From assembly GCA_016748015.1 (NCBI GenBank), contig JAAOMT010000046.1:943580-1007579 (forward strand): a stretch of DNA of 64,000 nucleotides. Reading direction: 5' to 3'. Below are positions 1 to 64,000 of this stretch, piece by piece. This DNA comes from Geosiphon pyriformis uo1 (lineage: Eukaryota > Fungi > Glomeromycota). Both the position numbers and the translations under genes were made by a program. Under the pieces are notes generated by a model. The model saw only the letters and a list, made by a program, of their open reading frames with translations, was not told the DNA's origin and did not search any database. Position 1 is the stretch's first letter; each line of letters opens with the position of its first letter.

Positions 1-631
1 AAAGAAATAGAATTCTGTCAAGGGAAACGTTTTCTATTCAGGCTTGGAGTCACTAACAGTTTACTGAAATTGGTAGCTAATCAATTTCAAAACATTAGTT
101 GGGTTTTGAAGATTTTCCAAGTGCAATAATTAAAAAATTTGGTTTTTCGAATTATTTGATATTTATTTCTTTTTGTGTATATAGGAATGGTTCTAAGAGG
201 TAAATCTAAAGTAAAATATATTTTCTTGAAAAAAGAAGCTCTTCTTTTATACAACTTGTCATAACACTATTCTATGAACTTGAACTTTGCTCTTTTCTAC
301 AATTTCGCTGAACTAAAGATACATTTCGGCAAACTACAAGTTATTTCTGCGAACTATTAGATATTTTGGTGAATTATCAATTATTTTGGCGAATTTCTAC
401 AAATTTTGGCAAACTTTTAAATGTTACATATTTTGAGGTATTACATAATTGATCATTGCAATTAAGTTATATTTGTGTTATATACAAATTGGGTTATTAA
501 TTAAATGATAATTTCGGACATTTTGCTAATGTAATAAGTAATAATTTGAAATGATAATATATGCTAATTAATGATAGAAATTATAAAGATAATTTTATGC
601 TAAATAATATCTTTAATTTCGTCTGGTAACA
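1..631 (-). mobile_element. LTR G (A/E-family LTR, cut by the window start), inserted 10 bp into the 3' LTR of element H
   Basis: Reverse complement begins TGTTACCAGACGAAATT at 631 and aligns with the LTRs at 18900, 27777, 43614 and 49825. It is followed by TCAG (632-635), GTAACA (636-641) and the reversed polypurine tract (PPT) of H. Confidence 0.9.
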
Positions 632-654
632 TCAGGTAACATTATCCCTTCCTT

Positions 655-1389
655 TTAAAATTAAGCTCCTGCAAAATCATCTATTTCAGCCAAGTTTGTG
701 TTTTTTGTAAAAAACTTGAATGTTGTCCCCAGTATTGTTTTTTGTAGAACTTTAAATTGGGTGTTTGTCATTTGTCCTATGTTGTTAACTGTGATAGTTT
801 TCAGAGTTTTGTTTAGTAGTATCATTAAACAGTATTTAAATGCTAAATATAATTAGTATGTTGCTTTGTAGTATAAGTTTAAGTTGTTTCTTTTCACAAA
901 TTCTTCTACTTGTCTGCAAGCTTTTTTGTTGATCGTTCGATGGTTGAGGTCTTCATATGAGTTATTTAATCCTAATTGTAATTCTATTTTAAATAGTCAA
1001 TAGATGAGTGGAAGTTTTTTTTTCCATTTCTTTACATTTTTAGGTGTCCATTCTCTTGTTACTAGCTTCAGTGTTTGCCTATTCAGACCCTTCCTTATTT
1101 TCTTAATCCTTACCCAACACAGTTCTATTTCTGTTATTATCCTTTTCTTCTTAGCTGTGTTGAGTCCTATCTATGCTGTATCTTTTTTTCTTTTTTTTTT
1201 ATAGAAAAAGGTTTGCTTGTAGAGATGAGACAGCTTAGTTCTAGTTGAACTCTTGTCCACTTCTTTCTTGCTCCTATCTTTGTATTGTATCTCTTTTTTA
1301 TCAATTGTGATTTCTATTTGAGTGAAAAATTGTTGAATTGCATCAAACAGTTGTTTCGAAAGTTGTAGAATTTGATCTGAAAGATCCAT
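655..1389 (-). pseudogene. H ORF3 (unknown protein downstream of integrase)
   Basis: MDLSDQILQLSKQLF... aligns with the ORF3 N-termini of A (MTIPQNIQQLSQKL) and D (MEITDNIHSLAQQLF). It ends ...DFAGA*F* just before the PPT. Confidence 0.75.
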
Positions 1390-1472
1390 GTTGAAAAGAT
1401 TCTATTGTTTTCTTGTCATTTTCTGGGTGGTATATATACTTGAATTTTCCAATTTAATTTGTTATGTGTTGC

Positions 1473-2839
1473 CTACGTTTCGATGACAATGATTGGTTTC
1501 AAATCTCATAATATATCTTTTGGTCTGATTAATAGAATTTGTGTTCTTAGTTGAGGTACTAATGATAATAACTGTTGTTTTGCATGATAAATTTTTAATT
1601 GATTCTCATGAGCTACTTTCTTTAAAATCCTGTCTTCCAATCATAATTTGTAAGCTCCATTTCCTAAAGCTTTGTGTATATGGAATGGGCCATCTCATTT
1701 TGGGTCAAACTTTCCACTCCATTGTTTCTCCGCTTTTGTATGATATAATAGTACTTGGTCTCCAATCTTAAATTCCATTGGTTGTTTGGATAGATGATTG
1801 TCATGTCTTTTTTTTTGTCATTTTTGAGCATTACTAATATTATCAGCTGCTGTTCTATGATTGTTTTCTAACGTTTCTATTAGCTGGTATGTTCTTTGGC
1901 ATAAAGTAGCTTCAAAATTTTTTTTGTTCATAGTTTTTGTTGGGTAGGATGCTATTTTTTGTTTAATAAGTAGCATTGCTTTTCTTTTATAGACTAATTC
2001 GAATGGTGTAAACTGTGTTATATTTTGTTTTAATGTTTAATATACAAAGAATACAGAAAGTATGAATAAGTTCTATTTTTGTTCATTTTTGTAACTTATT
2101 TTTGCTAATGCTTTACATAATGTTCTGTTAAACTGTTCTATCAGTCCATTTGTTTGTGAGTAATATGATAATAATAAAGGTCATTTTATACCAAATTGTT
2201 GACACAATTCAGTTAATGTAGTATTAACAAAATGTGTTCTTTGGTCTGATAACAATTTTTTCGAGCATCCATGTCTGCATATTAAATCTTGGTATACAAA
2301 TTCGGCTACTGTTTTAGTGTCAGCTACTTGGATTGTTCTGGCTTCTGGCCATTTTGTAAGATAGTCTATAACTACTGTGATGTAACAATTTCTTTTAGAT
2401 GTAATCAAGAAAGAACTAACCAAATCGATCCCAATTATATCAAATGGATTTTCAACTAAAATGGGTCAAAGTGGTTCTGTTATTCTGGTCCTTCTCTTTG
2501 CTGACATGAGTCACAATTGAGAACATATTTAAAGATATCCTTATACATTGTAGGCCAATAGTATAGATTTGTTGTTTTTTCCAGAATCATGTCTTTGTTA
2601 AAGTGTTCTGCAGTTGGATTGGAATGCATACTATATAATATAGCTTTTTTTTTACTGTCCTTGATCAATTGTTGTGAAGTGGTATGGTTTCATCATTTTT
2701 AATGATAGAATTGGTCATTTTGAATAAAGTAATTTTGTGCTTGTTTCTGTATGGTATTTTGTTTCTGTTGAGATAAAATCTCTTTGAAACATAGTGTCAA
2801 TAAGTACTGATATAATTGCTAATAAGTAAGTGTGTTTAT
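1473..2839 (-). pseudogene. H integrase (HHCC, DDE, GPY), in a separate reading frame
   Basis: HSNPTAEHF...CDSCQ, IDYLTKWPEA, LLSDQRTHF, and a DGPF/Y-type C-terminal module. Starts at ATA (probably a mutated ATG) at 2839, +1 relative to the RNase H frame. Confidence 0.85.
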
Positions 2840-2849
2840 GAGTCCAAGA

Positions 2850-5800
2850 TTAGGTTTGTAGTATCTTTGACAAACTGTCAGTGTTGGTGTTTTTGGATTC
2901 TTTCTTGTAATAAACTTTAAGTGAAAATTATTGCAGATAAGTACTCTATCTTACATATTTTTCTTCCAGCTGTGAGTTATTAAGTAGTCAGATTAATCTT
3001 TTATGATCAGTATATAGGTTGAATGGTTGGCTTAGGTAATATCTCCAGGTTTGTATTGTCCAATAAATGGCAAGACATTCCAAGTCTGTTGTACTATATA
3101 TCTTTTCTACTGGACTTGTGTTATAGCTAGCATATACAATTGGATATTCCCTTTTGTCTGGTTTGATCTAAAATAAGATAGCTCCTAGTGTATTTTTCGA
3201 GACATCTGTAGCAACAATGAAACTTTTGGTGAAATCTGAGTAAATCAATACTGGAAAAATAATTAACCACTGTTTGAGATAGTTGAATGTTTTCTGTTGT
3301 TCCTTCTTCCATTAGTATGATACATGCTTAGATAGCAAATAATGAAGTGGTTTTGTGATGGTTAAAAAACTTTTGACAAACTGTTAGTAATATTCTGCTA
3401 ATTTTAGGAATTCACATAGTTCTCAAAGATTGATGAAAGCTAAGAAATCTTTAACTTTCTGAATTTTGTCTGAATTGGATTTGACTCCATCTTTGCTGAT
3501 TACATGTCCTAAGAATTTCAGCTCAGTTTTCCTAAAGAAGTATTTGTTGGAGTTAAGTTTTAGTCCAGCATTTCAAAAACATTCAAAGACTTGTTGGAGA
3601 TATAGCAAATGTTTGTCAAATATTTTTGAGAACATGTTTGTGTTGTCTAAGTAAACTATGACTGATTTCCATAGAATTTCCTTATATATGATGTCCATGA
3701 GATGCTGGAAGATAGCAGGAGCATTGCAAAGTTCAAAGAGCATTACATTGAATTCAAAATTTCCATTTTAGATAGTGAATGCTGTTTTCCTTTTGTCTTT
3801 TGAGTTTATTTCAACTTGCCAATATTCACTGGCTAGATCTAGTGACAAAAACTATTTCTTTTTTTCTAAGTTGTCTAGGATTTCTTAAATAAGAGGAGTG
3901 GGATAGCTATCTCCTTGGGTAATGCTATTTAATTTCCAATAATTCACACAGAATCATATCTTTTCATTTTTTTTTGTAACTAAAACCATTAGAGAAAACT
4001 AAGAGCTTAATGATTTTTTAATCAGTCTGTTGTCAAGCATTCATTGTATTTCCTGCTTAATCAGATTATTATCAAATGAGGGTATACAGTAAGCTTGCTG
4101 CTTAATAGATCGAGCATCTCTGGTGTCAATCTGGTGTTTCACAATATTAGTATGTCCAAACTTATTTTTGTTGGCAAAGACATTAGCATATTGGTTCAAC
4201 AGAATCTTAAGTTGCATTTGCTGTAAAAGATTCAGTTTCCCAAGTTGAGTTTATTGATTTCTTCCAGCATGAACAAGTAACTTTCTTTTGGCAGATTTCA
4301 TACTTGTAAGATAATATTACAGAACAAGAACAATTGAGTAAAATCTGGAATGAGCTGGAGTTTTTCTGGATTCTGAATATCTGGAAATATGGAACCAATA
4401 AGAGTTCTCTTAGAAATTTTGATAATGTCTTCAGTTGAATTGTGAATAGAAATTCTGAAGTGCTTATAAGCTTTGGCTAATAAGTACAGGTTAGTAATGT
4501 CGGCTAGTGAGTAGATCTTGAAATTGGTCTCGAAAATTAGTGCTTGGTTCTGAATTCTTCAGTCAACTTTGAGAATATACTGCTAATAAGAAGGAATAGA
4601 AATAATGGTGTTAGTGTAGATAAGTTCTATCTGGTTATTATTCTCTTTTGTAAAATTGACCATTATGTTCCCTCTTTTACTTTAGCCAAACCCATTAATT
4701 TCTTGGGCAGTAAGACCTAATTCTTCTCATGTGATAACTAGAGCTAGTTGGAGTATTTGGACTAAAGATAGGAAGATAGCTTGGGTGATTTTTTCATAAA
4801 ATTCAATCTTGTAGGATTTGTCTGAATTGTTTTATAGCATCATGATGATGTTTTCCATATATCCAGCATCGATAATTTCTCTTTTTACATCAATTTTTTT
4901 CTTTGCAAGGCTCAATCTAGATGCTACTTGTATCATAGTACTAATCAGAATTTCTAACACTATTTTGAGATCTATACTTACTAAGGAATATGGTGCTATT
5001 ATTATGAGTGATTATTTGGGGTATTGTAAGTCAAAGCCAGTATTCATGTCATAGTTTTTTTCAGAGCAGATTCTTTCATTATTATCACTATACCATTTTA
5101 AATTTAATTTTTTTAAGAGGTCAGAATAGGTGAGATACTGTTCTGTTTTGGTAGTCTAATTCAGCTTCTGAAATAACATGTTCTTGGTAAGTAATTCCTT
5201 TTTTTCCTTAGGCTCAGATAATTTGGTGATCAGATATAGAATTTTGGAAAGCAGATTGAACATGAGATTACACTTGTCATAATATTAGAAGTGGCAAGAA
5301 ATTAAGCAGTGATTACATAGTTTGGTATTTAAATTAACTAGCCATTGTTCTTGCTCTTTTCGGGTTGGGACCAATTCCTGATATTAGTTCTAAAATACAT
5401 CAGGGTCATCTGTGAAAAAATCATCCATGGGATAGTTGGGTCTATTATATTTGGGTGTTTAAGAGTTGTCTTTGATTTTTTGTATCTTTTCGGGTGTGGT
5501 GCCTTTGGCTTTGGCACTTGTCATTCTCTAAATTTTGTGATCATCGTGTGGATAACTGTCTAGTTTATTGAGTGCTCATTTCCAAGCATTCTTGATAGAG
5601 GTTTCTTTTTGTACTCAATTGTTGATTAATATGATGTATTGACAAGCTTCGTCACATGTTTTTTCTTTGCCAGATACATCATTTCAGAGTTTTTTATCAG
5701 GCAGGATCTCATCATATGCAAGGTATGGTATGTTGTTCCACTTGCCTTGTTATTTTAGTCATCCAAATTTTTCCAGTACACAAGATTTGCAGTAGCATTT

Positions 5801-8656
5801 GGTGGTGGTGGGCCATTTTTTATTGTCTCTGATACATGCATCCATAGTGGATAGCTTCTTTCTACAATCAACACATATTAGTCTTGGAGATTGGTAAAAT
5901 AGATTTCTTTGGTCTAAGATTACATATCTTAGTAATGATGATTGGGGTTTTTCTTTGGCTCTGCTTTTTTTTTTTTTTTCCAGATTGATGATAGGGGTAG
6001 TTCAGTTTGATAATTGTCTGTCCATGAAACCTGATAGATCTTGATAGTTAGTAGTAGTGATGTGTCTTTGAATTCAATAAGGAGTTTCTTGATATGTTAG
6101 GTTTTAAAGTGTCCATACATAGCTGAAACTCAGGCATGCTGTCTGTTGAATGTGAGTTGAAGTTTTTGGGTGTTTCAGTTGAAAGTAGCATTGGTTTTTG
6201 ACAACCAATCATTTTCTATCAGAGCTTGATATTGAGTAGCTTTTATAACAAATACTTTGGTAGGGATCTGAATTCCATTAATCTCGAAAGAGAAGTTGTC
6301 AATTTCTTTTATTGGGGTTTTTGTGTTTTCATCTGTTGTAATAATTCGAGCAGTAGCAGCACAGTTTACTTGACAACCTAGTTGGTCTATAAACTGTTTC
6401 ATGATTATGCTACTGGTTGATCCACTATTCAGGATTAATTTAATGTCTATTCCTCTGACTCTGGCATCAGTGTATAGGGCTGTTATTAGTTTATCCTAAT
6501 TGATGGCTGCTTTACTAAAAAGGCTATGGGTGTTCAAATTATTAATATCAAAAAAAAATATAGTGGCTAGGGTGGTGTTTTCAGTAATAGTGGCTGGTGA
6601 AATATTGCTTTTTGTTTGCTTGAAAGATTGGAAGATTTGTTCTACATCCCTCTCTTTCACAGATGTAGATTTATCAAAACCCTGGTTTTCTATGAGACTG
6701 AGATAAAAAGCTTGATTTGGGTATCTGGTTGGTGCTGGTCAAAATTGGGCAGGACCATAAGTAATTAGTCAAGACGGTTCACTGTTGGTTTGTACCTAAT
6801 TGTTGTTGGAATTTTTCCATCTTTGATTATAGTTTATGGCTCAAAGTCTGAACTGACTATAAGAGGGAGTTTGATAGTGAGGGATTGCTTGTGTTATTGG
6901 TGGTAGTTGGTAATAATTCTGGGGTGGTAGTTAAGTGTACAGGACTTGTTGTGTATACTGGGGTAGTTGATTTTAAGAGATGGGATATTGGGATACTATG
7001 TTTTGCTAATATCTTGGTTGCTGATATTGGTTTCCTTGATTTTAGTTCATTATCTTCTTTCTGCAGTCATGGGCAATGTGTCCAGATTTCTGGCAGTAGT
7101 AACAATTATGGAAATTGGATCTCCAAGATTGTTGCTATTGCTAACAGTTCTGTTGTTGTGGGTATTTGTTGTTGTGAGTATCTGTTGTTGTTGTTATTTT
7201 TTCTCCATTGTGATAGTTGGTAAGTTTCTGTGGTTCCAGCTAAAAATTCCTCAATTTTCTGAGTTAGTTTCTCACTTAATTGGGTTATTTTTGCATCAAT
7301 GTTAGAGGTTCCATTAATGGCTAAATTAACAGCTTGAGTATAGTTTGCTTCTTGTTCTGTGGACTCAAAATTGCGAGTAAGAGTGACAGCATCTTGTAGA
7401 TTAGTTGGATGACAGGGTCTTATGGATCTTAGAATACTATTTTACAATCTTTTAATGAATTGATTAAAAACTTGTGCTGTGGTGTAGTAGTCTCTTTTAA
7501 TAGCTAATATTTGATGAAAAATTTGATTGAATTGTCTGAGATAAATAGTTACTGCTTCATGATCTTTTTGTTTAATTATGTTGAATTGATTCTGCAATTA
7601 ATTTAAAGTATTGGGATCACAAAAATATCATAGAAAGATGAGCTTAAAGGTGTTAAAGTTGGTTGGTTTTTTTGCAAGGCTTTAATACTACAAGTTTGCA
7701 GTTCTGGTTAGAAAAAATAGCAGCACTTGAATAGCTCTGTCATCATCCCAGTTGTTAGTGGTGATTGCTTTTTTGGCTTTCACAATCCACAAATACGCAT
7801 TGTTTTCTTCTTCTGAGAATTTTTCTAACTTAGTAATATCTTGGTAAGCCATGATCTGGTTGATAGATGGGATGTTACTGGTTATATTTAAGGGGATTGG
7901 TGTCTGTGTATTTGAGTATTCTCTGGATGCTAATACTGATTGTTTTCTTTTGTCACTTGAACCAATAGGTTGTAAAATAGCTGTTCTTTCTGTTAAAAAA
8001 AATGCTGATTTTACTGGGTTTTGTGCTGGTGGTTGTTCCCAAGTTGACATGTTTCCTTCTGTTTAACTAGCTGTTGGAGTAAGATTTCCAAACAGCAATC
8101 TGTATTCTCCTAGTGATTTGGTTCAACTGTGTTGACCCTAAGGGTGTAGATTTCCAGGAGTTCATGGTATTTCCAACTGGGTTTCTGAGAGTGGGTTGAA
8201 TACAATTCTACTTTGAGGTGTTTGATGGTATAAAGAAGTTGTTGAGAAGAAAAACTTTGATTTCTTGTTAACTGTGGACTTGTCTTGGACAGTTGCAAGA
8301 TTATTGGATTCATACTCATATTCCTTCAGATCAGATTCTACTGGTTGTTGTACTTAAGAGAATCATTTTGTCATGTAGTGTTTAATATCTGTATTGACTA
8401 TGTATAGAGTTTTAGTAATTGCTTGAATAGTGGTAGTTGTTGAGTACCCTAATAAGCTTTGATAGATTTATTCTCTAAGTTTTCTTGTATCAGTTGTACA
8501 GCCTAACAAGCAGTTGATTTTTGCATTGATATAGTTGCAAAAATCACTTTTTGCGATAATGATTTCTGCTAGTATTTCTAGATCTTTTCAAAAATATTGA
8601 AATAATGCTCTTCTGTAAGAGGAATGGTTCTTTTCTATTGTTCCAATAGTCACCAC
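2850..8656 (-). pseudogene. H gag-protease-Cys-rich-dUTPase-RT-RNase H polyprotein, with many stop codons
   Basis: Capsid-like KLEKFSEEENNAYLWI, protease LILNSG, dUTPase remnants at about 4685-5110, RT YLDN near 3650, and the RNase H end NTDSLSK followed by TAA at 2850. Confidence 0.85.
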
Positions 8657-8717
8657 TTTTGTGTATTTTTGGGATGTTCTGTTTCTGTGAATTTATAATC
8701 TCACAAAGAACACCAAA

Positions 8718-9607
8718 TGTTACGGGTAAACTGAATAGGGTATGGTAGTAACGTTTGGTGCTTTATTTTTGGGTCTTTCAAAGTTGTCTGCTCTTTCTGC
8801 AGTGTTAATGTTATCAGTCTCTGAAAATCTATTCCTGGATGTAAGTCTACCTGCTGAGTTTTTTGGTTATAAGGCACAGAGTTTGTCTTTTGTTAATTGT
8901 AACATTTTTCATAAATGTGAGCTTTCTTTTTCATGCTAACAAACACAGTCATTAGGGTCTGGCATTGTTTTTTCGCCTTTCTGGTAAGCTACCAAGATAA
9001 CATTAATATCCAAAACTTAGAGGGAGCTTTCTTCTTTTACCAGGCTATTATGAAGTCTATTTCAAAACAGTCGATTTTTCTATGTTGCCACTCTAAACAA
9101 AAAAAAAAAGAAAAGAAAAGAAAAGAATTAGTTCCTGTCAATCACCATGATCAAGAGCAATTGGTCCAAATTGTTAAGAGTTTGAAACATTTATGTTAAT
9201 AACATCTGTTCTAAAACAAAGGTAGGAAATACTGATTTTAATTTCAATTAAAATCTGTAAGATTGGAGAACATGAATTGGTAAATTGAATTTTTTTTGTT
9301 TTTTATAATTATTGTATTTTGGACTATGGATATATGATAAGTATAATACAAAGTAAAATTAATTGCTAACTAACTGTCTTTTTAACTTCTACAACTATTT
9401 GCTTTTATATATTCTTTTGGTTTTATAGGATTGCTTTCAATTGCTTCACTATTGTTAGCTATTGTTTTGTTATTGCTAGCTATTGCTCATTATTGCTAGT
9501 TATTGTTCATGTTTGTCTTATGTTATCTCGAGTTGTACCACATTTTTCTTGTCATGTTTTTTTGTTATGTTTTCCCATAGCTTTTTGGTTTTTCTACTTG
9601 GGTAACA
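8718..9607 (-). repeat. H 5' LTR
   Basis: TGTTAC/GTAACA termini, adjacent to the PBS. Shares CCTGGTAAAAGA...TAGCTTACCAG and GCTCTTGATCA blocks with the B/C/D/F LTRs. Confidence 0.85.
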
Positions 9608-12084
9608 CTACTTAATATATTTTGAATATTACAAGTAAGTTCTTCAATATTAATGATATTTTAATCAACAATAAAAAAATGGTGGCTATTTTTACTAATT
9701 AAAGAGTCAAAAATACCTCATTATTAATTAGTAATCTGCTGGTTTCTATTACACAAAGTAAGAAGTCTTATAGATATCTTGGTATCTTTCTATTTTCTAA
9801 TAATTTATTTAGGCCTAGTTTAAAGAAAATTTATTTAAATATCAGATTTTTTGCCAATATAATCTTAAGAAAAACTATTTTAAACAAGCAGTTCTTTTAT
9901 TTAGTTTTAGTTGTTCTTTAATTTATTGTTAATTACAGAACTTAGTTTTGTTTTGTTTTTAAGAATATATATAACAAATAAGATATATTGATTAAAAAAA
10001 ATTTGAAGATAAAAGCTGGCTTACTTAAAAATTTTTTCAATAAGACTTTTTATTATCCATTATTATATAATTTAAAATCTTTTAAGCAAATATAAGCAAA
10101 GAGTAAATTGGCTTTTTTATTGTATTTTTTAAATATTGGTGAAATTTTAAGATGCTTGTTTGAACACAAGTCTTTAGACTTACAAGTTTTGAGTTAGTTT
10201 TTTGTCTATTTTTTGTAGTATTCTGTAAAATTAAGAGTCAATTCAGTTAATAATTTCTTAGTTGATATAATAAAAATTTTTCTTGATTACAATATCTGTT
10301 TTACCAATTTTTTTTTTCTGTGTTTTGTTTTTTTGGTGGCATTTCTATATTCTTTGTCTTAAAAAATTTGGTGTTTTATAAAGTTTTTTACTTACTTAAG
10401 AGATTTGGTATTGTCTTTGTTAAACAATTCTATGATAAAAGAGAGTTGGTTTTTAATTGAAAATGTTTTTGTCATTAAAAAAGACTTAATTTCAGAGATC
10501 CAGTTTTTGCTTGGTTCAAGTTGGCTTGTAATTATCTGGTAAATCTTGCTCTATATTCTAATACTTAGTCATCTATTGGTGTCTTTTGACTTGTAAATGT
10601 TTTTGGTATTAGTGAGTTTTTTTCAGTCAAATAATGTCTCTCTAGTGCTGGTTTAAACATTATTAATGTCTATACAGATAAATCTTTAAAGATTTAGGCA
10701 TCTGTTAGATAAGATATAATACAGCTGTATTTTTTACCAACTTGAATTTAAGTATTAGTGTTGAGATTGGTGGTTTGGTGTCTTCTATAATAACAAAATT
10801 GCAGGTAATTGCTTTGGTATTGGAGTGTATTTTAGCTTTTAGTTATGTTAAAGTGTATTTAAATAGTTAAGCCACTTTGAATGCATGTATTACAAAATAA
10901 GTTATGATTTTATTTGACTTTTGTAACTGCTGTTGGCTTGAAAGATAAAATGTTACAAACTCTATTAAATATAAGAATTTCAATGTTTTTTGAGTCAAAA
11001 TCAAAGGCCATTCAGATGTCTTAAGTAATAAGCATGCTAATATGCTGGCCAACTTATCTTCGTGTTTGAATTTGTTATTTTCTATCTTTGTTAAGAAAAA
11101 ATATGTTAGTGCTGATAAAATAGTGGTATTTGAAAACATTTGTCATTTTATTTGTGATGTATTTAGAACAGTTTATCATGCTTGTTAAAAAATTGGGTCT
11201 GGTTTTGGTATTATTTGTAATAACATAATTAAGAATGTAGATTGAGTTCAGACTTCATTAGTTTGGCATCCAAACTTATATATAACATTAAATTATACAA
11301 GTAGAGTTTTTGCTGATCTATATTTCTATTTTATAAAAACTTTGCATTATTGCTTACCAGTTACTATCCAAAAATACTTATATAATAAAAAGTACTTCAG
11401 TGTGTTGTGTCTATATTATAGGAGAGTTGAGCTTTCTGATTATTTTTTTGTTTGTGTTATAGACTCTGGTATTCACAAAACAATACTTAATTTATGTATT
11501 GTCCAATAGAGTTTTGTGTTGAGTTTAAATTTGTCATCTTTGTGTATTTTCCAGTTGCTCTCTTTGTGTATATTTGACAATATTATGTACATTACTTTGT
11601 GTAAAGACTTTGTGTTTAGGAAGTGGTACTTAAAAGCTGTTTTAGTTTTTAGATATGCCAAGACTATTGGCATGAAAATTGTCAAATTGGTACATAAATT
11701 AGGGATTGCTCATTGAATTAATATGTAAATAATAAGAACTAGATATAGAGCATTTATGGAAAAGAAAAGTTTAATTAGATGTAATAGTTCTATAATATTT
11801 GATATTTGTGGTCTTTTGTTTTCACTTTTTGTTGGTGTTGTTAGATTGCTTGGTATTATTAAAGCTTATAACATTAGTTTTGGTTTTTATATATTCTGTA
11901 ATTTTTTTTCTGGTATTATTAGTGTGATTTTTGTTATGATAAATTTATAATGTTGTTTTAATTGGTCTAAATGATTGGTCATGTATAAAAAATGCATGAT
12001 TTGCACTTAGTTTAAATTACTTAATTTGATGTATTGTGCTAGGTAGTATTTGGGTCTTACTCATAAAATGTTAAAAAAAAAAAA
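9608..12084 (+). mobile_element. Heavily eroded LINE, 3' half (RT C-terminus, RNase H, CCHC, 3' UTR, poly-A)
   Basis: Ghost translation gives ILNI.SKFFNINDI.INN.K, YRYLGIFL, VYTDKSL (from VYTDGSL) and VKIKGHSDVLSNKHAN. The 3' UTR is homologous to those of the other two LINEs. A-run at 12073-12084. Confidence 0.8.
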
Positions 12085-14069
12085 CATACTATAGAAATTA
12101 TTATTAAAATCATACAAAAAAGGCTTATATTATTATATTTAATCAACAAAATTAGTAATTAGTTTAATAATAACAAAGAAATATAATACAATCTAATTAT
12201 TTAACTAAATTAAATACCAAAAAATCTTGACAAACTAAAAAAAATACCAATAGAAATTAAGAATTAATATATATAATTTAATAACAACAGACTTTATTAT
12301 GTTTTAAGATTATTATACATTCTTATTTATATAGTTTAATATTCTAGATTTGTAATTACTATTTAAAACTAGTTATTAAAAAATGTAATTAATTAATCTA
12401 TATTTAATTATGTTAATTATAAGTATAATTAATATTAATAATATATAATTACAGTTCTAAATTTAGTTATTTAAATCTGATTATTTAAATTATTAGCTTC
12501 TAGAAAAATAACATGTCAAGTAAACTTACAATTAATTTAATTAATTTAATATATATAAATAATTAATGTACTTAAAATAGCTTTAATATAGTATATATAT
12601 CTTATATAATTTAATTATACATATAGCTTTCTATAAACTAAAGAAAGTATTAGTTTTATATTAACTTAACTCTTTTTTATAACTTTATAGTAAGCAGTTA
12701 ATTATCTTTTTTATATGTTTTTTTTTTTTTTTATTAAAATTTAAATATTTTTTATCAATGTTTTAAGTATATATGTATTTTTTATTACTTTTTCGAATTT
12801 TTTATTATAATGTTAATCAAAGTAATAAAAAATATTACATTGTTAAAAATTGGATTTTAACAATAATGTTTTAATTAATTAAATATTTTAATTATGTTTT
12901 TTTTATGAAATTTTTTATAATTTTTTTATCTTTACTTTTAAAATAAGCTTTTAAATACCATATTTTTTTGATGATTTTTTAAAAAAAATTTGGTTATGTT
13001 TTTATTAAATAGTTTATCTTTTGATTTCGATTTATTTTTTGTGTTTTAAATATAAATTTGATTATTTTTTCTTATAAAACTCATATTAAAACTAGTTTTT
13101 GTTCAAAAATAAATAATAATAACAATTTTTTTTTGTTTTAACAATTTGTTTAATACTTTTTTACTCTTTTAAATATTAAAATAACTTATATAATTATGCA
13201 TATATTATAGTCAATAATAATATATATGATTATATATATTGTTAAAAAAAATATTGTTGTTAAAAAGTTCTTAAAACTATGCTTTTTTATCAGTAATAAT
13301 ATAATTTTTTGTTTTTTTAAGAATTTAAAATATTTAATAAAAAATTAGTAATCAAATTATTATTTTTTTATTTTTATTATTATTGCTTAAATAGTCAAAA
13401 AAATCAAAACAACCAAAAAACAATTATTTTAATTTTTGTTATAAATAACAGCAATTTTTTTGAAATATTTAAAGATTTTTTTTTTGGTTTTTCTAATAAT
13501 TTTAGTGTTTTAATATTAGTTTTTTTTATAAAAAAATAAAGCTAATTTTTAATGTTTTTATTAGTTTTATATTATTTATACCAATTATAATATTTAATTT
13601 TGTTGTAGTTGTAAATAAAAATAAATTTTTTACTTTAAATAACAAAAATAAAAATATATTAAACAATCTTAGTTTGAATTACTTTTTGGTTATATTTTTT
13701 TGTTTTTTAATATTGCTTTTAATAATGTTTAAAAAAAAAGTATAAATTATTAAAAATTTGTGAAATAAAAATTTTTTACTTTAATATTTATTATTATTTT
13801 TAAAATTAAATTAACTTTTATTAAGATTGTATTTTAATCTATACATAATTTTATTAATATTAAATTTGTATTTAAAAATAATATAAAACTTTTTTATATA
13901 AAATTTGCTTTTCAAGTTTTTTTGGATGTTGTATTTTAGATTAAATTTAATAATTTTGTTTATTTGTTTATTTTTTTATTTTTAAAATTGCCAAGTTTTT
14001 GGTTTATACTTTTTATTATTGTTGTTGTTTTATATAATATATTATTATTTATTTTAAGTTTTTTAAACC
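12085..14069. other. Extremely AT-rich low-complexity tract (continues at 35337-35484); pre-insertion host of LINE-1
   Basis: Almost no G/C and no ORF of 60 aa or more. The LINE TSD joins it to 35337 onward. Confidence 0.7.
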
Positions 14070-14217
14070 AATTGTAGCTATTTTTATTATTATTATTATT
14101 TAACGAATGCAGTCTAACCACTATCTAGTATACAGAAACAAAGCAAAATGAATCAAACTAGAGGTGGCTCATGTGCTTTCTACACATGACGAGCCACTTG
14201 AGCCCATCAAGGCAGCA

Positions 14218-16890
14218 TTACACACTCACAAAAACTTCCCTACCATTATCCAAGTCTGAAAAAAATGAGCACTACTTTCTAGATCCAAAGTTAACAGCAA
14301 AAGACTTTAAGACTCTAAGCATGTAAATTACACCTACAGACAGCAAGCCAGGCAAGCCTTGGAGAGGAGCAAATACCACACCTGTGTTGCAAACCAAACT
14401 ACACTTTTCCATATCAGCTCAAAATTTAGATCTCAACACCCAAGCTTTACCACAATGGTCATCAGCCAAATGGTAAACAAACTCAACAACAATCAACACA
14501 GCTTTTTTTCTGTCACCAAAAATAGAAACAGCTTTTTTAACCCAATCCATGAGGATAAACCCCTTATACAACATAGCATATATGCCATCATTAGATGCAT
14601 TCGCAAGTATATGGAACACCAAAAAAGACACCAAAAAAATGATCATTTATTAGAGATTTCTATAAATCAATATAACTGGAGACAACTTCAAAATGCACAA
14701 TCACATCTGCCAAGCATGTAAAAACATGGTCAGAGAATTCAACATTGTCACACATTAGGCACAAAACACTCGGATAATCCTTGTTATAAAGTCTTTTACG
14801 AACAGCCATCAACAATCTTCTATGTACCATCTTTATCAAAAAAATTTGCAGAGCAGCTGACTTCCTACTAATAAAACCTGCCAACATATGAACATCCAGA
14901 TGCCAAACTGAGGCAGTACAATCCCAGTCAACTTTTTGAATATCTGAACTGTCCAAAACATCAGCACCAAGCCCCGCTTCCCATATAGCCCAACATATAG
15001 TATAGTAAATATCACAGATAAAATGGCAAGCATTACCAAAAATGGTCTGACCATCTGCCACAAAGAACTTATAAAGAATTTCAGCAGAAAAAACCAAACC
15101 CGAATGCACTACAGCATGAGCCAAAATATCAGCATGATCATTCCCAACTACACCTGAATGCCTCTTTACCTTAATCTATCTTACCGAAATGTCTTTTGAC
15201 CTAATCAAGCCAACAATATGACACCTTTTCACCTATCATCTATTCCAAAAGTCTGGCTGATTTGATTTGCATTCCAGTACACAAGCATTTAAAGCTGCTT
15301 GGCTGTCTGAATGAAGCACCACAGAGCACGATAAGGGAGCACACTCTAATACTAAAGCAATTATCTGTAATTCAGCTAGAGTAGAGGACAATAAATCCTG
15401 AACCCTAATGCCCATACCTGAACCAATTTCAAAGAAAAAAGCCACTGCTCCACAAGCCACATCCTTTGTGCCCAGACCACTTAATGAACCATCAGTATAT
15501 ATGTTAAGCTCTCCGGCCCAGACTTCATGTAAACACTTGCAAACATGCAAATAGTCACTTGAACAGAGAAAATTAGAACTGTTCAAAACAATCTCACCCA
15601 TACCAACATCTTCAGACAATTATTTATATACACAAAGACTTTAGTAAACCAGATTGGTATCAGACCCCTAAGACTTAATCTCTTCCAATACCAAAAAGTT
15701 TTCCAGTCTATAATCCACTCATGTTTGGTAATCAAACCATTACCAAAGGCAACACCAAAATGCTTCAAAGAATGCACCACATCAAAATAAGATGGAGATC
15801 CAAGGATCTCAAACATTAAGAAGTGACCAGAACCACGGAATGCACAAAGTACATGATTGGGCAAAGAAACATTAACATTAATAAATATCTTAACTACTCC
15901 AGCAAGAAAATTGTTCAATAGACAAACTCTCAATTTGACAAGATGGTGCAAAGGATTATGGAGCACCCACCCTAAAACCTGCAAATCCAAAACAGGGTGT
16001 ACAAAAAAATGGCCAAGAATTTCAAAAGCATTTGAGAAACTAATTACTGTGGCAATCTTGAACTCTGCCTGTACTTGCTCAAATGATTTCAGACCATACA
16101 ATAAAGGATGCTGCAAGGCCTCGTTGAGAAAGTCTTTTGGTAACATGGTCTTAGATCTAAGACCCTTCTTGATTAAAATGTCTCACTTATAATACACACT
16201 CTTAGAAACAAAACTGAATTATGTACGATAACAAACAATAGGCTGAAGAACTGCTGAAACCAAATAAGAGAATTGCTTATCAGACACTGCCTTTCTGAGG
16301 ACCATATTTGAGAAAAATCTAACATCCACATGAGTCTTAACAAGACTTGGTTTGGACAGACCCTCCATTGACAAAAAAATACCCAAGTATCTATGAGATT
16401 CACCACCCTTTACTATAAAGATAGGTTTACTACTGATACACAAGGAAGCATTAGCCACTCTTGGATTGATGGAAATGACAACAGTTTTGTCATTGTTTAT
16501 CGAAATGTCATTGAGCTCAAAGAATTCACTCGCAATATCCAAAATATACTGTGTTAAAGCCTGACCATTCCCAATCCATATTGTATTATCAACAAAAGTA
16601 CCAGTTGCAAAAAAAGAAGATTTACTACCACTAGACTCAACTCTGTCAGATTTTGCAACAAAATTTGAATTAATCCTATATTTGCACAAATGTTCCTGTC
16701 TTTTGACCTCATACAACAAAGGATCATAAAAAATCCTCTATAGAAGTGGAGAAAAAACCTCATCCTGATCCAACCCATCATGAACCACATATCTATCAGA
16801 AAGACCAAAGTTGGTCATAATTCTATTAACCTAGTTATTGTAGATATTGCCAAAGAATTTTATGAAGCTGTCACACATTTTGATTCGCTC
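14218..16890 (-). pseudogene. LINE-1 ORF2 C-terminal part: RT (FVDN), RNase H, CCHC finger
   Basis: TFVDNTIW, HRYLGIFL, IYTDGSL...STLAELQ...HSDSQAAL, CLMCDNVEFSDHVFTC. Confidence 0.9.
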
Positions 16891-17312
16891 ACTCATAAAA
16901 AAAAACAGATATAGAACAATAGTAGACCAATAGGAGAGTAGTAGTTAGCATGTGAACATATTGCTCAGCAATATGGAGCAATATCAGAAATCATGGCACA
17001 TTGTTCAACAATGTGGAGTGATGTTAAGAAAATATAGCACATTGCTTGAGAAATTATAGCACATCACTTGAGAATGTGAGCAATCTCATAAAACCCAAAT
17101 TATGTATATATAGTGATAGCATTAGAAGTAGAAAAGACAGACCACTTAGTTTAGATTTGATCTAAGCAACCTTTTATACAAAAATATCAATAAATAATTA
17201 TTTATTATCCAAATTCACTCTTTACTATTAACATGAAGTGTTGATAGTAATTGATACTTAACTACACTAAAACAATAGCTCTTGATCACGGCTATTGATG
17301 GGATACTAATGT

Positions 17313-18224
17313 TGTTACAGGTGATTATTTGGGGTCTCAAATCAAATAACAAACCTGTAACTTGGTGCTTAATTGATATAATGTTGTTGGTAATATCTAA
17401 AGGTATTGTTATCTAAAGATTTTGGTTGAGTTCTTTGTATAATGAACAGAGATTCAATAAGGTTGATAGTGGTTGTATTCTTAAGTTGTTTTCCCAATTT
17501 TTTTCTTAGCTTGGTGGCCAAATTTATTCTGGCAGTTCTGCCCTTCTGGTAAGCTATCCAATAATATATAATTCTATCCTTATTTCTGGGTCTTTTACCA
17601 GGCTATTCGTGACGTCAATAACTCAGTGCTTAATCCTTTTAATCAATTTAGTGAACAACAAAAGAAAATAAAATAAAATAAAGAAAATAAAAGAAAATAA
17701 AGAAATAAGAAAATAAAATAAGAAATAGGTGTCCTGTCAATACCCATGATCAAGAGCTATTGTGCCAGCAGGTTAAGTAGTGGATAATAATATGGATTTG
17801 AAGATAATGGATAATTTCATTAATATGGGAGCAATTTCATTTCAAGTTATAGTATTCTATCTTTTGAAGGAAGGGTATTTAATAATTATGATTTTGTGAG
17901 TCTAATTGATTTTATGAGTTTAATTGACTCTGCGAATCAATTGACTCTAAGTCCCATTGACTAATTTTCTAACTTCTGATACTACTGCTATATATACATA
18001 TTTGAGATTCCTCAATTCTTCATGTCAGGAATCCTGGAATTCCTGGAATTCTGCAATTCTTTTGAGAAGAATTCTGGAATCCTGTGATTCCTTGTGTGAG
18101 AATTCTGCAATTTCTGGAATCCTGCAATTCCTTTGAGAGGAATCCTGGAATTCCACATTTACTATGTCTACCTATGATTGGCTAATTTATATGCTAATAT
18201 ACTTCCTATATTTTATGAGTAACA
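17313..18224 (-). repeat. B 3' LTR
   Basis: Near-identical to 30050-30977; TGTTA/TAACA termini. Confidence 0.92.
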
Positions 18225-18236
18225 TTATTCCCTCCT

Positions 18237-18674
18237 TTAATATTGAGCTCCTGCGAAATTTTCTAAATCTCTCTTTGGTATCAATGTTGTTGTGGTAATT
18301 TCTATTGCTATTTGTAAATCTAATTTTATACGTGATTGGGGTTTTTTAACTGTAGTGGTCTGTTCAGAATATCCACGTTCAAATTTTGCATCTGTATTAT
18401 GTGCATGTTCAGACATTATTATCACTGAATTGAGTTAATTTCTGCTTCATTGTAAGATCTAGAAGCGTGATATATCATTTGGTGTTTAAAGTGGAGTTTG
18501 AATTGTTGTTGTTGAAGTTTGAATCGTCATTGTCATTAGTGGAGTTCGAATCATTGTTGTCATTAGTGGAGTTTGAATTGGGATTACATTCTGATTCTGA
18601 TTCCCATTTGTTCTTGCTGATTGGCTTTTCTTCGAATATATAATGTATGGGAGTGGATTGTGACTACGTTTCAA
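18237..18674 (-). pseudogene. Remnant of the pre-dUTPase linker and dUTPase N-terminus in B
   Basis: MSEHAHNTDAKFERGY...LDLQIAIEITTTTL resembles MPERVHNTDARFDLKY...INLKIALKIPATTM in D. Confidence 0.75.
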
Positions 18675-18899
18675 TATTCTGACTTAAGGCCGTCAGGTGA
18701 GTTTTTCTGATTTATTGGTACTGTGGGAATTAGGTTTCATTGAGCTATCGGAGGTAAGTTTCCTTGTATGATAGTGGTGTTTGAATAATTCCCGGAGTTT
18801 GAATTGCTAGAGCTTTAACGAGTTTTATCGACGGTAAGTTTTTTTGTGCGATAGCGGAGTTGGAATTATCAGGTTTCGAATGGTTGGGTTTTTGAATGA

Positions 18900-19873
18900 T
18901 GTTACCAGACAAAATTAGAGATATTATTTAGCATAAAATTATCTTATAATTCCTATCATTAATTAGCATTGTTTCAAATTATCACTTATTACATTAGCAA
19001 AAATGTCCGAAATTATTATTTAATTAATAATCCAAATTATACACAACACAAATGTAACCTAATTGTGATGATCAATCATGCAATACTCTGAACTATGTAA
19101 CATTCAAAAGTTTGCCGAAATTTATAGAAATTCGCCGAAATAATTGATAGCTCACCGAAATATCTAATAGTTCGCAGAAATAACTTGTAGTTTGCCGAAA
19201 TATATCTTTAGTTCAGCGAAATTGTAGAAAATAGCAAAGTTCAAGTTCATAGAATAGTGTTACGACAAGTTGTATAAAAGAAGAGCTTCTCTCTTCGAGA
19301 AAATGTATCTTACTTTAGATTTAACAATTAGAATCATCTTTTACACACAAAAACAAAATAAATATCAAATAATTCGAAAAATCAAATTCTGAATTATTTC
19401 ACTTTTGAAATTAACTAATTCCTACTAAACAGTTTGAAATTGATTAGCTACCAATTTCAGTAAACTGTTAGTGACTCCAGGCCTGGATAGAAAACGTTTC
19501 CCTTGACAGAAATTCTATTTCTTTTACATTTCTTTTATTTTTCTTTTATTTTCTTATTACAATCATTAGGGTAGCCTACAGACAAGATTCCTGTAGAAGA
19601 GTTGACTTTCACAGCAAAGTAACTACACATTTTTAGTGAGCTTTTAGACGAGTAATTCCTGGGAAAGAGTTGATGTTTACTACAATATAACTACATAAAA
19701 GCAACTGGCAAGGAATTGGCCATTCCACTCATAAGTCCAGCAGCTCAAATTATAGGAGATAATTTGAGGATAAATTCAGTTATTGGAGGTTTAAACACTT
19801 CCCATAATTGTAAATTAACAGCATTACAACAAACATACAAGAGCTAAGAAGAGACCAAAAACCTCCAGTAACA
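18900..19873 (+). repeat. A 5' LTR
   Basis: TGTTACC...AGTAACA; TATAAAA at about 19274; followed by the PBS. Confidence 0.95.
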
Positions 19874-19918
19874 TTTGGTGCTCTTCTATGAAAACAACAC
19901 AGCAAAAACAACTTCAAA

Positions 19919-22900
19919 GTGGCGACCACACCAGACATAACAACTCTAAAGTATTACCAATCAATTTACACCCACTGCAAGCAAAGATTCAACATTCCAG
20001 ATGGAATTGAAATTGTCAAAAAATCAGTATACCAATACATTGAAAACCGCATTAACAATTATCTTTTTGGAAATTACAATATCTCAGAAGTTAGAAGCAA
20101 CCTTTACAATAATTTAGTACACTATTCACAGTTGGGAACTGAAGATCTTAACAGTAAAACACTTGCCACTTACTTTCACAAACTTAATTTTAACATTATC
20201 AAATACTGTGAAGAAACATATCCAGTACAGTCTCAATACACTATTGATTTTAAATTGGAAACAGAAACAAGCAACAAAGGCAAAAACAAATTGAAGCAAT
20301 ACTCAAAAACCACCCCAAATACTCCAACACTACCAAAAACAACTGCCAACCATTTACAAACACTTAAACAAGGAACCAGTTCAAAACTTCCACTTACTAT
20401 CACACCTTTTCCAGCTTCACTTGCACAAGCACAAACACCTAATTCACTCTTGAATTGATTTGCAAGACCAGAAGATTTTACATCACTCAGAAGTCCCACC
20501 AGACAACAAGAACCTTTTCAAACTAGTTCCAATCTCCTTGATTTTCTAGCTAAAAATCAAAGTGAACACTCTGAAACAGCAGCAAACAAAAAAAACAACT
20601 CTGAAATAACTGAAAAAGAATCAATAGACAGTGAAAATGAAGAAGACGAAATGACAACATACATCGCAAAAATCTCTGAATTCAATGGAGAAGATATTGA
20701 GACCAGTCCTCAAGAATGGCTCGACCAAGTTACTAAAGCTGGAGATGCAAATGGATGGAATGCTACAAGAATGTTAAGAACAATTTTCTACTTTCTCAAA
20801 GGAACAGTAAGAGAATGGTTTGAAAACTTGGCTGCTCTATTCAATGATTGAAACGCTTTCAAAGCAGTCTTCCTTGAACAGTTTACCAACAATAATACCT
20901 CTATCACCTTTCGTAATCATTTTTGAAATATCAAACAAGAACCCTCCAAATCTCTTATCACTTATATTGGGAAATTCAACAAACTTCTCAGACGAATTCA
21001 CCAACTCGAAACAAATGATTATTATTCCAATGCTCAAATCTTGGATCAATTTATCACTGGTCTAAAAAATAAACTAATTAAAAAGGTTTGCCTACATGTG
21101 CCAGAAGATTTAAACTCTACCATACAGCATGCGAAAAGATACAAAATGGCCATGGAAGAGGCCAATCGCACAAAACTTGTAAATTTGGCAATTGGAGAAA
21201 CCAGCTCAGCAGCTGAGGAAAAAATTGACCAACTCACAAAGAAGGTTGAAAACTATTTTACCAATCAACAACAACAGCAACCCCAAAGATATCAATCATC
21301 CCAAAGATGAAATCAAAATAATTTTGCACCACTTTCCAATAACCAGCCTTAAAATTGCCATTACTGTGGAATCTCTGGCCACTGGAAAAGAGATTGCAGA
21401 AAGCTACAATGAGACCAACAAAATAGGAGTAATCAACATTACCCTCCACCACAGCAATCTTATTATCAACTGCCACCACCAGCTTATTATCCACCAAGAC
21501 CCCAATACCAAAATAACTATTATCAGCCTGCTCCACAGCTAATCCAACAGCAATACCAGCAACCGCTCACACAACATTATCAAGTATCTGCTCAAAAACT
21601 GCTTACACAGAATCAATTCACACCACAAAACCAATACCAAGTAAACAACAATAGAATCAGTTCGAATAACCAATTGGTTCCTCAAAATTCCACTCAACCA
21701 AGACCCAACCACTATCACACTCAACCCAGTTATTTAACAATGCCAGAAGAACAGGATTTTCATCATACTGCACCCTCGGAAGGTAGAGCTGCAGCACAAC
21801 AACAAAACCCTTCCTATACTCTTACCACAATCCCACCAGCCAGAATCACTGAAAATGCTAATCTTTCAAATATATTCCCTTTTGAGTTTGAAGCAAATAA
21901 GTCACCATCCCTGCTTAGCAATATAGCTGCCAATGAACAAAAAGCAATCACGGCTATGTACACTGAAGCAGAAGTCAAAGGAAAGACAATTCGCTTGATT
22001 CTAGACAGTGGATCCGCTGGAAGCATTATTATTTACCAGTTAATGCAACAGTTGAAGAGAAATGTTGACCGACCAGCTCAAACAGTAATTGTCACTGCTG
22101 ATAGCATAAAAAAGACCTCAGTAGGAGAAATTGACAATTTTCCATTCACTCTTGATGAAATCACTATTCCAGTCAAAGTTCTTGTAATGGACGCACCTCA
22201 GTACCAAGCTCTCGTTGGAAATGATTGGCTTCAAAAAGCCAATGCTAATCTGAATTGAAAAACACAAGAGTTAACAATCTCTTACCAAGGACAACACGCC
22301 CGGGTACCTGCCACTTGTAGTACATTCAACAAACACTCTGAAAAAGCCCCAGCTTTTGAATTCGAACTGGAAGAGGAAAAACCCCTCATTGAAACATTCA
22401 TGGCTCTTGGATCAACGTCCAACTGGGCCGATAAAACAGAACAAGAACATTTTACCCCACACTCTGAACCCGAAACCTCTGGATGGAATATCCCTTACTC
22501 AAAATCTGAACCAAGAAAACAACACCCCTATATTTCTCTTAAATGTAAGGACTGCCACAAAAAACTATCGTCAATGGGAGCCTGCATTTCACCTGAAGAA
22601 GAATATAAAAATCATACTTGTTATTACTGTAAGGCTTGCCACAGAGAACAATGGGGCCATCTAATAAAAAGGAGCGGAAAATGGGACAACACCCCTTGTT
22701 TGACTTGTGGAGATATACTACTGGAAGAATGTATTTGGATTGATGTAGCCATGAGAGAAGGAGTCTGCAATCAGACCTGCCAATATGTTTTATTAATTTC
22801 AGAAAAAGTAAAAAGAGGAACACCTTTTAATGCGGCATACAACAGTGCTCTCAACAAACTTTATCACTACCCCCATGATGCTGAAATGATTTTTGACCTA

Positions 22901-25529
22901 GCAATGGCATTAATTAATGAAGCTACCAAAAAAGATGTTCGCCAAATGAAGGAAGCAGAATACATTGAATACATCATGGAATTAGATGAATTCGATTACG
23001 AAGATGAAGTAGAAGTCTACCACCAAATTGCAAGTCACACCTACCCAACTCAAGAAGCTCAAATTCAACGATTAAAGCAAATGAACATTAAGCTATGTAA
23101 AAAATGCATTATGCCTTGCAATGAACAGTGGTGTCTTGAATGCTACGCTCTTAGTATCCCCTTGCCCAGCAAAAATGATGAGAACAAAATTGAATTTGGA
23201 GAACTTAAAGCAACAGAAGAAATTGAAACAACACCTATCTACCTTATCGAAAATCAGTCTGTCTTACAACTTAAATACTTCAACAACAATGGACAAGGAA
23301 TAAAACCCAAAAAAGCACATGAAATTGATGCTGGATATAACCTAAGATATCCAGGCAAGGATACTCTTGTTCTCAAACCCAAATTTCTCACAAAAATTAA
23401 CCTCAAAATTGCACTCGAAATCCCACCAGGAGCAATGATTCAAATTACCTTCCAGTCCTCTCTGACAAGCAAAGAAATCAATGTTAGAGGAGGAATAATC
23501 AATGCTGGATATACTGGAGACATTACAGTGATGCTTTAAAATGAAACTGACAAACCATTCAAGATCGAACATGCTGAAAAAATTGCCCAAGCTATTTACC
23601 TACCCTTAATCAACATTTCGGGTTTACAACTAGTCAATCAAAGAGAACAATTAGGAAAAAGCGATAAAAAAATCTAAGGTTTTGGTTCAACTGGACAATT
23701 TACAGTTCCAGTTAACATAGCTCTTAACACATGGAACAAATCCCACCAGATTCTCAGACTTCCACAACCGATTACCATCTCAACCTTTAAAGAATATTCA
23801 GAAATCTACACCTGCCCAAAGCCAATAACCACACAACAAATTTTTGAGTCCAATAAACAAGTCTGCTTGGAACATAATATTTCAATCCCAAATATTTATA
23901 TTCCAGAAGGAACAAAGAAAGTCCGAGTTACTTTTTACAACCCCAATAATTACCCCATAATTTTATTAAATAATTTAGAAATTGGAGTTATTCACAGTAA
24001 TATATTTCAACAAGAATTACCCCAAACAGTCCCTGATTTCTCTGAAATTATTGGAAATTTAATACCAAAAATCAACCCAAACCCCAGCTCCGAAAACTAC
24101 CATGTTGTCATAAAAAAACTATTTCGAATCAACATAGGACAACTTGAACCACAACAACAGACCCAGCTCAAAGAGCTAATTGCAAAATTTGCCGATATCT
24201 TCACTAAAAACAACAATGACTTAAGAAGAACCAATTTGGTCCAACACCAAATTTATATAGGAAATGCCAAACCAAGAAGACAACAAGCATATCGAGTTGC
24301 TCCAGAAAGCCACCAATTCATCCGAGAAGAAGTACAACGAATGCTTAACAATGGACTCATCCAACCCTCCATGAGTCCTTGAGCTTCATCTGTAGTGCTA
24401 GTTAAAAAGAAAAATGGAAAGATCCGATTTTGTGTTGACTATTGACAACTCAACAGTGTTACAATTGGAGACGCCTACCTCCTTCCCTGGATTGATAACA
24501 TGTTAGATGCCCTTGAAAAATCCAAATACTTTTCAACACTAGATTTAGAAAATGGTTACTGGCAAGTTGCTATGGATCCCAAAGATTGCTCCAAAACAGC
24601 ATTTACCACCTAAGACGGAAATTACAAGTTTAATGTAATGCTTTTCGGATTATGCAATGCACCAGCAACGTTTCAGAGATTAATGGATGTTGTGTACTAA
24701 GGACTTCTTTAGAAATCAGTAGTCGTTTATCTTGATGATACTGATGTTTATTCTCCATTGTTTGAATTACACTTAAAACACCTGCGAGAAGTTTTTCAAT
24801 GATTACGAAAAGCAGGACTAAAACTCAATATCAAAAAATGCTACTTTGGAAAAACAAGCCTGGCCTTCCTTGGTCATATCATTAGTAAAGATAGAATTAA
24901 ACCAGATTCTGGAAAAATCAGCATTGTCAAAAACTTCAAAATTCCTCAAAACACTACAGAACTAAGAGGATTCATAGGATTAGCATCCTACTATTGGAAG
25001 TTTATCAAAGAATTTTTGGAAATTGCAAAACCAGCTTACCACCAAAAACGTTGAATACAAATGAACTACCAAACACCAAAAAGCTTTTGAAATTCTCAAG
25101 AAAAAACTGACAACAGCTCCAATTCTCGCCTACTCGGATTTCAGTAACCAATTTCGACTAGCTACAGATGCTTCATATACTGCCTTTGGTGCTATCTTAT
25201 CACAACTAGACGACAACAGAAATAAGCAAGTAATTGCTTATACTAGCAGAACATTAAAACCAGCTAAGAAAAACTACCCTGCCATGGAACTAAAAACAGC
25301 AGCCATAATTTGGGCCCTACACCACTTCAACCTTTATCTCAGGCCTAAAAAATTCGATATTATCACTGATAATATTGGACTCAAATAGCTTCAGAACAAA
25401 AATACTTAGCTGAATGCAAAACAAACCCAATAGACAGGATTTCTAGCAAACTATTGATACATAGTACATCACAAACCAGAAAAACTCCACACCAATGTTG
25501 ACTGTCTCTCCAGAATGAGACAAGATTAG
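19919..25529 (+). pseudogene. A polyprotein: gag (capsid, CCHC) - aspartic protease - Cys-rich domain - dUTPase - RT - RNase H
   Basis: ORF fragments at 19919, 20651, 21041, 21674, 22400 and 23867 are all in one frame. CHYCGISGHWKRDC, LILDSGSAG, YLDD (24728-39), LATDAS, TNVDCLSR. A small deletion near 25032 shifts the frame. Confidence 0.92.
23270..23695 (+). pseudogene. Trimeric-type dUTPase domain within the A polyprotein (homologues in H, D, E, F)
   Basis: All five motifs: DAGY(N/D)L, (R)SSL, GGII(N/D)AGYTG, EKIAQ, GFGSTG. Confidence 0.9.
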
Positions 25530-25581
25530 AAAAACACAAATACCAACACTCAACTTAACCAACCAAAAGAGCCAACAAACA

Positions 25582-26967
25582 ATGAATTTGGAAAACTACA
25601 ATGATCTCAAACAATATTTGGAAACATTAACAATCCCAACAGATTGGTCTCCAGATGAAAAACATCGACTACAACAACAAGCCAAACAATATTTTCTACA
25701 CAACAACATTATTTATTACTGAAATTTCAAAAACCCAGACAAACCACTCAGATTAATACAAGAACAGGAAAAAGAGACTATATTATACAACATGCACTCA
25801 GATCTTTCATCAGCCCACTTCGAAAAAGACAGCACCACCCAAAAAACACTAGAATACTACTTTTGGCCTCAAATGAGAAAAGACATTTACAAATATGTCA
25901 AATCTTGTGATAGTTGTCAAAGAAGAGGAGAAACTCGCCTTATAGAATCTTTAAACCCAATCAAAGTTGGACAGCCTTTTGACAGAGTTGGTATTGATTT
26001 AGTCGGATCACTACCTATCACAAACCAAGAAAACTGCTACATTGCAGTAGCTGTAGACTATCTCACCAAATGGCCTGAAGCCAGAGCCATTCAACAGACA
26101 GATGCAAAATCAGTAGCAAACTTCATCTACAAAGACATCATTTGTAGACATGGATGCCCAATAGAACTTTTATCTGATCAAAGAACACATTTTGTGAACA
26201 ATTTAATCCAGAAAATTTGTGGATGATTTAATGTCAAGAGACCATTATCTTCACCCTACCATCCACAAACAAATAGACTGGTAGAACAGTTCAACAGAAC
26301 ATTGTGTGAATCATTAGCCAAAGTTTCAACTGATTTTGAGCAAGAATGGGATCTTTTTATTCCATCAGTGTTACTAACATATAAGACACTAAAACAAAAT
26401 ACCACAAAACACACACCATTTAATTTAACTTATGGAAGGACAGCAACATTACCAATTAGTTTCACAGTGGAAACATATTCAGCACAACCAATTAATGAAA
26501 ACAATTTTCAAGAAATGCTTCAATAAAGAGCTTACACTCTGCTTAGCACATTGGAAGGAAAATGACGAATAGCAGCCACCCATATTGAACACTCCCAAGC
26601 TCAACAAAAAGAACGGCATGATAACAAATTGCCTCCAGTCACCAATGAATTTAAAATTAGAAACAAAGTTCTCTTACACAGAACTAAAGCCGAAAAACAA
26701 TGGAGTGGAAAATTTGAAAATAAATAGGATGGACTATTCTTTATTCATGAAGTTTTAGGCAATGGATTATACAAGCTAAGACTTGATGACAAAATTTTAG
26801 CAAAAGTTGCACATGGAGATCGTTTGAAACACTATAATTCCAGAAACAATCCTGAACCATTAATTCCACAAATTGGTACACATTCCCCTTTAATCAATCC
26901 CGAAGACATTCCCTGAAATTTAGAACCAATAGTTGTTATTGAACAGCCTCACAACTTGAACACTTAA
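25582..26967 (+). pseudogene. A integrase as a separate ATG-initiated ORF
   Basis: MNLENYNDLKQYLE..., HSDLSSAHF...CDSCQ, PFDRVGIDLVG, LLSDQ, VE.FNRTL, DGLFFIHEVLGNG (GPF module). No chromodomain seen. Confidence 0.9.
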
Positions 26968-27088
26968 TTTAAATTTATTATTATAGTTATCTTCTTATAA
27001 TTTAGAAACAATCTCACAAAAACAAAACAAAAATAACATAAAAACCCATGCACCAAAAATAATTTTCTTTTATTTCAAATCGCTTATA

Positions 27089-27808
27089 ATGACTATTCCT
27101 CAAAACATTCAACAATTATCCCAAAAACTAATGTTAGCTTTAAAAACAATACCCGAATTATCCATTACTGTTACTGGAAACCACATTAATTATACCCAAA
27201 CAGAAGTAGTTACAAATTTAGCCCCAAATTCACAAAAATATCACCCGTATAAGAAGAACACAAGAAGTTATACTAGAATTCACCTGCCAGAACTTTTAAA
27301 ACTTGCTTTAAGAGAAAATCTAATGCTCACTCCGATTAGTATTCCACCAAATGCTACAATTCAACAAAGACTTCAACTGTGTCTCAATGAGAAAAACACT
27401 GAATATCCTCCAATCTATAGATATTTTCACATTAGAAAAACACTCTATGAACAAAAACTGGAACTTACAACAGTAAACCTCGCAAAAGAAGCTATTCAGA
27501 AACAATTCCACAACAAATTCAAGACAACAGCTGGATCAACAAACAGTCGCTACAGGCTCAGAGCTGCTCTTAGACTTTATGACCTATTTCACACCTGTGA
27601 AAACGTACTACAAAACCCAATTTTTCAACTTTTAAAGATTCAATACATTAAAAAGCTCACAGAACTGAAATTTCAACAATTTTCAGACCAAATTTCTTCA
27701 ATAATTTTGGATTATTATCTGGAAATGACAAACAGTACTTGGATTTCGACGGAGCTCAGTTTTGAGAAGGAGGTTATGTTATCAGACGAAATTAGAGATA
27801 TTATTTAG
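27089..27808 (+). CDS. A ORF3, intact 239-aa protein of unknown function in the env position
   Basis: Open frame with homologues in H, D, E and F. No evident signal peptide or transmembrane segment. It runs 32 nt into the 3' LTR. Confidence 0.8.
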   Translation: MTIPQNIQQLSQKLMLALKTIPELSITVTGNHINYTQTEVVTNLAPNSQKYHPYKKNTRSYTRIHLPELLKLALRENLMLTPISIPPNATIQQRLQLCLNEKNTEYPPIYRYFHIRKTLYEQKLELTTVNLAKEAIQKQFHNKFKTTAGSTNSRYRLRAALRLYDLFHTCENVLQNPIFQLLKIQYIKKLTELKFQQFSDQISSIILDYYLEMTNSTWISTELSFEKEVMLSDEIRDII

Positions 27809-28746
27809 CATAAAATTATCTTATAATTCCTATCATTAATTAGCATCGTTTCAAATTATCACTTATTACATTAGCAAAAATGTCCAAAATTATCATTTAA
27901 TTAATAACCCAAATTGTACACAACACAAATGTAACCTAATTGCGATGATCAATCATGCAATACTCTGAACTATGTAACATTCAAAAGTTTGCCGAAATTT
28001 ATAGAAATTCGCCGAAATAATTAATAGTTCACCGAAATATCTAATAGTTCACAGAAATAACTTGTAGTTTGCTGAAATGTATCTTTAGTTCAGCGAAATT
28101 GTAGAAAATAGCAAAGTTCAAGTTCATAGAATAGTGTTACAACAAGTTGTATAAAAGAAGAGCTCTCTTCGAGAAAATGTATCTTACTTTAGATTTAACA
28201 ATTAGAATCATCTTTTATACACAAAAACAAAATAAATATCAAATAATTTGAAAAACCAAATTCTTTAATTATTGCATTTAGAAAATCCTCAAAACTCAAC
28301 TAATGTTTTGAAATTGATTAGCTACCAATTTCAGTAAACTGTTAGTGATTCCAGACCTAGATAGAAAACGTTTTCCTTAACAGAAATTCTATTTCTTTTA
28401 TATTTTTTTTATTTTTTTTTATTTTTTTATTACAATCATTAGGGTAGCCTACAGACAATATTCCTGTAGAAGAGTTGACTTTCACAGCAAAGTAACTACA
28501 CATTTTTAGTGAGCTTCTAGATAAGCAATTCCTGGGAAAAAGTTGACGTTTACTACAACGTAACTATATAAAAGCAACTGGCAAGGAATTGGCCATTCCA
28601 CTCATAAGCCCAGCAGCTCAAATTATAGGAGATAATTTGAGGATAAATTCAGTTATCAGAGGTTCAAACACTTCTCATAATTGTAAATTAACAGCATTAC
28701 AACAAACATACAAGAGCTAAGAAGAGACCAAAAACCTCCGGTAACA
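27777..28746 (+). repeat. A 3' LTR
   Basis: TGTTATC...GGTAACA; preceded by the PPT. Confidence 0.95.
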
Positions 28747-29915
28747 ACAATCAGGTCTTGAATAATCGGAGTTTTAACAAGTTTTAACAAGTTTATCAAA
28801 GGTAAGTTTCGAATGTTCAGGGTTTTAATTTAATGAGTTTTTAATGAATTTATCAAAGATAAGTTTTGAATATTCAGAGTTTTAATGATCAGATTTTGAA
28901 TAATCAGAGTTTTAATTTAACGAGTTTTAACAAATTTATCAATAGTAATTTTCGAATGTTCGGGGTTTTAATAATCGGGTCTTGAATAATCGGAGTTTTA
29001 ATTTAATGAGTTTTTAACAAATTTATCAACAGTAAGTTTCGAATGTTCAGGGTTTTAATGATCAGGTTTTGAATAAACGGAGTTTTAATTTAACAAATTT
29101 TAACGAATTTATTAATAGTACATTTTGAATGTTTGGAGTTTTAATGATCGGGTCTTGAATAATCGGAGTTTTAATTTAACGAGTTTTTAACAAATTTATC
29201 AATGGTAATTTTCGAATGTTCGGGGTTTTAACAATCGGGTTTTTGAATAAATGGAGTTTTAATTTAACGAGTTTTTTAACGAATTTATCAATAGTAATTT
29301 TTGAATGTTCGGAGTTTTTAATGATCAAATCTTGAATAATCGGAGTTTTAATTTAATGAGTTTTTAACAAATTTATCAACGGTAAGTTTTGAATGTTCGG
29401 GGTTTTAATGATTGGGGTTTTAATGATCGGGTTTTGAATAAACAGAGTTTTTTTTTTTTTTTTTTTAATTTAACGAGTTTTAATGAATTTATTAATAGTA
29501 CGTTTTGAATGTTCAGGGTTTTAACGATCAGGTCTTAAATAATCGGAGTTTAATTTAAAGAGTTTTTAACGAATTTATCAACAGTAAGTTTCGAATGTTT
29601 GGGGTTTTAATCATCAGATTTTGAATAAACGGAGTTTTAATTTAACAAATTTTTAATGAATTCATCAATGGTACGTTTCGAATGTTCGGGGTTTTAATGA
29701 TCGGGTCTTGAATAATCAGAGTTTAATTTAACGAGTTTTTAATGAATTTATCAATAGTAAGTTTCGAATGTTCAGGGTTTTAATGATCAGGTTTTGAATA
29801 AACGGAGTTTTAATTTAACAAATTTTTAACGAATTTATCAATGGTACGTTTTGAATGTTTGGGGTTTTAACAATTGGGTCTTGAATAATCAGAGTTTTAA
29901 TTTAATAAGTTTTTC
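28747..29915. repeat. Tandem array of ~87-bp units (about 13 copies) with alternating A/B variants (~173-bp dimer); degenerate copies at about 18740-18899
   Basis: The GAATAA(T/A)CGGAGTTTTAATTTAACG motif recurs at about 28898, 28984, 29071, 29157, 29245, 29334, 29436, 29537, 29623, 29710, 29796 and 29883. Confidence 0.92.
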
Positions 29916-30049
29916 AAAGGTAATGGTAAAATAAGAATTTTGCGAATCCTAAGTGATTTTCCCTTGTTTTCTCTTGGTCTGCCACTTTTCTGTATAGTTG
30001 TTGTTGGTATTGATTCTTTGTTGGATTATATCTCACAGGGAGCACCAAA

Positions 30050-30977
30050 TGTTACAAGTGATTATTTGGGGTCTTAAATCAAATAACAAACCTGTAACTT
30101 GGTGCTCAATTGATATAATGTTGTTGGTAATATCTGAAGGTATTGTTATCTAAAAGTTTTGGTTGAGTCCTTTGTATAATGAACAGAGATTCAATAAGGT
30201 TGATAGTGGTTGTATTCTCAAGTTGTTTTCCCAATTTCTTTCTTAGCTTGGTGGCCAGATTTATTCTGACAGTTGTGCCCTTCTGGTAAGCTATCCAATA
30301 ATATATAATTCTATCCTTATTTATGGGTCTTTTACCAGGCTATTCGTAATGTCAATAACTCAGCGCTTAATCCTTTTAATCAATTTAGTGAACAACAAAA
30401 GAAAATAAAATAAAATAAAGAAAATAAAAGAAAATAAAAAAATAAGAAAATAAAATAAGAAATAAGTGTCCTGTCAATACTCATGATCAAGAGCTATTGT
30501 GCCAGCAGGTTAAGTAGTGAATAATAACATGGATTTGAAGATAATAAATAATTTCATTAATATGAGAGTGATTTCACTTCAAGTTATAGTATTCTATCTT
30601 TTGAAGGAAGGGTATTTAATAATTATGATTTTGCGAGTCTAATTGATTCTATGAGTCTAATTGACTCCGCGAATTAATTGACTCTAAGTCCCATTGACTA
30701 ATTTTCTAACTTCTGATACTACTGCTATATATACATATTTGAGATTCCTCAATTCCTTAATTCTTCATGTCAGAAATCCTGGAATTTCTGGAATTCTGCA
30801 ATTCTTTTGAGAAGAATCCTGGAATTCTGGAATCCTGTGATTCTTTGTGTGAAAATTCTGCAATTTCTGGAATCCTGCAATTCCTCTGAGAGGAATCCTG
30901 GAATTCCACATTTACTATGTCTACCTATAATTGGCTAATTTATATGCTAATATACTTTCTATATTTTATGAGTAACA
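30050..30977 (-). repeat. B 5' LTR
   Basis: Near-identical to 17313-18224; adjacent to the PBS. Confidence 0.92.
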
Positions 30978-31377
30978 ACGTGCAATTGCTTTTATTTATT
31001 TCTTTATCATCTTTTATTTTTTTTTATTTTTTTGTTATTTCTTTGGTTTTTACTAAATTGATTAAAGATTAAGCACTGAGATACAGACGTTATAGGAACT
31101 AGTAAAAAACCTGTAAAACAAGAGTAGAACACTTATAGATTTGAGGATAGCTTACCAGGAGGATTACTGGCCATCACACTGAGAAAAAAATTTGATGGAA
31201 TTACAATTCTGAGAGGTTACTGAAAACAACTATTAAATCTCTGTTCATTATATAAAGAACTTCACAACAAAACCTTTAGATCAACCAAATCTTCAAAGAT
31301 CAACACCAGAATACCAACCAAGCACCAAGTTATAGATTTGTTATTTGACTTGAGACTCCAAATAATTATCTGTAACA

Positions 31378-33370
31378 ATGCCAACCAACTGAGTCATAAG
31401 CTTTTTATATATCTTGTAGAACCACTCAAATTTCATGACTCTTTTCAAGAGCATCTTCAACAACAGAGCCAACAGCAAAAACAGAAGACCAGGTTGAAGT
31501 GTCTTTCAAAACTGAGAAGTTGTTACCATGCAGGATGCCAAACTTGTTGTACATAAACATGATATAATCTAATAAAATCTTAGACAGAATCTTCTTCGCA
31601 GTTTCAATAAGTGCAATTGGCCTGGTGTTTGTCAAAACCCCATCCTAGTTATATGGTTTGGGGATCATAGACACCCACACCTTCTTCCAAGAAACAGGAA
31701 CATTGCCAGCTTTCAAACAAGCATTCAATAAATCTAAAAGACAAACCATCATTCTATCACCCTCATGCCTTCACAACTTATTGGAAATTCTAGATAGGCC
31801 AGCAGCTTTGCCATCAGACAACCTACTGACCACTAAAGACAACTTGCCCAAACTGATGTTACTCATCACTTCTGAGAAAGCATTGTTATCTACATGCACT
31901 AGAGGGACATATTGGGGAGTTCATACACCAGGTAAAACAGGACAATATTTCCTTTTGCAAGTCCAGTCCACCATAATTTCATCAATCCTGGATCTAACTT
32001 TCTTTGGTTACAGAATCAGCTCATCCCCAATCACCAAATGATCCAGAACAACTTTGCAGAATGGCTATTCCAGGATACTTCTAATCATGCCACTCTTATT
32101 TGAGCCAAAACTTTCTATACGCTTATCAATTGCATTTCTAATGTATTCACTCTTGACAAGTTCAGCCTCATAGTATTTAGACTTCTAATACTCTTTTTTA
32201 ATCTTTAACAAATGACCACACAAAGCATCTGACTTCAATTTGTTCTGGAACATAACAAGAAACTTAAAAGCCTTGATATTATACAAGGTTGACCAGACCT
32301 GCACAAGCCAATCAAGCTCTGACATAAGACCCAAACACAGACACTTCAAAATTTTAGCTATTAAAGATTTTAACTTAAAAAACCTCAAAAACTGTTTGTT
32401 TCTTGAGCAGTCAAACTCACAGAACCAATGTTTGGAAAATACATCATTTGCTGAACCACAAACTGTATCCTTGAAAACCTCCCACATCCCATTCAGGTTA
32501 CCATTCTCTTTGGTGACCAGGAAGAAATCTGAAAACAAATTCAAAAAAGCCAAAGAAAGCTCCTTAAAATGCACCCACTTAGCTGCATCTGCATTTTTGA
32601 TCCCAAATTTTTATCAGTTTTTGTTAGCCTGTTTTTGAATACTGTTCAGATGGGCATCTACCAACTCTTCTAACCCTATTGAAATCCCAACCATATTATG
32701 ATTGGTATCAAAAAATTCAGATACCAAGGCAACCTCTTATCTAACAACAGCTGAGGCCAAATTTTTATTAACAAAAATGTAGTCAATAACTTTTCTAACT
32801 TCTCGTGATTTGCTCCAAGTGCTTGATTTGTGCAAGAGAAATCCACCTAATAAGTTGACCAAGCCTAAGTCTGAACACTTCCTGAAACTGGCACACTTCT
32901 TAGTCCTATTTTCATTGAAATCACCACACAGAACCACAAAAAAACTCATATTTACAGCCTTGGAAATGAGTGCATTGACACTAGCAGCCTGAACAAATTT
33001 TGTTTTGGCCAAAACACCAGCATACAAACTTAAAAATATCACTGAAAGCTTATTCCTGAATAATAAGCAAACAGAAACAATCTGGCCAGAAATCTCTTCA
33101 ATCTTTGAAACATATTAAGCCAAGGAGCTATTCATCACAATAACCACATTTGTATCAAGATAATTCTCCTCCAGACCAGAAGTGAAAATTCTAATATCCT
33201 TAAACCTATTTTTAATCCAAGGCCCAACATTTTAACTTTAACTTAGTTTTAGTAAGAACAAAAACCATGTTACTAGATTCCAAATGCCATCTAATAATGT
33301 TCTCTTGTTTAGCCAAATTTGTCATATCTCTAACATTGCACATGGCAACTTTCTACACAAGACTGGTCAT
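31378..33370 (-). pseudogene. LINE-1 ORF2 N-terminal part: AP endonuclease and RT start
   Basis: KVAMCNVR, VLCGDFNE, KVIDYIFV, TNTRPIALIETAKKILSKIL, AYDSVGW. The ATG overlaps the ORF1 stop (TAATG, 33372-33368). Confidence 0.9.
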
Positions 33371-35210
33371 TAAGAAAGTTGATTAACAGGAATCATACTA
33401 GTATTTTTTATCTTAGCCGAAAGGCCCATAACCATAACTGACAGATTGTTCAAAGTCTCTTCCATTTTGGAGATAACTGAAGGATCAAAAACCACCATTT
33501 CTGCAATAGTCTTACCACTAGTGACCACACCCGAACCCTCACTTATCACTATATCTGCCTCTTGATTCTGTGATGAAGGAGTCACCAATGGCTAACATCC
33601 AGGGCTAAGCTGGGAAACTGTTGGCCCAGGTGTATCCAACCTTTTAGCCAGCTTATTAACATGCTTTGCAAGACTGGCAAGACTGCATTTAAGAACAGCA
33701 AACCTATTATTCAATTTTATAGACACCAGCAGGATAGGCTTCATCTCCGAAAAGAAGCCAGCTTTCAACAAAATGTTCCAACCAGAAGAAGAAGAAAGAG
33801 ACAACTCACCAGCAATTTGTGCTCATAAGACACCACCAAAAGAAACAAAATAAGCCACTGAAGCTGAGCATTTGGCATATATGGCAGCCAGCCTACTTTT
33901 ATCTGAGTTTGAAAGAGTTTTCTATAATAAAGCACCAGAAGAGACATTCTTTTTCTCACTAACAGAACAGGCCAATGATATATGGCCCAATTTCCCACAC
34001 CCAGCACATTTGGCCAAAACAAAACAAAACCAGTACAGATTGGCTCCTTTTAGAATAGGCATGGTTTTTATGACAGCCTTCAATGACTCAGCAGAATCAA
34101 AACAAACAGTAGCACACTTGGTCCAGGCATAAGAAACCGAGTGATGGTTAATTACACAAGTTTTCCCACCCACTAAAGCAACATAATTCCAAATATTATG
34201 TGCATTGGTTCTCATAGGCAGAGTGTACAAAAGAGCTTTGTAAACATCTCATGCATCCCATGATTCTTTGTCTATATTGGATCTAGCAACCCACACTGCA
34301 TTTTTCTCAATCAGGATAGACCATTTTGTTGTGACCAAATTAGCATAATCAATTTGTTCAAATTCAATCACTGCTTTTTGCCACAGCCCTACCAACTGCA
34401 TCTTAATCGACTTAATTAATCTGAATTCGGATAGCACAGTGTGCACAGCCTCTGCTAATGTCCCAATTGGAATTTCCTTTAACACCACAGCCCAATTTGA
34501 ATGCCCAGATGATTTCTTGAGATTGGTGTTTACCAAGATCTTCACCTCTTCAGTTTTTTTTGAAGTCTGCACCAAACTCAATTCAGAAGTAAATGTTACT
34601 CTTATGATCCCAGCAAATTTTGAGGGAGTAGAAGCCTTCCCCCAAAACCATTGATTTTTGAAAATAACTTTCTAACTACCACAAGTTTTTCTTGAGCAGA
34701 CTTCTCAACAACATTGTCCAAACTAATGTCCAGAGCAAAAGATTTCTTAATAGAAACATTGACCAAGTTTTTCAAAGGGGGAGGGAGAACCACAAGTTTG
34801 TCTAACAGTATGTTATCACTATTATCATCCAAGAAGTTAATTTTCTCCAGCAGTTTTTCCAGCATTCTCTTGGTAATAGTTTTTTTTGAACTTTTAAGCA
34901 TATGTTCCGAGTCTTTACTATTGAAAGCCTTATTATCTCCATAATTAAAGCTGATTTCTTCAACCAAACACTTCTTTTCCATGTTCACACTATTAGACTT
35001 AGTGATATCACCAGTCTCAGAATTTCAAGACCAATCATTTGACACCTCAGCAATAGCAAATTTCCAATTACCAATGTTATTCTCCAAAGCACCATCTCTT
35101 CTTTTTTTTCTAGGTTCAGCAGACTTAACACCAATATTAAAACCAAGTTCTATAATAGACTTGTTCAGAACAGCAATACTAAGGCCAATGATGGCCTTGT
35201 AATCAAGCAA
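33370..35210 (-). pseudogene. LINE-1 ORF1 (RRM-like + CCHC zinc knuckle + coiled coil)
   Basis: VVLKEIPIGT...QKAVIEF (RRM-like), CAGCGKLGHISLAC, and heptad-like LASLAKHVNKLAKRL. The start position is approximate. Confidence 0.75.
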
Positions 35211-36418
35211 AAACAGTTTGGATTTAGCATGCTGAATGGTAAAAAAACTTCTTTCAGAAAATTTTTGGCTTTTTTTTGGGAATTTGGGATGAATGATAGA
35301 AAGAAGTTTTTTTTTTTCTAATTGTAGCTATTTTTAATTGTTAATCAATTTTTGTAATAAAAATAATATTAAAAAAAACTATTACTTTTTAAGATATTTT
35401 TAAGATTAAATTAATTAATTTTTTTGTTTGTATAGCTTTTAATTTTAAAAATAATTGAATTAAAATTAAGACTTTAATTCAAACTTTTTTTTTTTATTAA
35501 CATTTAACAAATGAAGTCCAAACACTGCCTAAAGCAATACATTATACAAATAATCTAAACTAGATGTGAATTATGCACTTTCTATATGTGACTAGCCATT
35601 CGGACCAATCAGAACAACACTATACATCTATATGAACAGAAACAATATCACCAATGCCTGAAAAAAACAAACAAGACTTACAAAAACTGAAACCAACACC
35701 AATTGCCTCTGCAACACCCAGTAACCCAACTACGCTAGCTAATAGTACTGAAAAAAGCCCAGAAGTTGAGATAAAAACAGATCCATCACATAGAATAAGT
35801 TCATTTTTTTCCATAAAAGCACGGTGCTTGGCATAAACCAACCAAATGTCTTCCCAAAAAGCAAGACTAAACTTACATACAAAGACCACTATCTTCTAAC
35901 TCACCATTTTGGAATTCTTAAAAACAGAAACAGATTCACGAAACCAATTCTTGAAAATGAAACCCTTGTACAGAACAGTGCTAACCAAAATGTCAGATGC
36001 ACAGGTAAACAACAGCTGTGAGACATCTGAAGAAGAATGACTCAGATCAGATTGTACTCTTCAAGCTAATGCATAAATGTCCCAATAACCAAGCATAATC
36101 ATTGGCATCAAATGAACAAAAAAAAGCATGGTCCAAAACTTTGACATTACCACAGAACAAACACATCACACTAGGGTAATTCTTATTATAAAGCTGTTTA
36201 CACATGACAACAGTAAGCTGATAGTGTAATGTCTTTATAAAATATGTCCAAAAACCAGCAGTTCACTTGCTAGTGAAGCCAGCAGCCATGTAAGAATCTG
36301 ATGCCATACCAGTGATGATCTGAACCAATCAATATCCACATGCAGACTATCCACCACCACTCATGAACCAGAACCAATTTCCCAATGGGCACAATAAACT
36401 GACTGAAAAACATCCCAA

Positions 36419-37286
36419 TGTTACTTATAAAATATAGAAAATATAGTATTATTAGTCAGTAGATATTAGCCAATCAGATATAGACATAGTAAATGTAGAA
36501 TTCCAAGATTCTTCTTAGAAGAATTGCAGAATTCCAGGAATTTCAGGATTCCCTGACAAGGAATCGCAGGATTCCAGAATTCCAGGATTCCTCTTATCAG
36601 GAATCGCAGGATTCCAAGAATTCCAGGATTCCTGGTGCAAGAAATGGAGGAATTGAGAAATCTCAATTATGTATATATAGCAGTAGGATTAGAAGCTAAA
36701 AAGACAGACCTTCTCGTTTAGATTTAATCTAAGCAATTCTCCAAATTACTATCATCTAATAAATAACAATTTGTTATCTCAAATCCATTTCCATTATCAA
36801 CACTTCATATTGATAGTAATTGACACTTAACCTCACTAGAACAATAGCTCTTGATCATGGCTATTGACGGGATACTAATCTGCAAATTGCCTTGGCTTAT
36901 TTCTTTATATTTCTTTATATTTCTTTATTTTTTTTATTTTCTGTGATTTTGTTATTGTGCACTAACCAATTGATTAAAGCACTGATTACTGACATTAAGG
37001 ATTGCCTGGTAAAAGACCCCTGTGAGTGAGTAGAACACATACAGAAGATACGAATTACTTTCCAGAGGATTGTCAGCCACCAAGCCAAGAAAAAAATTGA
37101 CAGACTTGTGAATCTGGGAAGCTATGGATAAAACAACTATTGAATCTCTGTTCATTATACAAAGAACTCAACCAAAACCTTCAGATACCAACCACTTAAA
37201 GATATTATTAACAACACGAGTAGCTTTTGAGCACCAAGTTATGGGTTTGTTATTTGATTTGAGACCCTAAATAATCACCTGTAACA
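36419..37286 (+). repeat. D 5' LTR
   Basis: TGTTAC...GTAACA; GGAATTCC-type U3 array; TATATATA at about 36672. Confidence 0.93.
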
Positions 37287-37304
37287 TTTGGTGCTCCCTG
37301 TAAG
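37287..37304 (+). promoter_or_regulatory. Primer-binding site TGGTGCTC... (also at 19874, 44589, 56853; minus strand 30032-49, 8700-17)
   Basis: TGG lies 2 nt after the LTR end, complementary to a tRNA ending ...GAGCA-CCA. Identity not determined; elongator Met or Ile(UAU) are plausible. Confidence 0.8.
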
Positions 37305-37348
37305 GTATAATTCTACAGAAAACCAGCACCAACAAACACTATCCAAAA

Positions 37349-40300
37349 GTGGCAGAATCAGAAAATATAAGAGCAAACCATTTGGGATTTGCGAAATCCT
37401 TATTTCAACACTATTGTCAATACTTGGGATTAAACCACAATCATATATTCACCAAATTAGCCTTTAATTTCTATGTCAACAAAAAGATTTCCTCTTTGTT
37501 AGAAACACCAGTAAATACTGACTCAGCAAGGGAAACTTTCTACAGAGAATTAATTCAAAACACCAACTTACCAACAAATTATAATTTCGCATCCATTATC
37601 ACTGAGATCAACAAAGAAATTGAACATCACACCCAACAAAAATATCCAATTACATATGCTAGTAAAGGCAAAAAAAACCTACAAACACCAGCAGTAACTC
37701 CTAAAAAAATACAACTACCTATCTGGAAGAAGACAAGAGTTGAATCACCAACCAATCCATCTTATTACTATACACCCAGAAGTGCCATCAACATTTTATC
37801 AACAGGCGCATTCACATCAAACATAACATCAACATTTGAATGATTCTCATTTCAAAGTAAACAAAAAAAAACAGAATTATTAGGACCATACAGCAAATAC
37901 TTTGAAGGATTTAAATTGCAATTACCAACACCATTAGGAATTCAATTACCGCCACCTCAACCAGACTTTGGAACCAATACCCCATGAAAACTATCTGAAG
38001 AAAAGGAAGAAGAGTTGGAAGATCAAGAATTTACTTACCAGAACCTGATCACTAAAAACCCGGAAGTTGAAGCACCGAATTTTTAAACCCAGCAAAATTT
38101 AAATTTAGAAAACCCAGAAATTGAAACTCCGAATATTTAACCACCACCAAATCAGAACAATTAGAACCCCAATCTAATTAATCAACCAGACTTACCTCCT
38201 GTTATCATCATTAACCCACCACCAGTTGAACTAATTGGCCAGCCATCACAACCACCACAACCCAACTTAGATTCAATGACATATGTACCAATAGCCAAAC
38301 TCAAGAAATTTATTGGCAAAGAGAACAACACTCAAGCCTGGATCAATGACATTGTCAAAGCAATCACCGCCAATAACTGGAATGATGCCAAAACCATGCA
38401 AGTCATCCCCTATTTTCTCAAAAACACAGCAGACTCTTGGTATCACAGTCTAGCCCAAAAACCTCAGAACTTTAATGCCTTTAAGTTAGAATTTTTGAGG
38501 TATTTTAGTGATAACAACAGCATCAACCACTTGGCAAGTACTTTCACCACCATCAAACAAGAAGACACAGAAACAGTCACCACTTACTTGGGACACTTCC
38601 ATAGAAATCTGCACCAAATTCAGGCAATTCAAGCTGACTACTTTACAGCGCCACAGATCTTGAACCAATTCATCTGAGAATTGCACAGTAGCATCTTCCA
38701 GCAAGTACATCCAATACATCCAGCTGATTTCCTAACCGCCATGACTCATGCCAGAGATTTTGAAGCCACCGAATTAGAAGCTAACCACATCCAAGCTGTG
38801 AATTTAGTAATGAATAAATCATCTGACCTGGATTCCAAGCTAAAACAATTCAATGACAACATCAATCAGAAATTAGAGGGCTACTTAGCTAACAATTGTG
38901 CAATTTATCAGCCACCCCAGTGACATAATGATTTAGGAAACATGAATTGTTTCCAGAATCCATCACATTCAGGATTATCCACTAATTAGTCATGACAGCC
39001 AGAAACGCGTGTCTGCTACAACTGTAGTAAACAAGGGCATATTAGGACAAACTGCCATACTTATAGCAATCCACAATCAGAAAATCATTATCAAAACCCC
39101 GATTGCCAGTTTCAGACTTCAAATCACCAATCCAATCAAGAGCAATATCAAAATGCTTATCTGCCTATGACGCAGCAACCAATTTATCAGTTAACAATAT
39201 ATCAACCGCCAATTTATTAGCTGCAGTCACCAACAATTTATCAACTACAGCCATAAGTCATTTATCAGCCACAGCCTCAAGTAATTTATCAACCCCAACA
39301 AGTTCAAATGCCACACCAAAACTTAGCTACAATGACATCAGAAAACCTGAAATCCAGAATTACCCAAAACTGAAGATCAGCGATGGTTGTTAAGCAACCA
39401 ATTCTCAGTTCATCAGGCCAACAATCAGGATCTCGTCAGCAGAATTTGGGTATTGGTTCCACCCAAAACCCAAATTCCCAGAACTATTTAAGTCTTCTGG
39501 TTACCCCAGAAAACATCATCTCCAACAACCCAGAACTTGATCAACAACCAACAATACTTACCAACAATATTCCACCAGCAATTGTTACCAACAATGAGTC
39601 TTTAGCAGCCATTTTTTTATTTGAACTCGAGAAAGTTATGTCAGTTCCCTTATTTAGTGAAGCAGTTTTGGAAAAAAAACCCATTACTGCCATGTACACT
39701 GATGCAAAAGTTAATGGCCATTCCATCAAGTTAATTCTTGACAGTGGTTCAGCAGGCAGCATTATCACATGACAACTCATGAATCAATTAGGTCATCAAG
39801 TTGATCGAGCTACTAGCATTAGAATCATTACTGTCGATGGCACCACAAAAATATTTATTGGTGAAATCAATAACTTCCCAATTGAAGTTAATGGCATCAT
39901 TACTCCCATCAAAGTCTTGGTGATGAAAGCAACCCAATACTAAGCACTAGTGGGCAATAATTGGTTGTCTAAAAACAATGTTGTCCTCGACTGAATCATA
40001 CAGAAGCTTCAGCTTAGCCAAAATGGCCAACACACACGAGTACCGGCAACATGTAGCTATTTCAAACCTAACAATGCCATGACATCAGCACCACTTATTG
40101 ACCTCAAAGAGAAAAAAATAAAGCCTACTTGGGAGGCGTACCAAGTATCATGGACTGACGTCAACCACAATGAACTGTTGCCAATATTCGCCTGAGATGA
40201 CGATAACAATAGAAAAGAGGAACAAAAAAAAGAACCTACCTGTAGAACTACTATCAATGCTTGGATCGATGACAAAGACCACCATGAGCTACCACCAATA

Positions 40301-43300
40301 CTATCATGGGATGACAACCCCAAGGGAAAGCAAAAAAAGGAACTGATCTGGGAAACAGACAACTTAATCTGAACCAACAACAATGAAAGGGAACCAACAC
40401 CAAGCTGGAAATGGGAAGAAAGCAACAAAGGGAAAGAAAAAGTGAAAGAAGAAGAGCCACTGCCAACAAACCCATATCTCTCCTATTAACACACAACACC
40501 ACAACAATTCACTTATCGCCAACCCAAACTAGTATGTATTTATTGTGGCAAAAAATTGTCATCAATGGGTGCATGCTGTAATAACAACAAAAAATATTAA
40601 ACAGCAACCAAGTTTTATTATCGCGCATGCCTTGTCAAACATTTTGAAAGACCAAAATGAGTGGGAAAATGGGATAATACACTATGTTTAGCCTGTGAAG
40701 AAACTCTTCTCGACGAAGAAATGTGGAATGACATTCTTGGGAGAGGAGGAACATGCGATGTTTCCTGCCAATACATGATCCTCATCAGCCACTGGATTGA
40801 GAAAAGAACACCAATAGAAGCTATCTGGAGAAGAGCTGTACAGCGATTAGACAGTTGTCTACACAATGACAATGAATTATGGCAAATGGCAATCACAAAA
40901 ATTGAAGGCATGTTACCAGAAGAAATCAAGACAATTAAAAACAACTCACCAGAACCCATTGAACTTGACTGGGACGCAGAGCCAGTCATAAATTTCCTGG
41001 AACCAGAAGAGTTCTATGAACACTACCAAAACTTGGCGCCCACTAGAAAAGAGCAAGAACAATGGCTAGCACAATTGAATACAAGACTGTGTCATCATTG
41101 TTTAATTCTCAGTGACTTTGAATATTGTGATGATTGTAACCTCATTTACAATCCATCACCATGCATGATCTACACAATCTCTGAAGAGGAAGAACCAATC
41201 AACAGCTGTGCATCGGAGTCAGAATTACCATTCGATTCCAATTCAAACTCTGACAACGATAACGACGAGAATAATGGTTTCAGCTCTGTTTAAAATGGCA
41301 ATGACAATGACAATAATATCAACTCAGATTCAAACTCTGACTCAAACTATAAACAATATATCGTGCTTCCTGATCTCACCAAGGAACAAGAACTGAAATG
41401 GTTCAGTGATAATAATAAAGGTATTATGCCAGAACGTGTGCATAATACTGATGCCAGATTTGACTTGAAATATTCAGAAAAAGATGCCATCAAATTGGAA
41501 CCACATTTATGCACCTGCATTAATCTAAAAATAGCACTGAAAATCCCAGCAACAACAATGGTTCAACTAGCATCTCAGAGTAGTTTAGCAAAAAGAGGGA
41601 TTAATATAAGAGGAGGAATAATTAATGCAGGATATGTAAGAAATATTATCGCCATGCTACAAAATAACTCAGAAAAGGCCTATATAATAAAGCCAAATGA
41701 AAAGATAGCACAGGCAATATTCTTACCTTTGGTTAAGATAGCTCAGTTAGTACCAATAGGAAACAAAGAAGAGTTAGAAATAACAGCAAGAAGGATACAG
41801 GGATTTGGGTCAATAGATAGAATAGAGGTACCAGTTAATATGGCGGAGGAAGAAATTGTTGGCCAAGAAGAAATTATCTCAACCAGTCAAGCAATTTCCA
41901 TTCCACCATATGACCAGTACATAGTAACAATAGAAAGAAAAGTAAAGGACCAAGCACAAATTTTTGAAGCAGAAGCAAGTCTTTGTGAATCAGAAGAAAT
42001 TGGACTCATCAATCTCCACATACCAGCCAAAAACTATAGCTGCATCAAAATTCCCATTTACAACAACACCAGAAGTGTTGTCAATATACTAGAAGGAACC
42101 ACCATTGGATATTTAACTACAAAAATAGAGGATCAACCACCAAGCATTATTTCAGACTTTCCACAACTTTGTGGATATGTTGATATCACATTACAAACAA
42201 TATATGGATGAAATGAATGTTACTTGCTCCAACCAGAACAATTGGAACAAATGAACATAGAAAATTTAAATCCATTCCAACATATGCAGCTCAAGATGTT
42301 GCTCAACAATTTTAATGACATCTTTGCCAGTAAAAACGAATTTGGCCAAACTGACATTATCTAGCATCAGATCAAGACTGGAGATGCAATGCCAATTAAA
42401 CAAAGAGCATACAAAGTGCCACCAGCCAGCCACGAGATTATTTGTCAAGAGATATACCGAATGCTTGACAATAGGCTAATTCAATCATCAATGAGCCCAT
42501 AATCATCATCAGTGGTACTTGTCCATAAAAAGAATAGAAAAATCTGATTTTGTGTAGACTACAGAAAATTCAATGGTGTAACTTGTAGAGACAGCTATCC
42601 AACTTCACGGATACAAGAACTATTCGACACTTTTGGTGGAAACAAATGGTTCTCAATATTAGACTTGGATAGTGGTTACTGGCAAGTAGCCATGGATCCA
42701 GCTGACAAAAAAAAAACAGCATTCACTACAAGAAAGAGAAACTTTGAGTTTGAAGTTATGCCATTTGGCTTAACTAATGCTCCAGCTACATTTCAATGGC
42801 TAATGAAAATTGTGTACACTGGCTTGTTGTAGAAATCAGTAGTTGTATACTTAGATGATACCAATGTGTTTTCAAAAACATTCGATGATCATCTACATCA
42901 TTTCCAACAAGTGTTCGAAAGACTATGATGAACAGAACTAAAGTTAAATGCAACAAAGTGCTTCTTCAGCAAGACAGAACTAAAATTCTTGGGACACATA
43001 GTCAGCAAAGACAGCATCAAAATGGATTCAGAGAAAATAGAAATAGTAAAGAACTTTCCAGTGCTGACCAATATGACAGAACTGAAATCATTCTTGGGTT
43101 TTGCCAGCTACTATCGACGTTTTATCAAGAACTTTTCCAAGATAGCGCAGCCATTCAACCAACTGCAAACCAAGAATACAAAATATAAATAGACAGAAAG
43201 TCAACAAGAAGCTTTGATATTCTAAAAAGAAAGCTCATTTAAGCTCTAGTACTGATCTATTCAGATTACAGCAAACCATTCATCATCACCACTGATGCAT

Positions 43301-43613
43301 CTGGCCAAGCATTGGAAGCAGTACTATCTCAGAGAGGACTGAATGGCAGAGAACATTCAGTAGCATATGTCAGCCGAGATCTAACACCAGCCGAAAAGAA
43401 CTATGGAACACCAGAACAAGAACACTTAGCAATATATTGGGCAGTCATGAAGTGAAACGAATACTTGAGCCACAAATTTGATATATACACGGATCATAAA
43501 GGATTAACATTACTTCAAAAGTAAAAATGTGATGATAGCCACCAATCCAGATGGAAAATAGCACTCTTACAATATACTTATACTATACACTATAAGAAAA
43601 GAAAAGACAACAG
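37349..43613 (+). pseudogene. D gag-PR-Cys-rich-dUTPase-RT-RNase H (resumes at 50774-50862 after E)
   Basis: AKLKKFIGKENNTQAWI, CYNCSKQGHIRTNC, LILDSGSAG, GGIINAGY, YLDD (42848-59), TTDASG, KDN|GNTDGLSR across the E insertion. Confidence 0.92.
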
Positions 43614-46600
43614 TATTACTAAATGAAATTAGAGATATTATTTAGCATGAAATTATCTTTATAATTCTTATCATTAATTAGCATATTATTGTTTCAAATT
43701 ATCACTTATTACATTAGCAAAATATTTGAAATTATCATTTAATTAATAACCCAATTTGTACATAACACAAATGTAACTTAATTGCAATAATTAATCATAC
43801 AATACACCAAACTATGTAACATTCAAAAAGTTTGCCGAAATTTGTAGAAATTTGCCGAAATAATTGATAGTTCACCAAAATATCTAATAGTTCGCAGAAA
43901 TAACTTGTAGTTTGCCGAAATGTATCTCTAGTTCAGCGAAATTGTAGAAAATAGCAAAGTTCAAGTTCATAAAATAGTGTTACGACAAGTTGTATAAAAG
44001 AAGAGCTTCTCTCTTCGAGAAAATGTATCTTATATCAGATTTAACAATTAGAATTATTCTTTACACATAAAGACAAAATAAATATCAAATAACTCGAAAA
44101 ACCAAATTCTTTAATTATTACACTTGAAAAATCCTCAAAACCCAACTAATGTTTTGAAATTGATTAGCTACCAATTTTGGTAAACTGTTAGTAACTCCAG
44201 GCCTGGATAGAAAACGTTTTCCTTAACAGAATTCTATTTCTTTTACATTTCTTTTATTTTTTTTATTTTTTTACTATAATCAGTAGAGTAGCCTACAGAC
44301 AAGATTTTTGTAGAAGAGTTGACTTTTACAGCAAAGTAACTACACATTTTTAGTGAGCTTCCAGATGAGCAATTTCTGGGAAAGAGTTAACATTTACTAC
44401 AATGTAACTACATAAAGTAACTGGCATGGAATTGGCCATTCCATTTATAAGCCCAGCAGTTCAAATTATAGGAAATAATTTGAAGATAAATTCAATTATT
44501 AGAGGTTAAATACTTCTTATAATCGTGAATTGGCAGCACAACAATATTAACAGCATTAAAGAAAAGAGACCAAAAACCTCTAGTAACATTTGGTGCTCTT
44601 CCACGAAAATAACACAGTGACAACAACTTCAAAAATGGCGACTCAAACAGATTCAAGAATTCTAGAGTATTATTAGTCAATCAACACCCACTGCAAGTAG
44701 AGATTTAACATCCCAGACGGAATTGAGACATTCAAGAAAACACTTTACCAGTACATTGAAAATTGCATCAACAATTATCTTCTTAGAGACTACAACATTT
44801 CAGAAGTTAAACACAACTTATATGAAAGCTTAGTACATTACTCTTGTCTAAACACTCAGGATTTTAACAGCCAAACACTTGAAACATACTTCCAAGAACT
44901 CAATTTCAATATCATTCAGTATTGTGAAGAGAATTACCCAGTAGAACAGAAATTTTCTCTTAGCTTTGAATTGAAAACAGAAGAAGGGAAAGGAAAAAGG
45001 AAACAAAAACTCAGAACTACCCCAAATACATCTAAAACCACTGCCAAACATTTACAAACTCCAAAACAAGAAACCAGCTTTAAATTACCACTCTCAATCA
45101 CATCATTTTCAGCTTCACTTGCTTAACTGCAAACACCAAGCTCACTACTTATTTAGTTTTCAAGAATAGAAGATTTTCAGTCACCCAAAAGCCCTATTCA
45201 ACAACAGGAACCAATATTAACCAGCACAAACCTTATTGACTACTTAGCAGAAAATTGAAGTAAAGAGACTGAATCAGAACAAAAAACAGAAGACTCAGAA
45301 AATGAAGAAGAAATGGCCTTCACATATATTGCAAAAATCCCTGAGTTCACAGGAGAAGACAGTAAAACCAGTCCTCAAGAATGGCTTGACAAAGTCTCAA
45401 AAGCAGGAGATGCAAATAATTGGAACACTGCCAGAATGTTAAAAGCAATTCCATACTTTTTACAAGAAACAGCTGGTGAATAGTTTGAAAACTTGGAAGT
45501 CCCACCAGAAAACTGGGAAGCATTCAAAACTGCTTTTCTAGAACAGTTCACTGACAATAATACTTCCATTACCCTTCGAAATTGGTTCCGAAATATCAAG
45601 CAAGAACCAAGTGAATCAATTATGACCTATCTTGAGAAATTCAACAAATTGCTTAGAAGAATTCGCCAATTGGAAACCAATGAATACTACTTCAATGCAC
45701 AAATCTTAAATCAATTTATTGCTGGACTAAAAGACAAACTTATCAAAAAAGTTTGCCTACATGCACCAGAAGATTTAGCCATTGTTATTCAACAGGCGAA
45801 AAACTATGAAATGGCCATGGAAGAAGCCAATCATACCAAACTTGTTAACCTGGCTATTGGAGAAACCAGCTCAGCAGCTGAAGAAAAGATTGACCAATTA
45901 ACCAAGAAAGTTGAAAACTACTTCACCAACCAACAGCAACAACAGCAGCCACAACAATCACAGCAAACACAAAGATACCAACTCCCACAAAGATGAAATC
46001 AAAATAACTTTGCACCACTTTTTAATAACCAGCCTCAGAATTGCCATTACTGTGGAATCCCTGGCCACTGGAAAAGAGATTGCAGAAAGCTACAACAAGA
46101 TCAACAAAATAGGAGTAATCAATATTATCCTCCACTACAGCAATCTTATTATCAAGTACCACCACCAGCTTACTATCCACTAAGACCCCAATACCAAAGT
46201 AACTATTATCAGTCCGCTCTACAGCCAATCCAACAGCAATACCAACAACCATCCACACAACATTATCAAGTGTCTGCTCGAAAATTGATTCCACAAAATC
46301 AATTCACACCACAAAATTGATACCAAGTAAACAACAATAGAATCAATTCAAACAACTATTTGGTTCCCCGAAATTCAGCTCAACCAAAACCCAACCATTA
46401 TCACACTCAATCTAGTTATCTTATGATGCCAGAAGAACAGGATTTTTGCTATACTGCACTCTCAAAAGATAGAGCTGCAGCACAACAACAAAACCCTTTC
46501 TATACTCTTACCACAATCCTACCAGCCAGAATTACTGAAAATGCCAACCTTTTAGATATATTCCCTTTCGAATTTGAAGCAAATAAATCACCATTTTTGC

Positions 46601-49600
46601 TTAACAATGCAGTGGCTAATGAGCAAAAAGCCATCATTGCAATATACACAGAAGCTAAAGTAGAAAGAAAGCCAATTTGTTTGATCCTAAACAGTGAATT
46701 CGCCAGAAGTATCATCACATATCAATTAATGCAACAGCTAAAAAGAAACGTTGACCGACTAGTTCAGACAATCATTGTTACTGCCAATAGCATGAAAAAG
46801 ACTCCAGTAGGAGAAATTGACAACTTCCCATTTACAATTAATGGAATTACCATTCCAGTCAAAGTTCTGGTCATGGATGCTCCCCAATACCAAGCTTTTG
46901 TCAGAAAAAATTGGCTCCAAAAAGCCAATGCTAATCTGAATTGGAAGACACAAGAGTTAATAATCTCCTACTAAGGACAACATGCCTGGGTACCTGCCAC
47001 TTGTGGTATATTCAACAAATGCTCCGAAAAAGCCCCGGCTTTTGAATTTGAACCAGAAAGAGAAAAGCCCATCATTGAAACATTTATGGCACTTGAATCA
47101 ACCTCCAATTGGGCTGATGAAACTGAACAACAGTATTTTTCAACAAACAATTCTCTTAAAACAAAAGAACCAATAACACCCAGATGGAATGTCTTTTATT
47201 CAAAACAAAAACCACAAAAACAATGCCCTTACATTCCACTCAAATGCAAAAATTGCCACAAGAAACTCTCATCAATGAAAGCTTGTATTTCACTTGAAGA
47301 AGAATATGAAAATTATACTTGTTATTACTGCAAGGCTTGCTACAGAGAACAATGGGACCATCTAATAAAAAGAAGTGGAAAATGGGACAACACCCCTTGT
47401 TTGACTTGTGGAGATATGCTACCAGAAGAATGCAATTGGATTGATGTTGCATTTAGAGGAGGAGTCTGTGATCAAACATGCCAATATGTCCTTTTAATTT
47501 CAAAAAAAGTAACAAGAGGAACTTCTTTCGATGCTGCTTACAACAGTGTTCTCAACAAACTGTACCATTACCCTCATGATGCTGAAATGATTTTCGATCT
47601 AGCAATGGCTTTAATCAATGGAGCCACTCAAGAAAATGTTCGACAAATGAAAGAATCAGAATACATTGCATACACCTTTGAAATTACTGGATACAACTAC
47701 GAAGATGAAATAGAAGTATATTACCAAATTGCCAGTCACACTTACCTGACCAAAGAAGCTCAAGCTCAATGGCTAGAGCAAATGAATGTTAAATTGTGTG
47801 AAGAATGCATTATGCCTTGCAATGAACAGTGGTGTCCTGAATGCTATGCTCTTAGTATCTCCTTGCCCGGCAAAAATGATGAGAACAAAATTGAATTTGG
47901 AGAACTTGAAGCAACAGAAGAAATTGAAACAACACCTATCTACCTTATCAAAAATCAGCCTGCCTTACAACTTAAATACTTCAACAACAATGGACAAGAA
48001 ATAAAACCTGAAAAAGCACATAAAATTGATGCTGGATATGACCTAAGATATCCAAACAAGGATACTCTTGTTCTTAAACCCAAATCTCTCACAAAAATTA
48101 ACCTCAAAATTGCCCTCAAAATCCTACCAAGAGCAATGGTTCAAATCGCCTTCCGGTCCTCTCTGGCAAGCAAAAGAATCAATGTCAGAGAAGAAATAAT
48201 CAATGCTAGATATACTGGTGACATAACAGTAATACTCTAAAATAAAACTGATAAACTTTTCAAAATCAAACATGCCAAAAAAATTGTCCAAGCTATTTAT
48301 TTACCCTTAATCAACATTTCGGGTTTACAATTAGTCAATCAAAAAAAACAATTGGGAAAATGTGAAAGAGGAACACAAAGTTTTGGTTTAACTAGATGAT
48401 TCACAGTTTCAGTAAACATAGCTCTCAATGAACAGAAAGAATCTCACCAGCTTTTACAACTTCCACAACCAATTACCATTTCACCTTTTGGAAAACATCA
48501 CGAAGTTTACACATGTGAAAACCTCACGACTACTCAACAAATCTTCAAATCCAATGAACAAATTTGCGTAAAACACAACATTTCAATCCCAAACATCTAT
48601 GTTCCAAGAGGAGCAAAGAAAGTCCATGTTACTTTTTACAATCTCAATCATCAATCCATTATTTTATTGAACAAGTTAGAAATAGAAGTTATTCACAGCA
48701 ACATCTTTCAGTAAGAACAACCCCAAACAGTTTTAAATTTCTCAGAAATTATCAAACACTTTTTACCAAAAATCAGCCCCAGACCAAGCTTTGAAAACTA
48801 CCATGTTGTCATGGAAAAACTATTTTGAATCAACATGGGACAACTTGAACCACAACAACAGAGCCAGCTCAAAAAGCTAATTGCAGAATTTGCCAATATC
48901 TTTGCTGAAAACAACAATGACTTAGGAAGAACCAATTTGGTTCAATACCAAATCTATACAAGAGATGCCAAACCAAAGTGACAGCAAATCTACCAAGTTG
49001 CTCCAGAAAGTCACCAATTGATCTGAGAAAAAGTGCAACAGATGTTTAATAATAGGCTTATTCAACCATTGATGAGTCCATGAACTTCACCTGTGGTCCT
49101 AGTTAAAAAGAAAAATAGAAAGATATGATTTTGTGTTGATTATCGACAACTCAACAGTGTTACCATTGGAAATGTCTACCCTCTTCCCCAAATCGATGAC
49201 ATGTTAGATGCTTTTGAAAAGTCCAAATACTTTTCAACTCTAGATTTGGAAAACAGATACTGGCAAGTTGCCATGGATCCCAAAGATTGCCCCAAAACTG
49301 CTTTCACTACACAAGGAGGAAATTACGAATTCAATATAATGTCTTTTAGATTATGCAATGCACCAGCAACATTCCAAAGGCTTATGGATGTTGTGTACAA
49401 AGGACTCTTTTGAAAATCAGTAGTTGTTTATCTCGATGATACCAATGTTTATTTCCCATCTTTTGAATTACACTTAAAACACTTGCGAGAAGTTTTTTAA
49501 CAATTACGAAAAGCAGGATTGAAACTAAACATTGAGAAGCTATTCAGAAACAGCTCCACAATGAATTCAAGACAACAGCTGGACCTACAAACAGCCGCTA

Positions 49601-50773
49601 TAAACTAAGAGCTGCTCTTAGACTTTATGACCTATTTCACACCTGTGAAAATGTCCTACAAAACCCAATTTTACAACCTTTGAAAATTCAATACATTGGA
49701 AAGCTCACAGAACTGAAATTTCAACAATTTTCAGACCAAATTTTTTCAATAATTTTGGATTATTATCTGGAAATTACAGACAGTACTTGGACTTCAACAG
49801 AGCTTAGTCTTGAGAAGGAGATTATGTTACCAGACAAAATTAGAGATATTATTTAGCATGAAATTATCTTTATAATTCCTATCATTAATTAGCATATTAT
49901 TGTTTCAAATTATCACTTATTACATTAGCAAAATATCTGAAATTATCATTTAATTAATAACCCAATTGCAATGATCAATCATGCAATACACCAAACTATG
50001 TAACATTCAAAAAGTTCACCAAAATTTGTAGAAATTTGCCAAAATAATTGATAGTTTACCAAAATATCTAATAGTTCGCAGAAATAACTTGTAGTTTACC
50101 GAAATGTATCTCTAGTTCAGCAAAATTGTAGAAAATAGCAAAGTTCAAGTTCATAGAATAGTGTTATGACAAGTTGTATAAAAGAAGAGCTTCTCTCTTT
50201 AAGAAAATGTATCTTACATCAGATTTAACAATTAGAATTATCCTTTACACATAAAGACAAAATAAATATCAAATAACTCGAAAAACCAAATTCTTTAATT
50301 ATTGCACTTGGAAAATTCTTAAAACCTAACTAACATTTCGAAATTGATTAGCTACCAATTTTGGTAAACTGTTAGTAACTCCAGGCCTGGATAGAAAACG
50401 TTTTTCTTAACAGAATTCTATTTCTTTTACATTTTTTTTATTTTTTTTTATTTTTTTACTATAATCAGTAGGGTAGCCTACAGACAAGATTCCTGTAGAA
50501 AAGTTGACTTTCACAGCAAAATAACTACACATTTTTAGCAAGTTTCCAGACAAGCAATTCCTGGGAAAGAGTTGACATTTACTACAATGTAACTACATAA
50601 AGTAACTGGCATAGAATAGGCCATTCTACTTATAAGCCCAGCAGTTCAAATTATAGGAAATAATTTGAAGATAAATTCAGTTATTGGAGGTTAAATACTT
50701 CTTATAATCGTGAATTGGCAGCACAACAACATTAACAGCATTAAAGAAAAGAGACCAAAAACCTCCGGTAACA
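43614..50773 (+). mobile_element. Element E: A-family LTR retrotransposon with an internal deletion (RT C-terminus, RH, IN, 5' half of ORF3)
   Basis: LTRs 43614-44588 and 49825-50773. PBS TTTGGTGCTCTTCCACG. PPT GAGAAGGAGA. TSD ACAG/ACGG. RT is joined to ORF3 at AGAA (49535-38). Confidence 0.93.
44635..49538 (+). pseudogene. E gag-PR-Cys-rich-dUTPase-truncated RT
   Basis: Collinear with A 19919-24838; YLDD at 49429-40. Confidence 0.9.
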
Positions 50774-50878
50774 ACGGAAATACTGACGGTTTGTCGAGAA
50801 TAAGACAAATCCAAGAACATTTCAAACCCAAAAATATAACAAAACCAAAACAATACCAATGAAAAATACAGCAAAAAG

Positions 50879-52255
50879 ATGAACATACAAAAATATCAAC
50901 AAATTCAACATTATATAACCACTCAACAGTTCAAGAAGAATTTATTTCAAACGGAACGAAAGAGTATCAAACAACAATCAAAATATTTTATCACTCACCA
51001 AAATATACTTTATCAGAAAAATAGAAGAGATCTAGATCAACCAACCAGAGTAATTACAGAGCCAGAAAAAGAGACAATATTATTTAACATGCACTCAAAT
51101 CTAACAGCAGGACATTTTCATAAAGAAGCAACCATAGAAAAAACCAAAAAAAAATACTATTGGTCATTAATGTATTCAGACATTATTCAATATGTTCAAA
51201 ATTGTGATGCTTGTCAGTGAAGAGGAAGAACAAGACCCAGTGAACCATTAAGACCAATCAAAGTAAGACAACCATTTGACTGTATTGGAATTAATTTAGT
51301 TAGATCATTAACAATCACCAGCAGAGGAAACAGATACATAACAGTAGCCATGAACTATCTCACTAAATGACCAGAGGCAAAAGCAATTCAAAAAGTGGAT
51401 GCAGAATCCATTGCCGAATTCATTCATCAGGATTTGATTTGTCGACATGGATGTCCAAAAGAACTATTATCAGACCAAGGAACGCATTTTGTGAACAGAA
51501 CATTAACAGAATTGAGCCAAAGATTCGGAATTAAAAAACTATTATCATCACCATACCATCCACAAACCAACGGATTAGTTGAAAGATTTAACAGAACATT
51601 GTGTAAAGCAATAGCTAAGCTCAGCCAAAAAAACCAGAATGATTGGGATTTGGTTATACCATCAATACTATTCACTTATCGGACAATAAAGCAAGACACT
51701 ACACAAGCAACACCATTTAAATTAGTATATGGTAGAATAACAACACTACCAGTTGAGATAAAAGTCAACACTTATCCAACAGAACCAATAACTGTAGACA
51801 ATTTTCAGGAAACATTACTAAAAAGAACATATGATTTGATAGAAACTCTAGAAAACAAGCGACGAAAAGCAGCTGATAATATTAAAAAGGCATAAGAAAA
51901 ACAAAAAAAGAGGCATGATAACCAACTACCAGACAAACCAGTTGAATTCAAGATTGGAAACAAAGTACTTTTACATCATACTAAAGCAGAAAAACAATGG
52001 AGTGAGAAATTTGATCCCAAATAGAATGGACCATTTCATATAAAAGAAATTCTAAGAAATGGAGCTTACAAATTAAGACTGGACAACAGAATCTTAGCCA
52101 AAGCAGTACATAGTGATTAACTAAAACCATATCACCAGATAGCATCAGCATCTACCAATAACATTCCACAACTGGGAGTACAAGAAATACTAGTCCAACC
52201 AGATGAAATTTTACAAGATCTGGAACCAATCATTATTATTGACAACAACACATAA
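50879..52255 (+). pseudogene. D integrase as a separate ATG-initiated ORF
   Basis: MNIQKYQQIQHYIT..., HSNLTAGHF...CDACQ, LLSDQGTHF, YHPQTNGLVERFNRTL, NGPFHI. Confidence 0.92.
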
Positions 52256-52314
52256 AATTAAACAACAAAAGAGTATATAAAGACATAGTCAATGTAACAA
52301 AAGATACCAGAAAA

Positions 52315-52944
52315 ATGGAAATCACTGACAACATCCACTCACTAGCACAACAACTCTTTTAATTAATTCAACACCAAGAAATGAAAATTACAATCAATTA
52401 ACAAATTATTCGTTACAAAAATATGGTAAAGAGACCACAACACAAAGCACAGAAAAAACTTGAAAATGTTGTTGACAAGATTATAACCAAAATAAAATTG
52501 GCCATAAAAAAACAACAAATAGTCAGATTACACCAAGACCTTACCAGAGAAACTTGAACTTGATGAATGTAACAATTTCTGAAAAACTATTGTTATTTCC
52601 ACTTGGGACAATACATAAATATCCAGAATTTGTATACTGACAAAACAAAATGGTTATTTGACACAACAATACTAAGACAACTAGAACAATTTGTGGAAAA
52701 GAACAATCTAAACACACAAGCTCGAGCCATTTACTGGTTATATATGGGATTTCAAGACTGACCAGAAATTTTACTCAACACAACAATGGATACAGTTACG
52801 AGTAATCAATTGGGAAAAATGAACAACACCCAATTTGAAGAACTACAAACTAAAATAACACAAGTAATACTCAAAAAAGAAGTTCAAGAAATAATTCAAA
52901 AAGGGAAATTAAAGGAATTAGATTTCGATGGAGCTTAATATTAA
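52315..52944 (+). pseudogene. D ORF3
   Basis: MEITDNIHSLAQQLF...ARAIYWLYMGF...QLGKMNNTQF...DFDGA. TATATAAA at 52274-81 upstream. Confidence 0.8.
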
Positions 52945-52957
52945 AAGGAGAGAATAA

Positions 52958-53823
52958 TATTACTCATAGAATATAGGAAATATAGTATTATTAGTCAGTA
53001 GATATTAACCAATCAGATATAGACATAGTAAATGTGAAATTCCAGAATTCCTCTGAAAGGAATTGCAAGATTCCAGGAATTTCAGGATTCCCTGACAAGG
53101 AATCGCAGAATTCCAGAATTCCAGAATTCCAGAATTCCTCTCATCAGAAATTGCAGGATTCCAAGAATTCCAGGATTCCTGGTGCAAGAAATGGAGGAAT
53201 TGAGGAATCTCAATTATGTATATATAGCAGTAAGATTAAAAGTTGAAAAGACAGATCTCTTTGTTTAGATTTAATCTAAGCAACTCTCCAAATCACTATC
53301 ATCTAATAAATAACAATTTGTTATCTCAAATTCATTTCCACTATCAACACTTTATGTTGATAGTAATTGACACTTAACCTTACTAGAACAATAGCTCTTG
53401 ATTATGGCTATTGATAGGATACTAATCTACAAATTGTCTTGGCTTATTTTTTTATATTTCTTTATTTTCTTTATTTTCTGTGATTTTGTTATTGTGCACT
53501 AACCAATTGATTAAAGCACTGATTACTGACATCAAGGATTGCCTGGTAAAAGACCCTTGCAAGTGGGTAAAACACATACAAAAGATACGAATTACTTACT
53601 AGAGGATTGCTGGCCACCAAGCAGAGAAAAAAATTTACAGACTTGCAAGTCTGGGAAGCTATGAATAAAACAACTATTGAATTTCTGTTCATTATACAAA
53701 GAACTCAACCAAAATCTTCAGATACCAACCACTTAAAGATATTATCAACAACACGAGTAGCTTTTGAGCACCAAGTTATAGGTTTGTTATTTGATTTGAG
53801 ACCCCAAATAATTACTTGTAACA
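52958..53823 (+). repeat. D 3' LTR
   Basis: Matches the 5' LTR; the first dinucleotide has mutated TG>TA. Confidence 0.93.
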
Positions 53824-56004
53824 CCAAACAAAATGTCTAAAATTACTAGAAATGGCAGCACCACCAACCTTAAGATAGTATTCATTGATAAAATGGGGCA
53901 GATGCCAACAAGAGAAAACCACAGCTCTGGCCAACTTATCCGCCTGCTCATTGCCCGAAATACCTGAATGACCTTTGATCTTATACCAATTAACATCCAA
54001 ATTCTTATGACGAATGATGTTTACAATATGGCAATGTTCAATTTAGCACCAATTCCTAAAATCCAGGCAAACCAGATCCAATTCCAACTTACAAGCATTC
54101 AAAACAGCTTGACTGTCTGAGAACAAGTTGACCGAATGAGAAGAAGGGACACACTCGAGAGCTAAAGCAATAATCTGCAACTCTGTCAAGGTAGAAGACA
54201 TCAAACCAGACACTTTCACACCCAAACTCATACCTATGTTTTCAAAGAAAACAGCAGCCCCAGGTCTCATATCAACAGTCTTCAAACCACTCAAAGATCT
54301 ATCCATATAGACAGAAAGATGACTAACATCAGAACACAACAAATTGGCACTGATAGCACCAAACTCACAAGACTGAAGAACATCTGAAAAGCCGCTATCA
54401 TCCAAAGGCAAGGAATAAACAGAAAGAAAAGATGCACCACCAAGAAATTGAACAGAAAGCTCAAACCAAACAGGAACTAGACCATGTGGATCCAACCACT
54501 TCTACTGTCTGAAGGTTTTTCAATCAAAAATAGCCCTACTTCGGTCACATAGCTGGTTCATAAAGACAATTTCATAATGCCAAAGTGAAGAAACACACTT
54601 AAAATAGGTTGATTCACCAAGAACAAAAGACATAGGAGTTCTACCTCAATGACAAAAAGCATTGGTCAAAGAGCCATCTAAGAACAAATCATGTCCAGAG
54701 AAAACGCACATCATATTTGCTAGAAAATTATTTAAAGGATTAATCTTGACATGAACTGGGCATTGCAAAGAATAAAGTGGATACCAGCAGAGGACCTGAA
54801 AATCATATGACTGGTAAAAGAATAAACAACCCAAAATCCCAACAAAGTTTGTGAAAAAAACAACCAAAACCAATTTACTCTCAGCCTGAATCTGCTCAAA
54901 AGTCTTCAAACCATACAGAGAAAGATGATGAATTGCATCACTAAGGAAATCACATGGCAAGCCAAACTTAAATTTCAAGTCCTTATGAATCAAAGTGTTC
55001 CACTTTTCACAAACACTGACAAGAACATAACTGAATTGTGTTCTATAGCCAACAATAAGAAAGAGAACCACCAAAACCAAATACGAAAACTGTTTATTAA
55101 ATACTGCCTTTTTTAGGATTCAATTAGCAAAAAACTGGATGTCAGAATGTGCTTTAGCCAAGCTAGACTTTGAAAAACTCTTAGTTAATAGATAGATTCC
55201 TAAATAGCAATGTGATTTCTCTTTCTTGACAATAGAAATAGGTGACTCGCTGATTAACAAAAAAAGATCTGTAACCTTGCAATTGATGGAAATGGCCACA
55301 GTCTTGTCATTATTAATCAAAATATTATTGATATTGAAAAATTTACTAACAACATTAAGAATGTGCTGTGTAGTACTTCAACTGCTGCCAACCCATATAG
55401 TATCATCAACAAAAGCACTCATGGCAAAAAAAGAAGAGAGACCAGCCCAAGATTCAGCATGATCACATTCAGAAATAAAGTAAGAATTCAACCTATATCT
55501 ACACCCATCTGCTTGTCTCTTGATTTCACATAAAAAAGGATCATAAAATATGTGCCAGAGGAATGGTAAAAACATCTCTTCCTGGTCCAAGCTGTCGTGT
55601 ACCCTATACTCATCTATCAAACCAAAATCTGTCATAATCCTATTAACGCAACCATTATGGATACTACCAAAAAACCTAATGAACCTGCTACATATCTTTA
55701 TCCTAACCAAACTGTTTTGAAGATGCTCTTACCCAACAGAATCATAAGTCTTTCATATGTTCTGCAAGACCAACTAGAGTTCATGACCCTTCTCCAAAGC
55801 ATTTTCAATTACTGAATCAATGGCAAAAATAAAAGACTACATTGTTATACTTCTTAGAACCAAAAAATTGTCTCCATACAAAACATCAAAAGTACTGCAT
55901 GCTGACAAAATCTTATCTGAAAGAATCTTGGAAAAAATTTTATGGGCAGTTTCAATCAAGGCAATAGGTTGGGTGTTTGTAAGAACTCTTTCTCATTCAT
56001 ACAA

Positions 56005-59000
56005 TGTTATTCATAAAAAGAAAACAGATATAGAAAAAATAATAAACCAATAAGAAAATAATAGTTAGCACATGAGCACATTGCTCAGCAATATGGAGCA
56101 ATGTCAGAAATCACAGCATATTACTCAGCAATGTGGAGCAATATTAGAAATCACAGCACAATGCTCAGCAATATGAGCATTGCTTAATAAATTATAGCAC
56201 ATCACTTGAGAATGTGAGCAATTTTGTAGAATCCAAATTATGTATATATAGTGATAGCATTAGAAGTAGAAAGAACAGACCTCTCAGTTTAGATTTTGTC
56301 TAAACAATCTTCCAATTTACAAATATCAAATAAATAATTATTTTTTATCTCAATTCCACTCTTCACTATCAACACTTTATATTGATAGTAATTGATACTT
56401 AACCACACTAGAACAATAGCTCTTGATCACGGCTATTGACAAAATACTAACTTGTGCATTGCCTTGGTTCATTTCTTTATTTCTTTTATTTTTTTTTCTT
56501 TGATTTTATTGTTGCATATTAATTAATTAAGGATTAAAGTGCTGAATTATTGACATCACAGATAGTCTGGTAAAAAACCCAGAAATAAGGGTAGAATCAT
56601 ATATATATTAATGGATAGCTTACCAGAAGGGCACGACTGTCAGATTAAACCAGCCATCACACTGAAGACAGAAATTGGGAAAACAACTTACCAACCATAT
56701 TGTTATTGAATCTCTGTCTATTATACAAAAGACTCAACTCTAAAACCTTCAGATACAACCTACATACTAGTATTACCAGCATTATCAAGATATTGAGCAC
56801 CAAGTTATAGATTTGTTATTTGCTTTGAGACTTCAAATAAACATTTGTAACATTTGGTGCTCCCTATAAAGTATAATCTTACAGAGAACTGGTACCAACA
56901 ACAATCATCCAAAAGTGACAGAATCAGAAAAAATAGGAGCAAACCATTTAGGATTTGCCAAATTCTTATTTCAACAGTACAGCCAACAATTAGAATTAAA
57001 CAATAACCATTTTCCAGCAGAATCAGCCTTTAACTTCTACATTAACAATAAAATCACAGACTGCTTAGGAGGAACAGTTAACATTAAATCCACAAGGAAG
57101 AATTTCTACACAGAATTATTTCAACATACCAGCTTACCAAAAAACTACAGTTTCGTACCAATCATTAAGAAAATCAATCAAACTATTGAGAAGTATACAC
57201 AACAACAATTTCCCATCCCTTATGCAGACAAAGACAAAGAAAAATTGCAAACACCAGCAATAACACCAAAACAAATACAACCACATACTTGGAAGAAAAC
57301 CAGAGTTGAATTACCAACAAACACATTATACTACTATACACCCAGAAGTGCATCAACATTTTATCAACAGACACATCCACATTACACATAACATCAACCT
57401 TTGGACAACTTCCATTTCAAAGTAAACAAAAAAAAGCAGAATTACTAGGAACCTATGGCGATTATTTTGAAGGATTTAAATCATGATCACTGACACCATC
57501 AGGATTTCAATCACTGCCACTTCAACCAGATTTTGAAAACACGAGTCCCTGAGAGATAACAGAATCAGAGGAGGAAGAAAAAGAAGTCGAAGATCAAGAA
57601 TTTACTTACCAGAACCTGATTCCAGAAAATCCGGACATTAAAACCCCAAACTTTTAAACTCAGCAAAATCTAAATTTAAAAAATCTGGAGATTGAAACCC
57701 TGAATTTTCAAATGCAGCACAATCAGAATGATTAAAACCCCAAAACAATTAATCAGCAAAACTTACCTCTAATAATTGTCATCAATCAATCACCAATTAA
57801 ACCAATTATTGAATCAATTCAACAGCAGCCACTTCAACCATCCCAACAACTACAACAGCCACTTCCACCACCACAACAACCACCTTAACAACCACTAAAA
57901 CAACAAATCATAGTACTAATGGCATATGCTTCTATTGCCAAACTTGAAAAATTCACTGGTGAAAAGGACGATGTCTAAGTGTGGCTAAACAATATGCAAA
58001 AAACCATCACAGCCAATAGATGAGATGATGCCAGAGCCATACAAGCCATCCCCTATTTTCTCCAAGATACTGCTGATTCATGGTATCAAAGCTTGGTTAA
58101 CAAACTCTAAGATTTTAATGCATTCAAGCTTGTGTTTCTACAATATTTTAGTAATAATAATAGCATCAACCAATTAGCCAATACCTTCATCACAATTAAA
58201 CAAGGAGAAACTAAAGCAGTTACCATTTACTTGGGACATTTTTACAGGAATTTGTGCCAAATCCAAGCAATTCAAGCTGACTATTTTACAATGCCTCAGA
58301 TTCTAAACCAGTTCATTTGTGGATTACACAGTAGTATCCTTTAACACATACATCTAATGCATCTAGCAGATCTGCAAGCTGCCATTACAAATGCCAGAAA
58401 TTTTGAAGCAGCTAAACTGAAAGCTAACCATGTCTAAGCCATCAATCTAGTGATGAATGAATCATCTGAATTGGATTCTAAGTTGAAACAATTCAGTAAT
58501 TCTATCAACCAAAAATTAGAGGAATACTTAGCTAACAATTAGGCAATCTATCAACCTCCACACCAACATAATAATCAAGAAAACGCAAATTGTTTCCAGA
58601 ATCAGTCGCATCTATTATTATCAACCAATCAACAGTGACAACAGGAAATTCGTGTTTGCCACTATTGTGGTAAACAAGAACACCTACAAATTAATTGCCA
58701 CTGTTGTTTAAATAACCAATGATCGGGAAATCAATATCAAAATCCCGATTGCCGGTTTCAACCTCCAAATAATCCACCAAACTCAGAGCCATATCATCAG
58801 AATTACCTACTTATAATGCAGCAGCCACTTTATTAACCACCAGTATATCAAGTGCCAATTTATTAATTAATGACACCAGCAATATATCAGCTGTAGTCAC
58901 AAACCATTTATTAACCACAGCCTCAGGTAATCTATCAGCCCCAACAAATTCAAACACTGTCACAGAACTTACCTCAAAACAGAACCCAAAGGCCAAAATT

Positions 59001-62000
59001 AACTCAACAAAGCTGGAGATCATTGATGGTAGTCTACTAACTGATCCCCAGTTCTTTCACACAACCAACAGAATCTCAACAATGGAATTTGGGCACTAAG
59101 TACACCCAAAACCCAAATTCTCAGAACTATTTAAGTCTTCTGGTTACTTCAGAAGATGCCTCACCCAACACCCAAGAACCCAACCAGAAGCAACCACTTA
59201 TCAGCAATATTCTACCAACCACCATCATAGAAGATGAGTCTCTAACAGCTATATTTCCTTTTGAAATCGAGGAACCATTAGAAACCTCATTGTTCAGTGG
59301 AGCCACACTTGAGAAAAAACCCATCACAGTGATGTACACTGATGCCAAAATTGATGGTCAGTCTATCAAACTGATTCTAGATAGTGGATCTGCTGGCAGC
59401 ATCATTACAAGACAGCTCATAGACCAATTAGGTTGCTGAGTTGATAGAGCTGCCAGTGCAAGGATAATTACCATTGATGGAGCCACCAAGACTTCAATTG
59501 GTGAAATAGATGTCCTACTTATTGAAGTCAATAGCATTATTGTACTGATCAAGATATTAGTCATGGAAGCCACTCAGTACCAAGCACTTGTTGACAATGA
59601 CTGGCTATCCAAAACTTATGTAATGCTTAATTGAAACACCCAAAAGCTTCAGCTTAGTCAAAATGGTCAACACACATGTATACCAACCATGTGTGGCCAC
59701 TTCAAGCCAATCACCACACCAACAGCACCACTTATCAAATTCGAGGAAGAAAAAGAGAAATCTGTCTGAAAAGCTTATCAGGTTTTATGGGCTGACAGCG
59801 ACCACAATGAACTACCACTAATACTATTCTGGGACAACAACAACAAAGAAAAGCAGAAAGAAGAACTTACCTGGAATACTGACCAAGCCTGGAAAATTGA
59901 CAATGACTAAGAAGAACTAATAAATTGAAAGTGGGAAGAAAATAAAAAGGAAAAAGAAAAAGGAAAAGAAGAAAAACCAACACCTAACAGCACTAATACA
60001 TATAATTCATACACCACACCTCAATGATCCACTTATTACCACCCAAAACTGGTATGCATTGATTATGGCAAGAAATTGTTGTCAATAGGTGCTTGTTGTG
60101 GTAACAATGAAGAATACCAAACAGCAACCAAATTCTACTGTTGTCCATGCATCATTGAATGCTTTGGAAGACCAAAGCGAGTTGGCAAATGGGACAATAA
60201 ACCATGCTTGGCTTGTGGAGAAACTCTCCTGGACAAAGAAATGTGGAATGACATTCTTGGACAAGGAAGAATGTGTAATAAAATGTGTTAATATACAATC
60301 CTAATCAATGACTGGATATGCAAGGGAACACCAATTGACAATGTTTAGAAAAGAGTGTTGTAATGATTGGAAAGATATTTCTATGACAAATATGAACTCT
60401 GGAGAATGGCATATGCGAAAACAGAAGGTGTGACAACCAGTGAACTCTTAAAAATTAAAAACAACTCTCTGTCTTTTTTTGAACCCAAATATGTTCAAAC
60501 TTTTGATGTCTTTGGCAACATCAAGGACAATCCAAAAGAATTCCATGAACATTATCAGTGTTTAGCACCCACTAAAGAAGAACAAAAGCAGTGGTTAGAG
60601 CAGTTGAATACTTAATTATGTCAATACTGCTTAATCTTATGTGACTTTCAATATTGTAATGAGTACGACCTTATTTACAATCCACCATCATGCATGATTT
60701 ACACAATCCCAGAAGAAGATGAACCAATTACCTACTGTGCATTGGAATTGGGATCAACTTTCAACCCCGATTCAAACTTTGACAACAATGATGACAAAAA
60801 CAACAGTTCCAGTTCTGCTCAATATGTCAACAAAAATAACAACAATTTGGACTCCAATTTAAACCCTGAAACATATATTACACTCCCTGATCTCACCAAA
60901 AAGCAAGAACTGAAATGGTTCAGTAATAATAGAGAAGGTATTATGCCAGAATGTGTACATGATACTGATGCAGGGTTTGATCTGAGATATCCAAGGAAAG
61001 ATGTCATCAAATTGGAACCCTATTTGTGCACCAGTATTGATTTCAAAATAGCACTGGAAATTTCAGCAACAACTATGGTTCAATTAGCATTTAGGAGTAG
61101 CCTAGCAAAAAAAAAATCAACATCAGAGAAGGAATAATTAACGCAGGATATATAGAAAATATTATTGCTATGCTACAAAATGATTCAAAAAAAGCATATA
61201 TTATAGATCCAAATGAAAAGATAGCACAGGCAATATTTCTACCTCTGGTTAAAGTAGCTAAATTAATATTAGTGAGAAACAGAAGAATTAGGAATAACAA
61301 CAAAAAGGATACAGAGATTTGGATCCACAGGTAGAATAGACATACCAGTTAATATAGCAGAGGAAGAAGTTATTGGAAAAGGAGAAATTATCTCAACCCG
61401 TCAATTAATTTTCATTCTACCATATAACCAGTATATATTAGCTATAAAAAGAGAAGTAAAAGATCAAGCCCAATTGTTCAAAGTAGAAGCCACTATCTGT
61501 AAATCAGGAGAGATTAGACTCATTAATCTCTATATATTAGCCAAAAGCCCCAAAAATATCAAAATTCCCATTTACAACATATTTCAGAACTATCCAGAAA
61601 TACTGTTACACTTTGATATGGAAACCATAATCATTAACCAATAAGAAAAAATGAACAATACACAAGTGGAAGACGTGAGAAACAAAGTCAAACAAACAAT
61701 ACTTGAAAAAAAAATATTAAAATTAATTCAAAACAAAGATTTCAATGGAGCTCAATATTAAAAAAAAGGAGATAATGTTATTCATAAAAAGAAAACAGAT
61801 ATAGAAAAAATAATAAACCAATAAGAGAATAGTAGTTAGCATGTAAGCACATTGCTTAGCAATGTGAAGCAATATCAAAAATCACAGCACATTGCTCAGC
61901 AATGTGAAGCAATATCAGAAATTATGGCACAATACTCAGCAATATGAGCATTGCTTGAGAAATTATAGCACATCGCTCGAGAATATGAGCAATCTTGTAA

Positions 62001-62623
62001 AACCCAAATTATGTATATATAATAGTAGCATTAGAAGTAGAAAGGACAGATTTCTCAGTTTAGATTTTGTTTAAACAATCTTCCAATTCACAAATATCAA
62101 ATAAATAATTATTTTTTATTTCAATTCTACTCTTCACTATCAACACTTTATGTTGATAGTAATTAATACTTAACCATACTAGAACAATAGCTCTTAATCA
62201 CAGCTATTGACAAAATACTAACTTGTGTATTGTCTTGGTTCATTTTTTTATTTCTTTTATTTTCTTTTCTTTGATTTTATTGTTACATACTAATTGATTA
62301 AGGATTAAAGCACTGAATTATTGACATTATGAATAGTTTGATAAAAGACCCAGAAATAAGGGTAGAATCATATATATATTAACAGATAACTTACCAGAAG
62401 GACATGACTGCCAGATTAAACTGGCCATCATGCTGAAGACAGAAATTGAAAAAACAACTCACCAACCATATTGTCATTGAATCTCTGTCCATTATATAAA
62501 GGACTTAACTCTAAAACCTTCAGATACAATTCATGTACCAGTATTACCAGTATTATCAAAATATTGAGCACCAAGTTACGGATTTGTTATTTGCTTTGAG
62601 ATCCCAAATAATCATTTATAACA
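56005..62623 (+). mobile_element. Element F: D-related LTR retrotransposon lacking RT, RH and IN
   Basis: LTRs 56005-56852 and 61776-62623. PBS TTTGGTGCTCCC. TSD ACAA/ACGG. The post-dUTPase linker is joined to the ORF3 C-terminus near 61579. Confidence 0.93.
56915..61579 (+). pseudogene. F gag-PR-Cys-rich-dUTPase
   Basis: NHLGFAKFLF, CHYCGKQEHLQINC, LILDSGSAG, DTDAGFDLRYP, RSSLAK, EKIAQAIF. Confidence 0.9.
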
Positions 62624-64000
62624 ACGGCTTAGGAATCATTGAAACCCAAGCTTCTTTCCAAGTACCAGGTATTGATTCACAGATCAAATAAGAATTTAAA
62701 AGCACCAAAAGCATATTCAAAATCGATTTATTACAATGTTTTCAGAGCTCATTCAAAATTCCAAAGAGACCAGCAGCTTTGCCTTTGGGCAGATCAGAAA
62801 TTACACTAAACAACTCATCAAAACCAACAGAACATATCATGTCAGAAAAGACATCATCAAAAACATACTCCAAAGACTGGTATTGGTAAGACCAAACATT
62901 TGAAATATCAGACACCACCCTGCACTTCCTGGTCCAATCTTTCATAATCTCATCCACCCTAAATTTAACTAAGCTTGGCTCTAATACCAACTTGTTATTC
63001 ACAACCAGATGATCCAGTACCACCTTGTGAAAGGAGCACTCCAAAACACTCTTAATGATGTAACCCTTGTCTGATTCAAAACTTTCTATTCTCTTATTAA
63101 TAGCCACCTTGATACATGCTTCCTCAGTGTGTCTGGATTCCAACAACTTAGAAGAGCAGTAAGATTTCTTCATCTTAGCCAAAGCCAAACAAATTGTGTC
63201 AAAATTGAAACCTAAAAGAAATAAAGACTTCACCACTGACACACTATTAGCATTGAGCTCACCCCACATATCCAATAATGAAGCAAATTCCTCACTAGAA
63301 ACCAAACAAGAAGCCTTAACCAGCTTGAACACCAGCAACTCCAGCTTATGAAACCTTAAAGAATTTCTGGTAAAAACACTATCAAAATCCTTGAATCATT
63401 TCTTCCTAAATATCTTATTTGCTGAAAGAGTCATTATCTTGTGCAAAACATTCCACATAACATCTAAATTCGAGAGCTTTACAGCAGCATTAAACTCATT
63501 AGCAAACATTCTAGCATTGGCTGATGTGGCATCTTTAAAATTTTTCCACCTATTGTTATCAGCACTCCTAAAATCAAACTTCCAACGATCTCTATTAGCT
63601 GCTTATGAAAAGAGTTCAACTGGATATCCAACAGACTGTCCAGGCCCACAAAAACAGAAACTATCCAATGATTAGTGTAAAAATGTTCATTCATATCTAC
63701 AACATTGTGACTTATTACTACATTGACCAAATTAAACAAAACTAGCACGTAATTAATCGTTTTTTTCATGCTCTTCAAATTTTCCTACATAGGACTTTTC
63801 ACTACTGGGTCACCTGACAAAGAGTTGACCAGCCCCAAGTCAAGACATCTTTTAAAACTTGCACTTTTACATAAACTGTCTTTATTGAAATCACTACCCA
63901 GAACAATGAAAGAAGATTTATTAACAGCCTTAGCAATGAGAGAGTTGACTTCACCAGCCTGAGAGAACCAAACTACAGAAGAAGCACCAGCATACAGCCC

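What the first reader, a model, noticed from the sequence alone, without database searches (positions are those of the whole stretch)
37229..37296. Every LTR family carries a U5 'anti-PBS' that folds back onto its own primer-binding site
Seen: in B/D/F-type LTRs the consensus is GAGCACCAA-GTTACAGGT-ttg-TTATTTG-loop-CAAATAA-tc-ACCTGTAAC-at-TTGGTGCTC, a three-helix hairpin. In H, GCACCAAACGTTAC pairs with GTAACATTTGGTGT (8705-8764). In A/E, GAAGAG-ACCAAA (19848-59) pairs with TTTGGT(G)CTCTTC with one bulge. Distance and sequence differ, but each matches its own PBS. Established: Tf1-type elements self-prime by pairing RNA 5' sequence to the PBS; TGG-starting PBSs are tRNA-primed; 3' tRNA fragments can target the PBS. 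Inference: a conserved switch that hides the PBS (translation versus replication, or protection from tRNA fragments), or a tRNA-mimic self-primer.
Basis: partly seen in the sequence, partly recalled or inferred. Interest (0 to 1): 0.75.

Follow-up and report, generated by a model that had tools for sequence, protein, structure and literature searches.

The report
Hairpin hides fungal retrotransposon primer site
In three families of Gypsy-type jumping genes from a Geosiphon-type fungus, the end of the repeat is predicted to fold back over the primer site; this likely gates a host tRNA primer, as in some retroviruses, rather than replacing it.

Summary
The complementarity is real. All six 5' LTR junctions in the window (three families of non-chromoviral Ty3/gypsy elements; Gag relatives all named Geosiphon pyriformis) have a U5 stretch that pairs with the TGG core of their own PBS (predicted probability 0.93 or more in the whole leader). 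Four of six beat shuffles clearly; 0 of 19 distant relatives do. 'Each matches its own PBS' is only partly true: the PBS core is constant across families and only the A/E extension is family-specific. Tf1-type self-priming is disfavoured: the TATA box lies 570-670 nt upstream, the junction is CA|TT|TGG mirrored by a 2-nt overhang at the PPT end, and A/E keep a PBS guanine that is bulged in the self-duplex. Best reading (0.6): a tRNA-primed element whose PBS is locked in a U5 hairpin until chaperones open it, like HTLV-1 or MLV. Self-priming by an internal nick remains open (0.22). Not tested: host tRNA match, RNA ends, covariation beyond this window. The scan noted self-priming candidates in other genomes before; this one differs by its tRNA-type junction.

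The parts
36419..37286 (+). 5' LTR of element D (868 bp, TG...CA, inverted ends)
   Evidence: partner 3' LTR 52958-53823, 4-bp target duplication
36672..36679 (+). TATA box of D, invariant in B/D/F LTRs; predicts the RNA start near 36700-36710
   Evidence: start site inferred
36758..36763 (+). AATAAA 86 nt after the TATA box (also in A, E, F at 84-86 nt)
37229..37237 (+). anti-PBS of D (5' arm of helix 1)
   Evidence: 8 of 9 columns invariant in 7 LTR copies versus 1 of 20 just upstream
37238..37285 (+). helix 2 (37238-46/37277-85, pairs the LTR end) and helix 3 (37249-56/37268-75) with 11-nt loop
37287..37288 (+). 2-nt TT spacer after the LTR's CA, mirrored by AA/TA between PPT and TG at 3' LTRs
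37289..37296 (+). PBS core of D, starting TGG
37298..37318 (+). small predicted hairpin just after the PBS (also predicted in H)
19847..19887 (+). element A: anti-PBS 19847-19859, 14-nt loop, PBS from 19876; G at 19880 bulged
44564..44598 (+). element E: anti-PBS 44564-44574 and PBS, same layout as A
56795..56862 (+). element F: three-helix hairpin with PBS 56855-56862
30040..30107 (-). element B: three-helix hairpin with PBS 30047-30040
8708..8762 (-). element H: anti-PBS 8762-8754, helix 2, PBS 8715-8708
38165..43213 (+). decayed gag (zinc knuckle at 39014), protease, dUTPase and RT of element D

Best explanation
These elements likely prime reverse transcription with a host tRNA, and the 3' end of U5 is predicted to fold over the primer-binding site, which would keep it closed until chaperones open it. 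Shown: the complementarity in six of six junctions, the CA|TT|TGG junction, the constant PBS core, a zinc-knuckle nucleocapsid in all three families. Inferred: the RNA starts about 30 nt after the TATA box, so the anti-PBS lies 500-600 nt inside the RNA; the primer is a tRNA whose 3' end matches 8-11 PBS bases; the hairpin blocks early annealing in the cytoplasm, and Gag/NC, perhaps with a host helicase or extra tRNA contacts, opens it in the particle.
For: (1) Junction geometry: CA|TT|TGG in 6 of 6 5' junctions, with AA or TA before TG at the 3' LTR starts examined; the same CA|TT|TGG occurs in 4 of 19 distant relatives as printed (L122, L125, L135, L155), and 18 of 19 have TGG within a few bases. 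(2) PBS positions 1-8 are identical in 5 of 6 elements and differ by one C>T in H, across families whose RTs are only 57-63% identical; positions 9-11 vary only between C and T, which one G-rich tRNA strand could pair. (3) A and E both keep PBS G7 though all four A/E LTR copies lack its partner; a PBS copied from a self-primer would be expected to lose it (inference). (4) TATA box at LTR position 197-380 in 6 of 6 LTRs, AATAAA 84-86 nt later in 4 of 6, and an 18-nt motif after the TATA box shared by D and H. (5) Sharp conservation of the arm: 8 of 9 columns versus 1 of 20 upstream in 7 copies. (6) Precedent: HTLV-1 PBS sits in a 10-bp hairpin that blocks tRNA annealing (PMC13366004, passages); NC opens MLV U5-PBS (PMC11181671, passages); Ty3's 5' PBS is 8 nt (PMC4974528, passages).
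Against: No host tRNA was available, so the match is untested. Opening 8 PBS bases costs 12-14 kcal/mol in B/D/F, about what a perfect 8-bp duplex returns (net -0.8 to +1.2); 11 bp gives -5.7 to -7.4, so extra contacts or chaperones are needed. None of 19 distant relatives has such a hairpin at z <= -3, so tRNA-primed gypsy elements do without it. The self-duplex runs up to the LTR boundary and is broken at the terminal A in all three families, as a nick site might be. F and H have AATAAA close to the LTR end, so the RNA 3' end is unresolved. No function of the hairpin was tested.
Confidence: 0.6

Rival explanations
1. Self-priming with a tRNA-like end: RNase H nicks the RNA at the 3' end of the anti-PBS (or an alternative start site lies there) and the released strand primes DNA synthesis, as in Tf1.
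For: Anti-PBS present in 3 of 3 families at different distances (15, 37 and 50 nt before the LTR end); A/E anti-PBS matches the A/E-specific PBS bases (-16.7 for A versus about -10 for B/D/F PBS); duplex ends at the LTR boundary; helix 2 resembles one Tf1 'pretzel' duplex (PMC10085805, passages); hairpin absent in distant tRNA-type relatives; an 8-bp tRNA duplex barely pays for opening it.
Against: Anti-PBS is 500-600 nt from the predicted RNA start, whereas Tf1 uses the first 11 bases (PMC7175516, passages); no compensatory change in the PBS duplex (only 3 rows there); bulged G7 kept in A and E; only 14 nt would be copied before the nick in A/E; RTs lie outside the chromovirus branch and no chromodomain was found after A's integrase.
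Confidence: 0.22
2. By-product: an old fold-back duplication of the primer/LTR-end junction, carried along without selection on pairing.
For: In B/D/F and H the 5' arm reads almost like the minus-strand junction (sequence). Covariation does not exceed shuffles: 1 pair with a double change, 112/500 shuffles reach the score. Whole-LTR nulls are weak for E and H.
Against: Arm invariant while the flank is not; 98.6% of cells paired in 7 copies; kept in three diverged families with different loops.
Confidence: 0.1
3. The hairpin mainly controls translation or 3'-end formation (hiding an A-rich poly(A) signal in the 5' LTR only, or slowing scanning to gag) or shields the PBS from 3' tRNA fragments.
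For: Helix 3 contains AATAAA in F and AAATAAT in B/D; the outer helix can form only at the 5' LTR; gag seems to begin 45-65 nt downstream.
Against: A/E has no helix 3; a more canonical AATAAA follows the TATA box; no RNA data.
Confidence: 0.08

Closest known systems
HTLV-1 PBS hairpin and MLV U5-PBS structure (retroviruses)
   Same: A tRNA-type PBS starting TGG is base-paired to nearby RNA (about 10 bp in HTLV-1) and must be opened by chaperones (PMC13366004 and PMC11181671, passages).
   Different: Here a fungal Ty3/gypsy element; the conserved PBS is only 8-11 nt rather than 18; structure is predicted, not probed; primer tRNA not identified.
Tf1/Tf2/Tj1 and the Tf1/sushi group (self-priming chromoviruses)
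   Same: An LTR sequence complementary to the element's own PBS, with a neighbouring duplex at the U5 end (PMC10085805, PMC4600332, passages).
   Different: Complement is not at the predicted RNA 5' end; PBS starts TT-TGG and is constant across families; no chromodomain; the helix after the PBS is a local hairpin, not a pairing with the LTR.
Ty3 of S. cerevisiae
   Same: Best PDB match of the RT (E 1e-55); short 8-nt 5' PBS (PMC4974528, passages).
   Different: Ty3 uses tRNAiMet with a bipartite PBS; no bipartite site could be tested here; no PBS-occluding U5 arm is mentioned in the passages read.
dUTPase-bearing fungal gypsy elements (PosPlaTy3-5)
   Same: dUTPase between protease and RT (PMC2864245, passages).
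   Different: Priming of those elements is not described in the passages read; relationship not tested.

Membership tests
Ty3/gypsy LTR retrotransposon | LTRs with TG...CA, target duplication, PPT, gag-PR-RT-RH-IN order | tested here: met
Tf1/sushi self-priming group | LTR sequence complementary to 10 or more nt starting 0-5 nt after the 5' LTR (criterion of PMC6317226) | tested here: inconclusive
   9 Watson-Crick pairs in B/D/F (10 with G-U), 8 plus G-U in H, 6+7 around a bulge in A
Tf1/sushi self-priming group | [quoted passage not shown] | tested here: inconclusive
   TATA box predicts a start 500-600 nt upstream; no RNA run was listed, so the start was not mapped
Tf1/sushi self-priming group | Chromovirus RT branch and chromodomain | tested here: not met
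   RTs group with Rhizophagus/Dentiscutata proteins (26 rows, SH-like 99), apart from chromodomain-bearing rows; no chromodomain after A's integrase at E 0.1 (only A scanned)
Tf1/sushi self-priming group | RNase H cleavage releases the primer | not testable with these tools
   needs biochemistry
tRNA-primed LTR element | PBS begins with TGG 0-5 nt after the LTR | tested here: met
   6 of 6 junctions
tRNA-primed LTR element | PBS complementary to the 3' end of a host tRNA | not testable with these tools
   no genome held, no tRNA gene in the window; one search shows only that virus-borne tRNAs with such an end exist
Retrovirus-like PBS-occluding hairpin | PBS paired in the folded leader | tested here: met
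   prediction only, 6 of 6
Retrovirus-like PBS-occluding hairpin | Structure probed and shown to limit primer annealing | not testable with these tools
   needs SHAPE and annealing assays

The most novel reading that the evidence does not exclude
A non-chromoviral gypsy lineage has copied its tRNA primer's 3' end into U5 and now primes itself from an internal nick that leaves a CCA-like end, or uses both primers: a living intermediate between tRNA priming and Tf1-type self-priming.
Probability: 0.2. Interest if true: 0.75.

Novelty: new variant of a known kind. Interest (0 to 1): 0.38.

Why it matters
PBS-hiding hairpins are known from retroviruses; my searches found no description for Glomeromycotina LTR elements (searches returned 0 papers; searches listed none on it). 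The case warns that 'LTR complementary to PBS' does not by itself mean self-priming, a criterion used in surveys. It also offers a route by which self-priming could arise repeatedly: an arm that mimics the tRNA end. LTR elements cover 41.2% of the G. pyriformis genome (PMC11952901, passages), so one genome holds enough copies to test this.

Tried and rejected
No whole genome held. No RNA holder listed, so no statement on expression or RNA ends. Contigs of one DNA run laid on the locus (22,376 records; 2,960) show a high-copy family; 8 of 11 loop positions and 10 of 52 stem positions carried listed variants, but short contigs bias detection near the 5' arm, so I do not use this as evidence. Gag scan of viral contigs: nothing. 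An exact 17-base junction pattern gave 18 viral hits, none with an RT: treated as chance. Protease-anchored metagenome scan: nothing. RT-anchored scans gave 78, 9 and 79 loci; none of those placed in the tree fell in the window's 26-row clade, so clade-wide covariation could not be run. Rfam: four weak matches (E 0.2-0.92), none at the hairpin. tRNA-end pattern in viral contigs: 80 of 84 hits are tRNAs of many isotypes, Met(CAT) 23: no isotype can be assigned. Supplements of PMC6317226 held as text had no matching PBS; its larger files may bear on the tRNA type. Lin and Levin 1998 was not held; Tf1 details come from later papers. Intervening DNA looks like non-LTR elements, not further LTR families (RNase H and weak RT in 1 of 12 frames; rest by eye).

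Full report
Setting. The window is a nest of decayed Ty3/gypsy elements with gag, protease, dUTPase, RT and integrase domains. All 120 listed of 154 Gag relatives are named Geosiphon pyriformis. Self-comparison and edge inspection define LTRs of 850-975 bp in three families: A/E, B/D/F (plus the interrupted LTR G) and H. Six 5' LTR junctions exist; each reads CA|TT|TGG. The four window RT pieces (three families) form one branch (SH-like 95) inside a 26-row branch (99) with Rhizophagus clarus and Dentiscutata proteins, apart from the chromodomain-bearing rows (FastTree, 204 rows; an earlier tree was unresolved at this level).

Observation. The D hairpin at 37229-37296 folds as described (z -3.96, 0/300); B, F and A are also significant, H marginal, E not. 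Folding each whole predicted leader puts the TGG core on the anti-PBS at probability 0.93 or more in 6 of 6. In a duplex test on the last 120 LTR bases, A, B, D, F give z -3.1 to -4.0, E -1.2, H -0.6; 19 distant relatives with both LTRs give -2.5 at best. Those controls are outside the clade, three had boundaries off by 1-3 bases, and one (L078) has no TGG. Against a whole shuffled LTR the duplex alone is much weaker (5 to 190 of 300). In seven B/D/F/G copies, 98.6% of cells pair, with one double change (G-C to A-U in the F/G subfamily), which does not exceed shuffles. The arm is conserved where the flank is not: 8 of 9 against 1 of 20 columns.

What varies. The PBS core is the constant part. 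Positions 1-8 are the same in five elements and differ by one C>T in H, whose arm still matches C; positions 9-11 vary only C/T. The arm moves: it ends 15 (A/E), 37 (H) or 50 (B/D/F) bases before the LTR end. Only the A/E extension is family-specific. A and E keep a PBS G that has no partner in any of four A/E LTR copies. This pattern fits a PBS held by an outside partner, with an arm that follows it (inference).

Where the RNA starts. All six LTRs have a TATA box at position 197-380; four have AATAAA 84-86 nt later; D and H share an 18-nt motif after the box. That is the usual U3-R-U5 layout (PMC3601003, passages, which also warns that borders need RNA data). It places the arm 500-600 nt inside the RNA. 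Tf1 uses its first 11 bases (PMC7175516) in a three-duplex 'pretzel' (PMC10085805). An internal nick could work only if the RNA's 3' end reached the LTR end; F and H do have AATAAA there, so this stays open.

Ends. TT after CA is mirrored by AA or TA before TG at the PPT side, which suggests 2-nt overhangs and a primer ending opposite the T of TGG, that is in CCA (inference from established retroviral integration chemistry, recalled). Distant relatives show the same junction with long PBSs that I recognise as tRNA complements from memory only.

Mechanism. Most likely a host tRNA primes, and the hairpin gates it. Opening costs 6 kcal/mol in A/E and 10-14 in H and B/D/F; a perfect 8-bp duplex only breaks even in the latter, 11 bp gains 1-7. 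All three families encode a zinc-knuckle NC. HTLV-1 shows this arrangement experimentally (PMC13366004), MLV too (PMC11181671), and Ty3 uses an 8-nt 5' PBS with extra contacts (PMC4974528). The host tRNA could not be tested; recalled candidates with such an end are elongator Met, Ile(UAU) and Thr, unverified.

Literature seen. Passages only: PMC6317226, PMC4600332, PMC5341516, PMC2864245, PMC10085805, PMC7175516, PMC11181671, PMC3601003, PMC13366004, PMC11952901, PMC4974528. Nine searches; none listed a paper on this structure in these fungi, but most subscription papers are not held.

Earlier scan notes. One search lists several self-priming candidates in other genomes, described as keeping the pairing with different letters and lacking a tRNA site; I did not test them. 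This case differs on both points. One search found no look-alike of this stretch.

Verdict. A real, conserved PBS-covering hairpin in one fungal gypsy clade; most likely a retrovirus-like gate on tRNA priming, with self-priming as the bold alternative. New variant of a known kind; interest 0.38.

Noticed in passing
window flanks of B (17309-17312/30978-30981), A, D, E, F: Target duplications are 4 bp; pairs read ATGT/ACGT, ATGA/ACAA, CCAA/CCAA, ACAG/ACGG, ACAA/ACGG, consistent with insertion into sites with a central CpG that later decayed.
   Followed up: partly
window 37349, and equivalent places in A, B, F, H: The apparent gag start is GTG after an A run in 5 of 6 elements and ATG only in E: possibly a non-AUG start.
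   Followed up: no
window 36842-37020 and matching U5 parts of B, F, H: U5 motifs shared between otherwise unalignable families (17-31 nt matches), a T-rich tract, and an inverted repeat at 56566-56627: U5 looks like a structured leader, perhaps with a splice acceptor.
   Followed up: partly
window near 36702: B and D share U3 but diverge about 30 nt after the TATA box; 34 contigs show loose ends at 36702: a mosaic junction close to the predicted RNA start.
   Followed up: partly
window 26987-27808: 273-codon open frame between integrase and the 3' LTR of A with no Pfam match.
   Followed up: no
window 28750-29914: Array of about 86-bp repeats inside the short non-autonomous element B.
   Followed up: no
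window 14000-16890, 31400-36400, 53830-56000 (minus strand): Decayed non-LTR-like elements with RT and RNase H similarity.
   Followed up: partly
L106-L184: Many bacterial or archaeal genome bins carry eukaryotic gypsy elements, probably host contamination.
   Followed up: no
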